From assembly GCA_947632645.1 (NCBI GenBank), contig CANRQB010000002.1, forward strand, positions 16,489 through 80,488: a stretch of DNA of 64,000 nt. The letters run 5' to 3'. The notes beneath the pieces were generated by a model. That model had not been told where the DNA came from, did no database searches, and saw only the letters and a list, made by a program, of their open reading frames with translations. This document shows positions 1 through 64,000 of this stretch, in pieces. Positions within the stretch are counted from its first letter, which is position 1. The number at the start of each line of letters is the position of its first letter. A program made the position numbers and the translations under genes. This DNA is from an uncultured Clostridia bacterium (GTDB lineage Bacteria > Bacillota > Clostridia > Christensenellales > UBA1242).

Positions 1-22
1 TGGGCTACTTATAAACCACCTT

Positions 23-283
23 GTGCTAACACTACTTACGCTATCCCTTTTGTATATTGTAATTTCTAACGCCATCTTGCGTGTGGTTAGAAGAAGAGGG
101 GTAAGAAAGGGTGGCCTTGGAGAAGCGTTTGCCGATGCAGAAGAAGAAAATGATTATATTCAGCCAAAATCCTCCAAAACCGCAGAGGAAAAACTTGCTG
201 AGCTTAAAACCATGCTGGATAAAAATATAATTACGCAAGAAGAGTACGATAAAAAGCGTCAAGATATAATCGACAATATGTAA
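23..283 (+). CDS. SHOCT-domain small membrane protein (frame is open back to nt 2, so the 5' end may lie outside the window)
   Basis: Hydrophobic N-terminus. C-terminal EKLAELKTMLDKNIITQEEYDKKRQDII resembles the SHOCT short C-terminal motif. Stop is followed by hairpin+T-run. Confidence 0.6.
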   Translation: MLTLLTLSLLYIVISNAILRVVRRRGVRKGGLGEAFADAEEENDYIQPKSSKTAEEKLAELKTMLDKNIITQEEYDKKRQDIIDNM

Positions 284-304
284 ACCGCGATGTGCGGTTT
301 TTTT
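282..304. terminator. Bidirectional intrinsic terminator
   Basis: AAACCGC-gatgt-GCGGTTT flanked by A-run and T-run, directly after the SHOCT gene stop. Confidence 0.6.
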
Positions 305-452
305 AATATAGCCATAAAATGGAATTAAAACTTTTGCAAGCACAATTTGCGGGCTGATATCTACAAAAGGTTTGCGCATTAAGTGGGATGGATAGGTTGC
401 TAACCGTTACGCAATCGTAGCATCCAGTGCGAAAATAAAAATTGTATAGCAT
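303..452 (-). CDS. Candidate 49-aa Cys-rich small protein (below the ORF-track size cutoff)
   Basis: GGAGGG lies 4 nt upstream of the ATG at 452. 49 codons: MLYNFYFRTGCYDCVTVSNLSIPLNAQTFCRYQPANCACKSFNSILWLY. TAA at 303-305 abuts the 282-304 terminator. No convincing promoter found, and the same DNA can fold as a plus-strand hairpin. Confidence 0.2.
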   Translation of the reverse strand: MLYNFYFRTGCYDCVTVSNLSIPLNAQTFCRYQPANCACKSFNSILWLY

Positions 453-604
453 ACTCCCTCCAATTTATACTATGTAAAAATTGGTTTTAAGTTTATTTGG
501 ATATTTTAGTATCAAATATAACTCTCATAATATAACTTCCAAAATATGCTAAAATTTTTAAGAGTAAAATATAATTTACTGCATATTATACAATAGAGGT
601 ATTT

Positions 605-1357
605 ATGAGAGAGATAGCCCTTGCAACTGGGGTTAAAAATAACGAGATTATCGAGTTTTTATCTAGCAACATAAAGGCTAAAATTGATTTTTGCAAAACC
701 ATTGTAACCGGCTATAGTGACAACAATTTTAGATATCTTTTGTTTGCATGTGAGGATAACTTTATGGATAGGTGTGAATCCGTTTTAAAAAGCATTATTA
801 TAGATTATATAGAAGAAGTGTACAAAATAGATTACCTAAAAAGCAAAATTAAAAATCCGCTTTGTTCGTCACTTGCCTTTAATGCCTACATAAAGGTGCT
901 TGCCCTGTTTGATAAATCCACCGACGAAAGCGCGCTTAGCAAAATTATAGTGTTTAACCAAACCTTTTTTATTGATAGTTTTTTGCAGTTTAGATTGGCG
1001 CCACTTAAAAACCACTGGGACAACCTTGCCACCCTTTCTAGTGACAATATGATACTTTTTAATTCATCCACATTTTTGGATGTTATCCGTTTTTTAATTA
1101 ACACTATGGATAGTTTGGCGTATAAGGTTAAAGTGGTGTGCAAGGGGGACAACTACAGCGTTTATAATATGGAAAACAAAAACGGCAAGGTAAAAAAAAT
1201 TGCCGATTGCAGCACCTCAATTGACCTTATAACCAACGTGCTTAACCTTGCGCCCAGTTACATCGACATCTATCTTAACGAGGATAGGCAGTACGAGGCG
1301 GTAAGTTTTTTAAGCAACATTTTTATGAGCCGCCTAAAAATTTACATGCGCACGTAA
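605..1357 (+). CDS. YtxC-like protein (putative sporulation-associated); assignment rests mainly on the conserved position upstream of thrS
   Basis: 250-aa ORF with no catalytic motifs. In Bacillus and Clostridium the gene just upstream of the thrS T-box leader is ytxC. Confidence 0.45.
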   Translation: MREIALATGVKNNEIIEFLSSNIKAKIDFCKTIVTGYSDNNFRYLLFACEDNFMDRCESVLKSIIIDYIEEVYKIDYLKSKIKNPLCSSLAFNAYIKVLALFDKSTDESALSKIIVFNQTFFIDSFLQFRLAPLKNHWDNLATLSSDNMILFNSSTFLDVIRFLINTMDSLAYKVKVVCKGDNYSVYNMENKNGKVKKIADCSTSIDLITNVLNLAPSYIDIYLNEDRQYEAVSFLSNIFMSRLKIYMRT

Positions 1358-1409
1358 ATTTGCTTGTGGGCAATTTTTTGTTAGTTGTACAATAATGTAT
1401 AACAAATTG

Positions 1410-1438
1410 TTGACAGGGAATAATTTTTGTGGTATAAT
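1410..1438 (+). promoter_or_regulatory. Sigma-A-type promoter of the thrS leader
   Basis: TTGACA (1410-1415), 17-bp spacer, TGg-TATAAT (-10 at 1433-1438). Confidence 0.65.
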
Positions 1439-1444
1439 AGTATT

Positions 1445-1640
1445 AGTTTAATAGATTATTGGTAAGACAAGTATGCCTAAGCCCCACTTTTTACAGAGAG
1501 CGCCTGCCGGCTGAGATTGGCGCAAAAGTGTTAGTGCAGAAACCACTTGCTAGGTCATGCGTAAATTAAGGTGGATGCCTTGTGCATCAACTAGGGTGGA
1601 ACCGCGGTTATAATCGTCCCTTGCTTAAGGGATTTTTTAT
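1445..1640 (+). promoter_or_regulatory. T-box riboswitch leader with threonine specifier
   Basis: AGAGAG and GCTGAGA stem-I motifs (1495-1516). Candidate specifier ACC followed by A (1552-1555). T-box sequence CTAGGGTGGAACCGCGG (1591-1607). Terminator TCCCTT-gctt-AAGGGA plus T-run (1617-1640). Sits upstream of thrS. Confidence 0.85.
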
Positions 1641-1720
1641 TTTTTATTATACCCAGTGGGGGCATTTAAATCCCGCAGCACAAGCATACCCAGCGGGGTA
1701 TTAAACTTTAAGGAGTTTTT

Positions 1721-3457
1721 ATGGATGAAGAAAAACAAAAAATGTATCGCCACAGTATGAGCCATGTTTTGGCAAAAGCAATTAAGAGTTTGTACCCCGG
1801 TGTTAAGGTGGCGATTGGGCCCGCGATAGATAACGGGTTTTACTACGATTTTGATAATTTAACCATTTCGCCAGACGATTTTGCTAAAATTGAAGACAAA
1901 ATGCGTGAAATAATAAACAAAAACGAAGATTTTAAGCGAATTGTTGTGTCTAAGGCTGAAGCAGAAAAACTTTTTGCAGACGAGCCATACAAGTTAGAAC
2001 TCATCCGCGATTTGCCAAAAGAGGAAACCATAACCGTGTATTACACGGGTGACGATTTTTATGACCTATGCCGTGGGCCGCATGTGGAGAACACTAAATT
2101 TTTGCGCGGGTTTGCTTTTAAAATTAATCGCGTTAGTGGGGCATATTGGCGAGGTAGTGAAAAGAACAAAATGCTCACGCGCGTGTACGTGTACGGGTTT
2201 TTAAATAAGGATGACCTAAAGGAGTGCATCCGCCTGGAAGAAGAAGCCAAAGAGCGCGACCACAGAAAGTTGGGCAAAGAACTTAACATTTTTATGTACA
2301 GCGATTTGGTGGGCAAGGGCTTGCCTATTTGGTTGCCTAATGGCTACATTATTCGCCGCGAGTTGAGCGACTATATTGTTAATAAAGAGTTGGAACTTGG
2401 CTATATGCATGTTATGACACCAAGTTTAGGCAATGTTAACTTGTACAAAACTTCCGGCCATTGGGAGCACTACAAAGATGATATGTTCCCAGCCATGGAA
2501 TTGGACGAGGAAGCGTACGTTTTGCGCCCAATGAACTGCCCGCACCACATGATGATTTACAAAAACTTTAAGCATTCGTATCGCGACCTGCCACTGCGCA
2601 TCGCCGAAATTGCCAACGATTTTAGGTACGAAGCCAGCGGCAATTTGGTTGGGCTAGAGCGCACGCGTGCCTTCACGCAAAATGACTGCCACATTTTCTG
2701 CCGACCAGACCAAATTAAGCAAGAAGTTGAAGGGGTTATAAAACTTATCTTAGACGTATATAAGGATTTTGGCTTTAAAAATTATAGTTTCCGCCTGTCA
2801 CTTAGAGACCCTAACAATAAGGAAAAATATTTTGCCAACGACGATCTGTGGCAAAAAAGTGAAGATGCACTTCGCCAAATTTTAACCGACAACAAAGTGG
2901 AATTTTACGAGGCAACGGGCGAAGCGGCTTTCTACGGGCCAAAAATAGACGTGCAGATGCACACCGCTATTGGACACGATTTAACAGTTTCCACCGTGCA
3001 GTTGGACTACCAATTGCCCGAACGCTTTGAACTGGAGTATGTGGACGAAAACGATAACCGCGTGCGCCCAGTGGTTATTCACCGCGCAATTTTGGGCTCG
3101 CTAGATAGGTTTGTGGCCTTCTTGCTGGAGGAAACCAAGGGCGTTTTGCCATTATGGCTAAGCCCAGTGCAAGTTAGAATTTTAACCATAAGTGAAAAGA
3201 ATAACGAATATGCCGAAAGCATTAAAAAATTGCTAAGGGGCTTTAGGGTAAGTGTGGATTTGTCTAACGAATCAGTGGGCAAAAAAATCCGCAATGCAGT
3301 GCTACAAAAAGTGCCATACATTTTGGTGCTTGGCGATAAGGAGATGGACGAAAATTTGGTGGCAGTTCGCAAGCGTGGCAGCAAGGATACAACCACTATG
3401 AAGGCAGACGAATTTGTTGCGCTAATTAAAAAAGAAGTTGAAAATCACACAATTTAG
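1721..3457 (+). CDS. thrS: Threonine--tRNA ligase (short form without N-terminal TGS domain)
   Basis: 578 aa with AAGGAG RBS. Starts at the editing-domain HSMSHVLAKAI motif and has class II ThrRS core motifs (RGPH, HRKLGKEL, MNCPHH). Preceded by a Thr T-box. Confidence 0.95.
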   Translation: MDEEKQKMYRHSMSHVLAKAIKSLYPGVKVAIGPAIDNGFYYDFDNLTISPDDFAKIEDKMREIINKNEDFKRIVVSKAEAEKLFADEPYKLELIRDLPKEETITVYYTGDDFYDLCRGPHVENTKFLRGFAFKINRVSGAYWRGSEKNKMLTRVYVYGFLNKDDLKECIRLEEEAKERDHRKLGKELNIFMYSDLVGKGLPIWLPNGYIIRRELSDYIVNKELELGYMHVMTPSLGNVNLYKTSGHWEHYKDDMFPAMELDEEAYVLRPMNCPHHMMIYKNFKHSYRDLPLRIAEIANDFRYEASGNLVGLERTRAFTQNDCHIFCRPDQIKQEVEGVIKLILDVYKDFGFKNYSFRLSLRDPNNKEKYFANDDLWQKSEDALRQILTDNKVEFYEATGEAAFYGPKIDVQMHTAIGHDLTVSTVQLDYQLPERFELEYVDENDNRVRPVVIHRAILGSLDRFVAFLLEETKGVLPLWLSPVQVRILTISEKNNEYAESIKKLLRGFRVSVDLSNESVGKKIRNAVLQKVPYILVLGDKEMDENLVAVRKRGSKDTTTMKADEFVALIKKEVENHTI

Positions 3458-3527
3458 TTAAAAATTCAACAAAAAACGTTAAAATTTCATTAAAAATTTG
3501 TAAATTTTACACAAAAAGGATAAAATT

Positions 3528-4040
3528 ATGACCTTTTATGAAGAAATATCAAAATTAAAAACCATAGCGCGCGAGGGGTGGGAAAGGCGAAATGTGCCCA
3601 CTTTAAAGCGCAAGGCAGAAAGCGATGCCGAGCACGTTTATTCGGCCATTCTTTTGGCGCTTGATGTTATGGCAAAAAATGATTTGAAATTGGATGAATT
3701 AAAAGTGGTAAAAATGCTTGCCTATCACGAGTTGGGCGAAATTGAAGTGGGAGACATCACCCCATTTGACGGTGTGCCACTAGAAACAAAATTTAAAGGC
3801 GAATATGCCTGCATAAAAAGGCTGGCAAAAAAATACAAAATCTCCGAGATAGAAACCCTTTGGCTAGAATTTTCTGCACAAAAAACTAAAGAGGCGATTT
3901 TTGTTAAAATGATAGACAAATTCGATGCCGTGTTGCAAGCAAAAATTTTTGATAAAAATTATAGTATTAATGGCTTGTATCAGGATTTTGTAACCAACAA
4001 TCAAAAGGTGTGCGAGTATTTTAAAAATTTAAAGTTTTAA
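3528..4040 (+). CDS. HD-superfamily hydrolase (YfbR/HDDC2-like 5'-deoxynucleotidase family)
   Basis: REGWERRNV...ESDAEHVYSA...AYHELGEIEVGDITP...KMIDKFDAVLQA fits the HD_3/YfbR pattern. Confidence 0.7.
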   Translation: MTFYEEISKLKTIAREGWERRNVPTLKRKAESDAEHVYSAILLALDVMAKNDLKLDELKVVKMLAYHELGEIEVGDITPFDGVPLETKFKGEYACIKRLAKKYKISEIETLWLEFSAQKTKEAIFVKMIDKFDAVLQAKIFDKNYSINGLYQDFVTNNQKVCEYFKNLKF

Positions 4041-4049
4041 GGAGAAGTT

Positions 4050-4742
4050 GTGAAAAATAGAATTTTAACCTATGCCATATTTGGTGCACTGGCAATGCTT
4101 GGAATTGCGCTGTATTTTGTTAACCCAAATTTAGTGGCCTTTCAAGTTGCAATGAGTTTTGGTGCAAGCCTAATTGGCGCAATTTTTGTGGCAGTTAGTT
4201 TGGAGGCAATAAATTCGTCCCGCCATAAAAAAAGTACGCAGACCATACAAAAATATATGTTAAGTTCGCTTAATAAAAATTTGGAACAGTTTTACTATTG
4301 GTACATTTCGTTTTTGGCGCGCAGGTATGGTGTTAATGAATTGGAACAAGTGGACGATTTAGGCGAACTTATATCTAACCTTTTTAACGCCACACGCAAG
4401 CAAATCAACGATGGAAAGGTGGTGGATGAAAACTACACTGTAGATAGGGTGGCATCAAAAATAGAAATGGTGGAGGATGCGCTAGAAAAGGTTAATCGCA
4501 CGCTCAAAAGCGAAATGCCCACCCTTATAACAAACGAGATAATTGCACAAGAGGACATCGAGTTTTTTGAAAAATTGCAGGTTAAACTTAACGATGTGCA
4601 ACTACTAGATAGATTAAGCGAACAAAATGCGCTGCTCGTTGAAATTTTAGGCGACCTTAACCAAAACAAAATTATAGCACTTAAAAAGGGCAATATTTTA
4701 ACCGATCGCCTAAAACAAAAACTATTTAAAACTGATATCTAG
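4050..4742 (+). CDS. Hypothetical membrane protein (two N-terminal TM helices plus helical C-terminal region)
   Basis: GTG start after AAGGAG. Hydrophobic N-terminus. No recognisable domain. Confidence 0.6.
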   Translation: MKNRILTYAIFGALAMLGIALYFVNPNLVAFQVAMSFGASLIGAIFVAVSLEAINSSRHKKSTQTIQKYMLSSLNKNLEQFYYWYISFLARRYGVNELEQVDDLGELISNLFNATRKQINDGKVVDENYTVDRVASKIEMVEDALEKVNRTLKSEMPTLITNEIIAQEDIEFFEKLQVKLNDVQLLDRLSEQNALLVEILGDLNQNKIIALKKGNILTDRLKQKLFKTDI

Positions 4743-4829
4743 CACTCTTTTTAAAAATTTTATAAAAAATTTAATTTGCTTATTGACAATTTTAAAATTA
4801 ATGCTAAAATGGTACGCAAGGAGATTATA

Positions 4830-5111
4830 ATGAGGACCAGCAAAACTGACGAAACAGATTACGCAACAAAATTAATTAGAGAAGCGGAAAAAATTTTTAA
4901 TGACGAATTGTGTAATCTGTTTTTTGAAAAAGAGTATGACGAGTACGCAAAAATTTCTGAAAAACTAGAAAATCTTAAACTTACCAATAGCGACATTTTA
5001 AGCGATGAATATTTTGATTTGTACGAAAAATATTTTAGCGTAGATGCGTTAGAAGGACTTGCCGAACTTAAAAATAAAATAAATAACATCGGCACAAATC
5101 GTAGGGTTTAA
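4830..5111 (+). CDS. Hypothetical small acidic helical protein
   Basis: ATG at 4830 preceded by AAGGAG (4818-4823). The ORF-track start at 4776 has no RBS. Confidence 0.55.
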   Translation: MRTSKTDETDYATKLIREAEKIFNDELCNLFFEKEYDEYAKISEKLENLKLTNSDILSDEYFDLYEKYFSVDALEGLAELKNKINNIGTNRRV

Positions 5112-5120
5112 GGAGGAAGT

Positions 5121-5372
5121 GTGTTAAAGAATGATATCGAAGAGATTAACAAATTTGTTGATGGCATTTTATACAAGGCTTGGCTTGGCATGGATGAAGA
5201 GCAATTTGAAATTAACGAAAACCTTATAATCGAAATTTTGGATGACCCAGCAATCAGTTTGTTAAAAGATAAACACTTTAATTTATTGTTGCAATATGCC
5301 AACAAAGCCGAACGTAAACAACTAAAGCAGCTTAAATTATATATTGCAGATATAGTTTCGATTAAATTATAA
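5121..5372 (+). CDS. Hypothetical small acidic helical protein
   Basis: GTG start after AAGGAGG, tightly following the previous ORF. Confidence 0.5.
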   Translation: MLKNDIEEINKFVDGILYKAWLGMDEEQFEINENLIIEILDDPAISLLKDKHFNLLLQYANKAERKQLKQLKLYIADIVSIKL

Positions 5373-5400
5373 AAATTTGCAAAAAATTTATAAAAAACCC

Positions 5401-5429
5401 TTTACAAATAAAATTTATTGTGATATAAT
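5401..5429 (+). promoter_or_regulatory. Sigma-A-type promoter of the infC-rpmI-rplT operon
   Basis: TTTACA (5401-5406), 17 bp, TGa-TATAAT (-10 at 5424-5429). Confidence 0.65.
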
Positions 5430-5434
5430 GGGCA

Positions 5435-5548
5435 CGTAAAGTAGGTATTACCCTCACCTTGGAGCGCTTAAGCGACAATGGTATGTATCTAAATATAAGC
5501 AATTTTCTTTAGATATTTGGGGTGGGTACTTATGTGTTCCCATTTTTT
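5435..5548 (+). promoter_or_regulatory. Structured leader with attenuator hairpin upstream of infC (L20-leader-like)
   Basis: About 130-nt untranslated leader with stems (e.g. ATCTAAA...TTTAGAT). It ends in TGGGTAC-ttatgt-GTTCCCA plus TTTTTT (5523-5548). The position matches the Firmicutes L20 autoregulatory leader; not verified against a covariance model. Confidence 0.45.
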
Positions 5549-5566
5549 ATTTGGGTTGGAGGTAAA

Positions 5567-6082
5567 TTGAAAGAGTCACTTAAAAATGAACAAATTGTTT
5601 TAGACGAAGTACGTCTTATTGGTGCAAACAGCGAGCAGTTGGGCTTAATGCCAAGCAGCAAGGCACTAGAAATTGCCGAACAAGAGGGGCTAGATTTGGT
5701 GCTTATCGCGCCTGATGCAAAGCCGCCAGTTTGCAAAATTATGGACTACAGCAAATTTAAGTTTGAAGAGATGAAAAAACTTAAAGATCAGCGCAAAAAT
5801 CAACGCGTTGCCGAGGCTAAAGAAATGCGCCTGTCCATGATGATAGACGAACACGACCTTGTTATAAAGGCAAAACAGGTTTGCAAATTTTTATCTGATG
5901 GCAGCAAAGTTAAAGTCAGCATTCGCATGAAGGGTAGGATTGTTTCTCGCCCACAACTGGGGATAGACAACATGAAGCATTTTGCTGAACTATGCTCTTC
6001 AGTTGGCCAAATAGACAAACAACCAGAAATAAATGGTAGGAACATATTTATGGTGCTAACACCTATTACAAACAAAAAATAA
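5567..6082 (+). CDS. infC: Translation initiation factor IF-3 (probable TTG start)
   Basis: IF-3 sequence ([14 protein letters not shown]..., [15 protein letters not shown]). GGAGG at 5558-5562 precedes an in-frame TTG at 5567. The ORF-track GTG start at 5522 lies inside the attenuator hairpin. Confidence 0.85.
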
Positions 6083-6095
6083 AAGGAGAAATTAT

Positions 6096-6290
6096 ATGCC
6101 AAAACTTAAAACAAGAAAGGCCGTTGCAGCAAGGTTTAAACTTACTGGCACTGGCAAAATTAAACAAATGCACGATGGTAAAGGCCACATCCTTACCAAA
6201 AAATCTAGAAACAGAAAGCGTAAACTACGCAAAACCGGTTATGTTTCTAAACAATTTTCTAAAAACATTAAAGGTATGATAGGGGGCTAG
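6096..6290 (+). CDS. rpmI: 50S ribosomal protein L35
   Basis: [23 protein letters not shown]... is typical L35. Operon position. Confidence 0.95.
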
Positions 6291-6291
6291 T

Positions 6292-6642
6292 ATGAGAGTA
6301 AAACGCGCAGTAAATGGCGTTAAAAAACGCCGCAAAATTTTAAAACTTGCAAAAGGTTACAGGGCAACAAAATCTAAACTTTATCGCGTTGCTCGCCAGC
6401 AGGTTATGAAAAGTGGTCAGTACGCTTATGTTGGCCGCAAACTTAAAAAACGCGATATGCGTTCACTTTGGATAACTCGTATAAACGCAGCTTGCCGTGA
6501 AAACGGCATCAACTACAGCTTGTTTGTTAACGGGCTTAAAAAGTTAAATATCAACCTTAACCGCAAAGTGCTTGCCGATATGGCCGTTAGCGATAAGGCA
6601 GCATTTACAAAACTTGTAAATCAAGTTAAAGAAGCAAAATAA
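6292..6642 (+). CDS. rplT: 50S ribosomal protein L20
   Basis: [25 protein letters not shown]... is typical L20. Starts 1 nt after the rpmI stop. Confidence 0.95.
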
Positions 6643-6664
6643 AAACCACATATGTGGTTTTTTT
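6641..6664. terminator. Bidirectional intrinsic terminator
   Basis: Palindrome ACCACATATGTGGT flanked by A-run and T-run, between convergent rplT and the 6663-6995 gene. Confidence 0.75.
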
Positions 6665-6995
6665 AATGCTTATTTATATCCATGTTTAAAAGTTGATAAA
6701 GTTTATATTTTTTAATATTTTCTATATCCCTAACAAAAATGCCTATAACTTTGTGCAATTTTGTTCTGGGTGATATGTAATTAAATTTAACTGGGTTTAT
6801 TGGGGGATGGTCGCTTAAGCGAATTATTGTGTACACATCTTCGTATTCAACTTTTATGTATATGCTGTTGCTGTATTCACTTTGCCGCGTTTCAAATTTG
6901 CACTCTGGATAGGCAGGTGCAATATATTGTTCTATAAGTTTGTTTGTGTTTTCTAGCGAAAGTATAAAAACTTTATTCGCTGCATTAATCTTCAT
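6663..6995 (-). CDS. Hypothetical protein
   Basis: 110-aa ORF with no recognisable motif. Confidence 0.5.
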   Translation of the reverse strand: MKINAANKVFILSLENTNKLIEQYIAPAYPECKFETRQSEYSNSIYIKVEYEDVYTIIRLSDHPPINPVKFNYISPRTKLHKVIGIFVRDIENIKKYKLYQLLNMDINKH

Positions 6996-7116
6996 ATAAT
7001 AAACATATCACTTTTTATAACAAATGTCAATATTTTAAAATTTATTTCTGTCGATTTTAATATAGGTATTGACAAATTTCTTTTAAAGTGCTACAATAAA
7101 TAAAATCGAGGTAATT

Positions 7117-7308
7117 GTGAGTAAAGATAAATATATAGGGGAGCTAAACACTAGTAAAAATAATTATAAAGCACTTTTGCAGCGCTTAATTTACGAGCGT
7201 AATTCAGCGCATCGCCGTCCTAAAGAACGCAAAAAACTAATTAAAGATATTAATAACATAAATGAACAAATTGAGCGCATAAACAAGCAATTAAGTAGAC
7301 AATATTAA
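7117..7308 (+). CDS. Hypothetical small basic coiled-coil protein
   Basis: GTG start after GAGG. Promoter TTGACA-17-TACAAT just upstream (about 7071-7099). Confidence 0.45.
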   Translation: MSKDKYIGELNTSKNNYKALLQRLIYERNSAHRRPKERKKLIKDINNINEQIERINKQLSRQY

Positions 7309-7347
7309 CACCCAAACGATGAGGTATCTAAAATTTTAAATAAAATA

Positions 7348-7376
7348 TTGACAATTTGACTGTTTTAGTGTATAAT
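7348..7376 (+). promoter_or_regulatory. Sigma-A-type promoter of the ankyrin-repeat gene
   Basis: TTGACA (7348-7353), 17 bp, TATAAT (7371-7376). Confidence 0.65.
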
Positions 7377-7397
7377 GGCATCGGAAAAGGAGTTTTT

Positions 7398-8324
7398 ATG
7401 TTACAATCTAAGGTGGATGAGTTAAAAAAGATTGCAAAAGAAGCTTTGCAACAAGAAGACTCTTTTAAGGTAGAGTTTGGCAAAAGATTATCCAAATTTA
7501 TTAAGGACAACAACTCAGTTTACACTGACAAGCTCTCTTTTCCGACATGGTGTATTTTACAAAAGGATATTAACACATTACAAAAGCTTGCTGATGCAGG
7601 TTTTGATTTGGTGGATTTTAAGGTTAAAGATTCAATTTCTGCACAACTTACAAAAAATGGAAGTTGTTTGTTAAAAACTATTGTTAAAAATAAATGTTCG
7701 GATTCGGAAGAGTTTAAAAAGAATTTTGAAAAGTTACATCTTTTGCAATATAAAAACATTATTGATCTTGTCGATGCCTGCCAATGTGGCGATTATGATA
7801 GGGTAGAAAAACTTCTAAATGAAGGCACTCCGGTAGACGGGCGCTTGCCATTGTATGAAACTACGTCACTTATGACCGCTTGTAAAATAGGCAATATAAA
7901 AATTGTTGAACTACTTTTAGAGTTCGGCGCAAATGCTAACGCAAAGGATTATTCAGGTGAAACCCCACTTATGTGGGCTTCGTATGGCAACAATGTGGAA
8001 ATTTTAAAATTGTTGGTTAAAAAAGGTGCTAAGGTAAACGTACAAGATAAGGTTAATGGCTCAACCGCATTAATTTGGTGGGCTACCAACAGTGAGGATA
8101 ATGTGCTTGGTGCACAGTTTTTGGTGGAAAGTGGTGCAGATATATTTGCACAAGTTTCTGAGGAAAAGAATTTTAAAGGCAGAAACAAGATAGATATTAC
8201 GGCAGAAGATCACGCATTTACAAGTGATAATATAGAAATTTATAATTATCTACATGGCCTTAGACTAGAAGAAGAGGCCGCTAATAAAGAACAAAAACGC
8301 CCCTATAGTAGAAAAAGCATTTAA
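7398..8324 (+). CDS. Ankyrin-repeat protein
   Basis: ATG at 7398 after AAAGGAG. The C-terminal half has at least 3 ANK repeats (TSLMTACKIGNIKIVELLLEFGANANAKD; GETPLMWASYGNNVEILKLLVKKGAKVNVQD; GSTALIWWA...FLVESGADI). Confidence 0.8.
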   Translation: MLQSKVDELKKIAKEALQQEDSFKVEFGKRLSKFIKDNNSVYTDKLSFPTWCILQKDINTLQKLADAGFDLVDFKVKDSISAQLTKNGSCLLKTIVKNKCSDSEEFKKNFEKLHLLQYKNIIDLVDACQCGDYDRVEKLLNEGTPVDGRLPLYETTSLMTACKIGNIKIVELLLEFGANANAKDYSGETPLMWASYGNNVEILKLLVKKGAKVNVQDKVNGSTALIWWATNSEDNVLGAQFLVESGADIFAQVSEEKNFKGRNKIDITAEDHAFTSDNIEIYNYLHGLRLEEEAANKEQKRPYSRKSI

Positions 8325-8335
8325 AATGTTTTTTT

Positions 8336-9118
8336 TTAATTTTTATCTTCGTTAATTTGAATGTAATCACATGGCGAAAAAGTGCTGTATTTTTGCGTGG
8401 TTATTTTCATAAAATTTATAACTTTATCGCGTAACTCTTGCTTTGCTTCTTTTTCCGATTTGGATAAATCTGGGTAGAATGGCTCGCTTACATGCACTGT
8501 TATGTTTACCTTTCTTAGTTTTGCAAACACGCCGCGTGGCTTACTATAGCATACGCAAAAGGCAACAACGGGTGCATTCAATTTTACTGGATAGCCAAAG
8601 GAAATATCTTTAAATGGCCTTATCCCGGTGTAGTATGGCCAAATGTGCGCTTCTGGATAGATTGTCAGGTGAAATTTTTTGTGATAGTACATAACTGCTT
8701 TATAAAAATTTTTCATGGCAGAAAAATCGGTTGGCACAGGCAAGGCACCTAACATTTGTGTAAGATTTTTAATACCTTTAATAGAAACCGCATCTGGGGA
8801 GACAATAATTTTATTCCTGTGTGGCAAAGTTATAAAATTTGGTATGCAGGCATCTAGCAGGTAGGCAGTGTGATTGCCGTATAAAAATGCCTTTTGTTTT
8901 TTTACCTTTTTAAAGTTTTTTTTGTTTATAAATTTTACACGCCTAAATAATATAACATAAAACCACAGTGTAGGAATTGCAAACAAATAGTAAACCAAAA
9001 AGGCAAAAAAGCGCCAAATTGGATTTTTGTGTATGTATTTAAAATTATTGCCAACCTTTGCCGTTTTTATTTTTTTGGACGAAAAATCATCCCTTAAAGG
9101 GTCGGAATACGTATACAC
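8336..9118 (-). CDS. Membrane-bound acyltransferase (PlsC/lysophospholipid acyltransferase-like)
   Basis: N-terminal TM, GNHTAYLLDA (HX4-5D-like) block, YPEAHIWP block. Operonic with the upstream glycosyltransferase. Confidence 0.55.
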   Translation of the reverse strand: MYTYSDPLRDDFSSKKIKTAKVGNNFKYIHKNPIWRFFAFLVYYLFAIPTLWFYVILFRRVKFINKKNFKKVKKQKAFLYGNHTAYLLDACIPNFITLPHRNKIIVSPDAVSIKGIKNLTQMLGALPVPTDFSAMKNFYKAVMYYHKKFHLTIYPEAHIWPYYTGIRPFKDISFGYPVKLNAPVVAFCVCYSKPRGVFAKLRKVNITVHVSEPFYPDLSKSEKEAKQELRDKVINFMKITTQKYSTFSPCDYIQINEDKN

Positions 9119-9141
9119 TTTTTTTTCTGCTTTTTTATTGT

Positions 9142-10320
9142 TTAGTTTTTTTTTGATGGGTTTTTTTGTTTGTTCTGATTGCTTATATGCTCAGCATGAA
9201 CTTTTTCTATCATTTTTTCCATCTGCTTCATGCACTCATCTTGATTAAAGCTTATGGCACTTTCCAAATACTTTTGCTCCACCATTTGTTTTTCTTTAGG
9301 ATTTTCTATCCAAAAGTCTATAACAGCGGCAAGCGATTTTGGTTTGCGCGATCTAAACACGCAGCGTGGGTCAACTGCAAAGTTTTTTGTGGCGCTTAGT
9401 TTGGAATCGGAAACTATGGTTAACTTTCCGCACGTAATTGCCTCGATGCACGAAATGCCCTCTAGTTCAAACTGGGCAGGGTGCACATACATATCGCAGT
9501 AGTTTAACACGTCAATAATTTCGGTGCGCGAATAAAATTTAAAAATAGGGTATATCGGCAACTTTTTTGCCAGTTTTTTGTATGCCTTTTCCTTTGTGCC
9601 GGCGCCGCCTAAAATAAGTTGAATTTTATCTTTATACTTAGAATATTTAATTGCCTTAATTAGCGTATCCTGGCTTTTTTCGCGTGAGTATCTGCCAGTT
9701 GTTAAAATTACAAATTTATCCTTAAGTTCATCCGGTTTTGCCAAATCCCTCTTTTTAACATAATTGTGTACCCCGTTAGAAATTACATAGCCGGGGGTGG
9801 ATTTTTTTATCTTTTTTTCAAACACATCGCGAATGAATTGAGTGGGATAGTGTATGCCCTCTACCTTGCTGTAAAGATGTTTGTAGATATATTTGTACAC
9901 CACATTGTTTACTAATTTTATATTATTTAGTTTTATGTAACTTGTAAGATTTTCTGCCTGCATATGAAAACCGGCCGTGGTGGATATGTTCATTTCGTTG
10001 GCAATTTTAACTGTAGCGTTGCCAAGTGCTAAAGGTAGCATAATGTGTACATGATCGGCGCCAGTTAGGGCAGCACGAATAATTTCTTTATCTGGCTTGG
10101 CAAGTGTTACGCCAACTTTTTTGATGTACGCATTTATAAGTTTGCCAAAGCTTAGACTTGGAACGATATAAAAATCCTTTTGATTTGCGTAATCTTGATT
10201 GCAGCAAAGAACGCGCACTTGATGTCCGCTTGCTTGTAAATATCGTATAAGATTTTTTTCGGCTATAATTGTGCCATTATTTTCTTCGCCATAGACATCG
10301 CACACTACTGTAATGACCAC
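9142..10320 (-). CDS. GT4-family (GT-B) glycosyltransferase, glycolipid-synthase-like
   Basis: N-terminal GG-rich start (YGEENNGT). C-terminal EX7E motif (ELEGISCIEA). Typical length of 392 aa. Confidence 0.75.
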   Translation of the reverse strand: MVITVVCDVYGEENNGTIIAEKNLIRYLQASGHQVRVLCCNQDYANQKDFYIVPSLSFGKLINAYIKKVGVTLAKPDKEIIRAALTGADHVHIMLPLALGNATVKIANEMNISTTAGFHMQAENLTSYIKLNNIKLVNNVVYKYIYKHLYSKVEGIHYPTQFIRDVFEKKIKKSTPGYVISNGVHNYVKKRDLAKPDELKDKFVILTTGRYSREKSQDTLIKAIKYSKYKDKIQLILGGAGTKEKAYKKLAKKLPIYPIFKFYSRTEIIDVLNYCDMYVHPAQFELEGISCIEAITCGKLTIVSDSKLSATKNFAVDPRCVFRSRKPKSLAAVIDFWIENPKEKQMVEQKYLESAISFNQDECMKQMEKMIEKVHAEHISNQNKQKNPSKKN

Positions 10321-10425
10321 GCTTCCTCCTAAAGTAATTAGTTTGTATATTTATTATAATAAAAATGTGCAAAAAAGTAAAACAAATAAACCAATTTCTG
10401 CAAAATTTTGCATATTTATGGCGTT

Positions 10426-11226
10426 TTATTTATTGTTTTCGTACAAGTTATACACGTACGATTTGGTTAGGCTGTACTTTTGCTTTATCTGCTTTATTGC
10501 CTCGTTTTTGTTGGTAGATTTTAAAAGCAATTTAAGTTCGGCTAAAATTTTTTCATCGCTTGGCTTGACACGAACGGGCTTTATATTTTCTACAACCAAA
10601 ACGTATTCTCCCTTTGGCTCATTAATGGTGGCGGGCAGGGTTAGAATTTCAACACTCTCGTGCACCTTTGTAATTTCGCTTACTATGGCTACACGCACCG
10701 CGCCTAATGCCGAGTGCAAATTGGATAGATCTTTATTAATATTATATTTGCTAGAATATATTATGCTGCTGCCATAAAAAGCGGAAATTTCGCTTAGTTG
10801 AGCCTTTAATTCCTTATTTTTTTCGCTTAAAAAGCCCCAAAATGCAAATTTTGATGCGTCAAAGCCAGATAGAATTATCGCACTAAGCCCAGCATTTGCT
10901 CCCGGCACAATGGTGTAGTTTATGTTGTTTTCGTGCAATTTTTGGGTTAAAATATTGCCCGGGTCGGAAATAACAGGCATGCCAGCATCGGATATAACTG
11001 CCACGTTTTTTCCCTCTTTTAAAAGCGAAATAATCCCATTTGCGCTATTTATTTCGTTAAATTTGTGATAGGCAATGGTTTTTGTGGTTATATTATAGTT
11101 ATCTAGCAAAATTTTGCTGTGGCGCGTATCCTCGCACGCAATAACATCCACATTTTTTAGCACTTCAATCGCCCGTAAACTAATATCGCCCAAATTGCCT
11201 ATTGGGGTTGCAACAAAGTATAACAT
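10426..11226 (-). CDS. rsmI: 16S rRNA (cytidine1402-2'-O)-methyltransferase
   Basis: MLYFVATPIGNLGDISLRAIEVLKNVDVIACEDTRHS... is the canonical RsmI N-terminus. Confidence 0.9.
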   Translation of the reverse strand: MLYFVATPIGNLGDISLRAIEVLKNVDVIACEDTRHSKILLDNYNITTKTIAYHKFNEINSANGIISLLKEGKNVAVISDAGMPVISDPGNILTQKLHENNINYTIVPGANAGLSAIILSGFDASKFAFWGFLSEKNKELKAQLSEISAFYGSSIIYSSKYNINKDLSNLHSALGAVRVAIVSEITKVHESVEILTLPATINEPKGEYVLVVENIKPVRVKPSDEKILAELKLLLKSTNKNEAIKQIKQKYSLTKSYVYNLYENNK

Positions 11227-11276
11227 ACAATAAATTTAGCAAATTTTTTAAAAATAGTCAAATAATTATGCCTAAA

Positions 11277-11306
11277 ATAAAAAATTGCACATATGTGCAA
11301 TTTTTT
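11277..11306. terminator. Intrinsic terminator after the holB-ricT-MTase-MBL operon
   Basis: Palindrome TTGCACATATGTGCAA flanked by A-run and T-run. Confidence 0.75.
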
Positions 11307-11925
11307 ACTTAACTAAAATTTTAACTGGGATGGATTTGTCTACATTTTGTATAAATATTTTTTCATCCGACTTGCTGCCAACAAGGGTGTTGTAGTGGGT
11401 GGGGATAACTAGTTTTGGTTTTATTGTGTTTGTGGCTTTGGCGGCCTCTAACGCATCCATAGTGAAAGTACCCCCTATGGGTATAAGCAAAATGTCGGTT
11501 TTTATGCTTGCTAGTTCGGGTGTAAAATCGGTGTCGCCACAAATTGTAATTTTTGTGTTTTGATAGTTTAGCGTGTAGCCAACAAAATTTAGTTCCCTAA
11601 AATGATGGTGTCCAACATTGTAGGCAGGGAAGGTGTCAAATTCAATTCCATCCACAATTTTATGTTCGTTTGGGCAAATTACAACAATTTTATTTAAAAT
11701 TTTGGCATTTTTTATTAGTTTTTCGCTATCTGGGGTGCAAATTATTGTAGTTTTTTCATTTATAATTTTGTTTATCGATTCTATTTCTAGGTGGTCATAA
11801 TGCGAGTGGGTTACAAAAATCAGCCGTGCATTGTGCGTGGCGTTTTCTATTTTAAACGGATCAATATAAATATTTTCATCAATGCAGATTGAACTGTGGC
11901 AATTTATTTTAATATTATCAAACAT
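11305..11925 (-). CDS. MBL-fold metallo-hydrolase
   Basis: THSHYDH (HxHxDH) motif; 206 aa. Confidence 0.8.
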   Translation of the reverse strand: MFDNIKINCHSSICIDENIYIDPFKIENATHNARLIFVTHSHYDHLEIESINKIINEKTTIICTPDSEKLIKNAKILNKIVVICPNEHKIVDGIEFDTFPAYNVGHHHFRELNFVGYTLNYQNTKITICGDTDFTPELASIKTDILLIPIGGTFTMDALEAAKATNTIKPKLVIPTHYNTLVGSKSDEKIFIQNVDKSIPVKILVK

Positions 11926-11933
11926 AATATCTC

Positions 11934-12605
11934 CTAATCGGTATTTTTTGTTATTCGCACACCAAATTGCGAATTTTTAACTGCCTCTACCAGCACCAAA
12001 TATGCATCCTTATCGCCATGATAGATAAACTTTAGTTGTTTGCAATTAATATTATATTTATGGCATAAAGTTATAATTTCATCCACTCGGCTGGCTAGGT
12101 GCACTAGGTACAAGCGGCCCTTATCCTTTAATAGTTCGCTGGATTTTTTTATTATATCCTCTAGTGTGGCTTCAATTTCGTGGCGGGCAAGCGCAATTTC
12201 TTTTTTAGTATTAATTTTGCTTGTCGCGTTAACTTTTAAATAGGGTGGGTTGCAAATTATAACATCTAAGGGTTTTGTAAAATCTGCGGGTTTAAGTTCT
12301 TTTAAATTGCACTTAAAAACTTTACTGCGGCGGCCAAAATTGTTAAATTTTATGTTTTGCTCGATAATAACGCACATTTCGGGCTGGATTTCGTTAAAAT
12401 ATAGGTGATTATACGGGCAAAGCGAATAGGCATAAAAACTTATAACCCCACTGCCTGCGCAAAGTTCTAGCACATTATCGCTGTGCTTAATATTGCAAAA
12501 TTTGGCAAGCAAAATTGCATCCATTGTAAATTTGTATAACTCGTCACTTTGATACACCGATATGCCGTTATCAAAATGTTCTAGTTTAAAATTGTCTAAC
12601 TTCAT
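11934..12605 (-). CDS. SAM-dependent N6-adenine methyltransferase, YabB/TrmN6-like (tRNA1(Val) m6A37 family)
   Basis: SAM-binding LELCAGSG and the CNPPY motif. Sits at the Firmicutes yabB position next to ricT. Confidence 0.7.
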   Translation of the reverse strand: MKLDNFKLEHFDNGISVYQSDELYKFTMDAILLAKFCNIKHSDNVLELCAGSGVISFYAYSLCPYNHLYFNEIQPEMCVIIEQNIKFNNFGRRSKVFKCNLKELKPADFTKPLDVIICNPPYLKVNATSKINTKKEIALARHEIEATLEDIIKKSSELLKDKGRLYLVHLASRVDEIITLCHKYNINCKQLKFIYHGDKDAYLVLVEAVKNSQFGVRITKNTD

Positions 12606-12639
12606 ATTTATCCTTATACATATGCGGGGTAGGGGTATA

Positions 12640-13431
12640 TTAGGTTTTGTCTTTTTGCTTTATATCTAAAAGTGGGTAGGTTTTAACTTCGGTGGTGTCG
12701 TCCTTAACAAAGGTTACGGTAACTGTTTCTTTTAAAAAGTCGGTTGCACTAACTGTTCCCTTACCATCCGGGGTAACCACAGTGCTATTTATATGAGGCA
12801 TTTTCTTTTGCATTTCCTCGTAAAATTCATCCTCGTATTTAAGGCAACACAATAATCTACCACACATGCCATTAATTCGGGTAGGGTTAAGCGCTAAATT
12901 TTGATTTTTTGCCATTTTAATGCTAACCTTATCAAAATCATTTAAATAAAGTTTGCAGCAGCATTCGCGCCCACACACACCAATTGCGCCAATGGTTTTG
13001 GTTTCATCTCGGTTGCCAATCTGGCGCATTTCAATTCGTGTTTTGTATTTAGAACCAAGCACTTTAATAAGTTCCCTAAAATCTACGCGTTCATCCGCGG
13101 TGTAGTTAACAACCAGCTTACTTCTATCTAAATTTGTGGAAATAAAGCCAATTTTCATATCCAAACCCAAATTTTGCGCCTCTTTTTTAATTTCTGGCAA
13201 CAATTTGCGCGTATATTTGCAATTTTCACAATGGGTTAAATTATCCTCTTTTGTGGCAGTGCGAATAATATCCACCACATCCGCGCCGTCCTTTTCCACT
13301 ATCCCTTTAACAAGCCCCATCTCTTGCCCAGTGGGGGTAGAAACAACCACGCGTTGCCCGCGTTTATAATCCCCCGCGGGGGCATACAAATTTATTGGGC
13401 TATTAAACATAACAAGTTCGGTTAACTGCAT
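12640..13431 (-). CDS. ricT: PSP1-domain protein RicT (YaaT)
   Basis: PSP1 C-terminal pattern with Cys clusters (GVCGRECCCKLYL, GMCGRLLCCLKYE). Overlaps the holB stop, as in Bacillus. Confidence 0.85.
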   Translation of the reverse strand: MQLTELVMFNSPINLYAPAGDYKRGQRVVVSTPTGQEMGLVKGIVEKDGADVVDIIRTATKEDNLTHCENCKYTRKLLPEIKKEAQNLGLDMKIGFISTNLDRSKLVVNYTADERVDFRELIKVLGSKYKTRIEMRQIGNRDETKTIGAIGVCGRECCCKLYLNDFDKVSIKMAKNQNLALNPTRINGMCGRLLCCLKYEDEFYEEMQKKMPHINSTVVTPDGKGTVSATDFLKETVTVTFVKDDTTEVKTYPLLDIKQKDKT

Positions 13432-14330
13432 AAAAATTTCTCCTTTAAAATGTTAAACAATAAGTTATCTAAAATATATGTAAAATTTACATTAGAATTT
13501 TGATACAAATACGCTTTTTCCACCAGCGGAATAATTTTTGTAAGTACCCTAGGGGAGTATCTATTTTTTATCTCGTTTATTCTGGCATATTTGGTGCTGT
13601 TATTTGCAAGCGATATAAATATATCTTGCATACAGGCAAAAAATATTGTTTTATCGTACTCTTTAAGCGAACATACCACACGGGGTATATCTGCCGTGGT
13701 GTTTAAATTAACTAGCAAATCAAAAATGCTATTTATGGTTGCATTAAAATTGTTGTCGCTAGCAAACCTAACTGCTTCGGTTAAACTGCAATCTGGGTTA
13801 ACAAATTGCTTAATATCAACCCCTTCGCGCATATATTCGTCCACAATAATTTTTCTGTCCTCACTAGATGGGGTGGGTAGGTATATTTTGTTTAATCTGC
13901 TTAGCACTGTTGGCAAAAGTTTGTCGGTTTTTGTGGCGGTTAAAATAAATATGTTGTTGCCCACCGGCTCTTCTAGCGATTTTAAAAGTTTGTTTTGCGA
14001 AATTTCGTTTATTGTGTCCGCATTAAAAATTAAAAACACTTTTTTGTTGCCAGCAAGCGGGGTGGTACTTAGGTTTGCAATAATTTTGTTAACATCCTCC
14101 ACCTTAATGCTATCCTGTTTAAGTTTAAACACATCGGGATGGGTGTTTTTATCAAATTGTAGGCAAGCATAGCAATTGTTGCACATATTGCCTTTTTCGC
14201 ATATCTGCATCTTTGCAAAGTTTTCTGCCACCAAATTGTTAAGCACCTCATCCAGCGAATAAAATAAATAGGCATGGTGTTTGCTATTTTGTATATTTTT
14301 AAATAACTCGGTTTGGTTTAAGCAAATCAT
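13422..14330 (-). CDS. holB: DNA polymerase III delta-prime subunit
   Basis: HAYLFYS, a Cys-rich Zn module (CNNCYACLQF), LLKSLEEP and TVLSR motifs. ATG at 14330 chosen; the ORF-track extension to 14489 is hydrophobic junk overlapping the divergent gene. Confidence 0.8.
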   Translation of the reverse strand: MICLNQTELFKNIQNSKHHAYLFYSLDEVLNNLVAENFAKMQICEKGNMCNNCYACLQFDKNTHPDVFKLKQDSIKVEDVNKIIANLSTTPLAGNKKVFLIFNADTINEISQNKLLKSLEEPVGNNIFILTATKTDKLLPTVLSRLNKIYLPTPSSEDRKIIVDEYMREGVDIKQFVNPDCSLTEAVRFASDNNFNATINSIFDLLVNLNTTADIPRVVCSLKEYDKTIFFACMQDIFISLANNSTKYARINEIKNRYSPRVLTKIIPLVEKAYLYQNSNVNFTYILDNLLFNILKEKFLCS

Positions 14331-14439
14331 AACCCTATTATAGCATAAAATAAAAAAAACGCAAAGGATTTTGATAATGTAAAATTTATTTGACCTTTTT
14401 TTAATTTTGTGGCAAAATATTAATAAAATAGGAGATTGT

Positions 14440-14886
14440 ATGAATAAAACAAAAAAAGGGTTTATGTATGCGGGTGGAATTATCGCCATAGTCGCATCTG
14501 CGCTGCTTGTGATGGTTGCAATTATATGTTTTTGCAGTGCGCATATAATTGAGCTAAGTGACTTATTAACTCAGGCAGAAATTAACGAGCTTGGCTACAC
14601 GCAGGAAGAGTTGGATCTGCTTTTAATATCCATGCGCAATTTGGTTAAAGTGCTTGGCGGGTTTTTGCTTGTAATTTCGGCTATGGATCTAATTTTTGGC
14701 ATACGCGTAATTTTGGATGGCAAACATCTTAATAACCGCAAACACAACATAATCACCTTGTTGGTGGTAAATGTAATTTCTGGCTCGCTTTTAGTGGTTG
14801 GCTTTATGATTGCTGCCCTGTGCATGAAATTTAAATCCGCCCAACAAATTGTAGATGAATATCAAGCACAAAACAATCAAATGTAG
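14440..14886 (+). CDS. Hypothetical 4-TM membrane protein
   Basis: ATG at 14440 after AGGAG (14430-14434). Four hydrophobic segments. Confidence 0.6.
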   Translation: MNKTKKGFMYAGGIIAIVASALLVMVAIICFCSAHIIELSDLLTQAEINELGYTQEELDLLLISMRNLVKVLGGFLLVISAMDLIFGIRVILDGKHLNNRKHNIITLLVVNVISGSLLVVGFMIAALCMKFKSAQQIVDEYQAQNNQM

Positions 14887-14892
14887 CTAAGG

Positions 14893-14917
14893 CACGGCTT
14901 ATGGCTGTGTTTTTTTG
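14893..14917 (+). terminator. Intrinsic terminator
   Basis: CACGGC-ttatg-GCTGTG followed by a T-run. Confidence 0.65.
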
Positions 14918-14996
14918 TTTTATTTGGGCGAATTTTGGCAATAATTTTAAAAATTTGCGCGATTTAAAAATTTTTTTAAAAAGTTATAAAAATCTA

Positions 14997-15025
14997 TTGA
15001 CATTAATTGTTTATTGTGATAGAAT
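14997..15025 (+). promoter_or_regulatory. Sigma-A-type promoter of rpoBC
   Basis: TTGACA (14997-15002), 17 bp, TGa-TAGAAT (-10 at 15020-15025). Confidence 0.6.
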
Positions 15026-15118
15026 AACCTAGTATCAAAAATTCCCTTGTTTTTTAATTTTGAAATTTTTTTAGTGAAAAACGCCTATAAAATAGGGAAA
15101 AACTTAATAAGGAGTTAA

Positions 15119-18100
15119 ATGATGGATTCAACACTCAACATCAAAAAAGTTAAGCAGGGCAAGGCTGAGCGTATGAGTTTTGCAAAAATCAATGTGCCAT
15201 ACGCCATCCCAGATTGGCTTAATGACGTTAAGGAAGATTACAATCATTTCTTAAACGTCGGCATTGGCGAGGTTTTGAATGAATTTAATCCTATTGTAGA
15301 CTACTCTAACAAAGCAGAGTTGTCTTTTTTAGGTTATAGCATAGACAAAACCCCAAAATCTTCCTGGGCAGAGTGCAAACTTAAACAGACTAGTTACACT
15401 GTGCCACTTAAGGTTAATGTTCGCCTTTTGGTTAAAGAAACCGGGCAGATTGTGGATGAAGAAGTGTTTTTGGGTGATATCCCATATATGTCCAACGACG
15501 GCGGCTTTATCTGCAACGGGGTAGAGCGTGTTGTTTTAAGCCAGTTGGTTAAATCCCCTGGCGCACTTTTTGATGGCGCGCTAAATAAATATGGCCGCAT
15601 GGACTATCATGGCTCAATTCAACCAAGCCATGGCATGTGGATGCAAACCGAACAAGTTACTGGCGACACTATGCGTGTTGTCGTGGATAGAAAATTTAAG
15701 ATGAGCTTAGGTGTCTTCTTAAAATGTTTCGGTTACGAAAACGACGAAATTAAGCAGATTTTTGGCAACCATCCATTTATTGTTAACACCTTGGAGAAAG
15801 AGCCACAACAAACCCAAGAAGAAGCGCTTATCGAGTTCGGCCGCAGAACCCGCCCAGGTGAAATCCCTAATCCAGAAAACACCTTGGCATATATTAACGA
15901 TAGGTTCTTTAACGTTCAACAATATAATCTAGAAAAGGTTGGCCGCTTTAAACTTAACAAAAAGTTGTCGGTTGCCAATCGTATAACCGACCAAATTGCA
16001 GCCGCTGATGTTAAAGCGGGCAAAAAAGTGCTGGTAAGTAAGGGTGAGGTTATCGATCACGACACCGCAGTGGCAATCCAAAACGCTGGTATAAACGAAG
16101 TGGATGTGCTGGTAGATAACAAGGTTGTTCATGTTGTGGGCAACAAGCGTGTGGATCTTAAAGCATATGCAAAACTAAATCCAGAAGAGTTTGGCATAAC
16201 CGAACTTGTATATTTGCCGCTGTTGCAAGAAATTATGAAAGCCAATAAGGACGAAGCAAGTTTAAAAGCCGCAATCCAGCAAAATGCCTATAAACTAGAA
16301 GATTTTCAAGTTACTTTGGACGACTTTGTTGCAGTTATAAGCTATCACCTTAACCTTATTGACGGCCTTGGCAACACAGACGAAGTGGATAACCTTTCTA
16401 TCCGTCGTGTGGCAAGATGTGGCGAACTGTTAAAGGATGAGTTTAGACGCGGTATGCTTAAACTTCAAACTCAGGTTAGGGAAAATTTGCAATCGCGTGA
16501 TTTAACCGATGCAACCCCAAGCAAAATTGTTAACGCAAGATATATTAATAAAACCCTTAAAGAATTTATGGCAACCAGCCAACTTAGCGCGTTGATGGAT
16601 CAAATTAACCCAGCCGCAAGCCTAAGGCACAAAAGGCGTTTTAGTTCGCTTGGCCCAGGCGGCTTAAGAAAAGAGCGTGCCAGTGCAGAAGCGCGTGATA
16701 TCAACCCATCGCACTACGGCCGTATCTGTGTGGCAGAAACACCAGAAGGCTCGGCAATTGGTTTGATGGATAGCCCTACCGCGTACGCGCGTATTAATAT
16801 GTATGGATTTATAGAAACTCCATATAGGAAAGTAGATCCTAAAACCCGCAAAATCACAAACGATATTCAGTTTATGATGGCGGATGAAGAAATCGGGCAT
16901 TATATCGCTCAGGCAACCATCCCACAAACCGAGGACGGCAAAATTTTGGATGGCTATGTGGATTGCCGCCACAATGGCGAAACCGCACACGTGCCTAGCG
17001 AGATGATCGACTATGTAGATTTAAGCCCAAGGCAACTACTATCTATCAGTGTAAGCATGATTCCGTTTGTAGAGCACAGCACTGGTAACCGTGCGCTGAT
17101 GGGTGCAAACATGCAGTGCCAAGCTGTTCCTCTTATTAAAACCGATAGCCCAATTGTAGGCACGGGTGTAGAGCACAAAGCAGCTGTAGATTCAGGTGCA
17201 CTTGTGCTTGCCGAACAAGATGGCGTGTGCAAATATGTTTCTAGCGACTACATCACTATGGAATATGCCGATGGCAGCATAATCAACCACAAACTGCGCA
17301 AATTTGAGCGCACTAACGAAAAGGCCTGCTTCAACCAAAAACCTATTGTTAAAAAGGGTGAAAAGGTTAAAAAGGGCGACGTGCTTGCCGATGGCGCATC
17401 CACCGATAAAGGCGAACTTGCACTTGGCAAAAACATGACAGTTGCTGTTATGAACTGGGAAGGGTACACCTTCGAGGATGCTATCCTTATAAATCAACGT
17501 ATTGTGCGTGAAGATGCGTTTACTTCTATATCAATTCAACAAGTGCACACCGAAGCTAGAACAACCAAACTTGGCGATGAAGAGATAACTCGTGATATCG
17601 CCGGTGTGGGTGAAGATGCACTTAAAAACTTGGACGAAAACGGCATTGTCCGCGTTGGTACCGAAGTTAAAGTGGGCGACATCCTAGTTGGTAAAGTTAC
17701 CCCTAAGGGCGAAACCGACCTAACCCCAGAAGAGCGCTTACTTAAAGCCATATTCGGCGAAAAAACAAAAGAAGTTAAAAACACCTCGCTTAAGGTTAAA
17801 CATGGCGAAGAGGGTGTGGTTGTTGGCATAGAAATCCTTTCTAGAAAAAATAAGGATGAACTGGATGCCGGCGTTAACATGATGGTTAAAGTTTACATCG
17901 CACAAAAGCGTATTTTGCAGGTTGGCGATAAACTTGCCGGGCGTTATGGTAACAAAGGCGTTATCTCGGTTGTATTGCCAGAAAACGATATGCCATACAT
18001 GCCAAATGGCGAAACTGTGGATATTATAGTTAACCCACTTGGCATCCCAAGCCGTATGAACCTAAGCCAGTTACTAGAAATGCACTTGGGTTGGGCAGCA

Positions 18101-18796
18101 AAACACTTGGATTGGAAAATTGCAACCCCTGCCTTTGACGGTGCAAGTGAACAAGATATTAAAGAGTTACTTCGTGCAAATGGCTTGCCAGAAGATGGCA
18201 AAATTCAATTGTACGATGGCCGCACCGGTTTGCCATTTGAAAATAAAACCACAGTGGGTGTTATGTATATGCTTAAACTTAACCATATGGTGGACGATAA
18301 AATCCACGCGCGTGGCATAGGCACATATGCACTTATAACACAACAACCACTTGGCGGGCGTAGCCAACTTGGTGGTCAGCGTTTTGGTGAAATGGAGGTG
18401 TGGGCGCTAGAAGCCTATGGCGCATCCAGATTGCTGCAAGAAATGCTAACCATTAAATCGGACGACGTGGAAGGCCGTATAAAAACCTACGAGGCAATCG
18501 TTAAAGGCGAGCCTATCCCAGAGCCTGGCATGCCAGAATCGTTTAAGGTTTTGGTTAAAGAAATGCAAGGCCTGTGCCTAGATGTTAAGATTTTAACTGC
18601 CGATAATCACGAACTTACAATCAACGAAGTGGGTGATGAGGGCGAAGAGGTTAGCGCAGTAGAGCCAGTTAACAAACCAGTGCTAGAAGACGTTACCTTG
18701 GAATTTGACGATATTGCAAACGATTACGAAAACGATGTAAATAACACCGCATTTGACGAATCTGATTTATTTGATGATTTAGACGATGATGAATAA
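15119..18796 (+). CDS. rpoB: DNA-directed RNA polymerase beta subunit
   Basis: 1225 aa with canonical beta motifs (e.g. GRYGNKGV, NLSQLLEMHLGW). AAGGAG RBS. Acidic C-terminal tail. Confidence 0.98.
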   Translation: MMDSTLNIKKVKQGKAERMSFAKINVPYAIPDWLNDVKEDYNHFLNVGIGEVLNEFNPIVDYSNKAELSFLGYSIDKTPKSSWAECKLKQTSYTVPLKVNVRLLVKETGQIVDEEVFLGDIPYMSNDGGFICNGVERVVLSQLVKSPGALFDGALNKYGRMDYHGSIQPSHGMWMQTEQVTGDTMRVVVDRKFKMSLGVFLKCFGYENDEIKQIFGNHPFIVNTLEKEPQQTQEEALIEFGRRTRPGEIPNPENTLAYINDRFFNVQQYNLEKVGRFKLNKKLSVANRITDQIAAADVKAGKKVLVSKGEVIDHDTAVAIQNAGINEVDVLVDNKVVHVVGNKRVDLKAYAKLNPEEFGITELVYLPLLQEIMKANKDEASLKAAIQQNAYKLEDFQVTLDDFVAVISYHLNLIDGLGNTDEVDNLSIRRVARCGELLKDEFRRGMLKLQTQVRENLQSRDLTDATPSKIVNARYINKTLKEFMATSQLSALMDQINPAASLRHKRRFSSLGPGGLRKERASAEARDINPSHYGRICVAETPEGSAIGLMDSPTAYARINMYGFIETPYRKVDPKTRKITNDIQFMMADEEIGHYIAQATIPQTEDGKILDGYVDCRHNGETAHVPSEMIDYVDLSPRQLLSISVSMIPFVEHSTGNRALMGANMQCQAVPLIKTDSPIVGTGVEHKAAVDSGALVLAEQDGVCKYVSSDYITMEYADGSIINHKLRKFERTNEKACFNQKPIVKKGEKVKKGDVLADGASTDKGELALGKNMTVAVMNWEGYTFEDAILINQRIVREDAFTSISIQQVHTEARTTKLGDEEITRDIAGVGEDALKNLDENGIVRVGTEVKVGDILVGKVTPKGETDLTPEERLLKAIFGEKTKEVKNTSLKVKHGEEGVVVGIEILSRKNKDELDAGVNMMVKVYIAQKRILQVGDKLAGRYGNKGVISVVLPENDMPYMPNGETVDIIVNPLGIPSRMNLSQLLEMHLGWAAKHLDWKIATPAFDGASEQDIKELLRANGLPEDGKIQLYDGRTGLPFENKTTVGVMYMLKLNHMVDDKIHARGIGTYALITQQPLGGRSQLGGQRFGEMEVWALEAYGASRLLQEMLTIKSDDVEGRIKTYEAIVKGEPIPEPGMPESFKVLVKEMQGLCLDVKILTADNHELTINEVGDEGEEVSAVEPVNKPVLEDVTLEFDDIANDYENDVNNTAFDESDLFDDLDDDE

Positions 18797-18824
18797 AATT
18801 TAGTTAAAAAGTAGGAGAAATTAG

Positions 18825-21800
18825 ATGTTTGAATTAAACAATTTTGACTCTATCCGTGTTGGTATTGCCTCACCTGAGATGATCCGCAGTTGGTCGCGCG
18901 GTGAGGTTACCAAACCAGAAACTATCAATTATCGCACACAAAAACCAGAAAAAGATGGTTTGTTTTGCGAGCGCATTTTTGGGCCAAAAAAGGACTGGGA
19001 GTGCCATTGCGGTAAGTATAAAAGAGTGCGTTATAAAGGTGTTGTTTGCGATAAGTGTGGGGTAGAAGTAACCCGCAGCAAAGTAAGGCGCGAGCGCATG
19101 GGGCATATCGAACTTGCTTGCCCAGTAAGCCATATTTGGTTCTTTAAGGGCGTGCCAAGCAGAATGGGCTTTATTTTGGATATGAGCCCAAAACAACTAG
19201 ACGAAGTGCTTTACTATGTAAGCTATGTTGTGCTAGACCCTAAAAACACCGAATTTACCTATAAACAAGTTATTCGTGACCGTGAATATCGCGATGCAGT
19301 GGAAAAATATGGCCCAGATGGCTTCCGTGCTGGCATGGGTGCCGAGGCAATAAAAGAGCTTTTAAACGACATCGATTTGGAAAAGGAACGCGAAGAACTT
19401 ACCAAAATTATGCACACAGCGAAGGGCCAACGCAAACTTAAAGCAACCAAAAAATTGGATGTTATCGAGGCGTTTATAAAATCGGGCAACAAACCAAGTT
19501 GGATGATACTGGATGTTATCCCAGTTATCCCACCAGATTTGCGCCCACTAGTTCAAATTGATGGTGGCAAATTTGCCGCATCCGATTTAAACGATTTGTA
19601 TCGCCGTGTTATTAACCGTAACAATCGTCTTAAAAAACTTATGGAACTTGGCGCACCAGAAATTATTGTGCGTAACGAAAAACGTATGTTACAAGAGGCA
19701 GTTGATGCGCTGTTCGATAACGGTAAACGTGGCAGAGCAGTTCAAGGCAGCCGCCAACGCGATTTAAAATCATTAACCGCATCTCTTAAAGGTAAACACG
19801 GGCGTTTCCGTCAAAACCTGCTTGGTAAACGTGTGGACTATTCCGGCCGTAGCGTTATCGTGGTTGGGCCAGAACTTAAAGTTTATCAATGCGGCCTGCC
19901 AAAGATGATGGCGCTAGAACTATTCAGACCATTTATAATTAAACGTTTGTTGGAACTTAATGCAACCAACAACCTTAAAAAAGCAACCCGCATGATAGAC
20001 CAAGAACGTCCTATCGTGTACGACATATTGTCCGAAGTGGTAGAAGGGCACCCAGTGCTACTTAACCGTGCACCTACACTGCACAAACTATCAGTGCAAG
20101 CATTCGAGCCAATCCTAGTTGAAGGAAAGGCAATCCGTTTGCCACCTTTGGCGTGCGGTGGCTTTAATGCTGACTTCGATGGTGACCAAATGAGTATGCA
20201 CGTGCCACTTTCTGTAGAAGCGCGCACCGAAGCAAGGATGCTTATGCTTGCCTCTAACAACGTGCTTAAGCCAAGCGACGGCAAACCAAATATGGTGCCA
20301 AGTTTGGATATGATTTTGGGTAACTACTATCTAACCATGATTCGCCCGGGCGCTAAGGGTGAAAATATGACCTTCGCCAGTGTGGATGAGGCTCAACTTG
20401 CCTACGAAAATGGCGATTTAAGCCTGCAAGCCCAAATCAATTTAAGGCGTTCAGCCGAATTTGAAGGGCAAACCGTAACTGGCAGAATTAAAACCACTTT
20501 GGGTAGAATTATATTCAACAGCATCATCCCGCAAGACCTTGGCTTTGTGGATAGAACTAAAAAAGAAAACGTGCTTAATTTTGAAATAGATAAACCTATT
20601 GCAAAAGGTGACTATTCTGGCCTTATTGAAACTTGCTATCGTTTGCATGGCACAAACACAACTGTAACCATGATAGACGACATTAAGAACATGGGCTACA
20701 AATACAGCACCTTGGCGAGTGTATCGCTTTCTATCTTCGATTTAACCGAGGTTAAAGAACGCGAAACCTACCTTAAAGAAGCAGAAGGCAAGGTAGCCGA
20801 AAACAACGATTTGTATAACGAAGGTTTGATGGACTACGATACAAAACGCTCCAAAAACCTAGAAATTTGGCGTGAAGCAGTGGATAAAGTTATTAAAGCC
20901 ACATCCAGCCAAATGGATCCATTCAATTCACTTAAAATTATGATAACCTCTAAAGCGCGTGGTTCGGACGACCTATTAAAACAGCTTAGCGGTATTATGG
21001 GCAATATGGACTCGGCAAGTGGTGGCATGAGTGAAGTGCCAGTTAAAAACAACTTTAGGCGTGGCTTAACCGCGCTAGAATACTACAGCGCAGCGCGTGG
21101 TGCGCGTAAACAACTTATGGATACCGCACTTAAAACTGCCGATTCGGGCTATCTAACCCGTAGGTTGGTGGATATTGCGCAAGATACCACTGTAACCGAA
21201 GAAGATTGCTTTGCAAACCTTGGTGAATCTGTTAAGGGTATAGAAGTAACCGAAATTACACAAAACGGCTCGGTTATAGAAACATTGTTTGATAGAATTG
21301 TTGGTAGATTTACTAGCCAAGCCATCATCAACCCTAAAACCAAGCAAGAAATTTGCCCGGCAGATTGCTATCTAACCAACGATTTGGCAAAACAAATTGT
21401 GGATGCAGGCATAACTCGTGTGCCAATCCGCAGCATTCTAACATGTAAGGCTAAATCGGGTGTTTGCTGCAAGTGCTATGGGCGCGATATGTCCACTAAC
21501 GACATAGTGCACGTGGGCGAGGCAGTTGGTGTTATCGCCGCACAATCCATTGGTGAGCCAGGTACACAGCTTGTGCTTCGTACCTTCCACAGCGGTGGTG
21601 CAGCAGCAGAAGACATCACCTCAGGTTTGCCTAGGGTAGAAGAAATTTTTGAAGCCCGCAATCCTAAAGGTGCAGCCGTTATCTGCGATGTTGGCGGTAA
21701 GGTTAGCATCAACCAGATAGATAAGCGCTTTGAAGTGGTTATTAAAGGCAACGGTGGGGAAGAAAGTTACATTTTGCCATTTGGCTCTACCATCAAGGTT

Positions 21801-22388
21801 AAAAATGGCGATGTTGTAACCCCAGGTACTCCACTAACTGAAGGCCCATTAAATCCACGCGATGTATTGCGCACTCAGGGTGTTAAAGCGGTGCAAGAAT
21901 ATTTGCTTAACGAAGTGCTAGAGGTGTATAAATCTCAATCCGTTTCTATCAACGCAAAACACCTAGAAATTATTATTAGACAGATGTTAAGAAAGGTTAA
22001 GATCGAAAATGCCGGCGACACCGACTTGCTACCAGGCGATACAGTAGACAACCGCGTGTTTGAAGAAGCCAACCAAAAAGCACTTGCCGAAGGTGGCATG
22101 CCAGCAACCGCAAAACGCGAATTGCAAGGTATAACCAAGGCTTCGCTAACTACCGAAAGCTTCTTGTCTGCCGCATCCTTCCAAGAGAGCAGCAACGTGT
22201 TAACCGAAGCAGCGCTTAAAGGTAAGGTAGACCACCTAGTTGGCCTTAAAGAAAATATAATAATTGGTAAGATGATCCCAGCCGGCACAGGCGCGCCAGC
22301 ATACAGGAACATCATTCCAAAACAAACCAAAGACGATATTGCCGCAAATCAAAATGTGGACATTATGTTTGAAGATATAGACGACTAG
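18825..22388 (+). CDS. rpoC: DNA-directed RNA polymerase beta-prime subunit
   Basis: 1187 aa with a Zn-binding [23 protein letters not shown] and the catalytic NADFDGDQM. Confidence 0.98.
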
Positions 22389-22412
22389 GCGGGCGATTTG
22401 CCCTCTATTATT

Positions 22413-22443
22413 GGATGCACAAGTGTGTGCATCCTTCTTTTTT
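22413..22443 (+). terminator. rpoC intrinsic terminator (nested inside a longer outer stem 22388-22457)
   Basis: GGATGCACA-agtg-TGTGCATCC followed by TTCTTTTTT. Outer arms GGCGGGCGATTTGCC / GGCAATCGCCCGC. Confidence 0.8.
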
Positions 22444-22459
22444 AGGCAATCGCCCGCTA

Positions 22460-22526
22460 CTATGAAGGAACACCGACTGGTTTTCCTTCATGGCTTCTTT
22501 TCCTGAATTATGCTTTCCTTCGCTAG
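22460..22526 (+). repeat. Copy 1 of a ~66-bp direct repeat containing the hairpin ATGAAGGAA...TTCCTTCAT
   Basis: By hand alignment, about 58 of 66 positions are identical to 24578-24643. Confidence 0.8.
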
Positions 22527-22599
22527 GGAACTGCAGCGGGGAAAATCTTTAAATCATGCTATCCTACGCATGGGCACTCCGAAGTTTTTTCTTTTTTGG

Positions 22600-22702
22600 G
22601 CGGTTGCTCGCTTTTTATGAAGGGGGACCTGCTTCCCCCTTCATGACTTCCCCTTTGGGGCCCCCACAAAAAGCAGTTTTTTGTGGGGAGAGGAGCAGCC
22701 GC
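22600..22702 (+). other. Candidate structured RNA/DNA element (three-way junction)
   Basis: Closing stem GCGGTTGCTC (22600-22609) / GAGCAGCCGC (22693-22702), with one G-T pair that works only on the plus strand. It encloses two 11-bp hairpins at 22617-22644 and 22662-22688. Confidence 0.3.
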
Positions 22703-23221
22703 TAAAATGTTTACAATTAATTTGCTTGCCAAATTAATTTAATATAAATTGCGTGCTGCGACGAAGTTTCCCTTAATAAATCCTTTCCTTCGTCACAAAC
22801 TGCACATTTGCTAGTTTGCCAATAGAATTGTCAAACGTAAGCCTATGTTTGTTTGTTCCTCTCACACTTCGAAAATTATAAATTTTCTTGTGTGTTTTTA
22901 AGGTGGTCTATCATGGGTAAAGGTTTTAAATTGTGTTTCCTACGCATGGGACTATGAAGTTTGGAATTATGCCACACTTTCGTAGCAATGTTAAATATTG
23001 TTTTAATATTTTAATTTAATTATGGATTTTCTAGATATTTTATTTTTAAATAGAAGCACAATATATTGCTAAAAAAGCAGTGCAAACAACAATATGTTGT
23101 ACTTAAAAATTGTTTTAAAAATGGGTGAAAAATAATTTAAAAAAATTTTAAAAAAATATTAAAAAAACTATTTACAAATCCAAATTTTTGTGCTATTATA
23201 TAAGCGAACTAGGAGGAATGT

Positions 23222-23533
23222 ATGGCAACAATTATAGAAATATTAAATGCAAGAAAGCAATTTGCTAACGAACGTTATAGCTTATTAATTAAAATGACTG
23301 AAAACACTCTGCCTAAAGCAAAAAAGGGTAGTTCAAAAATAGAAATTGAGGCAGGTAGACAAGTTTTTGGAGATAATAGAGATAGAATGAACCTAATTGC
23401 TGAAGGATGCTTAAATTATGCAAAAAATCCACACAAAAAAGTGCCTGCTGCAGCTGGCAAAAAATTAAGCAAAGCGATGCAATCCACTAAGGTAGAAGCC
23501 GAAAAGGTAGAAGAGCAAGGCATCACAGCATAG
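23222..23533 (+). CDS. Hypothetical small basic protein
   Basis: AGGAGG RBS; 103 aa; own terminator at 23541-23563. Confidence 0.6.
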   Translation: MATIIEILNARKQFANERYSLLIKMTENTLPKAKKGSSKIEIEAGRQVFGDNRDRMNLIAEGCLNYAKNPHKKVPAAAGKKLSKAMQSTKVEAEKVEEQGITA

Positions 23534-23540
23534 TTATTTT

Positions 23541-23563
23541 GCGCCCGTATGGGTGCTTTTTTT
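23541..23563 (+). terminator. Intrinsic terminator
   Basis: GCGCCC-gtat-GGGTGC followed by a T-run. Confidence 0.7.
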
Positions 23564-23657
23564 ATTTTATTATTAAATTTTTTTTGATTAATATTTAAAT
23601 TTGTTTTACATTTTTGTTTTTATATGCTAAAATGTTTATAATTTTAAAGGGGAGTTT

Positions 23658-23921
23658 ATGAAAGAGTTAGTTTACACCGCAATTTTGTATCGAGATGAAG
23701 AAACTGGTTATTTCACCATTAAAATACCAGATTTGCAAATTGTCACCGAGGGCGACAGTGTGGTTTCTGCCTACATTAAAGCCAAAGAAATGTTGTGCGC
23801 TATGGTAGATTGCGCCATCAAGTACGATTGTGAGATAGAGTCCCCAAGTCCATTTGAAAAGTATTACGACGATAAAAAGAACAAGAAAAACATCGTGCTT
23901 TTGGTGGACGCATTAGCATAA
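23658..23921 (+). CDS. HicB-like (UPF0150) antitoxin-fold protein without a DNA-binding domain
   Basis: YTAILYRDEETGYFTIKIPDLQIVTEGDSVVSAYIKAKEMLCAMV...ESPSP matches the HicB N-terminal domain pattern. Promoter TTTACA-17-TGcTAAAAT at 23605-23633. Confidence 0.6.
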   Translation: MKELVYTAILYRDEETGYFTIKIPDLQIVTEGDSVVSAYIKAKEMLCAMVDCAIKYDCEIESPSPFEKYYDDKKNKKNIVLLVDALA

Positions 23922-23930
23922 GGTCTGCTT

Positions 23931-24461
23931 ATGAAAGTTAACGCACAAAACTGGCCGATACTAGATTTTTTAATAAACAATTTCTACGAGATTTTGGAGT
24001 ATAAGCGCGGGCGTGGCGTTTATGGGGACAGAGTGGTTTTAAAGCGCCCGAAAAATGCGCGCGCCATTTTTGGAGAGCCAGAAAAACTAGCCGAATTTTA
24101 TTATATGGATGCCAACGCGGTTAAAGAGTTGCCGCGCACAGTGGCAGAAAAAATAGAGATTATAACTCGTTTTGTTTGCTCGCCACAGGATATGAATATC
24201 TTATGCAACTTTGAAAAGAACGGCAGGTTAGAACCTAACGAGTGGGCGCTATCTCTTAAATCGGCATTTAAGCAGGCCAAAACGTTGGATTTTGCTGTGC
24301 TTAACAAAATTTTGCTAGAGCACTACAAATATCTGCCACAAGAATTTTTGGATAAACTTCAACAACACCGCAAAAAACAATACTTTTTGGCATCGAGTAA
24401 GGAATTTAACTTTATCTCATCCGAGTATGCCGAACAACAAGTTAAAATATTGGAAGGTTAA
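23931..24461 (+). CDS. Hypothetical protein, co-transcribed with the HicB-like gene
   Basis: 176-aa ORF starting 9 nt after the HicB-like stop. No recognisable motif. Confidence 0.55.
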   Translation: MKVNAQNWPILDFLINNFYEILEYKRGRGVYGDRVVLKRPKNARAIFGEPEKLAEFYYMDANAVKELPRTVAEKIEIITRFVCSPQDMNILCNFEKNGRLEPNEWALSLKSAFKQAKTLDFAVLNKILLEHYKYLPQEFLDKLQQHRKKQYFLASSKEFNFISSEYAEQQVKILEG

Positions 24462-24477
24462 CCCCTTCTTTTTTTTT

Positions 24478-24823
24478 CTACTCTTTTTTATAAAAGAGTA
24501 GCATAAAAACAGTCGCAGTTTATCCTTTTAATCGTTTCTCAGTAGCAAAACTTCATTTTTGGATGACTGCGCCTTTGCTATGAAGGGACACCAGCTGGTT
24601 TTCCTTCATGGCTTCTTTTCTTGAAATATGTGTTCCTTAGTAGAAATACTATCGTAGGTAAATAATTATTCCTCTATTTTGCTTACTTTTTTAAAGTAAG
24701 CCGTTTGTGGGTTTAAAAGGGGAATCGGAACCCCTTTTTGCTTTTGTTACTTTTCACACTGAAAAGTAAGGATAAATTTCGAAATCCCTCGGTGCTTTTG
24801 TAACTTTTCACACTGAAAAGTTA
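24478..24823. repeat. Cluster of A/T-rich hairpin elements (GTTACTTTT family and relatives)
   Basis: Hairpins at 24478-24501, 24681-24701, 24715-24738, 24747-24769 and 24801-24823. The last two lie in a ~35-bp direct duplication. Confidence 0.75.
24578..24643 (+). repeat. Copy 2 of the ~66-bp direct repeat (hairpin ATGAAGGGA...TTCCTTCAT)
   Basis: Hand-aligned to 22460-22526. Confidence 0.8.
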
Positions 24824-24927
24824 GTGTTTCTATTTTTCGACAAAACTAGTTAAAATTTCTCACAATAAAAATATAAAAATTTATTACACTAATTTTTGAA
24901 TAATTGTAAATTATACCCCCAAATTGT

Positions 24928-24956
24928 TTGACTTTTTTTGGGCATTTTATTACAAT
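24928..24956 (+). promoter_or_regulatory. Sigma-A-type promoter of the 1341-aa surface protein gene
   Basis: TTGACT (24928-24933), 17 bp, TACAAT (24951-24956). This shows the ORF-track TTG start at 24928 is really the -35 box. Confidence 0.6.
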
Positions 24957-24999
24957 ATTTAAGTATAATTGTATTGCAAAAGCAAAATTAAGGAGCATT

Positions 25000-27900
25000 A
25001 TGAAGAGTATACAAAAAAATTTAAAAGCGTTCTTTGTGTTTATTGCATTTTTACTATGCAGTTTTATGTTTGTTTTAACTCCACTTAAAATTGTGCCAGT
25101 TAATGCAGCAGAAATCCCATCCGATCAAGATCCAACACAAACTGAGGACACATCAAAAGAAACGCATAAAACTTTCACATCCATTCACATGCCTAAAAAG
25201 GTGGATTTCAGCAAAAGCGAAACACTTAAAATCCCGCTTTTAACTGAAGCAAACTACACCATCCGTGTGGTAGATAAGGGTGGTTTCACTCATGATTATT
25301 CAATAGCAAGCGGCGAGGGCACTGGCTCTGAAACCTTTTTTGAAATGGTTAAAAAGTCTGGTGATGTTAACGATTATCTAACCATTCGCAGCAAAGCATC
25401 AAACAAATACCGCATATTTTATATAGTAGAAAAAAGCTCCACCTTATATTTTTCCGACGCGTACGAAGTTGAAGTTGTTGGCACCACCTACGGGCTAGAA
25501 ACCAAGCAGGTGACCAAGCAGGGTGAACAATACACCGAAACCAATCTAAACAACCTTTTCCCAACCAAAGAAAAGGTGGGTGCAACCCTAACACTACCAA
25601 AAATGTATGGCTACAGCGAAGTTAACGATAAGCGCACTTACGATAAAGAAGCAACTATATCTGTCACCTATGCCGGCAACCCAGCAAGCGCAGAAATGTA
25701 CGATGCAAAAACTGGCGTTGTTACATTTACCGAAAAGGGTAGATATGTTATAACCTACACATACGAAAACACCAATTCAGCCGAGCGCTACACAAGTGAA
25801 CATGTTATAAATGTAGAAGAAGATTTTGTTGCACCAGATGCAAGCAAAAATCAAATTAAATTGCCAGACAGCATCACTTTGCCAACCAACGTTAAATTGG
25901 GCGATAGCGAGGTTGTACTTCCAAACCCAGCTTTGCAATATAGGTTAGAAAATCTAAACTCTAACGATGCGCAAAAAAATGTGCTAGAAATAGAAATTAG
26001 AAATGTAAACACAGGCGTAAGCAAAAAACTAACAAACAATAACTTTACGTTCAATTTCACACCAGAAGAGTTTGAAGCTGACGATTATCTAGACCTAGAA
26101 GGTGAATACGAAATCACCTATAAAGTACAAGGGTATTACGGCGAAGTAACTGCAACATATGATTGGGGTCGCTTTACAAAAGATAGCGTTAAACCAACCA
26201 TTCAAGCAGTGTATAACTACGAAGCGTTTGATGAAAACGGCGTTTATATAGCAGAAGATAAAATTAAACCTGCACTTGGCGAAATTAAAGCCGAATATGA
26301 CTACACTGCAAGTGGTGGGCTACTATTCCCAGCAGCGTATGTTAACAGCCCAGTTGATAACTACGACGATTTATTAGTTGTGCGCTACTTCCAAAATACC
26401 GAAACTGCTAAACGTTACTATATCGACGGCATTAAGATAGACTCTGCTACAAACACTTATGTTGCAGTAAACGAAAGCGATGGCTTTAACTATATCTATT
26501 CAACTCAGGCAGACGAGGATAAAACTAATGTTCCAATTGTGCCAAATGATGATGCCTCTGAAAAGAAATATTTTGAACAACTATCAAAAAGCGCAATATT
26601 TAAATTTGCTAAAGAAGACACTCTTCCAAACGGCATAGCAAACCAAACCTTCCGCCTGTGCTACGAGGTTAAGGTTAAGTCTAGCCATGTTCAGTATTCA
26701 ACAAATTCTGGTGGCTACAATCGTCAAAATGCCTTGTATCAAGAGGGCACATCAAACGAATACACCTTTAAAATTGTAAGTGGCTCGGAAACTAGCACCG
26801 ATTTGGCAGTTAATGTAATTAAAAATTACTCTACTACTGCATATGTGGGCAACACTATCCGATTTAACGTGAATGCAACCGACAGCAAAGATATGCGCCT
26901 AATTAATGCAATGTACTATTCTGAAACACCTTTCACTTTCTTACAAGACGGTGATAGGCAACAAAAAATAGACCAACTATTAAACAAGGCAAAAGCAGAT
27001 TATACTAATGATTACAAAAGTCAAAATGGTGGCTACACTCAAATAGGGTTGGGCGCAGATAATATAGTTAACTATATGGAAAAGGCACTAAAGGAAGAAC
27101 TCAAACCCCCTTCAATATTTGGTAAACTAACTGCAGTGGAAGGCAGCGACACCCAATTCAATTTAGAAATTCCTTCTGACGCACATGGCAAAAAATTATA
27201 TATACTTGCCATCACCATCAACGATAATGGCAAAGTAGAGATGAATAATTCAGCGGTTATAAATGTTGCAAACACAGCAGAACAAACCGCTCCAACCGTT
27301 GCAAGCGCGTACTTCTATAACGATGCAACAAAAAAACTATACGAAGGTACAGAAAATGCAGTTGCAGGGCAGGGTGAAAAAGTTTACATTCCTACCGTAA
27401 CCTTTAGTGATGAAGATAAATATCTATACACCAGCGTTGCATACTACGTTATTCCAGAAGACACAAATGGCAAAGTTGAAGACACTACCTATCAAAATCA
27501 ATATAGATACCCAGAGGAATATAATCTATCTAACACTGTATCGGGATACATCAAAACCGATAAAGTGGGCACTTACGTGATTGTGTACACAGCAACCGAT
27601 GATGCCGGCAACACAACCGTTGTTCACTATTCGTTTAAAGTGGCTTCCACTGCACAACCTAACATCGTGGTGGATGTGACTGGCGATAATTGTGATGTTG
27701 GTGGCTCTAAAACCGATGGCTATTCGGTTAAAGTGGGCAACACAATAAATGTTAATGTGCATGCTTACGACGGCAACGATAATAATATAGAGTTACCTCA
27801 TGACGATAAATTAAAAATTGAAGTAAAACCAGTTAATGTTCAAGGCAAGGATATCAGGAATGCCGGTACAGACGAAAATTCGTACACTCTTAACAGCGCA

Positions 27901-29022
27901 GGTAGATATAGCTTTGAAGTTAATGTAACCTGGGATAGCGGTGTTGAAGGCCGTGATAAAATAACTATACCAACCTATATGTTTAATGTTACTGCCGAGC
28001 TGGATAATTCAGAAAATATAGTTTGGGATAATAACTTTAACTTGCCAGAGTATTTCTCTTACATCGAGGGGGACAACAAATTATTGCAACTTCCTCAATG
28101 GTCAGCCGAAGCACAAGAAGGGTATGTTTACAAAACCGCTTTATTGTACAAGGGGCCAAGCGATTCTGTTTGGAGCGAAGCTAAATTAAACGAAACCACT
28201 GGTAAATGGGAATTTGAACCAAAATCTATTGGTAGATACGAACTAAGTTACGAAACATACGCTATTCATGGCGGGGTGGAATATTATGGCCACAAAGAAA
28301 AAACCATAACTTACAGCGATAATGTAGAGCCAACATTTGTTGTTAACAATGGTGCGCTGGACGATAAGTTAACCTACAATGATAAGGATATAACCATCCA
28401 AGTTAAATTGGATAAATACAGCAAAGTTATGATTATAACCGCAAGCGAAGGCGACAAAAAACTTTACACTTGGACATCTTACAACGACGAAAACAAACAA
28501 AGCGATAACGCCAACTTTAAGATTGTAGAAAATACCAACGATCCAAATGGCGACCCACGTGAAAATTACAGTTGGGTTAGTGCAGAGTTAACTGTTGCTT
28601 TGCAGGATAGTTCGGGCAACAACATCGATTCAACTGACTCTACTGATGGTGACTATACCGTTAACGAATATACAATTTCGTCTACTGGCACATACAAATT
28701 TGTGTTTACTGCTAAGGACACTGCAAAAAATGTTGGCACATACGAAATTGAATTTAGCGTAACCACTAAGGCAGAGCCAACTCGCTTATCCGATTCTCAA
28801 ATTGGCATTATTCTAATTGTTGTATCTAGTGTTATATTAATTGGCGTAATCTTGTTCTTCTTGCTAACAGGTAAGGGCGGCAAAAAACAAAAACCAACCG
28901 CAATATCAAACGAAACCGAAAGCAAAAAACCAGCCAAAAAATCTAGCAGAAAATCTAGCAAAAAAGCAGAAAAAGTAGAAGAAGAACCAGTTAAAGATAG
29001 CAACGATAAAGATGCTGAATAA
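25000..29022 (+). CDS. Large surface protein: signal peptide, multiple Ig-like (DUF5011/HYR-like) modules, C-terminal TM anchor and Lys-rich cytoplasmic tail
   Basis: ATG at 25000 after AAGGAG. Signal peptide ...LTPLKIVPVNAAE. Recurrent G-x-Y-x-(I/V)-x-Y-x-A-x-D-x-x-GN-type strands (GTYVIVYTATDDAGNTTVVHYSFKV, GTYKFVFTAKDTAKNVGTYEIEFSV, and others). TM IGIILIVVSSVILIGVILFFLL. Tail KGGKKQKP...KKSSRKSSKK. Confidence 0.8.
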   Translation: MKSIQKNLKAFFVFIAFLLCSFMFVLTPLKIVPVNAAEIPSDQDPTQTEDTSKETHKTFTSIHMPKKVDFSKSETLKIPLLTEANYTIRVVDKGGFTHDYSIASGEGTGSETFFEMVKKSGDVNDYLTIRSKASNKYRIFYIVEKSSTLYFSDAYEVEVVGTTYGLETKQVTKQGEQYTETNLNNLFPTKEKVGATLTLPKMYGYSEVNDKRTYDKEATISVTYAGNPASAEMYDAKTGVVTFTEKGRYVITYTYENTNSAERYTSEHVINVEEDFVAPDASKNQIKLPDSITLPTNVKLGDSEVVLPNPALQYRLENLNSNDAQKNVLEIEIRNVNTGVSKKLTNNNFTFNFTPEEFEADDYLDLEGEYEITYKVQGYYGEVTATYDWGRFTKDSVKPTIQAVYNYEAFDENGVYIAEDKIKPALGEIKAEYDYTASGGLLFPAAYVNSPVDNYDDLLVVRYFQNTETAKRYYIDGIKIDSATNTYVAVNESDGFNYIYSTQADEDKTNVPIVPNDDASEKKYFEQLSKSAIFKFAKEDTLPNGIANQTFRLCYEVKVKSSHVQYSTNSGGYNRQNALYQEGTSNEYTFKIVSGSETSTDLAVNVIKNYSTTAYVGNTIRFNVNATDSKDMRLINAMYYSETPFTFLQDGDRQQKIDQLLNKAKADYTNDYKSQNGGYTQIGLGADNIVNYMEKALKEELKPPSIFGKLTAVEGSDTQFNLEIPSDAHGKKLYILAITINDNGKVEMNNSAVINVANTAEQTAPTVASAYFYNDATKKLYEGTENAVAGQGEKVYIPTVTFSDEDKYLYTSVAYYVIPEDTNGKVEDTTYQNQYRYPEEYNLSNTVSGYIKTDKVGTYVIVYTATDDAGNTTVVHYSFKVASTAQPNIVVDVTGDNCDVGGSKTDGYSVKVGNTINVNVHAYDGNDNNIELPHDDKLKIEVKPVNVQGKDIRNAGTDENSYTLNSAGRYSFEVNVTWDSGVEGRDKITIPTYMFNVTAELDNSENIVWDNNFNLPEYFSYIEGDNKLLQLPQWSAEAQEGYVYKTALLYKGPSDSVWSEAKLNETTGKWEFEPKSIGRYELSYETYAIHGGVEYYGHKEKTITYSDNVEPTFVVNNGALDDKLTYNDKDITIQVKLDKYSKVMIITASEGDKKLYTWTSYNDENKQSDNANFKIVENTNDPNGDPRENYSWVSAELTVALQDSSGNNIDSTDSTDGDYTVNEYTISSTGTYKFVFTAKDTAKNVGTYEIEFSVTTKAEPTRLSDSQIGIILIVVSSVILIGVILFFLLTGKGGKKQKPTAISNETESKKPAKKSSRKSSKKAEKVEEEPVKDSNDKDAE

Positions 29023-29029
29023 CAAAAAA

Positions 29030-29051
29030 GCCACATAACGTGGCTTTTTTT
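29030..29051 (+). terminator. Intrinsic terminator
   Basis: GCCAC-ataac-GTGGC followed by a T-run. Confidence 0.75.
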
Positions 29052-29086
29052 GCTATTTTCTTTGTTGTTTTTTATTTAAATAGTTT

Positions 29087-29327
29087 GTTACTTTTTGTAA
29101 GACAAAAAGTAACAAAAAACTAAATTAACTAATACGCAACAAACTAAATATAAATTTATTTTTTTTATACATATTTTTCTGTAACTCTTTTTATTAAAAA
29201 GAGTTGGTTTTTATTATTAAAATAATTGCGAATTTTTCTGTTATTTTTTCATTAAATATAGTTAAATTATTTTTATTTTTTATTTTTAAACTTGTTTTTC
29301 TGTTACTCTTTTTGCTAAAAATAGTAA
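29087..29327. repeat. Cluster of GTTACTTTT-family hairpins in a degenerate ~60-bp tandem triplication
   Basis: Hairpins at 29087-29113 (11-bp stem), 29183-29205 and 29303-29327. The TTTTTCTGT(A/T)A motif recurs at about 29176, 29234 and 29296. Confidence 0.75.
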
Positions 29328-29329
29328 AA

Positions 29330-31285
29330 CTATCTTAATTTGCGTTTTAATTTGGCAATTTCCTCACGCAGTTTAATGGCGGTTTCAAAATCCAACTGGC
29401 TGGCAGCGGTGTTCATCATGCCCTTTAACTGCTCAATTTGTTTTGCTATATCTTGTTTAGACATCGGCTTTTCGTCATTTTCCATGCGTATTTTTAAGGT
29501 ATCCACAATCTCTTTCTTAATTGTCTGCGGCTCAACCCCGTGCTGCTTGTTGTATGCCATTTGAAGTTCGCGCCTGCGGTTGGTTTCGTCTATGCACTTT
29601 TTCATGCTGTCGGTTATCATATCAGCATACATAATAACTCGGCTTTTGCTATTGCGGGCGGCACGGCCAACGGTTTGTATCAAACTGGTTGCACTGCGCA
29701 AAAACCCTTCTTTATCAGCATCCAAAATTGCCACAAGCATAACTTCAGGCAAATCTAGCCCTTCGCGAAGTAGGTTAATGCCCACCAGCACGTCAAACTC
29801 GTCCGCGCGCAGTTCGTTAAGTATCTTTACTCGCTCCAATGTGTCTATATCGCTGTGCAAATATTTAACGCGCACCCCTTGCTCTTCAAAATAACTGCAT
29901 AAATCCTCCGCCATTTTTTTGGTTAAAGTGGTAACAAGTATTTTGCCATGTTCGGCAGTAACCTTGTGTATTTCGTCCAGCAAATCGTCCACCTGACTTT
30001 CGCTTGGGCGGATAAAAATCTCTGGGTCTAGTAGGTAGGTAGGGCGGATAACCTGTTCTACCACCTGGCCAGCGAGTTTAAGTTCGTAGTCATTTGGCGT
30101 GGCAGAAACGTATATAGTTTGCCCTATGCGCGAATTAAACTCGTCAAAATTAAGCGGGCGGTTGTCAAACGCACTAGGCAACCTAAACCCATAATCCACC
30201 AAACTGGTTTTGCGCGCGCGGTCGCCATTATACATGCCGCGCAACTGCGGTAGCGTAATGTGGCTTTCGTCTACAAACAGCAAAAATCCGTGCGGAAAAT
30301 AATCCAGCAGTGTATATGGTGGCATGCCTGGTTCGCGCCCGTCAAAATAGCGCGAATAGTTTTCTATCCCCGAGCAATAGCCCATTTCTTGCATCATTTC
30401 TAGGTCATAATTGGTGCGCTCGCGTATGCGTTGCGCCTCTATCAACTTATCTTGCTTTTTAAAAAATTCTTCGCGTTCAACCGCATCTTGTCTTATCTGG
30501 TCAAGCGCGTGCTGCAACTTTTCGCTGCCCACCGCATAGTGGCTGGCAGGGTAGATGGCAATGTGTTTTAATTTATTAAGCACCTTGCCAGTAACCGGGT
30601 CAAATTCGCTAATATTTTCTATTTCATCATCAAAAAAACTAATCCTAACCGCAATTTCACTGCTGTCAGCCGGAAAAATATCTACCACATCACCGCGCGC
30701 GCGGAAGGTGGAGCGCTGAAAATCTATCTCGTTGCGGGTATATTGTATGGCAATAAGGCGATTTATAAGCTCGTCGCGCGAAAATTTGTCGCCAATGCGC
30801 ATAGAAATTTGCAAATTAAAATATTCGTCTGGCGCACCCAAACCATATATGCACGAAACAGATGCCACCACAATGGTATCGCTGCGCTCTAACAAACTGC
30901 TGGTGGCGCTGTGGCGAAGCTTGTCTATCTCGTCGTTAACACTCATGTCCTTTTCTATATAAGTGTCGCTAGAAACAATGTACGCTTCGGGCTGATAGTA
31001 GTCATAGTACGAAACAAAAAATTCCACCCGATTGTTAGGGAAAAACTCCCTAAACTCGTTGCACAACTGTGCGGCAAGCGTTTTGTTGTGGGCAAGCACA
31101 AGGGTGGGGCGGTTAACCTTGGCAATAACGTTTGCCATAGTAAAGGTTTTGCCACTGCCAGTAACTCCTTTTAACACCTGCGCGGATAAACCATCGTTTA
31201 TTCCTTCCACCAGTGCATCAATCGCTTCGGGCTGGTCGCCTGTTGGCTTATATTTAGATACAAGTTCAAAATTTCTATATTCCAT
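29330..31285 (-). CDS. uvrB: Excinuclease ABC subunit B
   Basis: 651 aa with Walker A GVTGSGKT, helicase motifs, and a C-terminal UVR domain ([15 protein letters not shown]). Confidence 0.97.
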
Positions 31286-31288
31286 AAT

Positions 31289-31645
31289 CTATAAAAATAA
31301 CCTTATTATGCAACCGATAATTGCACCCACTGCGGCAAACAGGCAGGTGCGCGCAAATAATAGCCAAAAGGTGCGTTTGCCATTTGATATTTCACGATGG
31401 AACCCTTCGCCCTTAATTTTAAGCGAAACACAATATACGGGTGCACCCTGTTTGTCTGACTTAACTAAATCGATATAGTTATCGTAGCTTAAATTGGTCA
31501 TAATTTTTTCCAGTTCGTCGTTATACAGCACATATTTGTCCGCCGCGTGGCTTATAATTTCGCGTGGAGAAATAAGGCAAGATTTTTTGCCTTGGCAGCG
31601 CTGATACACATATTCCATAACATATTTTTCTTTAAAAGTTAACAT
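31289..31645 (-). CDS. Membrane-anchored winged-helix protein (paralogue 2), operonic with uvrB
   Basis: N-terminal wHTH-like region (ISPREIISHA...LEKIMTNLSYDNYIDLV...VSLKIKGEGF) plus a C-terminal TM. Its stop is 3 nt before the uvrB start. Confidence 0.5.
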   Translation of the reverse strand: MLTFKEKYVMEYVYQRCQGKKSCLISPREIISHAADKYVLYNDELEKIMTNLSYDNYIDLVKSDKQGAPVYCVSLKIKGEGFHREISNGKRTFWLLFARTCLFAAVGAIIGCIIRLFL

Positions 31646-31652
31646 ATTTCAC

Positions 31653-31997
31653 CTAAAATATAAGCACAAACAATAAAAACGCCAAAAAGCTTCCAACAAA
31701 CGAGGCAAGCGCAACAAATAAATACATAAGTTTATTATTGCTAGGTTTTTCTTTTGCTAGTTCCTGTTTGGTTTGTTTTTTTATTATCGAATAGCAATAA
31801 GTGTCGTCCTCATTAAACTTAATGCTAATATACCCCATACGGGTAAGGGTATCCATGCATTGTTTAATTGTGGTGGCAGAGTAGCCCTTTAGGTGCACCT
31901 GCAACTCTTCCACCGTTATAACCTTATAGTTGTTATCCGTAGATAAACTTTTTAGTGTTTCAAAAACGGACATACACTTTTTGTCTAGCATATTCAC
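31653..31997 (-). CDS. Membrane-anchored winged-helix protein (paralogue 1)
   Basis: wHTH-like region (ITVEELQVHLKGYSATTIKQCMDTLTRMGYISIKF) plus C-terminal TM LMYLFVALASFVGSFLAFLLFVLIF. Confidence 0.5.
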   Translation of the reverse strand: MNMLDKKCMSVFETLKSLSTDNNYKVITVEELQVHLKGYSATTIKQCMDTLTRMGYISIKFNEDDTYCYSIIKKQTKQELAKEKPSNNKLMYLFVALASFVGSFLAFLLFVLIF

Positions 31998-32107
31998 TCC
32001 TATTATAGCATGTAATTATATTTTTTGCAATCTTTTAATTATTATTTTAAAAATATTCAAATATAAATTAAAAACCAATTTTTTATTTGTTTTTTGCCAA
32101 AATTCAG

Positions 32108-33889
32108 CTATTTTTTTGCAATTTTTGTTACATTTTTGTACATTTTTATATAATTTTTAAACGAATTAAACGCTTTTTCGTAAGGTGCATCTGTGGTTAA
32201 ATCTATATCAATTTCTTTTAAAATTTCAATTGGGTGCACCTTTGTTCCGTTCTTCAAAAAGTGAATATATTTTTTAACGTAGTTAGGATTGGCGTTTATA
32301 TTTTCCACAATATTAATTGCAGTTATAAGCCCAGTGGCATAGCAGTACACATAATACGCGTTGTAAAAGTGCGGTATGCGTGCCCATTCGTATTTAAAAT
32401 TTTTTGGCACAACCAAACTGTTGCCATAATATTTTTTGTTTAGTTCGTAGTATTTATCGCAAAGTTCAACATAGGTGATAGGGGTTTCGTTTTCAATTTG
32501 AGTGTGTGCCCAAAGTTCAAACTCGCTAAACAACACCTGCCTAAATATTGTGGAGCGCACCCGCTCTAGATATTGCTTTATAAAAAACTCTTTTTGATTT
32601 TCCGTGCAGTTATTCATCATGTAGTTATTAAGCAAAATTTCGTTTACCGTGCTAGCAATTTCGGCAGTAAAAATGTATATTCCGGCATTGGTGTGATTTT
32701 GCGCGCTGTTATAATATTCGCCATTTATGCAGTGCCCCATTTCGTGAGCTAGGGTGGAAATATCCTCAAAATTGCCAGTAAAATTCATCAGCACAACATT
32801 TTTTCCGCCAAAACAACTGCTGCTGTACGCGCCCGATGTTTTGTTTTTGTTTGGCAGATAGTCAATCGATTGGTCATTAAACTTTTTTTCTAAAAGCGCA
32901 ATATACTCGTCGCCAAGTGGGGCAAGAGCCGCCTTTACAAGGTCTTTCATGCTTTCGATTGTAACTTTTTTGCTAAACTTTTTGCCCTCGTGGAATAGGT
33001 CGTAGATGGAAAAATCTTTAAGCCCTTCCACTTTTGCACGCGTTTTAATGTACTCTTGCAAAAGAGGGATCTGCTTGTTTGTTTCACTTATAACCTTATC
33101 AAACACCGCGCGCGGAATAAATTCGCCATCCAGTGCCTCGTCCAGGCAGCTAGGGTAGTTGTGCATTTTGGCAAGAATTTTGTCCGTTTCTATGTCCTTT
33201 AAATACAAGCGCTCAAAGGTCTTAATAAAATTCCCATAACCGTTCATCATGCTATCAAAAGCATTTTTGCGCAAAACTCTATCCTCACTGTTCATAAAAG
33301 AGGCATAGTTGGAATTGTACACCTTATGTTTTTTGCCCTTGCTGTCCGCTGCTTCGTCAAACGGCATTTCGCTGTCGGTAAAAATGTCGTACACAGTGGT
33401 GTTGTCGCCAATAACCGAATCCAATTTGGTTAAAATCAAGTTGGTTTTTTCATCCACGCGGTGCGGCTTATAGTGGATAACGTTTTCTATAGTGGTGGTG
33501 TAGTTTTTAAATTTTGGGTTTTTAATAAGCCCTTGCAAATAATTTAACGGCAGTTTGTTAAGTTGTGGGGTGATGTAGGCCGCCGCCTCGCTATATTTGT
33601 TGTACGCGTTAAAAAATCGCGTGCGCAACTTTAAAAATTTGGTATTAGCGCAATCCACATTAATCATGTTGTGCATATAGTGGGCAAACTTTTCAATTAA
33701 AATTTCATCCTTTTCGTACTTATTAAGTAATTCGTAAAGCATTTTTTCGTCGCCCAGTTTTCCGCTGTAGGTTGGGATAATTTTGGTTAATTTTTCTATG
33801 GTTTTAAACACTTTTTCAATTTCTTGGTCGGTGTCAAACCCCTCAAATTTCCATTTGTATTGTTCAGGTACATTAACTCTATCTAACAT
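32108..33889 (-). CDS. pepF: Oligoendopeptidase F (M3B metallopeptidase)
   Basis: 593 aa with the HEMGH zinc motif (LAHEMGHCINGEY) and the PepF-type N-terminus. Confidence 0.9.
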   Translation of the reverse strand: MLDRVNVPEQYKWKFEGFDTDQEIEKVFKTIEKLTKIIPTYSGKLGDEKMLYELLNKYEKDEILIEKFAHYMHNMINVDCANTKFLKLRTRFFNAYNKYSEAAAYITPQLNKLPLNYLQGLIKNPKFKNYTTTIENVIHYKPHRVDEKTNLILTKLDSVIGDNTTVYDIFTDSEMPFDEAADSKGKKHKVYNSNYASFMNSEDRVLRKNAFDSMMNGYGNFIKTFERLYLKDIETDKILAKMHNYPSCLDEALDGEFIPRAVFDKVISETNKQIPLLQEYIKTRAKVEGLKDFSIYDLFHEGKKFSKKVTIESMKDLVKAALAPLGDEYIALLEKKFNDQSIDYLPNKNKTSGAYSSSCFGGKNVVLMNFTGNFEDISTLAHEMGHCINGEYYNSAQNHTNAGIYIFTAEIASTVNEILLNNYMMNNCTENQKEFFIKQYLERVRSTIFRQVLFSEFELWAHTQIENETPITYVELCDKYYELNKKYYGNSLVVPKNFKYEWARIPHFYNAYYVYCYATGLITAINIVENINANPNYVKKYIHFLKNGTKVHPIEILKEIDIDLTTDAPYEKAFNSFKNYIKMYKNVTKIAKK

Positions 33890-34058
33890 AAAATCTCCTT
33901 ATACATATTTTAAATTTTAACCAAAATTATGTCAAGTTAATATCAATATTTTTTAAAAATTTCGTGCTTAATAAAAACGGCGATTTTTATATTTTACTCA
34001 CATTTTTTGCTTGTTTCTATTAAGCACCATAAATTTGGTCGATTTTTGTCATAAATTA

Positions 34059-34087
34059 TTGACAAATTTGTTTTTTAGTGTTAGAAT
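34059..34087 (+). promoter_or_regulatory. Sigma-A-type promoter
   Basis: TTGACA (34059-34064), 17 bp, TGt-TAGAAT (-10 at 34082-34087). Confidence 0.6.
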
Positions 34088-34108
34088 ATAAAAAAATAAG
34101 GGGGAATT

Positions 34109-34513
34109 ATGCGTAAAGTTTTGTTAATTTTGTGCTTAGCGTTCTTTGTGTTGGGCTTTGGCTGGCCAACAATAATACTTCCATACACTAAATACTCATA
34201 CAAAACTGATGATATGGAAATGTCTTTCACCTTCCAAATTAATGGCAAAGTTAAGGTGGAATCCAAAATGGGTGATAGCAAAACCAAACAATCATATAAA
34301 TATAAAGTAAATTTTAAAGACAACGCAATAGAAATTATTGTTTCTAAAGAAGAAAAAATTTCACTTAAAATAGACTCTTTCTACAAACTATCCATGCTAA
34401 GTGCAGGTGATATGGAAATTTCACCAACCAACAAAGTTGCAGCAGGCGTATCCATAGGCATTGGCGCGGCTGCACTTCTGCTTATAGTGTTTGCCCCAAG
34501 CAAAAAATATTAA
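34109..34513 (+). CDS. Small exported protein with signal peptide and C-terminal TM anchor
   Basis: MRKVLLILCLAFFVLGFG signal. C-terminal AAGVSIGIGAAALLLIVFAPSKKY. Confidence 0.6.
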   Translation: MRKVLLILCLAFFVLGFGWPTIILPYTKYSYKTDDMEMSFTFQINGKVKVESKMGDSKTKQSYKYKVNFKDNAIEIIVSKEEKISLKIDSFYKLSMLSAGDMEISPTNKVAAGVSIGIGAAALLLIVFAPSKKY

Positions 34514-34551
34514 AATTGAATTTAAGCCCATTTAGCGGGCTTTTTTCACAT

Positions 34552-34587
34552 AAAAAAATCACCTGCATAATACAGGTGAAATTTTTT
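34552..34587. terminator. Bidirectional intrinsic terminator
   Basis: TCACCTG-cataata-CAGGTGA flanked by A-run and T-run, between convergent genes. Confidence 0.75.
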
Positions 34588-36085
34588 AATTTAATTTGGA
34601 AATTAAATTATCAAAACCCAGATAATATTCTATCTCTTGTTCTGTTAACTTAAACTTTTCTTTGAATAATTCAAAAAATTTCTTATGTATTTCATTACCA
34701 CAGTTGTCATGCATGAGTGCGTCGTATATTTTGTAAAAATCGCTAATTTTCATTCCTTTTACATCTCTAGCAAAACAATAAATATATTTCGCATCTCCAA
34801 TTGCAATTTCTGCTTCTAATAGTTTTACTTTGTCTTCAGGGGTTAAGCCTTCTACTTCTGTAGCAAATTTAAAAATATATTCCGCATCGCCAGTTGCAAT
34901 TTCTGCGTTTAATAGTTTTTCTTTGTCATAGGGGGTTAAGCCTTTTACATAGATAGCAAATTCGTAAATATATTTCACATCGCCAGTTGCAATTTCTGCG
35001 TCTAATAGTTTTTCTTTGTCATAGGGGGTTAAGCCATTTACACAGATAGCAAAATAATAAATATAAAACGCATCTTTAGTTGCAATAACTGCATCTAGTA
35101 ATTTTACTATGTCATCACGGATTAAGCCATTTGCATTGCAAGCAAATTCACAAATATATTTCACATCGTTATCTTTAATAACAATATCTAATAATCTTAC
35201 TTTGTATTTATGGCCTAAGCCTTCCACTCCAGCAAATGCACAAATATTTTCAACATTACCAGTTGCAATTTCTGCCTCTAATAGTTTTACTTTATCCTTA
35301 GGGGTTAAGCCTTCTACATATTTAGCAAATTCGTAAATATATTCCGCATTACCAGTTGCAATTTCTGCCTCTAATAGTTTTACTTTGTCTTCAGGGTTTA
35401 AGCCTTCTACTTTTGCAGCAAATAGATAAATACATACAGCATTGCCAGTTGCAATTACTGCATCTAATAATTTTAATTTGTCATCGGGGGTTAAGCCATT
35501 TGCATATTTAGCAAAATAATAAATATATCCTGCATCTTTAGTTGTAATAACTGCATCTAGTAATTTTACTATGCCATCGCGGGTTAAGTCATCTGTATCG
35601 CAAACAAATTTATAAAAATATCCCGCATTGCCAGTTGCAATTTCTGCATTTAATAGTTTTAATTTGTCATCGAGGGTTAAGCCTTCCACTATTCCAGCAA
35701 ATTGACTAATATTTTCAAGATTTTTAGTTTTAATTTCTGCATCAAATAGTTTTAATTTGTCCTCAGGGGTTAAGCCCTTTACAAATTTAGCAAATTTATA
35801 AATATATTCCGCATTGTTAGTTTTAATAACTGTGTCTAATACATCTAAAAGGTCATAACGGGGTAAATATTCTAAATATTCATCAAACTTGTAGCAATAT
35901 TTTATATTTTCTGATGAATATATATTTTTTGCCAAACCTAAAAATATAGCCTCTCTTGAATACTTTTTATTAGCAATTTCTTCAAGGGCACGATCGAATA
36001 TATCATTCCAACCTTGTTCTGATAAATGTTTCGCCAATTTTTTAATTATTAAATCGATTATCATTTTTTTTTGCATGTAATCCAT
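34586..36085 (-). CDS. Tandem-repeat protein: 12 consecutive 31-residue (one 30-residue) helical repeats
   Basis: ATG at 36085 sits 5 nt after GGAGG; the ORF-track TTG at 36097 is part of that RBS. Repeat consensus is roughly GLTPxDKxKLLxAEIATGxAxYIYxFAxxVxG, spanning DNA 34754-35866. Confidence 0.8.
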   Translation of the reverse strand: MDYMQKKMIIDLIIKKLAKHLSEQGWNDIFDRALEEIANKKYSREAIFLGLAKNIYSSENIKYCYKFDEYLEYLPRYDLLDVLDTVIKTNNAEYIYKFAKFVKGLTPEDKLKLFDAEIKTKNLENISQFAGIVEGLTLDDKLKLLNAEIATGNAGYFYKFVCDTDDLTRDGIVKLLDAVITTKDAGYIYYFAKYANGLTPDDKLKLLDAVIATGNAVCIYLFAAKVEGLNPEDKVKLLEAEIATGNAEYIYEFAKYVEGLTPKDKVKLLEAEIATGNVENICAFAGVEGLGHKYKVRLLDIVIKDNDVKYICEFACNANGLIRDDIVKLLDAVIATKDAFYIYYFAICVNGLTPYDKEKLLDAEIATGDVKYIYEFAIYVKGLTPYDKEKLLNAEIATGDAEYIFKFATEVEGLTPEDKVKLLEAEIAIGDAKYIYCFARDVKGMKISDFYKIYDALMHDNCGNEIHKKFFELFKEKFKLTEQEIEYYLGFDNLISKLN

Positions 36086-36170
36086 AATTTCCTCCAACTA
36101 ACACAATTTTATCATAAAAATTTTATTTGTCAATACCTTTTTAAAAATTAGTTTTATTTTTATATATCTC

Positions 36171-36199
36171 TTGAAATTTTTTATATTTAGTGGTATAAT
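36171..36199 (+). promoter_or_regulatory. Sigma-A-type promoter of uvrA
   Basis: TTGAAA (36171-36176), 17 bp, TGg-TATAAT (-10 at 36194-36199). Confidence 0.6.
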
Positions 36200-36223
36200 A
36201 ATAGTTGATACATTGGAGGAAGG

Positions 36224-39200
36224 ATGCTTAACAACATAATCATTAAAGGTGCAAAGGAAAATAACCTAAAAAATATCGATTTAACACTACCAAAAAACCA
36301 ACTTATTGTGTTTTCAGGCGTAAGTGGGTGTGGCAAAAGTACGCTTGCATTTGATACCATTTTTGCTGAGGGCCAGCGCAGATATATGGAGAGTTTATCC
36401 AGTTATGCGCGCCAATTTTTGGGGCAAATGAACAAGCCGGACGTGGAGAGCATAGATGGCTTAAGCCCGGCCGTTTCTATCGACCAAAAATCCACCAATA
36501 ACAACCCGCGTTCAACCGTTGGCACAATAACCGAAATATACGATTATTTCCGTCTACTTTTTGCCCGCATAGGCAAGCCATATTGCCCAAAATGCGGCAA
36601 GCCAATTAGTGCGCAGACAATCGACCAGATTGTAGACCATATCTGTGCGCTTGATGAGGGCAGCAAACTGCTTATTATGGCGCCAATTGTGCGCGCGCAA
36701 AAGGGCAGCCAGGAAAAGGTGCTAGATGCTTTGCGTAAGGACGGCTATGTGCGCGTTATGGTGGATGGCGAAGTGCTGCAACTGGACGAAGAGATTAATC
36801 TGGATAAAAACAAGCGCCACGATGTTAGTGTTGTGGTGGACAGAATTATAAATAAAGAGGGGATAACTAGCCGCCTAACCGACAGTGTGGATAAATGCTT
36901 GCAACTTGCAAACGGGCTGGTTACTGTATTTGATGGAAAACAAACCCACCTATACAGCACAAAATATAGTTGTGTGGATTGCGGCATTTCGCTACCCGAC
37001 ATCGAGCCATCTTTCTTCAGTTTTAACAGCCACCAAGGCGCTTGCCCAAAATGCGATGGCTTGGGCTACGTTATAAAAATTGGCGAAAGCGCGATTGTTA
37101 AAAACGACCGCTTGTCCATAAACGAGGGTGCACTTGCTGTGCTTGGCTTTAATATTGATGCCACCGGCATAACCAAAAAAGCACTTAATAAACTGGTTAA
37201 AAAGTACGGCTACACGCTGGATACTCCATACAATAAGTTCAGTAAAGAACTGCGCGAAGCACTTATCAATGGTGAAAAAGGCGAGTTAGAACCCGCACCA
37301 AATTTGCATCAATATCTTCTCAGATCAGATTATAGATTTATGGGCATTATCCCAGATTTGTTGCGCCGCTTTAACGAAAGCAACAGCGAGTGGATTAAAG
37401 AGGAAATATATAAGCTTATGTCGCAAGACACTTGCCCAGAATGCCACGGCAGAAGGTTAAATCCGGCTGCGCTGTCGATAAAAATCAACAACAAAAACAT
37501 TGCAGATTTGTGCGAGATGTCTATTGAGCGTCTGTACGAATTTATCTGCAACCTTAAACTTAACAAAACCGAGCAGCAGGTGGCGGAAAGCATTTTGCAC
37601 GAGATTAAGGCGCGCCTATCGTTTTTAATAAATGTCGGCTTAACCTATCTTAGCCTGTCGCGTGCGGCGGGCACACTGTCGGGCGGGGAAGCACAGCGCA
37701 TCCGCCTTGCAACCCAGATTGGCAGTGGGCTAAGCGGGGTGCTATACATTTTGGACGAGCCAAGCATTGGCTTGCATCAGCGTGATAACGACCGCCTTAT
37801 TTCCGCCCTTAAAAACTTGCGTGATTTGGGCAACACGCTTATTGTAGTCGAGCACGACGAGGACACAATTCGTTCGGCCGACTACATTGTGGATATCGGT
37901 CCAAAAGCGGGCGTGCATGGCGGCGAAGTTGTGGCTAAGGGTAGCGTGCAAGATTTAATCGATAGCCCACGTAGCATGACAGGCAAATTTTTGTCGGGTG
38001 AGGAAAAGATTGAAGTTCCATCCGCACGGCGCGAAATTAAAAAGGAGTATATCCGCTTGCTTGGTTGCCGCGAACATAACATTAAAGATTTGGATGTGGC
38101 AATCCCGCAAGGTGTGCTTACACTGGTTACTGGGGTTAGTGGCAGCGGCAAATCCACCTTGGTTAACGATATTTTCTATCGCGCGCTGTTCAATAAACTT
38201 AACCGCCGCCCACAAGAAAATAATTTTGATAGCCTTTTGGGGGCGGATAAGATAGATAAAGTTATCCAAATCGACCAAGATCCAATCGGCCGCACTCCGC
38301 GCAGCAACCCGGTTACTTATTCGGGCGTGTTTACTAAAATTCGCGAACTTTTTGCATCCACTAATCTTGCAAAAAGCAAGGGATATGGGCCAAATAAGTT
38401 TAGTTTTAATGTTGAGGGCGGCAGGTGCGAAGCCTGCGCGGGCGATGGCGTAAAGCGGCTTAGGATGTACTTTATGCCGGACGTGTACGTGCCATGTGAG
38501 GTGTGCAACGGCAAGCGCTATTCACGCGAAACACTCGAGATTAAATATAAGGACAAAAACATCTATGATGTGCTAGAGATGACGATAGACGAGGCATACG
38601 AATTTTTTGAAAACATCCCGCCAATAAAATCCAAACTGCAAACGCTGGTGGATGTTGGGCTTGGTTATGTTAAACTTGGGCAAAGCGCAACTACACTGTC
38701 GGGCGGCGAGGCACAGCGCCTTAAACTTGCCACCGAACTTACTAGGCGAGATACTGGAAACACGGTTTACATTTTGGATGAGCCAACTACTGGCCTACAC
38801 AGTTATGACGTTAAAAAATTGGTTAACATTTTGCAACGTCTAGTTGGCAACGGCAACACGGTTGTGGTTATCGAACACAATTTGGATGTTATAAAAACGG
38901 CCGACTATATTATAGATATGGGGCCAGAAGGTGGCGAAGGTGGCGGCAAAATTATAGCCACCGGCACACCGGAAGAAGTGGCAAAAGTTAAAGGTAGCTA
39001 CACCGGCCAATATCTAAAAAAATACCTAGAAAAACCCGCCACCAAAACCGCAGATAGCAAAGCGAATAAAAAATCAAGTGCCGAAACAAAAAAATCAAAA
39101 GCAACTGCTGAAAATAAAAAATCTAAAGCAAGTGCGGAAAATAAAAAATCCACTAAAAATGATACCGCAAAAACAAAAAAGACAGCCACAAAATCAACAA

Positions 39201-39241
39201 CTAAAAAATCAGCCACCAAAACAAAATCAGCAAAAAAATAA
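36224..39241 (+). CDS. uvrA: Excinuclease ABC subunit A with a 68-residue Lys-rich C-terminal extension
   Basis: Two ABC ATPase modules (GVSGCGKST, GVSGSGKST; LSGGEAQR twice) and Zn-finger Cys pairs. The canonical end GSYTGQYLKKYLEK is followed by PATKTADSKANKKSS...KTKSAKK (39035-39238). Confidence 0.97.
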   Translation: MLNNIIIKGAKENNLKNIDLTLPKNQLIVFSGVSGCGKSTLAFDTIFAEGQRRYMESLSSYARQFLGQMNKPDVESIDGLSPAVSIDQKSTNNNPRSTVGTITEIYDYFRLLFARIGKPYCPKCGKPISAQTIDQIVDHICALDEGSKLLIMAPIVRAQKGSQEKVLDALRKDGYVRVMVDGEVLQLDEEINLDKNKRHDVSVVVDRIINKEGITSRLTDSVDKCLQLANGLVTVFDGKQTHLYSTKYSCVDCGISLPDIEPSFFSFNSHQGACPKCDGLGYVIKIGESAIVKNDRLSINEGALAVLGFNIDATGITKKALNKLVKKYGYTLDTPYNKFSKELREALINGEKGELEPAPNLHQYLLRSDYRFMGIIPDLLRRFNESNSEWIKEEIYKLMSQDTCPECHGRRLNPAALSIKINNKNIADLCEMSIERLYEFICNLKLNKTEQQVAESILHEIKARLSFLINVGLTYLSLSRAAGTLSGGEAQRIRLATQIGSGLSGVLYILDEPSIGLHQRDNDRLISALKNLRDLGNTLIVVEHDEDTIRSADYIVDIGPKAGVHGGEVVAKGSVQDLIDSPRSMTGKFLSGEEKIEVPSARREIKKEYIRLLGCREHNIKDLDVAIPQGVLTLVTGVSGSGKSTLVNDIFYRALFNKLNRRPQENNFDSLLGADKIDKVIQIDQDPIGRTPRSNPVTYSGVFTKIRELFASTNLAKSKGYGPNKFSFNVEGGRCEACAGDGVKRLRMYFMPDVYVPCEVCNGKRYSRETLEIKYKDKNIYDVLEMTIDEAYEFFENIPPIKSKLQTLVDVGLGYVKLGQSATTLSGGEAQRLKLATELTRRDTGNTVYILDEPTTGLHSYDVKKLVNILQRLVGNGNTVVVIEHNLDVIKTADYIIDMGPEGGEGGGKIIATGTPEEVAKVKGSYTGQYLKKYLEKPATKTADSKANKKSSAETKKSKATAENKKSKASAENKKSTKNDTAKTKKTATKSTTKKSATKTKSAKK

Positions 39242-39254
39242 ACAAAAAGCAAAA

Positions 39255-39283
39255 AATTAAGGTAAAAGTCCTTAATTTTTTTT
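39255..39283 (+). terminator. uvrA intrinsic terminator
   Basis: AATTAAGG-taaaagt-CCTTAATT followed by a T-run. Confidence 0.7.
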
Positions 39284-39330
39284 AATTTTCATTAAATTTT
39301 AGTGATTTTTTAGATAAATTTTTATAATTT

Positions 39331-39835
39331 AATTACAATAGTAGTTAAAACTTTGCCCTAATTACAATAGTAATTAAAACTTATTTTATCCGTAATAACA
39401 ATAGTAATTAAAACGATTGCATCCGTAATAACTATAGTTATTAAAATAGATAACAAAATTCATTATAACTAAAGTTATTTAGATATTGATATCATAATAA
39501 CAATAGTAATTAAAATCTATTAAAGTGGCATAATTACAATAGTAATAAAGATAAGTGGGCAGTATCCGTTATAACTAAAGTTATTAAAACAACTAGCAAA
39601 AACTAAAGTTATTAAACAATATCTTGATTACAATAGTAATAAAAACAATTATATCCATTATAACTATAGTTATTAAAATAGATGCCATGATAACAATAGT
39701 AATAAAATTCATTATTACAATAGTAATAAAAACAAAAATATCCGTTATAACTATAGTTATTAAAATATTGATATAGTAATTACAAGAGTAATAAAAACTA
39801 ATATTACAATTCATTATTACAATAGTAATAATTAT
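39331..39835. repeat. Array of 16 short palindromic units (two alternating core types), mean spacing about 32 bp
   Basis: Cores are ATTACAATAGTAAT and ATAACTATAGTTAT (or ATAACTAAAGTTAT), each followed by TAAAA. Hand-mapped centres at 39338.5, 39367.5, 39401.5, 39434.5, 39471.5, 39503.5, 39539.5, 39577.5, 39605.5, 39633.5, 39666.5, 39696.5, 39720.5, 39753.5, 39785.5, 39821.5. Confidence 0.85.
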
Positions 39836-39852
39836 AACACTTGTTCTTTTGT

Positions 39853-39907
39853 TACTTTTCTATCAAAGAAAAGTATGTTCTTTTGTTACTTTTCTTGCAA
39901 GAAAAGT
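39853..39907. repeat. Tandem pair of GTTACTTTTC-family hairpins
   Basis: GTTCTTTTGTTACTTTTCT-atcaa-AGAAAAGTA (hairpin 39853-39875) and GTTCTTTTGTTACTTTTCTTGCAAGAAAAGT (39888-39907). Confidence 0.8.
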
Positions 39908-39940
39908 TATATAAAATAATTACAAAAATAATTATAAAAG

Positions 39941-40321
39941 TTAAAGCAAATTTAGCCAAGTGATGCCGCTGGCTTCTTTAAGGCCATCGATGTTGTAGTC
40001 GAGTAGGCGGGCATAGGTTAGGGCGTCATCCGCGCTGTTGTTTTCTACAGCCGACACCAAATATTGCAGATAGTCGCTTACCGGCTGCAGATCTTTTTTG
40101 GATATGCTTATGGCAAGTTTGTCCATTTCGCGCGTCCAATAATCGTTAAGTTTATCCACTTTCACTTCTAGCGCATCATCAATTTCGCCGGTTTCAAGTT
40201 GGGTGTAAATTGCATCGCTTTCTTTGGTTAGGTAATTAAACACTTTATGGGTGTTAACGCTCTCCCAAATTATAAAGCCAGTAACCGCAACAATAAGGAT
40301 GAAAATAGGTACATTTTTCAT
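39941..40321 (-). CDS. DUF4363-like small membrane-anchored protein
   Basis: N-terminal TM plus about 100 aa of helical domain. 4-nt overlap with the upstream DUF421 gene, a pairing common in Clostridia. Confidence 0.5.
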   Translation of the reverse strand: MKNVPIFILIVAVTGFIIWESVNTHKVFNYLTKESDAIYTQLETGEIDDALEVKVDKLNDYWTREMDKLAISISKKDLQPVSDYLQYLVSAVENNSADDALTYARLLDYNIDGLKEASGITWLNLL

Positions 40322-41067
40322 AGCTTCACCACCTTATTAATGTTTTCGATAATCTTATAACTTTCGCCTTTTTGTTGATAGTAAATTTTTCCATCCCTAT
40401 CCATGCAAAGCAGAATAAGTTGTTTGGCTTTAAGTTTTAGGTGCGCCAAAATTTTGTTTAACCCGTCCATTTCCAAATCTATTTGCTGCATCTCTTCCTT
40501 AATAATTTTTCCATCGCTAACAATAACATGGGTTAGTTTAGTTGGCGGGTTGTTTGCCCCAACATCTTGCGCAGTTGCGGGCGCGTTTTGGCTGGTTGGG
40601 ATAATGCTGATTGTCCCGTTTGTTTCAACTATGGCAAACAGCACCTGGTCAAAACTATTGTAACTATTTTGCCGCATTGCCTCCAAAATGTCGTCGATAT
40701 TCATGTTAAGGTTTTTAAGCGCTTCGTACTCTATCCCTTGCGGACTAATTATCACCACCGGCTTGCCACTTAAAAAATTGCGCACGCCCACACTTTTGCG
40801 CGTTATAAAGGTGATTATAAAGTGGATTATAACCAGCACGGCAAGCGGCAAAATGCCGTTTAAAAGCGGGATGTTGTTGTCGCTCATTGGCAGGGTGGCA
40901 AGGTCGGCAATAATAAGGGTGATAACCACTTCGTACGGTTGCATTTGCCCGATTTGGCGCTTGCCCATAATGCGCATAAACACCAGCACTGTTAGGTAAA
41001 TTATTAAAACGCGAATAAACACAATAAACATACCTAAATTATTTACATCAAAAAATAATTTAAACAA
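40318..41067 (-). CDS. DUF421/YetF-family membrane protein
   Basis: N-terminal TM helices with MRIMGKRQIGQMQPYEVVITLIIADL (YetF/YrbG-type signature) and a soluble C-terminal domain. Confidence 0.7.
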   Translation of the reverse strand: MFKLFFDVNNLGMFIVFIRVLIIYLTVLVFMRIMGKRQIGQMQPYEVVITLIIADLATLPMSDNNIPLLNGILPLAVLVIIHFIITFITRKSVGVRNFLSGKPVVIISPQGIEYEALKNLNMNIDDILEAMRQNSYNSFDQVLFAIVETNGTISIIPTSQNAPATAQDVGANNPPTKLTHVIVSDGKIIKEEMQQIDLEMDGLNKILAHLKLKAKQLILLCMDRDGKIYYQQKGESYKIIENINKVVKL

Positions 41068-41120
41068 ATTTAATTTGTATTTGTATTTTTTTTTGTTTAA
41101 TTAATTGTTTAATTTTTTAA

Positions 41121-41257
41121 TGTTTTTATTTTTTACTTGTGTTTTTGTTACTTTTTGCTCACAAAAAGTAATATTTAATTTTTATTTTTTTTAGGTTTTA
41201 TATCTTTGTATTTTTATTTTTTACTCGTGTTTTTGGTGACTTTGCTCACAAAAAGTA
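41121..41257. repeat. ~50-bp direct repeat (2 copies), each ending in a GTTACTTTTTG...CAAAAAGTAA-type hairpin
   Basis: 41121-41171 vs 41207-41257. Intact hairpin at 41148-41171; degenerate twin at 41238-41257. Confidence 0.75.
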
Positions 41258-41311
41258 AAAAACTAACAAAAAAACAAAAAAATAAAAATTTAACACAAAA
41301 AAAAGAAAAAT

Positions 41312-42817
41312 TTATGATTTTTTCTTTTTCTTTATTAGGGCTAGCAAGTTTTTAACATCGTAAAGGTTAAATATTTTTATAAACATCATCATCAAGCCAA
41401 CACATAATAGGCCAGATATCGTGGCTGAGATAAAATAGTTGAATAAGTGCCGCAAAATGTTGGCAACAAAATGGGTTAGCAAACTTACTGGTGCAACCAC
41501 AAGCGTGTATTTAAAGCTATTAGAAAATAAGTTAAATTTTAGGGCAGGTATTTTTTGTTTAATCTTTCTTAGGTTAAGTAGGGTTATTGTGGTCATGGAT
41601 AAAAAGAAGGAAACTATAACCGAATTTATGCCAATCAGCGGGGTTAAAATTACTAGGCAGGCAAGCAAAACCACAGAGCCCAAAATGTAGTTTATAAACG
41701 ATTTAACCTCCAAATTAAGCGCGTTTAATACACTGCCGGTTAGATTGCATAGCGTAATTGGCAGCACGCAAACGCCCGCCAACTGCAAAAGCACGCCAGA
41801 TAGCTGATTGTCGTATAAAATTATGCCAATCAAATCGCCAATTGCAAGATAGGTGGGTATAAATATCATGGCGATAAACATGCCCACTTCAAGCGCTTTT
41901 TTTACGTTAGATGCAATTTCTTCTTGCATATTTTTGGTGGCCATCGCGCTAATTGACGGGATAAGCACCATACTTATGCTGCCAATTATAGTCATCGGCA
42001 CAAACAACAGCGGCCAGGTCATGCCCATAATAACGCCAAAGCTTGCCACCGCCTCGCTTTTGGTGTAGCCGGCAACAATAAGCATGGTGGGGATAATAAA
42101 GGTGGTTAGTGGCTGCACAAGCGAGTTTGCAAGCCGCACACCAGTTATTGGCGCGGCGGATTTTATAACTGCAGAAAATTCGCGCTTGTTAACTCCAATT
42201 TTGCCATGCCTGAAATATATTATAACGGATAGCAGGGCAGAAATAAGGCAGGTTAGGTTAAACGCCACAGCCGAATACTTTGCCGCAACAAAATAATCAG
42301 TTATGTTTCTTAGCATAACAAAGGTGAGTGCAAACCTAAAAATCTGCTCGATAAGTTCGGTTAGCCCACAATTAAAATAGTCATTTTGCCCCCAAAGCGC
42401 GCCGCGAAAAACGGCATAAACCGCACTAAACAACACGGACGGCACAAGAATAATTAAAATTTCAACCGCGCGGTTATCGGTTAGTATAATTCCCCAGAAC
42501 GCACGCAAACCATAAACCAGCAAACTAGATAAACTTGCCACAATAAGCGCAATAATAAGCGCCGAGCCAACCAACTGATTGCGCTGTTTTAGTCGGTTGT
42601 CCACCTCGTATTTAGAAACCAGTTTGGCAGTGGTAAGCGGGATGCCGCTAGATACTAGCGTCATAAAAATGCCCAGCACGCTAGACGCCATTTGAAAAAG
42701 CCCAAGCCCCTCAGCCCCCAGTTTGCGCGAAAAATATATGCGGAACACAAAGCCAAGCGCACGCGTTATCACCGAGAATATTGTGGTTATCATAACCGCT
42801 TTAAAAAAAGTTTTCAT
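41312..42817 (-). CDS. MOP-superfamily flippase (SpoVB/YtgP/MurJ-like)
   Basis: 501 aa and about 14 TM segments. N-terminus MKTFFKAVMITTIFSVITRALGFVFRIYFSRKLGAEGLGLFQ is typical of SpoVB/MurJ-type polysaccharide or lipid II flippases. Confidence 0.7.
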   Translation of the reverse strand: MKTFFKAVMITTIFSVITRALGFVFRIYFSRKLGAEGLGLFQMASSVLGIFMTLVSSGIPLTTAKLVSKYEVDNRLKQRNQLVGSALIIALIVASLSSLLVYGLRAFWGIILTDNRAVEILIILVPSVLFSAVYAVFRGALWGQNDYFNCGLTELIEQIFRFALTFVMLRNITDYFVAAKYSAVAFNLTCLISALLSVIIYFRHGKIGVNKREFSAVIKSAAPITGVRLANSLVQPLTTFIIPTMLIVAGYTKSEAVASFGVIMGMTWPLLFVPMTIIGSISMVLIPSISAMATKNMQEEIASNVKKALEVGMFIAMIFIPTYLAIGDLIGIILYDNQLSGVLLQLAGVCVLPITLCNLTGSVLNALNLEVKSFINYILGSVVLLACLVILTPLIGINSVIVSFFLSMTTITLLNLRKIKQKIPALKFNLFSNSFKYTLVVAPVSLLTHFVANILRHLFNYFISATISGLLCVGLMMMFIKIFNLYDVKNLLALIKKKKKS

Positions 42818-42986
42818 GGTTGTCCTATATTATTATATAGTTTTGTTTGCCTCGTTAGAATAACAAAATTTTTGTGCCGCACATATATATTTAATTAAGA
42901 TAGAAAACAAATATTGTTAACATAAAATTAATCCAATAAAATGCCAATTTAATCGGCAATTTAAGTTAAAAGTTAAAAGGAGATAT

Positions 42987-43292
42987 ATGCAAGTAAAATT
43001 AAAAAAACAATTTTTGTATCGTGTGCAAAACGAAAACGAGCATAATTTGTGCCAAAATTTTAACACGGAAAAAGAGGGTGTAGTGCGCAACAACTCCTCG
43101 TTGCCTGTGTATGCGGGCGAGTGGGTGCAAATTAATGTTAACAACTATAAAACGCATTATGTTAAGCCTGCCCAAACTATAGAAGATATTGCTAAAATAT
43201 ATGGCATATCTCAAGAAAAAATTTTGGCGGATAATAATTTAACAAATGCCAGGCTTTTTATTGGCCAACGAATAAAAATTTTTAATGAGTGA
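42987..43292 (+). CDS. LysM-domain protein
   Basis: HYVKPAQTIEDIAKIYGISQEKILADNNLTNARLFIGQRIKIF is a LysM motif. AAAGGAG RBS. Confidence 0.75.
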   Translation: MQVKLKKQFLYRVQNENEHNLCQNFNTEKEGVVRNNSSLPVYAGEWVQINVNNYKTHYVKPAQTIEDIAKIYGISQEKILADNNLTNARLFIGQRIKIFNE

Positions 43293-43323
43293 AATGTTTT
43301 AAAATTTTTTAAAAATTATAGAA

Positions 43324-43350
43324 AAAAACCACGCAATTTGCGTGATTTTT
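43324..43350. terminator. Bidirectional intrinsic terminator
   Basis: CACGCAA-t-TTGCGTG flanked by A-run and T-run, between convergent genes. Confidence 0.7.
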
Positions 43351-43355
43351 AAATT

Positions 43356-46300
43356 TTATTCAGCTTTTGGCTTATCTGATTTGGATTTTGTAGTTCTTTT
43401 TGTGGATTTTTTGCCTTCTTCATCAGATTTTGCTGCATCTGTTTTATCTAAAGATTTTCCTGTGGATTTTGTTGCCTTTTTTGCAGTGTTTGTTTTGGCA
43501 TTTTTTGTTTTAGATGCAGTGGTTGCTGGTTTGGTCTCTTCGGTTGTGCTATCTTGCTCAGTTTGCTCAATCTCTTCAACCACACCAGTTGCTTGTGCTT
43601 CGCTTTCCAGGCGTTTTGTTATGCTTGCCATATACGATGCCGAGTTTACATACGCAATGTCGCTTTCCACACGCGCAATGTTAATGCCAATAGATGCAGA
43701 GGCTTTTTGATTTTGTTTTAACTCTTTTTCCAGTTTGCTGATATCCGATTTATTTGCACGTCTAATTTTCATCTCGCGCAGTTTGCTTAGGTCGGCTTTA
43801 TAAGTTTCTTCATACTTGGTGCGCTCGTCAGTTAAAGTTTTAAGTTCGCTGTTAAGTTCGGCAAGCTTTTCCTCTTTTAGCTGCATTGCCTTGCGCGCAT
43901 AGTATTGTTTAGACACTGTTTTGTTGCGGTCGTACTCATTTTTGGTTTTCTTGGCTGGCTTTTTAAATTTAACCTTGCGTAGAATTATGCCAACAACTGC
44001 AACTATAATGGTTAGTGCAAATAGGATAGATGATATAACATATGGCAATCCGCGCCAATTTATTTTATTTTTGCTTTCGGTGGTATCATCGGTGTTGGTA
44101 TCGTCTTGGTTTTCATCCAGCTCGGTTGCCAAAATTTTGGTGGTGGAATTTTCGGCTAGCTTGTTAAACTGACTATCGGTATAATCTAGTGAATTAAATT
44201 TAATATTTCCAATAAACAGTTCGCCCTTTAAACGCACATCTTCGTTACCAAAGTTTATAATTAAGTTAGAGGTTTTGTCTGCACTGGCTTTAACATAATA
44301 GGTGTAGCTTACAAAGTTTTTTTCTGCCACAACATTTTCAAAAGTGTTGTTTTCGTAGCCAGAGAATGCAATATTTAAGCCATTTTCGTCCGCATTGGAA
44401 GAAACTACATTTGTAAACAAACTAAAGCTTAAAATGTAATATTTTCCGCTTGCTAGGTTAAAGCCAATTTTGGTTGATACGCTACCCATGCCAAACTCGT
44501 TTAAATTTATCCTTAGGGCTTTTTCGTTATCCCAACCATTAGCTTCGGCTTGCAATTTTGCAGTTAAATCGGCATCGCCATAGTTGTAAATTTTTGCGTT
44601 TACAACCGATAGGTTAACGTTTTCGGCTGCGTAGTAGTTTGTATCTATAAGGTCGGACAAATCTGCTTTTGCCGCTGCGTTAATAAACTCTTGTTCGGTT
44701 ACATCGGTTTCAAATTTAACATTGTCTACAAACGTTGTGCTGGTACTTGTGCTAATTTTTACAACCAGGTTGGCAGATGCATCTGCTGCTTTAACATATA
44801 AACTTACATTTTGCCATTGCCCATTGTTGTTATAAACATCCAACGAGCAAAGCGAACAATCGTTATTGCTTCTTAGCAGCACTTCTACCTTTGCCTTAGA
44901 TAGTGTGTATATATCAAGCGAAAATTTTGCATAGCCGGTTGATAGCGAGGAACTGCCAGAGAAAGCAGATATTTCACCTGTTGCAGGGTACAGCATAAGC
45001 ACATTGCCCTTTTTCATGTTAGCATCATAGCTAGGTAGGTGAACATAAAAAGGCAAATTGTTTTGCTTATACAAGGCAGTGTCTGCCAAATTTACAATTC
45101 CATAATACTGATTGTCGCTATAGCCCGATTGGGTAAAAGTCCAATTTTCTGCATTAAGCGGATATGGGTTGGCTGCATCGGTTACACTAGCGTTATTAAA
45201 TTCACCATTAGTTACATATGGGGAAGAACTTGTTGTGGATGAGGATAAATCTAATTTAGAAATGTTGTTACCTGTTGTTGTGCTAGAATATTGCGCACTG
45301 GTGCAGATTTGACTTTCTACACTATAAATGTACAGCTTGCCAGAAAAACCAGAGGTGTTTAGTTTTAGTACGTATTCGTTTGCGTCGGTTTGGCTAGATT
45401 TTACCCAAAATTCATATAAACTGTAATCGGCAGAGCTAGATATTGCTAAACTTGCAACCTTTTCATCAGTTGGGTTATCTTTTGGTGCAAGTTTAAGGGT
45501 GGCACTGCCCGACGAGTTTTCTGTTTTAAGAGTTACAATAACCCTATTTATAAGGTGGCGATTAAAGGTGAAACTGTAATCGCTGTTGTCTGCCTTTTTA
45601 AACTCGGCTTCTGCGGTTGTTTGGTTGAAATTTAGCACTAAATCCTTAACATTTGCGTTGGTTTGGGTTGTGCCGGCAAACGATAGATCTTTGCCAGAAA
45701 CTTCGTTTGATACGGTGCGTTTATCTAAAGCTACATTATTTGGATTGCTAAGCAAAGTGTTGTACTCTTGCTCGTTAATTTTTTGCATAGACAAACTGTC
45801 AAACAAAATGTCGCCATTGCCGTTTAATATCATTGCTGGCTTAACTTTTAAGCTTTCTAGATTGTCTGTGGCAACAAGCAAGTTATATTCGTACCACGAT
45901 CCTTTTGGTGTAGAGATGGCAGATTTTTCTAATAAAACGATGTCGTTATTGTTGGCATCCAGCAGCGAAAATGTGCCTATACCATCGCGGTTAGAGGTGT
46001 TTATAAACACGCTAAATTTATAAAACGAGTTTTTGTCTAAATTTAGTGAATACGAGGTTTTGTATCCAAACTTTACATTATGACTTGTTTCAACATCCAC
46101 GTTGCTAGAAGTGTTATTGTCGCCTTCTTCCTTCATACTGCGCTTTGTGGTGCTGCTTATAAGTAGGACATATTTGTTTAAGCTTTGGTCGGCGTTGTAG
46201 CGCCTAGGGTATTTTAAATAATCGGCAGCAGTTAAATTTGCAATTCCTGTGGTTACAAGCTCTTTATTAGAATAGCCCGCGCCAGTTATAGCCTCAAATT

Positions 46301-46487
46301 GCGAACTTGATGGTGTTGCAAGCGTGCTGGAAGACCCGTCAAATTCGCCATTAGTTATGCTTGATTCGGCAAAAACAAAAGATTTATGCCCATAAAATAT
46401 AAAACATAAATTTGTGCAAAATAAAACTATTGCTAAAAATAAAACTATAAATAATCGTTTTAATTTAGATGAATTTTTAACTAACAT
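43356..46487 (-). CDS. Large surface protein: signal/TM, CBM-like beta-sandwich modules, TM helix, cytoplasmic coiled coil and Lys-rich tail
   Basis: ATG at 46487 chosen; the TTG at 46514 coincides with the predicted transcription start. NGEF-type module starts (ITNGEFDGSS, VTNGEFNNASV...ENWTF). TM LPYVISSILFALTIIVAVVGIIL. Heptad-rich segment, then KTKNAKTNTAKKATKSTGK...KSKSDKPKAE. Confidence 0.8.
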   Translation of the reverse strand: MLVKNSSKLKRLFIVLFLAIVLFCTNLCFIFYGHKSFVFAESSITNGEFDGSSSTLATPSSSQFEAITGAGYSNKELVTTGIANLTAADYLKYPRRYNADQSLNKYVLLISSTTKRSMKEEGDNNTSSNVDVETSHNVKFGYKTSYSLNLDKNSFYKFSVFINTSNRDGIGTFSLLDANNNDIVLLEKSAISTPKGSWYEYNLLVATDNLESLKVKPAMILNGNGDILFDSLSMQKINEQEYNTLLSNPNNVALDKRTVSNEVSGKDLSFAGTTQTNANVKDLVLNFNQTTAEAEFKKADNSDYSFTFNRHLINRVIVTLKTENSSGSATLKLAPKDNPTDEKVASLAISSSADYSLYEFWVKSSQTDANEYVLKLNTSGFSGKLYIYSVESQICTSAQYSSTTTGNNISKLDLSSSTTSSSPYVTNGEFNNASVTDAANPYPLNAENWTFTQSGYSDNQYYGIVNLADTALYKQNNLPFYVHLPSYDANMKKGNVLMLYPATGEISAFSGSSSLSTGYAKFSLDIYTLSKAKVEVLLRSNNDCSLCSLDVYNNNGQWQNVSLYVKAADASANLVVKISTSTSTTFVDNVKFETDVTEQEFINAAAKADLSDLIDTNYYAAENVNLSVVNAKIYNYGDADLTAKLQAEANGWDNEKALRINLNEFGMGSVSTKIGFNLASGKYYILSFSLFTNVVSSNADENGLNIAFSGYENNTFENVVAEKNFVSYTYYVKASADKTSNLIINFGNEDVRLKGELFIGNIKFNSLDYTDSQFNKLAENSTTKILATELDENQDDTNTDDTTESKNKINWRGLPYVISSILFALTIIVAVVGIILRKVKFKKPAKKTKNEYDRNKTVSKQYYARKAMQLKEEKLAELNSELKTLTDERTKYEETYKADLSKLREMKIRRANKSDISKLEKELKQNQKASASIGINIARVESDIAYVNSASYMASITKRLESEAQATGVVEEIEQTEQDSTTEETKPATTASKTKNAKTNTAKKATKSTGKSLDKTDAAKSDEEGKKSTKRTTKSKSDKPKAE

Positions 46488-46519
46488 AAACCCTCGTAAA
46501 ATTTCGTTTAACAAAATTA

Positions 46520-46548
46520 ATTATAATATAATTAACAAAAAAAAGCAA
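46520..46548 (-). promoter_or_regulatory. Sigma-A-type promoter of the 43356-46487 gene
   Basis: On the minus strand: TTGCTT (46548-46543), 17 bp, TATAAT (46525-46520). Confidence 0.55.
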
Positions 46549-46581
46549 ATAAATTTATGCGATATTGTAAATAATATCTTT

Positions 46582-46944
46582 ATGAAAAAGGTAAAAAAAC
46601 TACATATCCTCATCTTTGGTGCACTAATTGGCATTATAAACGGTTTTTTTGGCGGTGGCGGCGGCATGATTGTGGTGCCTGTACTTAACAAATTGTTTGG
46701 CTTAAATCAAAAGCAGGCACAAGCAACCGCGCTGTTTATAATTTTGCCAATAAGTGTGGTTAGCGCCATAGTGTACATGTGCAACCATTCAATAAGTTTT
46801 TCTTCTGGTTGGCCGGTTATTGTGGGCATCGTGCTGGGCGGGGTGGCGGGCGCGCTTTTACTAAACAAAATAAAAAACAAAATTTTACAGGGCATTTTTG
46901 TGTTTTTTATGGCGCTAAGCGGTGTAGTTATGCTTATATGGTAG
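46582..46944 (+). CDS. Half-size TauE/SafE (DUF81) family permease, first of two
   Basis: ATG at 46582; the ORF-track start at 46414 overlaps the divergent gene. 4 TM segments with GFFGGGGGMIVVPVL. Confidence 0.7.
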   Translation: MKKVKKLHILIFGALIGIINGFFGGGGGMIVVPVLNKLFGLNQKQAQATALFIILPISVVSAIVYMCNHSISFSSGWPVIVGIVLGGVAGALLLNKIKNKILQGIFVFFMALSGVVMLIW

Positions 46945-46948
46945 GTTT

Positions 46949-47320
46949 ATGATATTTATTGAGGTTTTAGCCGGTGTGCTTGGCGGTATAGTGGCTGGCA
47001 TGGGTATGGGTGGCGGCACCTTAACTATACCAATTTTAACCATATTTTTACACTTTAAACAACTAAGCGCACAAGGGATAAATTTAATAGCATTTTTGCC
47101 AATGAGTGTGTTGGCACTTTTTATCCACATAAAAAATGGGCTTGTAAAGTTTAAACAAACCTGGCTACTTGCACTTGTTGGTTGTGTTTTTAGTTTGCTT
47201 GGCTCGCTAGTGGCAATAAAGCTTAGCAATGCCGTATTAAAAAAATGCTTTGCCGTGTTTTTAATTTTGCTTGCAATTTATCAAGTTATTGTTATGGTTA
47301 GGCAAAAAAAATCCAAATAG
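46949..47320 (+). CDS. Half-size TauE/SafE (DUF81) family permease, second of two
   Basis: Starts 4 nt after the previous stop, in a different frame. 4 TM segments with GMGMGGGTLTIPIL. Confidence 0.7.
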   Translation: MIFIEVLAGVLGGIVAGMGMGGGTLTIPILTIFLHFKQLSAQGINLIAFLPMSVLALFIHIKNGLVKFKQTWLLALVGCVFSLLGSLVAIKLSNAVLKKCFAVFLILLAIYQVIVMVRQKKSK

Positions 47321-48028
47321 TTATAGTTCGTTAAAAAAGTTATAAAAATTTATTGCAATATCTATGGTGGAATAGCGCATTTTTTGCTTGTCTATAATAT
47401 AATTTTCATCATCAAAATTGTTTAAATTTTCGTTTATATTGTTTGCATAGGTTAAAAGCGAGCTATATTTGTGTTCTTTAAAATTTGTTTTCATATCGTT
47501 AATAGAAGGGGATAATTTTTCTAATATCAAACCTAAATTAGTGGCATAAACCCTTAAGCTATCTGTATTGTTGTCGTATCTTATATTGGCTTTAGATAAG
47601 CTGGATAAAACATCGTTGCAACTATCGTAAAAATCTACAAGGCATTGCTGATTTTTGCTTGTTATTTTGTTGTATTTCAATTTTTTTATAGACAGTGTAA
47701 ACACTTTTGCAGATGGGTGGTGGGGTATCAAATTTTCGCACACTTTTTCCGCATCCGATTTGTTAAAATAAAAGTTTGCTAGCACGTGGTAACTTGTGTC
47801 AAAATATATATACCCCGCTCCGGCTTGTTGTTTTATTGTGGTTGATAATTTTTGAGCGTCGTTATAGTTGGAAAAAACGCCCATTTCTACAAAATACAAA
47901 TTGGTATACTCATCCTTTTTTTGCATCAAAAACAACGCAGCACCAAATAAAAGGGTTAGTGCAACAATTATTATAACAAAGCCACCAGTTTTGGTTTGGC
48001 TGCTATATTTATAGTAAGAGTGTGCCAT
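47321..48028 (-). CDS. Membrane-anchored SPOR-like domain protein
   Basis: N-terminal TM. YFVEMGVFSNYNDAQKLSTTIKQQAGAGYIYF...FNKSDAEKVCENL resembles a SPOR peptidoglycan-binding domain. Confidence 0.5.
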   Translation of the reverse strand: MAHSYYKYSSQTKTGGFVIIIVALTLLFGAALFLMQKKDEYTNLYFVEMGVFSNYNDAQKLSTTIKQQAGAGYIYFDTSYHVLANFYFNKSDAEKVCENLIPHHPSAKVFTLSIKKLKYNKITSKNQQCLVDFYDSCNDVLSSLSKANIRYDNNTDSLRVYATNLGLILEKLSPSINDMKTNFKEHKYSSLLTYANNINENLNNFDDENYIIDKQKMRYSTIDIAINFYNFFNEL

Positions 48029-48160
48029 ATAGCATTATATTTTAGTTTTTTTGCATATATGTTTTTTAATTTTTACAAAAATTTAATAAAATTTTACCAA
48101 AACTGACATGTTTTAGAAAAATTATCAATTTTGTGGGTTATAATTTTTGTGGAGGGTAGT

Positions 48161-50042
<1,882 letters not shown>

Positions 50043-50372
50043 AAAAATTTTTAAAAATTTGCAGTAAAAATTAGTTATAATGCGTTAATTTTGCTTAAAA
50101 TTTAACTAATTTAATAAATTTTTAATCAGTTTTACAATTTTAAACAAAATTATATAAACATATTTGTTGCATTTTGTAAATTGAAAATAATTTAAAAATT
50201 TATTGAAAATTTGTTAAAATTTTATATATATAAATGTTTTATGTTTTTTAAAAAAATGATTGTTAATTAACTTTAAATCAATTTTATAATCAATCTAATT
50301 TTTATTGATTTATAAAAGTTTTATTATATATCATAATTACTTTTGTAATAATTTTAATTAAAAAATTTGTAT

Positions 50373-50406
50373 AAAAAAAGCTCACAAAATTGTGGGCTAT
50401 TTTTTA
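50373..50406. terminator. Bidirectional intrinsic terminator
   Basis: AGCTCACA-aaat-TGTGGGCT flanked by A-run and T-run. Overlaps the valS stop. Confidence 0.7.
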
Positions 50407-52815
50407 TTCTATCACGCTACCAATTTCAACATTAAATTCACCAGTTTTGTATTCTATGTTGTGTGCACCTGTAACCGCCTTAATATCCATTTCGGCTTGC
50501 TTTGTAAAACTGTTGTCACTATCGGTTATAACAATTTTATCCAACTCGGTTTTTAAGCTCAACTTATTTTCGCTCTTATAGGCGCGCACCTTAGAAACTA
50601 TATCCACCACCTTATCGCCAAGCGCAATTAAATTTTGTTTTTCGTCGCACGGGGTAGGGGACAAAACTGTTAGGTGTATGCTCTCGGTTTTTTCAAACTG
50701 ACGGAAATAATCTTGATAAATTTCTTCGGTAACAAACGGCATGGTGATGCTAATTAATTTTAACATGCCATACAGCACATTATAGCACGCCCATTGCGCA
50801 CTCTGTTTATTTTCCTCACCAAAAATTTCGGGTTTGTATAGGCGGTTTTTAACTAGTTCAATATAGTTATCGCAAAAATAGTAGAAGAACTTTTCAATTT
50901 CGGTTTTTGCGTATCCCATTTCCACTTGCTCATACTGGCTAACCACTTTTTTATACGCATCGTTAAATTTTTGCATAATGTAACTATCTATCGGCAAAAT
51001 TTTTGCTGGCTTTTTTGGAGTGTAGTCGTTCAGGAATGAAAGCACAAATTTGCTCGCATTCCAAACCTTGTTTAGCAATTTGTAGCCGTCTTTAAGCCCT
51101 TCATCACTAAACATGACGTCGCGCCCGTACGCACCATTTGCGCACCAGTATCTTATAACATCCGCACCATAATTATCCAACAAATCGGTTAGTTTCATTT
51201 TGCTGTTTGCAAGGTGTTTACTAATTTTTATGCCCTTATCTGCCATAACCCAGCCGTTAATAAGTAGGTTATTCCATGGCAGTGTGCCCTGGTGATAATA
51301 TGCCTTAATTATAGTGCGCAAACACCAAGTGTTAATAATGTCGCGCCCAGCAAATCGCATATCCATTGGCATACGCTTGCTGCATTCGGCCTCATCCTCC
51401 GCCCAGTTGCAGTTTATCTGTGGAGTTACCGAACTGGTTGCCCAAGTGTCCATAACATCCATTTCGGGTTCAAACTCGCTGCACCCGCATTTGCAAGCAG
51501 TTTTTGGGCTGGATGTAAGCGGATTTACTGGCAAATCGTTTTCATTCGCAAAAGTAGGCTCTCCACAATTTTTGCAATACCAAACTGGGAAAGGCACACC
51601 AAAATATCTCTGCCGCGAAATGCTCCAATCTTGGTTTAAATTGCTAACCCAAGCATCGTATCTCGCTTTCATGCTGGCTGGATGCCAATTTAGTTTGTTG
51701 CCCTGATCAAGCCAAATTTGCTTTAATTCTGGGGTAGAAGTGCGGATAAACCACTGCTTTTTAGACAAAAATTCAATAGGGGTGTTGCACCGCTCGTGCA
51801 CCTTAACCGCGTGCACAATAGGGTCTTGTTTATAAATGTATCCGGCCGCCTTTAAATCTTCAATAACCGCTTTTCGCGCTTCGGCCGATTTAAGCCCGGC
51901 ATATTTGCCGCAAATATCTGTCATGCGCCCGCCGTCATCAATGGCTTGCTTTAACTCTAATTTATACTCTTTCCACCACTCAACGTCGGTTTGGTCACCA
52001 AATGTGCAGCACATAACAATGCCCGTGCCCTTATCTATGCCAACCTTGCTGTCCGCATAAATTTTAACCACGCGCTCTTCAAATAGCGGCACCTTAACCA
52101 GTTTACCAACCAGTTTGTTGTAGCGTTTATCCTCAGGATTAACAAAAATTGCAACACAAGCCGGCAAAAATTCTGGCCTAGTTGTAGCAATAGGGATTGT
52201 GCCGCCGTCCACCAACTTAAAGTTAAGGTAGTTAAAAATGCTATCCAATTCTGCATCTTCTAGTTCGGCCGATGCAACCGAAGTGCGGCATTTGCAGCAC
52301 CATGGGCTAGGCTTATCCTCGCGATAGGCGATGCCATCCTTTGCCAAGCGGATAAAACTTTTTTGGCTGGTTTTTTGGCTGCGATTATCTATTGTGTTGT
52401 ATCCTAAATTTAAATCGCAACTTATGCCAGATTTAATCATCATTTCGCGATAACTATCGTTATATTGCTTAACCACATCAAGCGCAATTTTTGTAAATTC
52501 CTCGCGCGGTAGAGTGTGCGCTGCAATTTTTTTCTGTTTTTCTACCAATAATTCGGTTGGCAGCCCGTTATTATCAAACCCAAGTGGGAAATATAGGTTT
52601 TTGCCTTGCATCCTATAAAATCTTGCCATCATATCCGCTTGCGTAAAGCCGGAAATGTGGCCAATGTGCAACTCGCCACTTACGGTTGGTGGTGGGGTGT
52701 CAATTGAAAAAGTTGGGCGATTTGGCATCTTGTTATAGGCATAAATGCCGTTATCTTGCCAAAAAGCGCTCCATTTTGCTTCTTTCTCTTTAAAATTATA
52801 CTTGTTGTCTAACAT
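50404..52815 (-). CDS. valS: Valine--tRNA ligase (archaeal/actinobacterial-type sequence signature)
   Basis: ATG at 52815 after GGAG. TPPPTVSGELHIGH, ATTRPEFLP, GTGIVMCCTFGD, DWSISRQRYFGVPFPVW and a KISKH (KMSKS-like) motif. Confidence 0.85.
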   Translation of the reverse strand: MLDNKYNFKEKEAKWSAFWQDNGIYAYNKMPNRPTFSIDTPPPTVSGELHIGHISGFTQADMMARFYRMQGKNLYFPLGFDNNGLPTELLVEKQKKIAAHTLPREEFTKIALDVVKQYNDSYREMMIKSGISCDLNLGYNTIDNRSQKTSQKSFIRLAKDGIAYREDKPSPWCCKCRTSVASAELEDAELDSIFNYLNFKLVDGGTIPIATTRPEFLPACVAIFVNPEDKRYNKLVGKLVKVPLFEERVVKIYADSKVGIDKGTGIVMCCTFGDQTDVEWWKEYKLELKQAIDDGGRMTDICGKYAGLKSAEARKAVIEDLKAAGYIYKQDPIVHAVKVHERCNTPIEFLSKKQWFIRTSTPELKQIWLDQGNKLNWHPASMKARYDAWVSNLNQDWSISRQRYFGVPFPVWYCKNCGEPTFANENDLPVNPLTSSPKTACKCGCSEFEPEMDVMDTWATSSVTPQINCNWAEDEAECSKRMPMDMRFAGRDIINTWCLRTIIKAYYHQGTLPWNNLLINGWVMADKGIKISKHLANSKMKLTDLLDNYGADVIRYWCANGAYGRDVMFSDEGLKDGYKLLNKVWNASKFVLSFLNDYTPKKPAKILPIDSYIMQKFNDAYKKVVSQYEQVEMGYAKTEIEKFFYYFCDNYIELVKNRLYKPEIFGEENKQSAQWACYNVLYGMLKLISITMPFVTEEIYQDYFRQFEKTESIHLTVLSPTPCDEKQNLIALGDKVVDIVSKVRAYKSENKLSLKTELDKIVITDSDNSFTKQAEMDIKAVTGAHNIEYKTGEFNVEIGSVIE

Positions 52816-52881
52816 AAAATCTCCAAATAACTTTAGCATTATATCACAAACAAAAAATAAAATCAAATTTTTTATTAACTA

Positions 52882-52909
52882 TTGACAAAATTTTGCAATA
52901 TGATATAAT
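52882..52909 (+). promoter_or_regulatory. Sigma-A-type promoter
   Basis: TTGACA (52882-52887), 16 bp, TGa-TATAAT (-10 at 52904-52909). Confidence 0.6.
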
Positions 52910-52963
52910 TTTATAGATTTTTTTAAGCTTAGTTTTGTTATATATCATTAAAAGGAGAAAAAG

Positions 52964-53389
52964 GTGGATATTAAAAAATCATACAGCCTGAAAGCAAACA
53001 AAAAGCAGTGTTTTGATGAAAAAACCTTGCAAGAGTTTGCCGCGCTGGATAGTTCGATAGAAAAATTTAACTACATCGGCGAATATGAAAACATCCGCGA
53101 CTGCATTGTAAACGAACTTGTTGGCAAGTTGTTTAAGCGAGAAAATATCGTTGATGCGCGCCTTGTGGATGAAGTTATGAGTTCCTTTAGTGATGAAACG
53201 GGCGGGCATGTTGCGGTCATACAAAAATATAGATATAATGAAAATAAAATAGATTTAATTTTGGTGGCGGATAACTGCTATGTTAGATATAACAAAACTG
53301 ACATTATATTAGATAGCGAACTAACCGCAATTTGGCGCGATGTGCTATCAATTTTGTACGATGATTATATCCCAAATTTAAATAAGTAA
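52964..53389 (+). CDS. Hypothetical protein (paralogue A of a tandem pair)
   Basis: GTG start 6 nt after AGGAG. The C-terminal ...LVADNCYVRYNKTD...LTAIWRDVLSILY parallels the next gene. Confidence 0.6.
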   Translation: MDIKKSYSLKANKKQCFDEKTLQEFAALDSSIEKFNYIGEYENIRDCIVNELVGKLFKRENIVDARLVDEVMSSFSDETGGHVAVIQKYRYNENKIDLILVADNCYVRYNKTDIILDSELTAIWRDVLSILYDDYIPNLNK

Positions 53390-53451
53390 GTTTTTTAAAA
53401 AGATATTGACAAAACAATTTTATATGATAATATAAAAGTATGAAGGGTGAT

Positions 53452-53928
53452 ATGTTACCTGTAGACATAGATCGTTTTTGGATAGCTCACGTTTATAGAA
53501 AAAAGAGCGGCAGGCAAGATTTTTTAAATAAAGAATATTTAAACAAACTAGCCGAACTAAGGCCGCAGATTGCTGGCACCGATTTTATTGCCGACTACTA
53601 CGATTTAAAGGGCGAGATAGATGATTTGGCAGCCAAGTTTTGTGTATCTAACCATATTATAAATAAAGGTTTTAAAGAAACTTATGTTAGCATTGTAACC
53701 GATAAAAATGGGGAGCGCCTAGGGCTTGAAGTGCAATATTATTATGGCAAAAATTTTCAGTATGATACTGATGAATATGTTGGCCTAGTTTTAACAGCAA
53801 AGGACTGCTATGCTGTTTATTATGTCGGTGATGGTTCTGGAAATTGTTTTACAAACCCAGATAAAAATCTAACCAATATGTGGCACGAAATTTTGGCTAA
53901 AAAATATGGCACTACACTAAAAAAATAA
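53452..53928 (+). CDS. Hypothetical protein (paralogue B); alternative start at 53440
   Basis: Own TTGACA promoter (53406-53411). The ATG at 53452 follows AAGGGTG. C-terminal ...LTAKDCYAVYYVGDG...LTNMWHEILAKKYG. Confidence 0.55.
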   Translation: MLPVDIDRFWIAHVYRKKSGRQDFLNKEYLNKLAELRPQIAGTDFIADYYDLKGEIDDLAAKFCVSNHIINKGFKETYVSIVTDKNGERLGLEVQYYYGKNFQYDTDEYVGLVLTAKDCYAVYYVGDGSGNCFTNPDKNLTNMWHEILAKKYGTTLKK

Positions 53929-53930
53929 AG

Positions 53931-53953
53931 TTGGCTTAAAGGCCAATTTTTTT
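53931..53953 (+). terminator. Intrinsic terminator
   Basis: TTGGC-ttaaag-GCCAA followed by a T-run. Confidence 0.6.
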
Positions 53954-54144
53954 ATGTAAAATTTTAATGTAGTTTTATAAAAATTAGCTGCTAAAATTTT
54001 TGTGTAAAAGTTTTTAGTTGTGTAAAATTAAAAAAATTTAAAAAATTGATGTAATTTTGCGTTAAAATGGTTAAATTTTTGTTAAATTTTTAAAAATAAT
54101 CGTATTTTATTGCTTTTATTTTGCGTTTTTGATAAAATAATTAT

Positions 54145-54936
54145 ATGCAAAAAAGGTTGGATGGCGAGTTTTATAAAAAGGGTTTAGGTCAAAATTTTAT
54201 TTATGACTATAATCTTTTAAATGCTATAGCCAACGATGGGGAGGTGGGGTATGCCGACACCGTGCTAGAAATTGGCGCAGGTGCAGGCACACTAACTAAA
54301 GTGTTGTGTAGTAAGGCCAAAAAAGTTATATCGTTTGAAATAGATGAAACACTAAAATCAACCCTAAATAAACTAGCAGAACAAAACAAAAATTTAACCT
54401 TAATATTTGCCGACTTTTTAAAGGCGGATTTAACCAAAATTTTAGATACCCCCACCCGGGTGGTAGCAAACATACCATACTACATAACCACACCAATAAT
54501 TTTTAAGTTAGTTGAGCATATAAAAAACATAAAATCCATACTGGTGCTTGTGCAAAAAGAAGTTGCCATGCGCTTTAATGCTGCACCAAAAACCAAAGAT
54601 TACGGCATAACAAGTGTTATTTTGCAGGCGCTGTTTGAAACTAGCATACCGCGCATTGTTAAAAAGGAGTGCTTTACCCCAGCGCCAAAAGTGGATAGCG
54701 CGCTTATAAAACTTATTCCGCACAACAAATACAACATACAAAATTTAGATGCGTTTTCTGCCTTTGTTCATCAAGCATTTTCCATGCGCAGAAAAACACT
54801 TGTTAACAACCTAAAAACCAAATATGACAAAACAAAAATTGAGCAAACCCTAATAAACTATGGCTATTCAGCATCCGCCCGTCCGGAAGAAATAACTGTA
54901 GCTGATTTTGTAAACATTTTTGCCGAGCTAGATTAA
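54145..54936 (+). CDS. rsmA: 16S rRNA (adenine1518/1519-N6)-dimethyltransferase
   Basis: KKGLGQNFIYD, VLEIGAGAGTLT and NIPYYITTPI motifs. Confidence 0.92.
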   Translation: MQKRLDGEFYKKGLGQNFIYDYNLLNAIANDGEVGYADTVLEIGAGAGTLTKVLCSKAKKVISFEIDETLKSTLNKLAEQNKNLTLIFADFLKADLTKILDTPTRVVANIPYYITTPIIFKLVEHIKNIKSILVLVQKEVAMRFNAAPKTKDYGITSVILQALFETSIPRIVKKECFTPAPKVDSALIKLIPHNKYNIQNLDAFSAFVHQAFSMRRKTLVNNLKTKYDKTKIEQTLINYGYSASARPEEITVADFVNIFAELD

Positions 54937-54953
54937 ATTATAAATTTAATTTT

Positions 54954-54984
54954 CCGCCTTTTGCATTTTTAGGCGGTTTTTTTT
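54954..54984 (+). terminator. rsmA intrinsic terminator
   Basis: CCGCCT-N11-AGGCGG followed by a T-run. Confidence 0.7.
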
Positions 54985-55066
54985 GTTTTTATCTTTGCAT
55001 AATTTTGTTGGCAAATTAAATGCGTAAAATCACCATAAAATAAACCAATTTTTTAGCCAATTTTGT

Positions 55067-55095
55067 TTGACTTAAAAATTTAAAAATAATATAAT
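55067..55095 (+). promoter_or_regulatory. Sigma-A-type promoter of the giant ORF
   Basis: TTGACT (55067-55072), 17 bp, TATAAT (55090-55095). Confidence 0.6.
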
Positions 55096-55142
55096 TATTT
55101 TGTAGAAAATTGTAGATAATAATTTTTAAGGGTATCAGGGGT

Positions 55143-58100
55143 ATGAAAAAACGAATATTTAAAATGCTTGGCATTGTGCTGGCAAGCGTGCTTGGCTTGT
55201 TTGGCGTAATTGCTGGTGTGCTAGCATTAACTGGCAAATTTAAGGCGGATCCAATTTATCCATCGCGCCTTTCTTTTGAAAACAACACTCTATCTGTAAA
55301 TTATGATGTGGACAATCCAAATCAGCTGTACACTTTCACATTAAATGCGCAGTCCGATAAAGCAAAGCAGGTTAACAAAAAAGAGGTGTACATAAACCTA
55401 AATAGGCAAAATTTGGTAGCAGGTAAAAATTTAATTATAATAACCAATCGCTCGGGCGATCCGTTGCCTGCTCAGCAGGATGGCTTTTATAAAATAAATT
55501 GTAACGAGCCAACCTATTTTAAAGTTAATAGGGAGGCAATCGAGGCAACATACACCGCCAACGAATATGGCTATGTAACAGTTCATGGCGAGGCAAGGCG
55601 GGATGGCGTGGTTTCTGTTTCCACAAAAGAGGATCTTAAAATAAATGTAGATATAATGGCAAAAGAGTTAAAAATTTTTGCCGAGGGATACATCACCACT
55701 CAAGCAACAAATGGCGGCACCGCTGTTTTATTAGAGGCTGGCTCGCCACTGAATTTGGAATTTGAAGTGGGTCCTAATAACGCGCTTTCTAGCTACACAG
55801 GCGCAACAAAACAAGTGGAAATTTATTGTGACCACACAGACGGAACATACACCTTAATAACACAAAACAATTGTGCCGAATATAACCTAACTTGGGTGGG
55901 CGGTGCCGGCATGAAAAACACAACCTACGGGCGCAATATTTATAGCTCGGGCTATCAATTTTTATCCGAGCAAGATTCGATAACCAAAAGTTTTGCCGCA
56001 GCAATCTATCCAAGCATGGATTATACTGATGAGGCAGATATAAACGACGTTAACACTGTATACAACAACCACATATCTAAAATACCAAATTGCAGATTTA
56101 CCATTGATGTGCAGGCAAAAGATGTTTCTAGCATAGAACTATCAAACAATGCAAACTACACCCTAAATGTGGATAACACCATAGATGTTGCCAACCTTGT
56201 GCAGATGACTGGCACTGGGGCAGATTCTCGCTTAAAAGAAATTGCTTTTGGCATTGCGGATAAAGATAACTCTTTCCGTAAAATCAACATAGAATTTGTG
56301 TCGGAGGATGGGGCAAGTGTGCTTGCAAGGCAAAATCCACAAAACTATCAGATCACAAACTTGGGTGGCTATGCCATAACTATAGATGATGTTAGATACA
56401 CACTTAATTTAGACAATCGCCTAACGCTTAAATCATCCGACGGGCAAAAAGAGTATCGCCCAATTGTAAGCGTGCAAGCGGACTCTACAATCTACACATC
56501 AAAATTGGCTGCATTTGTGCTTAAAAATGGCGAAAATTATTCGCTTGTTACCCTTTCTAGCGGCAGTTATATGGACTTTTACATTAATTCTACCGACTTA
56601 ACTGGCAATGTATACACAACCGCAACCAAAAACGAATTTGATTACGAGATAGAAAAAAGTGGCGAATCAACCTTTACCTTTAAACCAAAAAGCGAAATTG
56701 CTGATACAAATATAGTGCTTAATATGTTTGTGATTAACAGCAACGGCAAAATTGTTTTGGCAAGCAACCATTGCACAATTAATATAGGAGTGGTGGTTGG
56801 CCAACCAACAAAAGAAGTGCAAAATTTTTCTGCCAATATTTCGTATGGCGAAACGGGAAGAGCTTTTAACACAGCCGATATCAACACACTTTTCAATTTA
56901 AAAAACTCTACTGGCAGTGCGTACAGCTATTCCACATTTGCGCTTGCAACATTGGATACAACTTCTGGTTTGGATGTTATAGATAAATCGTTTAGCTATC
57001 AGGGCAACACCTACAAATTGCTTGGATATAATAGGGATGGCCAATTTGTAAACGAAGTGCGTGCAAATGCAAACATAATTTCTAAGGATTTAACCAATAC
57101 AAAAATTTATTTGGTGCTTTTAAAAACCAATGATGATTTGTCTAGCTATGTAAACACGCACAGCACAATCGAAGTTAACACAGTGTATCTAGATCGAGCT
57201 ATTTCTACAAGCGTAAATCTAAATTTGCAAGAGTCTGACTTGATATTTAATTTTTCCACTGAGGATCCAAACTATCTTATAAAAGAAAATAACGATGCAA
57301 AATTTGTTTATCATGTGTATGGCGGTGCGCAAAGCAACACGCTAACCATAACCTCAAACAATAACTTAATTTTGCAAGATATAAATGCGCTTTACGATAG
57401 CCAAAATTTGGTGTCGCTGTTAAACGAAGGTGGCAACACAGCGGTAGAAAACAATAATTTTGATGTTGAATATTCGTCTAGCGGCTACACAATAAAATTT
57501 GCCGACAATATTGTGCCACCAAGTTCAACCGATTATTATAGGTTTGCGCTTAATGTGGGCGGGCAAATTGTTTGCAGCACACATGTGTACTTTATCCCTA
57601 ACACACCAGAAATCATTCAACTTAAAATGGAGGGTTTGGCAGAAAATGCACCTATAAATTTGGCAGCAAGCGAACAAACAGCGGTTAGCGATAATTTCCC
57701 ATATATCCAAATTTACATAGGGTGGGATGCCAACCAATACACATATCAATATAAACTTGTGTACAACGGCGCGGAATACGATATAACCAATCCAAAACTC
57801 TTCTTTAATAGCACTGCAGCAAAATCAGACGGATTTGGATTTATTGCAAACCCATATCCAACTTTGGATAGAAATTTAAGTTATGTTGTAAAATCTGGTG
57901 ACGAATATCTACGCCTAAATTTGGATGGGGACAACCCATTTGAAGTTTTAGGTGTAACAGCCAGCCAATATGCAGTTATATCAATAACTTGCAGCAATGC
58001 CAATCCAGATAGTTATGATAACGCTCAAGTAACCTTCTTTATGCGCGTAAAAATTGACGAAGAGGAAGAAAACTCTTTTGAAACCACTGCGGATAAAAAC

Positions 58101-61100
58101 GATAATATAATCGAGCAAAGCACCATAAATTTACTAAATGGCGGATACTTTAACTATACACACGATAGCCAGCAAATATCTATCGATGGGGCAGTGTTCT
58201 CCGATTTAAAAGACAACACTCCTTTTGGCGAAAAATACAACATTCAAATCTTATCACCAGTGTTGGATGCTAGCCAGGCTGTTACCCGTGCGACCGATGG
58301 CCAACTTGTGGCACAGATAACCGACGATGCCAACCACGTAATTTTAAAAATAGAGTATAAACAGGTTGGCGATAAATACGATCTGGTTTTCACACGCGAA
58401 TATAACAAAAACACCTTGTTATATATCTCTTTTAACATCAAGGTTAAAACCGATTTTACACCAATAGCAATCAGTTTGCGCTTTAGCCCAACCCTGCAAG
58501 TAAATAGAAATTCAGAGTGGAATATGGGTTTTTATGCGGACACCACCGTTTTGCTTTACGAAGTGTACAATGACGACATTGGCATGAACGAAAGCAAAAA
58601 TAAGCCAGTGTTTAAAATTTTAAACAAAAATAAGGATGGTGCAAAAATTGTTGTTGAAGTAACCAATCCATCTTCTTCTACCACCACAGTTGAAAGTGCA
58701 GGTAGCGAAGATATAAATGCCGAATATCAATTTAAAGCTGTTGGTGAATATAAGTTTAAATTTTACACCCAAGCAGATGGTGCCGAAAAAACCCCAATAA
58801 TCGAGGAAGAATATACAATTACAGTTAAAGAAAATTTAGTGGTTGTGCTAAACGATAGTTACCAAACCAACGCAATCGATTTGCAGTCAGATACTAACTA
58901 CACTTTATCCAACTACATAAGTTTAAGGGCATACACCACAAACAACAACATCGTGTATGGTAAACAGGTGGATAATAAGGTTAACATGTATTCGGATAGC
59001 GGTTTGCTTCAAGTGCAAGATTTAAGCGCGCAACTAAACAATTTAACCTTTACATCTACCGATATAAACATTTCTGGTGGCAAAATAAATGTTGGTTGGA
59101 TAGCCGAACTTAACTTTGATGATGAAATTAATTTAACACTAAATTATAACGATACACCAATTGTAATTTGGGGTTACGACGAGGTTAAAAATCTAGTTGT
59201 TATAGATAGCATAGCCGCGCACGTAACAAATAAATATAAGGTTACAACAAAACAAAGCGCAATAAACACCTATCAAGAGTATGATTTTAACACATTATTT
59301 GATCTGGCTAATGGTGGACTAAATCTAAAAATTAATTCAGTGCAACTTTCTAGCAATGCAAACACCGATATAAAATTTGCAGTAACCGACGGCAAGGTTA
59401 GTGTAAGCGTTGCAAATGCCAACCTGCCTGAATATACTGTAAACGCAATATTCACCTTTGTTGATGCTAATGATGAAGAAAAGATATTAACTGGCGAATT
59501 TAGCTTTACTATCAAGCCATACAAACCAGCACAAGTTGCCGACGAACTAACAGTTGCCAAGGATGCCAATGTGGATATACTAAATTTGGCATATGGAATA
59601 GAAGCCGGCAAACAAGTTGCAGAAAATGATACATGTATAAGCAAAATTGTGCTAACACAAATTACAATAAACAACAATCCAACCAACATAACTGGCGAAA
59701 TTGGCTATAGTGTAGTGGAATCTAGCTGGCAAGTTTTAAATAGCAACCTTATTGACCTATCCTTGTACACAGCCGATATTAACACAGATAGTGTGCAAGC
59801 TAATATAACCATACAAATAGTGTACACAGATGGCTACACCTATACATACGATTTAACAATAACAATAACCAACAATGTAAACATACAAATTAACTATCCA
59901 ATAAATGTAAGCGATGTTGTTAACGAAGAGAACCCACGTTTATTTTACTTAGAGAATGAACATCAAAATATTGTTTTTGATAATTACGAAGTTGTAACCC
60001 TGCAAGAACATATGGTGGATGGCGCCATGTCTACCACCACAACAATAGATTTAGCATACGATAGTTTGCTTAACTTTTCACGCGTAAGTGTAAATAGGGC
60101 AGAAAATGGCGTGGTTAATACATATCGTTTGCCAGCGGATGCCACCATTTCGCTTTATGCACAATATATAGGGCAAAATAGTTCGTACGGGCTAAATAAC
60201 GGTATTACTATTAATGGCACCAGTATCAGCTTTAGTGTGCCAAATATAATAAATGAAACGCAAATGTATTTTGTGTTTAAAATTCAGTATCAGGATGCTC
60301 AAGCAAAATTCTATCTAATTAAAACCGCATGTATCGACCGCACTAAGATTGAAAATACATACTACCAAACTACCAAAAACGCATTTGTAAATTATAGCGA
60401 TGAGCAGTTTGTAAATGTTGGGCAAGAAGTGGACATACTTGGGAAAAGCGTTAAAACCCAGTTAGACAGTTTGTTTTTTAGCCAACCAAACTACACGGCA
60501 GATAATATAAAACTTTTCTACCTAGATGCAAACTATTTAGGCGAAAAATCTATTGATGGTCTAATTAATATCAAGCGCGGCGGGCTGTTAAATTCAAATG
60601 CAACCTTAAGTGCGCCAGCCGACCACTTAACCTTAAAAATTATTGTTGTGTATAGCGATAATGAAAGTATATTTGCCCCAATTGGTTTGTTAAATGTTTA
60701 CATAACTCCAACAAACAGCGAAGTTATAGACGACAATTTATTACAAAACGTATCAGAAGGCATAACAGGTGAATATATGGCAAACTTAACCGAACTTGGC
60801 GAAAACACCATATTTAAAGATGGCGATTATTCTGAAACACAATTTGTTGTGGGCAATTTGCCAGACGGGTTTACGCTAGGCGAGGACGGCACAATAACAT
60901 ACAAAGGCAAAACCATATTAACCTTAACTAACGATACAGTTAAATTGGAAAACTTTGCCGATGACAAGCTTACTTTCACTGTTACATATACACTATATAG
61001 TGGCTTAACCGTAAAAGTAAACTACACTTTAAATGCTATGTCAATTTATGAGCGTGGTAGCGAAAGATTGGGCGATAAATTTGTAGATGGCAAATTTAAC

Positions 61101-64000
61101 AACTATCTAGATCTTTCTAAATACATACCACAAAATTATAATGGCAAACTAACCTTTAGCTATAATGGCAGCACTAGCCAGCAAATAGATTATAAAGGGC
61201 AGGATGTAACCGGCACGCTATTAGAAAATGAAAATAGGGTAAAATATGGCTACGAAAATGGCACTCTTGTGTTGTACTTCATCCAAGATAACCAGCAATA
61301 CACCTTAGAAAACTTTATTATAAACATCGATAATCTGGCGGCAGATATCACCTCAATAAATTTAACCATAATTGTAGAAAGCGAGGTTAATATAACCTCT
61401 AATGGCGAAGGTACAAATAAGGATAACGCTCACCGACTAACAAACATCAACTACACTGAGGACAGAAAAGTAAACTATTATGAGGCGAAGGGTAGTTCTA
61501 TTTATGTAGAAAAAACCACAGTGGACAACACCGAATTGGTGCAATATAAAATTTACGATGGCAATGATAATTCTGGCACACTACTTGTAACCATAACCAC
61601 AAATAGGTCTGCCAAATTTAAAATCAATTTCCGCAATAGCAGCGATTTAACAGTTGCAACCGATATCGATAAAATGATTGTCCTTAACAACAACGAGGGC
61701 AGCGTAACTATAGATGAAAGCACAGAAATCAGTTTTGCACACTTGGCAGTAGCTTACACCATTGTAATGGACTTAGATGTGGAGAATTACAGGCAAATCA
61801 ACGATGGGCGCAATAGATACTATCTAACACTGCCAAACACCTATAATGGGCTAACCGCGGTGTACGAAGTGGTTAACACAACTAGCGAAGTGGTTAAGCC
61901 AAATGATAGTTACTCGGTAGAAGAGTTGTTTACCCAGCAAAGCGCAGTAAACGACATTTTAACTGATACTGATAATGTTATAATTAACAAATTTAAGTTT
62001 AAGGTTAAAGATTTAAACGGGCAGGATGTAAGTGATTATTCGCCATCCGACATGGGCTTTACAATAACAGAAAGCGTTAACCATATAAGAATTAACGAAT
62101 ACGATAGGTTAGGGTATATCTCGGTTTCGGATGACCACAGCCGTTTAACAATAAACAATGTAACAAATAGTCAAAATTCTAGTGTTCTTTTAACCAACTA
62201 TGCCGGTGTAAGTTGCCAGTATAGTTTCAACATTTTGCCAAACGGCAACGGGCTGGATAAAGCTGATGGCGGCAATCAAATTTTTGAAGATGATAGCGAG
62301 CGCTACACCACTCACTTTATAAGCGACACAGAAACAACTTCAATGCAAGAGAAGGCCCTTACGCTTGGCAAAATAAGAAGCGGGGATAACACCAACATTT
62401 ATATAACCAAAATTAGCATAACCGAAGGCAACTCTCAACCTTTAACTGCCGATGGGCTAACAATTGAAAAAGGGGTTATTTCTAGCAATAATTACACATA
62501 TAGGATATTTGTAAAAAGCAATATCGTAAAACTTGCAATTACGCGCACTAGTGGAAATTTAACTAGCCGACTTATTGTAAACTTTACCCTATATGGCAAC
62601 AGCAAAATAGAAGATAACTTTAGCGTGTACATCTACAATGCAACCGAAACCGAAAGTGGGCAAAAGCAATATTTTGGTGTGGATAACAACACAATAGATT
62701 TATCAAAAATTTATATGTACACCAGCAATGTAAGTGATCCACTAGATCTAACTTGGGATATAGTTAAAGAACAAAGCTCGGCAACAATAGAACCCACAAA
62801 TAGAAATATCAGTTTAGACAACCTATTTACGCAAGCCAACAATATTTTAACACTAAAAAATCAGGTGCAAAATATAAATGTAACACTAAAAATTAACATT
62901 GTAAATAAATTAAAATTGCAAGATAAAGATGTGCAAAAAATTATAGCAGAAAAATCGTTTGGATTTACAATAAAAATGGGTATATCGCTGTATCTGCATA
63001 AAGATAATGAATATCTAAACTTTGACTCTAAAGCTAACGAATTGAAATCGCAACCTCTGGTTTGCAAGTTTAATACCTTGCCATACACTTGGAATTTAGC
63101 AAGCATTATTAATGTAAACGGCCACAGCTACAACATAGTGGCAAAAACAGCTGATGGCAGTAAGGAAGTGCCTTTAACTTCGGTTATATCCAATGTAACC
63201 TGCTCTAATATTAGTGATTTAGAGTTTAACAATAATAATGGCTCTAAAATAATCTTTAATTCGGATATAAATGATAGCCAAATATATTATCTTGAATTTA
63301 CTTTAATTGGTAACGGAACAACTATAACCCAAACACTTCCAGTTAAATTTGAGGGGGTTGTTCAGGTTAGCTATGCCAATGGTGGCGAAGATAGGTCTAG
63401 CATAATGGATAACGACCAAAAAGGGTATAACTCTGGCGCTGTAATTTATCCTTTTAAAAGCGAAAACACAGGGTTGGGCACAACCGCAATAGTTGTAACG
63501 GTAGCTGACGGATTTACCGCGCAAGTAAAATATCGTTATAATATTGTGCTAAGCAGTCAGTTCTACAATAATGCTAAAGCTTCAAATTGGTTTGATGGCC
63601 CTATTGGCGAGGATACTCCAGATATTAATATTAAAAACCTTAACGAGGCACTAACTTTGCCAACCACATCGCATGTAGAGCAGGTGATTGTTATATATCA
63701 ATTCCAAATTGTGTATAAAAAACAAAGTGGGAGTGAAAGCGAAAATTATCAGTCTGAGTGTTATTATGGAATGTATCAGGTTAATGGCATAAATTATGTG
63801 GATAAACTAGCAGACAACAAAGAAATAGATGTAGATAAAGATAACTACATTTTAACAGAAGACAGCAATTCGCTTTTATCGCTCATTTATTTTGAACAAA
63901 CCTTTACAGTGGATGGCGACCTTGGCACTTTTGGCGAAATTTCGTTTAAACTAAAGCAAGGGGATGACGGCTTAGTTTGTGTGCTAATTAAAGGTGAAAA
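55143..64000 (+). CDS. Giant membrane-anchored surface protein, 3'-truncated by the window edge (at least 2,952 codons)
   Basis: Hand translation from ATG 55143 meets no stop up to codon 63996-63998. Upstream in-frame TAG at 55113-55115. N-terminal signal-anchor MKKRIFKMLGIVLASVLGLFGVIAGVLALTG. Asn/Thr/Ser-rich beta-type sequence throughout. Absent from the ORF track because no stop lies inside the window. Confidence 0.85.
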   Translation, partial: MKKRIFKMLGIVLASVLGLFGVIAGVLALTGKFKADPIYPSRLSFENNTLSVNYDVDNPNQLYTFTLNAQSDKAKQVNKKEVYINLNRQNLVAGKNLIIITNRSGDPLPAQQDGFYKINCNEPTYFKVNREAIEATYTANEYGYVTVHGEARRDGVVSVSTKEDLKINVDIMAKELKIFAEGYITTQATNGGTAVLLEAGSPLNLEFEVGPNNALSSYTGATKQVEIYCDHTDGTYTLITQNNCAEYNLTWVGGAGMKNTTYGRNIYSSGYQFLSEQDSITKSFAAAIYPSMDYTDEADINDVNTVYNNHISKIPNCRFTIDVQAKDVSSIELSNNANYTLNVDNTIDVANLVQMTGTGADSRLKEIAFGIADKDNSFRKINIEFVSEDGASVLARQNPQNYQITNLGGYAITIDDVRYTLNLDNRLTLKSSDGQKEYRPIVSVQADSTIYTSKLAAFVLKNGENYSLVTLSSGSYMDFYINSTDLTGNVYTTATKNEFDYEIEKSGESTFTFKPKSEIADTNIVLNMFVINSNGKIVLASNHCTINIGVVVGQPTKEVQNFSANISYGETGRAFNTADINTLFNLKNSTGSAYSYSTFALATLDTTSGLDVIDKSFSYQGNTYKLLGYNRDGQFVNEVRANANIISKDLTNTKIYLVLLKTNDDLSSYVNTHSTIEVNTVYLDRAISTSVNLNLQESDLIFNFSTEDPNYLIKENNDAKFVYHVYGGAQSNTLTITSNNNLILQDINALYDSQNLVSLLNEGGNTAVENNNFDVEYSSSGYTIKFADNIVPPSSTDYYRFALNVGGQIVCSTHVYFIPNTPEIIQLKMEGLAENAPINLAASEQTAVSDNFPYIQIYIGWDANQYTYQYKLVYNGAEYDITNPKLFFNSTAAKSDGFGFIANPYPTLDRNLSYVVKSGDEYLRLNLDGDNPFEVLGVTASQYAVISITCSNANPDSYDNAQVTFFMRVKIDEEEENSFETTADKNDNIIEQSTINLLNGGYFNYTHDSQQISIDGAVFSDLKDNTPFGEKYNIQILSPVLDASQAVTRATDGQLVAQITDDANHVILKIEYKQVGDKYDLVFTREYNKNTLLYISFNIKVKTDFTPIAISLRFSPTLQVNRNSEWNMGFYADTTVLLYEVYNDDIGMNESKNKPVFKILNKNKDGAKIVVEVTNPSSSTTTVESAGSEDINAEYQFKAVGEYKFKFYTQADGAEKTPIIEEEYTITVKENLVVVLNDSYQTNAIDLQSDTNYTLSNYISLRAYTTNNNIVYGKQVDNKVNMYSDSGLLQVQDLSAQLNNLTFTSTDINISGGKINVGWIAELNFDDEINLTLNYNDTPIVIWGYDEVKNLVVIDSIAAHVTNKYKVTTKQSAINTYQEYDFNTLFDLANGGLNLKINSVQLSSNANTDIKFAVTDGKVSVSVANANLPEYTVNAIFTFVDANDEEKILTGEFSFTIKPYKPAQVADELTVAKDANVDILNLAYGIEAGKQVAENDTCISKIVLTQITINNNPTNITGEIGYSVVESSWQVLNSNLIDLSLYTADINTDSVQANITIQIVYTDGYTYTYDLTITITNNVNIQINYPINVSDVVNEENPRLFYLENEHQNIVFDNYEVVTLQEHMVDGAMSTTTTIDLAYDSLLNFSRVSVNRAENGVVNTYRLPADATISLYAQYIGQNSSYGLNNGITINGTSISFSVPNIINETQMYFVFKIQYQDAQAKFYLIKTACIDRTKIENTYYQTTKNAFVNYSDEQFVNVGQEVDILGKSVKTQLDSLFFSQPNYTADNIKLFYLDANYLGEKSIDGLINIKRGGLLNSNATLSAPADHLTLKIIVVYSDNESIFAPIGLLNVYITPTNSEVIDDNLLQNVSEGITGEYMANLTELGENTIFKDGDYSETQFVVGNLPDGFTLGEDGTITYKGKTILTLTNDTVKLENFADDKLTFTVTYTLYSGLTVKVNYTLNAMSIYERGSERLGDKFVDGKFNNYLDLSKYIPQNYNGKLTFSYNGSTSQQIDYKGQDVTGTLLENENRVKYGYENGTLVLYFIQDNQQYTLENFIINIDNLAADITSINLTIIVESEVNITSNGEGTNKDNAHRLTNINYTEDRKVNYYEAKGSSIYVEKTTVDNTELVQYKIYDGNDNSGTLLVTITTNRSAKFKINFRNSSDLTVATDIDKMIVLNNNEGSVTIDESTEISFAHLAVAYTIVMDLDVENYRQINDGRNRYYLTLPNTYNGLTAVYEVVNTTSEVVKPNDSYSVEELFTQQSAVNDILTDTDNVIINKFKFKVKDLNGQDVSDYSPSDMGFTITESVNHIRINEYDRLGYISVSDDHSRLTINNVTNSQNSSVLLTNYAGVSCQYSFNILPNGNGLDKADGGNQIFEDDSERYTTHFISDTETTSMQEKALTLGKIRSGDNTNIYITKISITEGNSQPLTADGLTIEKGVISSNNYTYRIFVKSNIVKLAITRTSGNLTSRLIVNFTLYGNSKIEDNFSVYIYNATETESGQKQYFGVDNNTIDLSKIYMYTSNVSDPLDLTWDIVKEQSSATIEPTNRNISLDNLFTQANNILTLKNQVQNINVTLKINIVNKLKLQDKDVQKIIAEKSFGFTIKMGISLYLHKDNEYLNFDSKANELKSQPLVCKFNTLPYTWNLASIINVNGHSYNIVAKTADGSKEVPLTSVISNVTCSNISDLEFNNNNGSKIIFNSDINDSQIYYLEFTLIGNGTTITQTLPVKFEGVVQVSYANGGEDRSSIMDNDQKGYNSGAVIYPFKSENTGLGTTAIVVTVADGFTAQVKYRYNIVLSSQFYNNAKASNWFDGPIGEDTPDINIKNLNEALTLPTTSHVEQVIVIYQFQIVYKKQSGSESENYQSECYYGMYQVNGINYVDKLADNKEIDVDKDNYILTEDSNSLLSLIYFEQTFTVDGDLGTFGEISFKLKQGDDGLVCVLIKGE

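Follow-up and report, generated by a model that had tools for sequence, protein, structure and literature searches.

Palindromic units between uvrA and a DUF4363 gene

The window, i.e., the whole 64-kb stretch of DNA analyzed here, is housekeeping chromosome of a lineage distant from sequenced genomes (its GroEL is 82% identical to that of one MAG and at most 69% identical to others). The locus under study lies between the 3' ends of two convergent genes, uvrA and a DUF4363 gene in an operon with YetF/DUF421 (40318-41067); a polysaccharide flippase and a LysM gene are further neighbors. The C-terminal tail of UvrA is Lys/Thr-rich and encoded by 27-bp repeats (TRF 39070-39255), and the intrinsic terminator behind uvrA is kept in an alignment with the nearest syntenic relative, L060. 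It is followed by an AT-rich leader with TATAAT at 39323-39328 (weak -35) and a weak promoter-like match (TAGATA-17-TACAAT, 9/12, poor -35). Two tandem 34-bp hairpin repeats probably are the terminators closing the DUF4363 side of the gap, and they are older than the array described below because L060 has three copies of them. Tandem hairpin repeats of 33-34 bp, distinct from the array units, are thus found in the window's lineage. No credible ORF was found in 39242-39940, as the initial annotation had stated; the only candidate, a 73-aa ORF (39593-39814, minus strand), was rejected as a translation of repeats.

Between the two terminators, a pattern search of the window revealed 16 units in a single orientation with the core ATWACWAWAGTWAT (Table 1). 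When one mismatch was allowed, this core had 33 matches on both strands of the window compared with 1.65 +/- 1.42 expected from 100 dinucleotide shuffles, and just two further sites (50336 and 52450) were located outside the array. A repeat finder independent of the pattern search recovered nine copies (family D1) and TRF reported a period of 33 with 3.6 copies. The 16-copy palindromic array aligned by hand in the initial annotation is real, and its unit coordinates hold except for the last one, which had been placed at 39815-39828. The array touches no recognizable promoter, only weak promoter-like matches being present nearby, and hence no direct regulatory output is visible.

Table 1. Features of the array and its surroundings, in positions of the window.
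Feature	Position	Strand	Basis or remark
uvrA, 1005 aa, left flank	36224-39241	+	Pfam UvrA_inter, UvrA_DNA-bind
uvrA intrinsic terminator, 12-bp stem AAAAAATTAAGG/CCTTAATTTTTT then T run	39251-39290	+	inverted repeat I20
AT-rich leader	39291-39331	.	~83% identity to L060, same as coding DNA
Array, 16 direct units, 4-13 nt spacers	39332-39829	+	pattern search, repeat finding
Unit 1, A-type, 1 mismatch (ATTACAATAGTAGT)	39332-39345	+	
Unit 2, A-type (TAATTACAATAGTAATTA)	39361-39374	+	18-bp near-palindrome; form as in L100 operator
Unit 3, hybrid (ATAACAATAGTAAT)	39395-39408	+	
Unit 4, B-type (ATAACTATAGTTAT)	39428-39441	+	same as promoter-spacer operator of L025, L099, L106
Unit 5, B-type variant (ATAACTAAAGTTAT)	39465-39478	+	same as L106 613 and L025 2105 operator
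Unit 6, hybrid	39497-39510	+	
Unit 7, A-type	39533-39546	+	
Unit 8, B-type variant	39571-39584	+	
Unit 9, degenerate B-type (AAAACTAAAGTTAT)	39599-39612	+	
Unit 10, A-type	39627-39640	+	
Unit 11, B-type	39660-39673	+	
Unit 12, hybrid	39690-39703	+	
Unit 13, A-type	39714-39727	+	
Unit 14, B-type	39747-39760	+	
Unit 15, A-type, 1 mismatch (ATTACAAGAGTAAT)	39779-39792	+	
Unit 16, A-type	39816-39829	+	
Two 34-bp tandem hairpin repeats, stem ACTTTTCT/AGAAAAGT	39842-39909	+	-7.9 kcal/mol, U-rich tail
Outlying 17th unit, degenerate (ATTACAAAAATAAT)	39919-39932	+	
DUF4363 gene, right flank	39941-40321	-	Pfam
Solitary A-type site (ATTATTACAAAAGTAATTAT), groEL/leuS convergent spacer	50336-50349	-	

The conserved part of each unit comprises ~24 bp (YCRTW, the 14-bp dyad core, and WAAAAY), and the spacers between units are unconserved, variable in length, and uninformative. 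The half-site ATWAC followed by a 4-bp center occurs in all 16 units, with C5 and G10 invariant; the cores are near-invariant and the spacers random. Three core flavors were distinguished where two had been described: A (ATTAC-AAKA-GTART, K = G/T and R = A/G, canonical form ATTACAATAGTAAT; seven units, two of which are one base off canonical, namely 39332 with the end GTAGT and 39779 with the center AAGA), B (ATAAC-TAWA-GTTAT; six units, including the degenerate 39599), and a hybrid (ATAAC-AATA-GTAAT; three units) whose palindrome is broken at positions 3/12. These positions are complementary in 13 of the 16 units (one-sided P 0.01), a covariation that carries little weight, as it depends on how the units were duplicated and is lost in L025 as well as in the hybrids. 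Conserved bases at -4 (C) and -2 (T), which belong to the ATCCGT flank, extend the unit to ~24 bp and render it asymmetric. The TAAAA(C/T) tail, reported to follow every core, was found as (T/A)AAAA(C/T) in only ~10 of the 16 units. Unit spacing is 24-38 bp as described (mean 32.3), but with an SD of 3.9 bp it varies too much for strict helical phasing, which weakens an argument from three helical turns and led to the rejection of A-tract phasing or curvature. The 87-bp higher-order period was also recovered (family D2, 71 nt, 86% identical), the repeated triplet being B-hybrid-A rather than B-A-A.

Taken singly, the units have little or no folding energy (-3.9 kcal/mol, -0.9 for B units, and 0 for the hybrid). 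As the hybrid units keep both half-sites and lose the hairpin, they fit a reading of half-sites in duplex DNA rather than of a hairpin. Compared with shuffled sequences, the complete region gives more stable folds on either strand (z = -4.2 and -8.6), which is uninformative since any array of palindromes scores well on both strands. Intrinsic terminators have a GC-containing stem and a U tract, and the units were rejected as such because their stems are AU (-3.9 to 0 kcal/mol) and their tails rich in A; a terminator scan detected none inside the array, in agreement with the earlier statement that the unit hairpins lack a 3' U-tract. No tRNA or tmRNA was detected in the array. In Rfam 15, no match reached the gathering threshold in the window and none fell in the array even at E = 10; up to this value, only chance-level miRNA/snoRNA matches were obtained outside it.

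Related arrays and operators of small HTH genes

Relatives were searched for arrays and copy-number differences, as the initial annotation had suggested. The array is absent from L060, the nearest syntenic relative, with synteny around the site intact; L060 and L108 keep only two to three degenerate proto-units, and the array must accordingly be dispensable. L063 has a seven-unit array of the same unit family at a different intergenic site, which represents a ~350-bp insertion relative to the window and L060, shows a higher-order period of ~105 bp, and lies upstream of a gene with its units in the same sense. The solitary site at 50336 has the center AAAA, as do the L063 units, and is missing from L108. 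Unrelated loci of three genomes contain this 20-24 bp unit without having any spacers in common, and units of the window, L063, and L025/L106 have a common asymmetric flank, C(-4)-N-T-T ... AA. Three metagenome contigs carrying the window array, in which polymorphism was looked for, were 100% identical.

A pattern scan of a genome-contig collection yielded 47 loci, and clusters of at least three sites occurred only in L025 (8 sites) and L034 (3 sites), both adjoining homologous genes for XRE (Cro/CI-type) HTH proteins of 67-71 aa. A similar scan of metagenomes yielded only coding tandem repeats with a period of 15 or 21, and in two viral scans, the matches were coding repeats (giant-virus or low-complexity) and, in L055, a phage CI/Cro region of ordinary type bearing three ATAACTTTAGTTAT operators. 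The association with HTH genes was then examined independently using four homologues (L099, L100, L101, and L103) picked by protein sequence alone. Three sites each, with 26/29-bp spacing, were found upstream of the L099 and L101 genes and one upstream of the L100 gene, and L103 carries a different palindrome; together, these upstream regions contain 5 exact matches in 422 bp versus ~0.05 expected (Poisson P ~2e-9).

The 14-mers upstream of HTH genes are identical to those of the array in L025, L099, and L106, where the B core ATAACTATAGTTAT is the operator, and related in L101, L100, and L034, the L100 operator being the A-like TAATTAC-N4-GTAATTA. A TTGACT/-10 promoter facing a divergent HTH gene has its 17-bp spacer exactly occupied by the palindrome in L099, L025, and L100, and two to three such sites lie between paired divergent small HTH genes in related gut Clostridia. 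Judged by its layout, such a gene pair with an operator in the promoter spacer is a classic autoregulated switch. At this home locus the cluster has expanded in tandem by zero (L099), four (L106), or six (L025) extra units, which in L025 and L106 lie between the operator-controlled promoter and the start codon of HTH2. In the orthologous home-locus arrays, units differ at 4 of 91 positions (4.4%) and spacers at 43 of 149 (29%; Fisher P 1.3e-6). Across relatives and loci, unit numbers are 0, 4, 6, 7, and 16.

The HTH family has more than 660 close members in gut Clostridia, which are small, paired, and uncharacterized genes. It matches solved dimeric operator binders, namely the ICEBs1 Xre-family regulator, the PbsX family, the controller proteins of R-M systems, the 434/P22 repressors, and CylR2. 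Neither the window (tblastn and profile search against the six-frame translation of 64 kb) nor ~58 kb of relatives' DNA encodes a member of this family, and the binder is therefore hypothetical for this organism.

A candidate orphan operator cluster

We propose, with a probability of about one half, that the array arose by tandem amplification of operator sites and is an orphan cluster for an HTH repressor encoded elsewhere, with binding predicted from the shared core sequence. Among the candidate explanations of the initial annotation, this favors a binding-site array for a dimeric protein, the core being that of XRE HTH operators, and not its centromere or iteron versions, as a Pfam survey of the window's longer ORFs revealed neither par nor rep genes. 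As dyads of 14-18 bp, the units would be recognized in duplex form by dimeric Cro/CI-type (XRE) repressors of small size; as the window holds no gene of the HTH family, the cognate repressor would have to be encoded elsewhere in the genome. By binding up to 16 repressor dimers, the array may serve as a high-capacity chromosomal sink or decoy, and titration of the repressor would change the level at which its switch flips; as a secondary role, the bound protein may separate the converging transcription units as a barrier. In this model, slipped or unequal duplication in tandem enlarged the array by blocks of one to three units, and later selection kept the ~24-bp units as the spacers decayed. 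On the other hand, some other protein could recognize an AT-rich palindrome of 14 bp, and concerted evolution instead of selection for binding could account for the conservation of the units.

An operator of this kind is expected to be a dyad of ~14-20 bp with conserved half-sites and a fixed center, as the array units are, and to occur with the same sequence at genes for regulators of the family, as seen with the protein-picked homologues. It should also overlap or adjoin the promoter that it controls, which is the case at the home loci and not in the window. The operator clusters of Cro/CI systems (lambda/434/P22 OR1-3, ICEBs1, PBSX, and the C-boxes of R-M systems) likewise consist of 14-18 bp dyads with a fixed center, and the home loci match them in having two to three sites at 26/29-bp spacing, one of them inside the promoter spacer. 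In contrast, the window array has 16 sites instead of two to three, no adjacent regulator, and no overlapped promoter; it lies between convergent 3' ends, and its units have an additional asymmetric flank.

Titration of a protein by clustered sites is known from E. coli datA and the DnaA-box clusters of B. subtilis (DnaA) and from the incA iterons of P1 (RepA). As proposed for the array, such loci are non-promoter clusters of many high-affinity sites for one protein, with less free protein as the presumed effect; however, they serve replication initiators or are engineered, whereas the candidate here is a switch repressor and the number of sites varies between relatives. We know of no natural tandem operator array with a demonstrated sink function. 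Titration of transcription factors by decoy sites is described as an established principle in bacteria (PMC7686491, PMC8599769), including synthetic DNA sponges (PMC7686491). In the pLS20 plasmid, the XRE regulator Rco acts at divergent promoters by DNA looping and multi-site binding (PMC4207663); as far as the available portion of this source goes, it is a plasmid conjugation switch without an orphan array, unlike the orphan array here.

A further, speculative and rather doubtful, extension is that the array works as a natural, evolvable DNA sponge, in which a variable number of decoy operators determines the level of free Cro/CI-like switch repressor. In that case, tandem addition and removal of units would tune a bistable switch heritably or serve it as a contingency mechanism, and two core flavors might address two paralogous repressors.

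Alternative explanations and significance

The array might instead be a selfish or neutral hairpin-prone minisatellite, in which a chance AT-rich palindrome in intergenic DNA gained and lost copies by replication slippage or unequal exchange; the cores would be alike through recent duplication or concerted evolution, the operator likeness would be incidental, and there would be no cellular function. The direct orientation and the higher-order periods in the window and L063 do indicate growth by tandem duplication, and the mere proto-units in L060 and L108, the insertion at another intergenic site in L063, the other hairpin repeats of the lineage, and the variable copy number at the HTH locus are all consistent with such an origin. 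A fast-evolving minisatellite, also among the initial candidates, is thus supported with respect to origin (tandem duplication and absence in L060), but it leaves the conservation of cores over spacers unexplained. Divergence is non-uniform even between orthologous arrays (4.4% vs 29%, P ~1e-6), the unit occurs in three genomes without common spacers, hybrid units have been retained though unable to form a hairpin, and the operator identity passes an independent test with protein-picked homologues. This explanation is therefore considered unlikely.

Repressor-bound units may also act mainly as a roadblock or insulator that stops RNA polymerase or prevents replication-transcription conflicts, rather than by titration. 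The location between convergent 3' ends is compatible with this, and so are the extra units of the home locus, as a protein bound between promoter and HTH2 start would block elongation. A documented precedent is provided by the stoperators of cluster A mycobacteriophages, many repressor sites located away from promoters and reported to act on RNA polymerase during elongation (PMC9283540); a stoperator-like function is possible for units that follow a promoter (L025/L106) or, as in the window, separate converging genes. As described there, however, stoperators are asymmetric 13-bp sites that are bound by monomers, dispersed over phage genomes, and orientation-dependent, whereas the array is tandem, chromosomal, and composed of dyad-symmetric sites without orientation dependence. 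In addition, each of the flanking transcription units has termination signals of its own (39251-39290 on one side and, on the other, the 34-bp repeats that pre-date the array), and 16 sites are far beyond the need of a block, which makes this role quite unlikely as the main one.

A transcribed repeat RNA, either a ~500-nt ncRNA or a long 3' UTR with short repeated hairpins that would capture an RNA-binding protein as a CsrB-like sponge or influence mRNA stability, appears improbable. The TATAAT in the 83%-conserved leader and the U-tailed hairpins at 39842-39909 could frame a plus-strand unit, the extra units of L025/L106 lie in the presumed 5' leader of HTH2 and those of L063 upstream of a same-sense gene, and the region as a whole folds better than shuffles. 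However, such z-scores are typical of any palindrome array, the promoter match is weak, Rfam provides no match, and the sense of the units relative to neighboring genes differs between the window and both L025 and L063. With hybrid units unfolded and B units at -0.9 kcal/mol, the hairpin-rich transcript proposed in the initial annotation has lost ground.

Mobile or replicon-derived repeats, i.e., REP/BIME-like palindromes spread by an IS200/IS605-type transposase, or iterons or a centromere of an integrated replicon, are highly improbable. The units are extragenic, clustered between convergent genes, and present as a family at different intergenic sites of related genomes, and direct arrays of ~20-bp sites resemble plasmid iterons and parC. 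Enterobacterial REPs/BIMEs are likewise clusters of short extragenic palindromes, often behind convergent genes and with strain-variable copy number, but REPs are GC-rich, alternate in orientation, reach hundreds of copies, and are linked to RAYT transposases, none of which was seen in the window. Here the units are AT-rich and all in one orientation; the 64 kb contain a single array and one or two isolated copies, and the 58 kb examined in relatives contain none. Iterons and partition centromeres adjoin the rep or par gene for the protein that binds them; a Pfam survey of the window's longer ORFs revealed neither of these genes, nor one for a transposase or integrase. The window is core housekeeping chromosome, and its synteny with L060 is intact around the array.

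Several other candidates were rejected. CRISPR arrays have repeats of ~23-50 bp, unique spacers of ~26-72 bp, and usually cas genes; here, units of ~24 bp in three repeat flavors are separated by only 4-13 nt and the same Pfam survey revealed no cas-like domain, which bears out the earlier rejection of CRISPR. A LexA/SOS (Cheo) box was considered because the core resembles GAAC-N4-GTTC and the array adjoins uvrA; this pattern is not enriched in the window (10 matches vs 12.8 expected), and neither it nor the array core occurs upstream of uvrA or uvrB. The TATCCGT flank, compared by eye with the DnaA box TTATCCACA, has at least two mismatches and is present in only five to six units, and no GC-skew turn was found at the array.

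Transcription-factor titration by decoy sites is well studied in theory and synthetic biology, and to our knowledge there is hardly any record of natural bacterial arrays dedicated to decoying transcriptional repressors. If no protein binds the units, the locus would be a clean case of a palindrome-seeded minisatellite in a poorly sampled lineage. If a Cro/CI-type repressor binds them, as the orphan operator cluster proposed here would require, tandem amplification of operator clusters would be possible at orphan sites as well as at the switch, repeat copy number would be a simple evolvable parameter of a genetic switch, and the small paired HTH genes of gut Clostridia, a very large and uncharacterized family, would become more accessible to study.

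Anatomy of the array and its gap

The gap between the convergent uvrA and DUF4363 genes (699 bp, 23% G+C) contains 16 copies of a unit whose core is ATWACWAWAGTWAT, all in a single orientation, together with an extra degenerate copy. With at most one mismatch and both strands counted, the core pattern gave 33 matches in the window versus 1.65 ± 1.42 in shuffles, only two positions (50336 and 52450) lying outside the array, which bears out the 16-unit palindromic array described in the initial annotation, its coordinates being right except for the last unit, which was off by one base. The unit family was also retrieved independently by TRF and a repeat finder. Besides the two flavours already recognized, A-type (ATTAC-AAKA-GTART, canonical ATTACAATAGTAAT; seven units, two of them differing from the canonical form by one base) and B-type (ATAAC-TAWA-GTTAT; six units), a third, non-palindromic hybrid (ATAAC-AATA-GTAAT) accounts for three units. 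Position-by-position profiling revealed conservation from -4 to +20, equivalent to YCRTW, the core and WAAAAY, with C5 and G10 of the core invariant, whereas the inter-unit stretches of 4-13 nt had no information content. Unit spacing ranges from 24 to 38 bp (mean 32.3, SD 3.9), so the proposed spacing of about three helical turns does not amount to strict phasing. The 87-bp higher-order period holds: a 71-nt block is repeated after 87 bp with 86% identity (family D2), which shows that the array grew by duplication of multi-unit blocks.

The array is framed by the uvrA terminator and by hairpins of a second repeat family, whose 33-34 bp tandem units are of the GTTAC-TTTTCT...AGAAAA-GTAAC type, with two copies in the window and three in a relative. 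A related 33-bp pair was found in a separate intergenic spacer of that relative, and the U-rich tail of this family lies on the opposite strand from the adjoining genes. No Rfam family or tRNA was detected in the gap, where a promoter search gave weak promoter-like matches with no excess over shuffles; as previously stated, there is no credible ORF, the only one within the array being a translation of the repeats. A Pfam survey identified the window as core chromosome (thrS, infC, rplT, holB, rpoB, rpoC, uvrB, pepF, uvrA, groEL, class-I tRNA synthetase and ksgA) and found no par, rep, transposase, integrase or HTH regulator genes in it.

Coordinates of features in the window and in the compared loci
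Feature	Sequence	Position	Strand	Remarks
uvrA	window	36224-39241	+	left flank of gap; UvrA 1005 aa (L060, 966 aa; L064, 936 aa)
UvrA C-terminus	window	39070-39255		Lys/Thr/Ala-rich tail from 27-bp repeats
uvrA terminator	window	39251-39290		12-bp stem then T run; uvrA side of array
Array	window	39332-39829
Degenerate unit	window	39919
Two 34-bp hairpin repeats	window	39842-39909		-7.9 kcal/mol, U-rich tail on + strand; DUF4363 side of array
DUF4363 gene	window	39941-40321	-	right flank of gap
Solitary A-type unit	window	50336-50349		the only A-type unit that stands alone
Spacer of solitary unit	window	50043-50403		360 bp, ~20% G+C; convergent groEL / class-I tRNA synthetase gene; equivalent spacer of relative L108 lacks the unit
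Hairpin family	L060	6381-6480
Hairpin family	L108	1375-1472, 2706-2771
HTH module	L025	1878-2778
HTH module	L099	533-1277
HTH module	L100	1399-2137
HTH module	L101	2181-2713
HTH module	L034	6945-7675
HTH module	L103	2191-2923
Ankyrin-repeat protein	window	7356-8324	+	322 aa; bacterial housekeeping neighbourhood
Large protein	window	24928-29022		1364 aa, no Pfam match
503-aa ORF	window	34586-36097	-	no real Pfam match; 31% G+C stretch between 134-aa gene and uvrA; missing in syntenic L060, therefore a lineage-specific repeat protein
Repeats of 503-aa ORF	window	34755-35816		11.5 tandem 93-bp (31-aa) repeats, higher-order period 462 bp
Large protein	window	43356-46514		1052 aa, no Pfam match
TauE/SafE sulfite-exporter homologue	window	46414-46944, 46949-47320		two adjacent ORFs; probably a genuine two-gene arrangement, not a frameshift
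TauE/SafE homologue	L108	8118-8788		likewise split
Stretch after ksgA	window	~55000-64000	+	~9 kb without complete ORF >=100 aa, strong positive AT skew; L108 has a large gene there, so a giant ORF probably runs past the window end
Gene at equivalent position	L108	17864 onward		at least 3430 aa
Palindromes at viral contig end	L090	1-160		about ten of GTTATAAC-N5-GTTATAAC type, 12-26 bp spacing; possibly a terminal repeat or an array of telomere-like kind; no relation to the lineage of the window

Identity of unit cores to operators of small HTH genes

When 185,579 species genomes were scanned once for a two-unit pattern, 47 loci were recovered, close to the ~30 chance matches of a rough estimate, and clusters of at least three sites occurred in only two of them. 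In L025, from an uncultured Clostridia MAG, eight units lie within the 475 bp separating two divergent small HTH genes, and in L034 three units lie immediately upstream of two tandem HTH genes. The HTH proteins of both loci (Pfam HTH_19/HTH_3/HTH_31) are homologous, with 54-55% identity (alignment A2), and match solved Cro/CI-type dimers, namely the ICEBs1 Xre-family regulator, a PbsX-family regulator, R-M controller proteins, DdrO, the 434 and P22 repressors, and CylR2.

As an independent test, upstream DNA was inspected for homologues drawn solely from a protein search (661 with E <=1e-8). Three sites with 26/29 bp spacing were found upstream of L099 (87% identity to L025 HTH1) and L101/L102 (66%), one site, TAATTACGAATGTAATTA, upstream of L100 (71%), and another palindrome upstream of L103-105 (65%), giving five exact matches in 422 bp of upstream DNA, where AT-rich control DNA predicts ~0.05 (P about 2e-9). 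In L099, L025 and L100 the palindrome precisely occupies the 17-bp spacer of a TTGACT/-10 promoter facing the divergent partner gene, which is a textbook repressor-operator layout. The B core of the window is identical, letter for letter, to the operator of L025, L099 and a further HTH locus, L106, and the A flavour matches the L100 form.

The HTH module is very common in gut Clostridia (>660 close homologues) and contains one to three tandem XRE HTH genes of 67-71 aa, which usually face a divergent gene of 66-74 aa (a 74-aa ORF in L034) across two or three palindromic operators. It adjoins housekeeping genes (recN, prfA, hisS, mnmA) and does not lie within obvious prophages, and operator specificity varies among its members.

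Folding of a single unit yields -3.9 kcal/mol for A and -0.9 for B, and hybrids do not fold at all, yet the hybrids retain both half-sites, and the commonest L025 unit (ATTAC...GTTAT) is likewise non-complementary at positions 3/12. What is constrained is the half-site ATWAC and not base pairing, a pattern more in keeping with duplex DNA recognized by a dimeric protein than with a hairpin of RNA or DNA. Folding z-scores for the region as a whole were low on both strands, as expected from any palindrome array.

Expansion and lineage-specific gain

At L025-type home loci, extra tandem units lie downstream of the two promoter-proximal operators, and their number varies between relatives: none in L099, four in L106 (HTH 97% identical to L025 HTH1) and six in L025. 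The orthologous L106 and L025 arrays differ at 4/91 in the 23-bp units versus 43/149 in spacers (Fisher P 1.3e-6), indicating that units are held constant whereas the intervening DNA drifts. The expansion units of L025 and L106, the window units and those of L063, a relative of the window, carry one and the same asymmetric flank, with C at -4, T at both -2 and -1 and AA following the core, which is missing from the promoter-proximal operators; three genomes thus share an 'array-type' version of the unit.

Only 15 homologues of the DUF4363 protein were detectable, and the window GroEL has 82% identity to one MAG and <=69% to all else, the best-named matches being labelled 'Clostridia bacterium'; the organism is a member of a poorly sampled Clostridia lineage. 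The identical array was present on three metagenome contigs. The syntenic L060 (84% protein and about 83% DNA identity to the window locus) has kept, besides the uvrA terminator, a leader of 45 bp and the 34-bp hairpin repeat in three copies, the array position being occupied by ~80 bp with two or three degenerate proto-units; an additional 21.6 kb of this MAG had no array either. The hairpin repeats pre-date the array. In the more distant L064, DUF4363 and uvrA overlap. L063 (87%) has no array 3' of DUF4363 and carries seven units, cccTTTATTACTTTTGTAATAAT, the reverse complement of the window A-type with centre AAAA, in the divergent LysM/polysaccharide-flippase spacer, as a 350-bp insertion that the window and L060 both lack. 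The unit family is thus common to the lineage, whereas each array was gained in a lineage-specific manner at an intergenic site of its own.

Proposed function and alternatives

Sequence comparison best supports the reading of the array as an orphan, tandemly amplified operator cluster. This supports the earlier proposal of binding sites for a dimeric protein and narrows it to Cro/CI-type XRE HTH operators; its centromere, iteron and nucleoid labels were unsupported. Up to 16 repressor dimers of this type, presumably encoded elsewhere in the genome, would bind the array in a transcriptionally quiet gap, and the most likely consequence would be repressor titration, the array acting as a decoy or sponge. 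The loci datA and P1 incA are known titration analogues for replication proteins. For bacterial transcription factors, titration by decoy sites is an established principle (PMC7686491, PMC8599769). Among known operator or decoy-site clusters, the window array is unusual for its large size, its tandem and orphan nature and its variable copy number. The operator reading is weakened mainly by the absence of any HTH family member, both in the window and across 58 kb of DNA from relatives.

A barrier against converging transcription, comparable to the stoperators (PMC9283540), would be a weaker alternative, since terminators are already present on either side of the gap and the hairpin repeats arose before the array. 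A functionless, slippage-driven minisatellite would account for the origin, gain and loss of the array as well as for the other tandem hairpin repeats of the lineage, but it leaves both the unit-versus-spacer contrast and the operator identity unexplained. A transcribed repeat RNA would be less probable, given how the individual units fold. Each of the REP/BIME, iteron, centromere, CRISPR, terminator and LexA-box readings falls short on a defining feature.

For the operator cluster, an evolvable array that titrates a switch repressor would be of high interest if demonstrated; as it stands, the interest is moderate.

Follow-up and report, generated by a model that had tools for sequence, protein, structure and literature searches.

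A very large gene that begins at position 55143 of a 64,000-nucleotide stretch of genomic DNA (the 'window') from an uncultured Clostridia bacterium is a genuine gene of approximately 10 kb, neither an artefact nor a pseudogene, and on balance we favour the reading that it encodes a lineage-specific, giant, membrane-anchored surface fibre that would serve in contact or adhesion. Its hosts are uncultured gut Clostridia of the Christensenellales type, Onthoplasma of UBA1242 among them, and its product is the best candidate for a cell-contact fibre in these organisms. What is new here is a family of Ig-like-string proteins comprising approximately 84 full-length clusters; no earlier account of the giant protein was found in the literature, and the architecture itself is known from fibrillar surface proteins.

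The frame set by the ATG at 55143 contains no stop up to the last complete codon at 63996-63998, a distance of 2,952 codons, and is preceded by an in-frame TAG at 55113-55115, as a first-pass annotation of the same DNA had claimed and as translation of 55113-63998 confirmed. The remaining five frames over the same stretch contain 125-302 stops each, with a longest open run of 143 codons, and the probability of reading 2,952 codons without a stop, given the base composition, is approximately 1e-95. The gene's absence from the accompanying list of open reading frames was traced, as that annotation had supposed, to a tool that leaves out frames running off its source; the frames that are listed within 55-64 kb (at least 60 amino acids in length) number exactly eight, all of them short and antisense, again as had been noted. 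An NCBI protein from a 92.5-kb contig (P0001) is 100% identical across the whole of the window-encoded part and has a full length of 3,322 amino acids, which places the end of the gene approximately 1,111 bases beyond the window edge, at a window coordinate of approximately 65111; the window thus holds codons 1-2952 of 3322 (55143..64000, forward strand, as are all features described here). The GC content of the gene (0.35-0.38) matches the rest of the window, as expected of native composition, and a search for tandem and dispersed repeats returned just trivial short matches, in agreement with the earlier statement that long near-identical DNA repeats are lacking.

An exhaustive profile search of 1.84 billion representatives recovered 84 clusters of at least 2,800 amino acids (mean 3,430 amino acids, CV 5%), and the members of this family align collinearly over their full length. 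A search that used an alignment of the N-terminal region recovered nothing but fragments. Genomic loci, which were recovered with the juxtamembrane motif described below as the search pattern, displayed a single long open frame at this position in each of the 27 cases fetched; 22 of these frames have 3,224-3,600 codons and the other five are truncated where the contig ends, so that both the presence and the length of the gene hold among the relatives compared. Intact orthologues span 3.2-3.9 k amino acids, and dN/dS values of 0.09-0.32 indicate that the gene is under purifying selection, which bears out its original description as a single real gene. The order GroEL, LeuRS, RsmA, giant gene, 81-aa ORF, SepF, LspA, RluD and Tig is found in nearly all loci with flanking sequence, and the presumed downstream neighbours of the giant gene in the present genome are taken from these orthologous loci. 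Between genomes the neighbouring proteins are 56-78% identical, versus approximately 21-25% for the giant protein; together, such comparisons indicate that the gene is inherited vertically as one copy located between rsmA and sepF, and that its sequence evolves quickly.

The giant gene has the appearance of an independent transcription unit, as had been proposed, on the combined evidence of a terminator upstream, intergenic gaps of 100-600 nt on the flanks and a consensus promoter at the orthologous loci. The preceding frame (54145-54936) is rsmA (Pfam RrnaAD, E=1e-58), and directly 3' of it the terminator reported earlier at 54954..54984 could be read from the letters: a hairpin (CCGCCT, an 11-nt loop and AGGCGG, 54954-54976) followed by T8, which the terminator scan, allowing loops of at most 8 nt, therefore did not list. 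This terminator-like hairpin would set the giant gene apart from rsmA. The near-consensus sigma-A/sigma-70 promoter described for 55067..55095 (TTGACT-17-TATAAT) indeed matches the consensus at 11 of 12 positions, the exact pattern TTGACW-N17-TATAAT occurs at three sites in the 64 kb versus 0.02 expected, and each of the 21 orthologous loci examined (21/21) has a site scoring 11 or 12 of 12 no more than 250 nt upstream of its copy of the gene. Right after the -10 box, a 5' leader element (55100..55123) consists of a direct repeat of TTGTAGA (55100-55106 and 55110-55116, a 10-nt spacing) and then TAATAAT; it is kept in most orthologous loci although the proteins are only approximately 21% identical, and could serve as an operator or leader signal. 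The ATG is preceded by a purine-rich, Shine-Dalgarno-like stretch, AAGGGTATCAGGGG (55128..55141), read from the sequence, which resembles the conserved GCATTTAGGTAGGGG preceding the start codon of orthologues. Given its own consensus promoter, the giant gene is probably transcribed strongly.

The first-pass annotation had described the body of the protein as beta-rich, and AlphaFold models covering residues 1-1200 and 2151-3322 (about two thirds of the protein) agree with it, in that both correspond to strings of modules of beta-sandwich size. The model of residues 1-1200 (mean pLDDT 74) contains one helix and thereafter beta strands, and that of residues 2151-3322 (mean pLDDT 67) is composed mostly of beta strands, with poorly modelled residues at 2151-2305 and values of 80-90 over the last approximately 470 residues. 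At E<=1e-3, Foldseek returned 109 PDB matches for the first model, and 14 PDB and 79 BFVD matches for the second; among the matches listed, tandem Ig-like arrays predominate, and those listed include protocadherins, DSCAM, hydin-like proteins, the GhpA base, Sap, SbsB and phage Ig proteins. Weak matches to the binding region of SraP (E=2e-3) and to SGBP-B (E=5e-3) were also returned by these searches, in which whole tiles served as queries and the C-terminal approximately 470 residues were searched only within their tile, such that a distal domain could be missed. Searches of Pfam, NCBIfam and PDB sequences gave no match to a ligand-binding or adhesive domain.

On the strength of these models, the ectodomain is predicted to comprise about 30 consecutive, dissimilar Ig-like beta-sandwich modules. 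The membrane-proximal ones (residues ~41-600, 55263..56942) yield an all-beta model with pLDDT mostly 70-90, harbor an invariant motif, C120-N121-E-P-x-Y125, and form part of the membrane-proximal approximately 600 residues that display the highest within-clade identity of the ectodomain in four of four clades compared. A Big_2-like module, recognized by similarity at the profile level, follows at residues ~880-1000 (57780..58142), and the remaining window-encoded modules (residues ~1001-2952, 58143..64000), assigned from the 2151-3322 model and Foldseek, are predicted to be divergent beta-sandwiches without a recognisable family. A cryptic tandem repeat protein was ruled out as an explanation of this series, the best probability in an all-against-all hhalign comparison of 120-aa tiles of the family alignment being 28%. 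The composition is rich in Asn, Thr, Ser and Tyr, with a net charge of -158 and 0.5% Cys; N-glycosylation sequons show no enrichment over shuffled sequences (68 vs 60.5 +/- 7).

Searches of curated libraries upheld the claim that the protein carries no curated family or catalytic motif. At E<=1 the 2,952-aa window product matched zero families in Pfam, Big_2 (PF02368) included, and zero in NCBIfam; of two distant members compared against Pfam at the same threshold, one (P0003) gave zero matches and the other (P0028) just two chance matches below threshold, to families other than Big_2. PHROGs returned nothing meaningful, no PDB sequence was matched either by the single protein or, at E<=10, by the 3,283-position family profile, and no domain with an enzymatic function, such as a protease or a lytic domain, came to light. 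The broader statement that there is 'no recognisable family' thus stands for the curated libraries and fails in the sense of an orphan, as the gene founds a family of its own. The HMM searches and structure prediction that had been proposed as checks revealed strings of Ig-like beta-sandwiches, with no confident match to a described adhesin family.

The one remote link to a known domain involves the Big_2 proteins, of the invasin/intimin type and other multi-Big_2 architectures, and the likeness is confined to the single module at residues ~880-1000. The family profile matches multi-Big_2 proteins (with 11-15 Big_2 domains) solely through its positions ~930-1095. When HMMs built from individual tiles were run on the same proteins, those covering residues 836-1045 gave 43-57 domain matches, the tile at 941-1080 gave two, and tiles outside residues 836-1080 gave zero. 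In hhalign, the Big_2-like module aligned to a Big_2 profile with 96% probability, in a comparison biased towards that tile because the profile was seeded from the matches of the same tile, and every tile outside residues ~821-1060 remained below 3%. One module is therefore remotely Big_2-like, with homology at the level of profiles, in a protein that is unmatched by Pfam's own Big_2 model.

Fibrillar adhesins are described in two accounts (PMC8286594, PMC9210967) as long, beta-rich, filament-like extracellular strings of Ig-like domains that evolve rapidly and are difficult to annotate. The long Ig-like stalk predicted here would be held in common with such proteins, as surveyed by Monzon and Bateman (for example SasG/Aap, Bap and LigA/B). 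Several features nonetheless set the giant protein apart: the stalk of typical fibrillar adhesins is built from tandem copies of one domain family, whereas its modules are mutually dissimilar; an adhesive domain is usual in them, often in a distal position, and none was recognised in the giant protein; and they are retained by an LPXTG/sortase, autotransporter or T1SS module rather than by an N-terminal transmembrane helix. Furthermore, repeats, a changing copy number and a patchy distribution characterize typical adhesins, whereas the giant gene has a single copy, a syntenic position and a fixed length, and a protein that is non-repetitive, fixed in length and core-like fits a structural role as much as an adhesive one.

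Those last properties are also the foundation of an alternative that we regard as unlikely, in which the protein builds or spaces the envelope as an abundant, membrane-rooted coat, S-layer-like or brush-like, that by its fixed length would define how thick a surface zone becomes or would shield the cell. A core-like gene with a single copy and a length CV of 5%, a consensus promoter in 21/21 loci that suggests high constitutive expression, a near-invariant transmembrane motif compatible with regular self-association, and the failure of Pfam and Foldseek searches to find an adhesive domain would all suit such a coat. So would the structural matches to the Ig-array S-layer proteins Sap (Bacillus anthracis) and SbsB (Geobacillus), which are likewise chains of Ig-like beta-sandwiches (Foldseek E 1.7e-8 to 1.9e-6) and with which strong expression is presumably shared. 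Sap and SbsB, however, are attached to wall polymers through SLH domains and assemble into two-dimensional lattices, whereas neither Pfam nor NCBIfam detected an SLH, CWB2 or comparable wall-anchoring domain in the giant protein, whose anchor is a transmembrane helix. Known S-layer proteins are, in addition, much smaller (Sap and SbsB have roughly one fifth of its size or less), and the distal parts of the giant protein evolve faster than its base, which fits exposure and interaction, though it is compatible with a coat as well.

The means by which the protein is held at the membrane is encoded at its extreme N-terminus, where the first-pass annotation had recognized a signal peptide or signal anchor; the latter designation fits better. 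A short basic tail (MKKRIFK, residues 1-7, 55143..55163), in which K3, I5 and F6 are conserved and which would be cytoplasmic according to the charge of the flanks, leads into a single transmembrane helix (residues 8-31, 55164..55235) with a small-residue motif, G21-xxx-G25-xx-A28-xx-G31. The lone Kyte-Doolittle peak of the protein falls at residues 4-30 and the AlphaFold helix at 3-29, this N-terminal segment is the sole hydrophobic one in 82/84 family members, and across the 84 clusters G21 is conserved in 96%, G25 in 100%, A28 in 98% and G31 in 100%. The juxtamembrane motif that follows, G-K-F-K-x-P-x-x-Y-P-x-x-L-x-F (residues 31-45, 55233..55277), is the best-conserved stretch of the family (F33 100%, K32 94%, P40 99%, F45 100%). 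A C-terminal hydrophobic segment is present in 0/84 members, the two extra segments found being internal; the LPXTG motif that had been reported missing was not found, the C-terminus of P0001 having also been inspected, and the Pfam search showed no surface-anchor domain (LPXTG/sortase, wall-binding repeats or outer-membrane module), the N-terminal transmembrane helix standing in its place. A lipoprotein was considered and rejected: the lipobox Cys is not conserved, a Cys at position 22 (as FTGC) is confined to one subclade, and P0001 has no Cys before residue 120; the lspA gene downstream is part of the housekeeping block.

It is improbable that the helix is instead a cleavable Sec signal peptide from which a giant soluble or loosely wall-associated exoprotein is released. 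The presence of G31 at the helix end, with I or L at -3, makes a type I signal-peptidase site (for example I-M-G|K) formally possible, but the hydrophobic stretch of approximately 23 residues is long for a signal peptide, and an invariant K-F-K-x-P-x-x-Y-P follows directly after it. Cleaved signal peptides are normally poorly conserved, whereas this helix belongs to the best-conserved part of a protein that is otherwise approximately 21% identical, and its removal would leave no retention device.

The topology itself is addressed by the distribution of charge: in 82 members the N-terminal flank has a mean net charge of +2.9 and the 30 residues past the helix one of -1.5, a bias that favours N-in, C-out in 80/82. 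This pattern makes an outward orientation of the ectodomain probable; the anchor, too, is probably retained. The reverse arrangement (N-out, C-in), which would produce a giant cytoplasmic Ig-like scaffold, perhaps linked to division given that sepF lies downstream, is very improbable. The 15 residues directly past the helix are also basic (+2.0), and the 81-aa ORF and sepF are constant neighbours of the gene, as such a scaffold might have them; yet the flank is acidic when taken over 30 residues, arrays of the Big_2-like and Ig-like kind are typical of exported proteins, as is a strongly acidic composition rich in Asn, Thr and Ser, the protein evolves far faster than its cytoplasmic neighbours, and gaps of 98-558 nt separate the gene from the 81-aa ORF/sepF, with no promoter coupling of the downstream genes seen. 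As for an assembly artefact, chimera or decaying pseudogene, nothing recommends it beyond a prior suspicion of very long frames in metagenome assemblies, and it is negligible in the face of one uninterrupted frame in 27/27 loci from independent assemblies of many samples and hosts, a family collinear from end to end with dN/dS of 0.09-0.32, native GC of 0.35-0.38 and no repeats able to mislead an assembler.

According to the favoured reading of a membrane-anchored contact fibre, the short basic tail would be kept in the cytoplasm with the single conserved helix as anchor, and approximately 3,290 residues would be exported to fold into approximately 30 Ig-like modules that lack detectable mutual sequence similarity. 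Typical Ig-domain dimensions imply that the extended string might project from the membrane by a distance of the order of 100 nm, well past the Gram-positive wall, where the fibre would engage in physical contact, through adhesion or tethering to a partner microbe, host mucus or particles. The conserved base may dock in the membrane by oligomerisation or via a membrane partner, with the more rapidly evolving distal modules expected to face the surroundings of the cell. Strong expression, the length of the fibre and its part in adhesion or contact are each what we infer in this reading. The conserved downstream 81-aa ORF was rejected as the membrane partner, its product being a soluble helical protein.

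The first-pass annotation had counted the giant gene as one of three large surface proteins occupying about a quarter of the window, and the three large membrane proteins do account for 16.1 of its 64 kb. The other two are type I membrane proteins unrelated to the giant protein; paralogy with it was ruled out on BLASTP E-values of at least 0.24 and a different topology.

Giant surface proteins are carried by episymbiotic Patescibacteria/CPR and DPANN, an example being SPEARE of the Nanohaloarchaeota. Such systems, together with the giant genes of Omnitrophota (bioRxiv 10.1101/2023.11.21.568195), resemble the present one in that the largest gene in the very small genome of a presumably partner-dependent organism has a proposed role in contact; they belong to other phyla and have no sequence relationship to the giant protein. 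The Giant1-5 proteins of Apilactobacillus kunkeei (3,000-8,000 amino acids, in a 1.5-Mb Firmicute genome) are Asn-rich and elongated with a predicted surface or contact function, Giant4 being largely an array of beta-sheet domains. They have a Sec signal peptide that is cleaved off and a beta-solenoid in the N-terminal part, carry long imperfect repeats internally, and bear wall-binding domains of the DUF5776/SH3b-like type at the C-terminus (PMC12863079). Size, Asn-richness and a small Firmicute genome are thus held in common, whereas the repeats, the beta-solenoid and DUF5776/SH3b are absent from the giant protein, whose N-terminal helix is probably not cleaved; no sequence relationship to Giant1-5 appeared in the database search, nor DUF5776 in Pfam.

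The hosts can be placed more precisely through individual loci. One of them (L016) is the metagenome-assembled genome KY236-132, assigned to Onthoplasma of the family UBA1242, with a genome of 791 kb, and the giant gene is present on contigs of 804 and 815 kb, from which it would represent approximately 1.2% of a genome of approximately 0.8 Mb. Orthology and synteny would place the organism of the window in UBA1242 as well, although its GroEL is only approximately 62-66% identical to that of other loci, with the exception of one (L001, 87%). UBA1242 and its genome-reduced relatives among the Clostridia occur widely in the guts of animals and humans. In chickens they rise with age and are negatively associated with body weight (PMC13155120). 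They are uncultured, and there are many metabolites that they cannot make (PMC12306168). Genomes of Onthoplasma, within UBA1242, measure approximately 0.8 Mb, lack most biosynthetic pathways and standard transporters and are presumably partner-dependent; for UBA1242 an episymbiotic lifestyle has been advanced as a hypothesis only (PMC12306168).

A more ambitious form of the contact-fibre reading, which we hold as tentative, is that the protein is the main cell-to-cell attachment organ of a partner-dependent (episymbiotic or parasitic) UBA1242 cell, a Firmicute counterpart of the giant contact proteins of Patescibacteria and DPANN. Its length would then stay the same because it determines how far away the partner lies, its modules would be non-repeating so that recombination cannot shorten the protein, and its invariant helix would couple it to an uptake or signalling partner.

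For protein science, approximately 30 Ig-like modules that have diverged beyond mutual recognition at a fixed total length constitute an unusual case, and the conserved N-terminal motif and syntenic position are usable as a lineage marker. For the biology of UBA1242, a gene that takes up such a share of so small a genome, and that is intact and constant in length behind a consensus promoter in every lineage sampled, gives the most tangible molecular access to date to the way in which these cells make contact with their surroundings, and through the giant protein the question of whether they depend on partners becomes directly testable.

The reading frame that begins at ATG 55143 was confirmed to remain open for 2,952 codons, up to the final complete codon in the window, with an in-frame TAG at 55113-55115 upstream. 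The first-pass annotation had also correctly observed that this frame was absent from the ORF list (because that listing omits frames running off the source), that eight short antisense ORFs lie over the region, and that the gene contains no DNA repeats of consequence. The five remaining frames of the same stretch contain 125-302 stops, with a longest open run of 143 codons, and a stop-free run of this length was calculated from base composition to have a chance of approximately 1e-95. An NCBI record (P0001, from a 92.5-kb contig) displays 100% identity across the entire window part and is 3,322 aa in length; the giant gene therefore stops approximately 1.1 kb past the window, at a coordinate near 65111. 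The finding is real, and its initial interpretation is supported.

A word-indexed search of 5.8 billion proteins returned only four further clusters (3,333-3,509 aa, without names or Pfam domains), and additional members were gained from a second search using a distant family member as the query. Searching 1.84 billion cluster representatives exhaustively with a HMMER profile produced 140 hits at E<=1e-3, of which 84 are at least 2,800 aa long (mean 3,430 aa, SD 172, CV 5%); length variation in relatives, singled out as a check at first pass, is small across those 84 clusters. The remaining hits are mostly short N-terminal fragments on short contigs, and nine are unrelated multi-Big_2 proteins.

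In nearly all well-flanked loci the gene order is GroEL, LeuRS (minus strand), RsmA, the giant gene, an 81-aa ORF, SepF, LspA, RluD and Tig, with one family member (P0003) having different genes downstream. Housekeeping neighbours share 56-78% identity with their counterparts in the window (87-92% for the nearest genome), and the giant protein itself shares only ~21-25% (40% for the nearest genome). This fixed place, together with the two sets of identities, indicates that the gene has been inherited vertically, and that it has evidently changed several times faster at the sequence level than its neighbours while its length stayed fixed. The stretch between the giant gene and sepF always encodes a small soluble protein, helical and 81-99 aa long, which matches no Pfam family and is 68-78% identical between genomes; it lies downstream of the giant gene and outside the window (for example, at 17729-17974 in locus L001, 20410-20709 in L002 and 13826-14071 in L008). 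The interval from the LeuRS-type synthetase gene to rsmA contains two small plus-strand ORFs (52964-53389 and 53440-53928; 141 and 162 aa) for which no family was found; in L001 the interval contains four small ORFs, two of them with 43-49% identity to those of the window, and tblastn did not detect the pair in more distant loci.

The proposal that the gene forms an independent transcription unit is upheld by intergenic gaps of ~100-600 nt on either side of it and by the signals that precede it. A hairpin 3' of rsmA (54954-54984: CCGCCT, an 11-nt loop and AGGCGG, then T8) and a promoter-like site (TTGACT-17-TATAAT, 55067-55095, matching at 11/12 positions) are both present as first described. 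The sequence TTGAC(A/T)-17/18-TATAAT, at 11 or 12 of 12 positions and within 250 nt of the start, was found in all 21 orthologous loci examined. Exact TTGACW-N17-TATAAT sites number three in the 64-kb window, versus 0.02 expected by chance; the other two, at 1410-1438 and 7348-7376, respectively precede the threonyl-tRNA synthetase gene and overlap the start of an ankyrin-repeat ORF. The conservation and rarity of this promoter may point to strong constitutive transcription of the giant gene. Directly after the -10 box, a leader (55100-55123) contains a direct repeat of TTGTAGA (55100-55106 and 55110-55116, a 10-nt spacing) followed by TAATAAT; this element is common to most clades (at the same position in the window and in loci L001, L008-L016 and L027) despite ~21% protein identity, and is a candidate operator or leader signal. 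The sequence GCATTTAGGTAGGGG, directly before the ATG, is likewise common to most orthologues.

Beyond its N-terminus the giant protein has a high content of Asn, Thr, Ser, Ile and Tyr, contains little Cys, and is very acidic, with a net charge of -158. No family in Pfam, NCBIfam or PHROG matches it, nor does any PDB sequence, including when a family profile of 3,283 positions was searched at E<=10. Structure prediction from the family alignment (21-23 sequences) was carried out for residues 1-1200 and 2151-3322. The AlphaFold model of the first tile (mean pLDDT 74) consists of a helix and then near-continuous beta strands grouped into units the size of beta-sandwiches; that of the second (mean pLDDT 67, its first 155 residues being unreliable because of the fragment's alignment) reaches 80-90 in the last ~470 residues, where a few helices occur among the strands. 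Foldseek searches against the PDB and viral models gave many significant matches, those listed being predominantly generic tandem Ig-like arrays at 7-13% identity. Among them were a Dictyostelium nuclear pore complex nucleoporin (9hcj), hydin-like ciliary central-apparatus proteins, protocadherins, DSCAM, Robo, alpha-2-macroglobulins, the GhpA grappling hook base, the S-layer proteins Sap and SbsB (which have the fold alone in common with the giant protein), Ig-like domains of PrgB and Ig proteins of phages; among the matches to either model, no fold of an enzyme or toxin was prominent. By estimate, the ectodomain would comprise approximately 30 modules of about 100-110 residues each and, when extended, would span roughly 100 nm.

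In most giant surface proteins, tandem copies of a module can be recognised. Here, an all-against-all profile comparison of 120-residue family tiles found no internal repeats (best probability 28%). A few unrelated proteins matched the family profile several times in the exhaustive search, via positions ~930-1095, and the five that were scanned have 11-15 Pfam Big_2 domains each. Tile HMMs matched these proteins over residues 836-1080 only, the 836-1045 tiles giving 43-57 domain hits each. In hhalign, a Big_2 profile that was seeded from the tile beginning at residue 881, and is hence biased towards it, matched that tile at 96%, the adjacent tiles at 75% and 10%, and all others at <3%. One module of about thirty is therefore still recognisable as Big_2 (bacterial Ig-like group 2); the others have either diverged past detection or are of other origins.

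The reading to which we assign somewhat better than an even chance is that of a strongly transcribed, N-terminally membrane-anchored fibre of approximately 30 Ig-like modules, serving most likely in contact or adhesion. A structural coat or spacer, either brush-like or S-layer-like, would fit the fixed length, core status and conserved consensus promoter equally well, but wall-binding domains are absent and the protein is very large for such a role; we regard this as a serious though rather unlikely alternative.

At the N-terminus of the proposed contact fibre, a basic stretch (residues 1-7, MKKRIFK) precedes the protein's sole hydrophobic segment (residues 8-31), which is a helix in the AlphaFold model. 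This segment is the sole hydrophobic one in 82 of 84 family members, none of which has a C-terminal anchor. Together with the next ten residues it is by far the best-conserved part of the family: over 84 clusters, G21 is conserved at 96%, G25 at 100%, A28 at 98%, G31 at 100%, K32 at 94%, F33 at 100%, P40 at 99% and F45 at 100%. The G-xxx-G-xx-A-xx-G spacing of small residues belongs to a class of motif through which helices pack against one another, and may indicate oligomerisation or a partner in the membrane. One subclade (the family member P0005 and loci L017 and L024) has a Cys within the helix, in a lipobox-like context (GFTGCVVG) that is not conserved across the family. Cleavage of the hydrophobic segment as a signal peptide, with release from the cell, is improbable given its length and extreme conservation. 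The mean charge is +2.9 for the N-terminal tail and -1.5 for the 30 residues after the helix, a direction corresponding to an inside N-terminus in 80 of 82 members; over the 15 residues after the helix the mean is +2.0, a small difference from the tail, and an N-inside orientation is therefore likely rather than proven. The reverse topology, which would make the protein a cytoplasmic scaffold, is considered very improbable.

Conservation is highest over the membrane-proximal ~600 residues in all four clades that were compared, and identity drops at several more distal places; for the P0005 clade it is 0.88-0.96 proximally and 0.65-0.8 near residues 750-1050, near 1650-2100 and in alignment windows close to the C-terminus. 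Such a pattern, with the base conserved and the outer parts more variable, would be expected of a protein rooted in conserved cell structures and exposed at its far end. A single long unbroken frame occupies the same place in all 27 fetched loci (3,224-3,600 codons in 22, and 856-3,238 in the other five, where the contig ends within the gene), the family alignment is collinear end to end, and pairwise dN/dS among orthologues is 0.09-0.32; an assembly artefact or pseudogene is dismissed on these grounds as having a negligible chance.

No earlier description of the family was found in the literature; giant Ig-like surface fibres are already known as a kind of protein. Fibrillar adhesins (PMC8286594, PMC9210967) resemble the predicted structure in their long Ig-like surface stalk, but in typical members the stalk domain is repeated and the anchor is of a known type, neither of which holds for the giant protein; the adhesive domain that is also typical of the class was not recognised in it. 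The Giant1-5 proteins of Apilactobacillus kunkeei also differ: their signal peptide is cleaved, they contain long imperfect repeats, and they have a beta-solenoid at the N-terminus and SH3b-like wall-binding domains at the C-terminus (PMC12863079). The new features are: (i) non-repeating modules; (ii) fixed length; (iii) a nearly invariant N-terminal helix anchor; (iv) vertical inheritance within a housekeeping neighbourhood; and (v) a conserved consensus promoter in a lineage with ~0.8-Mb genomes.

Two other large proteins in the window, without Pfam hits and neither related to the giant protein by BLASTP, are encoded at 24928-29022 (+; 1,364 aa) and 43356-46514 (-; 1,052 aa). Both look like type I membrane proteins, in which a signal peptide at the N-terminus is followed by a large ectodomain, then by a transmembrane helix near the C-terminus and a Lys-rich tail; the organism seems to anchor large surface proteins via transmembrane helices rather than LPXTG. 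The counterpart position in L002 holds a ~1,024-aa protein without a Pfam hit. A 322-aa ankyrin-repeat protein is encoded at 7356-8324 (+; Pfam Ank, E=3e-23); ankyrin-repeat proteins are not often found in free-living bacteria and are typical of host-associated ones. ORFs for a YtxC-like protein (605-1357, +), a flippase of the Polysacc_synt family, perhaps similar to SpoVB or MurJ (41312-42817, -), and a protein whose match to the SPOR domain is weak (47321-48028, -) hint at sporulation or cell-wall functions, in agreement with the reported retention of sporulation genes in the reduced genomes of UBA1242 (PMC12306168). The 64-kb window contains no tRNA genes and no Rfam family at gathering score, including upstream of both aminoacyl-tRNA synthetase genes; T-box leaders are common at such positions in Firmicutes.

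All 19 genome loci derive from gut metagenome-assembled genomes (rabbit, sheep colon and human (Hadza, Nepal), among others), labelled 'uncultured Clostridia bacterium', 'Candidatus Onthoplasma sp.' or 'Christensenella sp. UBA4626'; Onthoplasma belongs to Christensenellales in the NCBI taxonomy. Locus L016 is contig JBKSNA010000043 of MAG KY236-132, a 791-kb assembly with 782 genes assigned to genus Onthoplasma, family UBA1242 (PMC12306168, 2025). Family members on 804-kb and 815-kb contigs agree with UBA1242 genome sizes, and a 10-kb gene in a ~0.8-Mb genome thus represents ~1.2% of it. Orthology and synteny would place the window organism in UBA1242; its GroEL is ~62-66% identical to those of other loci, and it may therefore be a deep branch or sister group. 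Other genome-reduced, partner-dependent microbes have giant surface proteins, which may offer the nearest analogy in biological setting, not in sequence. Most UBA1242 genomes are <1 Mb, with incomplete glycolysis and without F0F1 ATPase, standard transporters or flagella; a partner-dependent lifestyle has been proposed, and unnamed hypothetical membrane proteins have been suggested for cell contacts, in an account that contains no description of the giant gene (PMC12306168). Rooted by its N-terminal membrane helix, the fibre would project outward from the cell to contact or adhere to partner cells, the mucus of the host or particles; its bearers would depend on outside sources for most metabolites.
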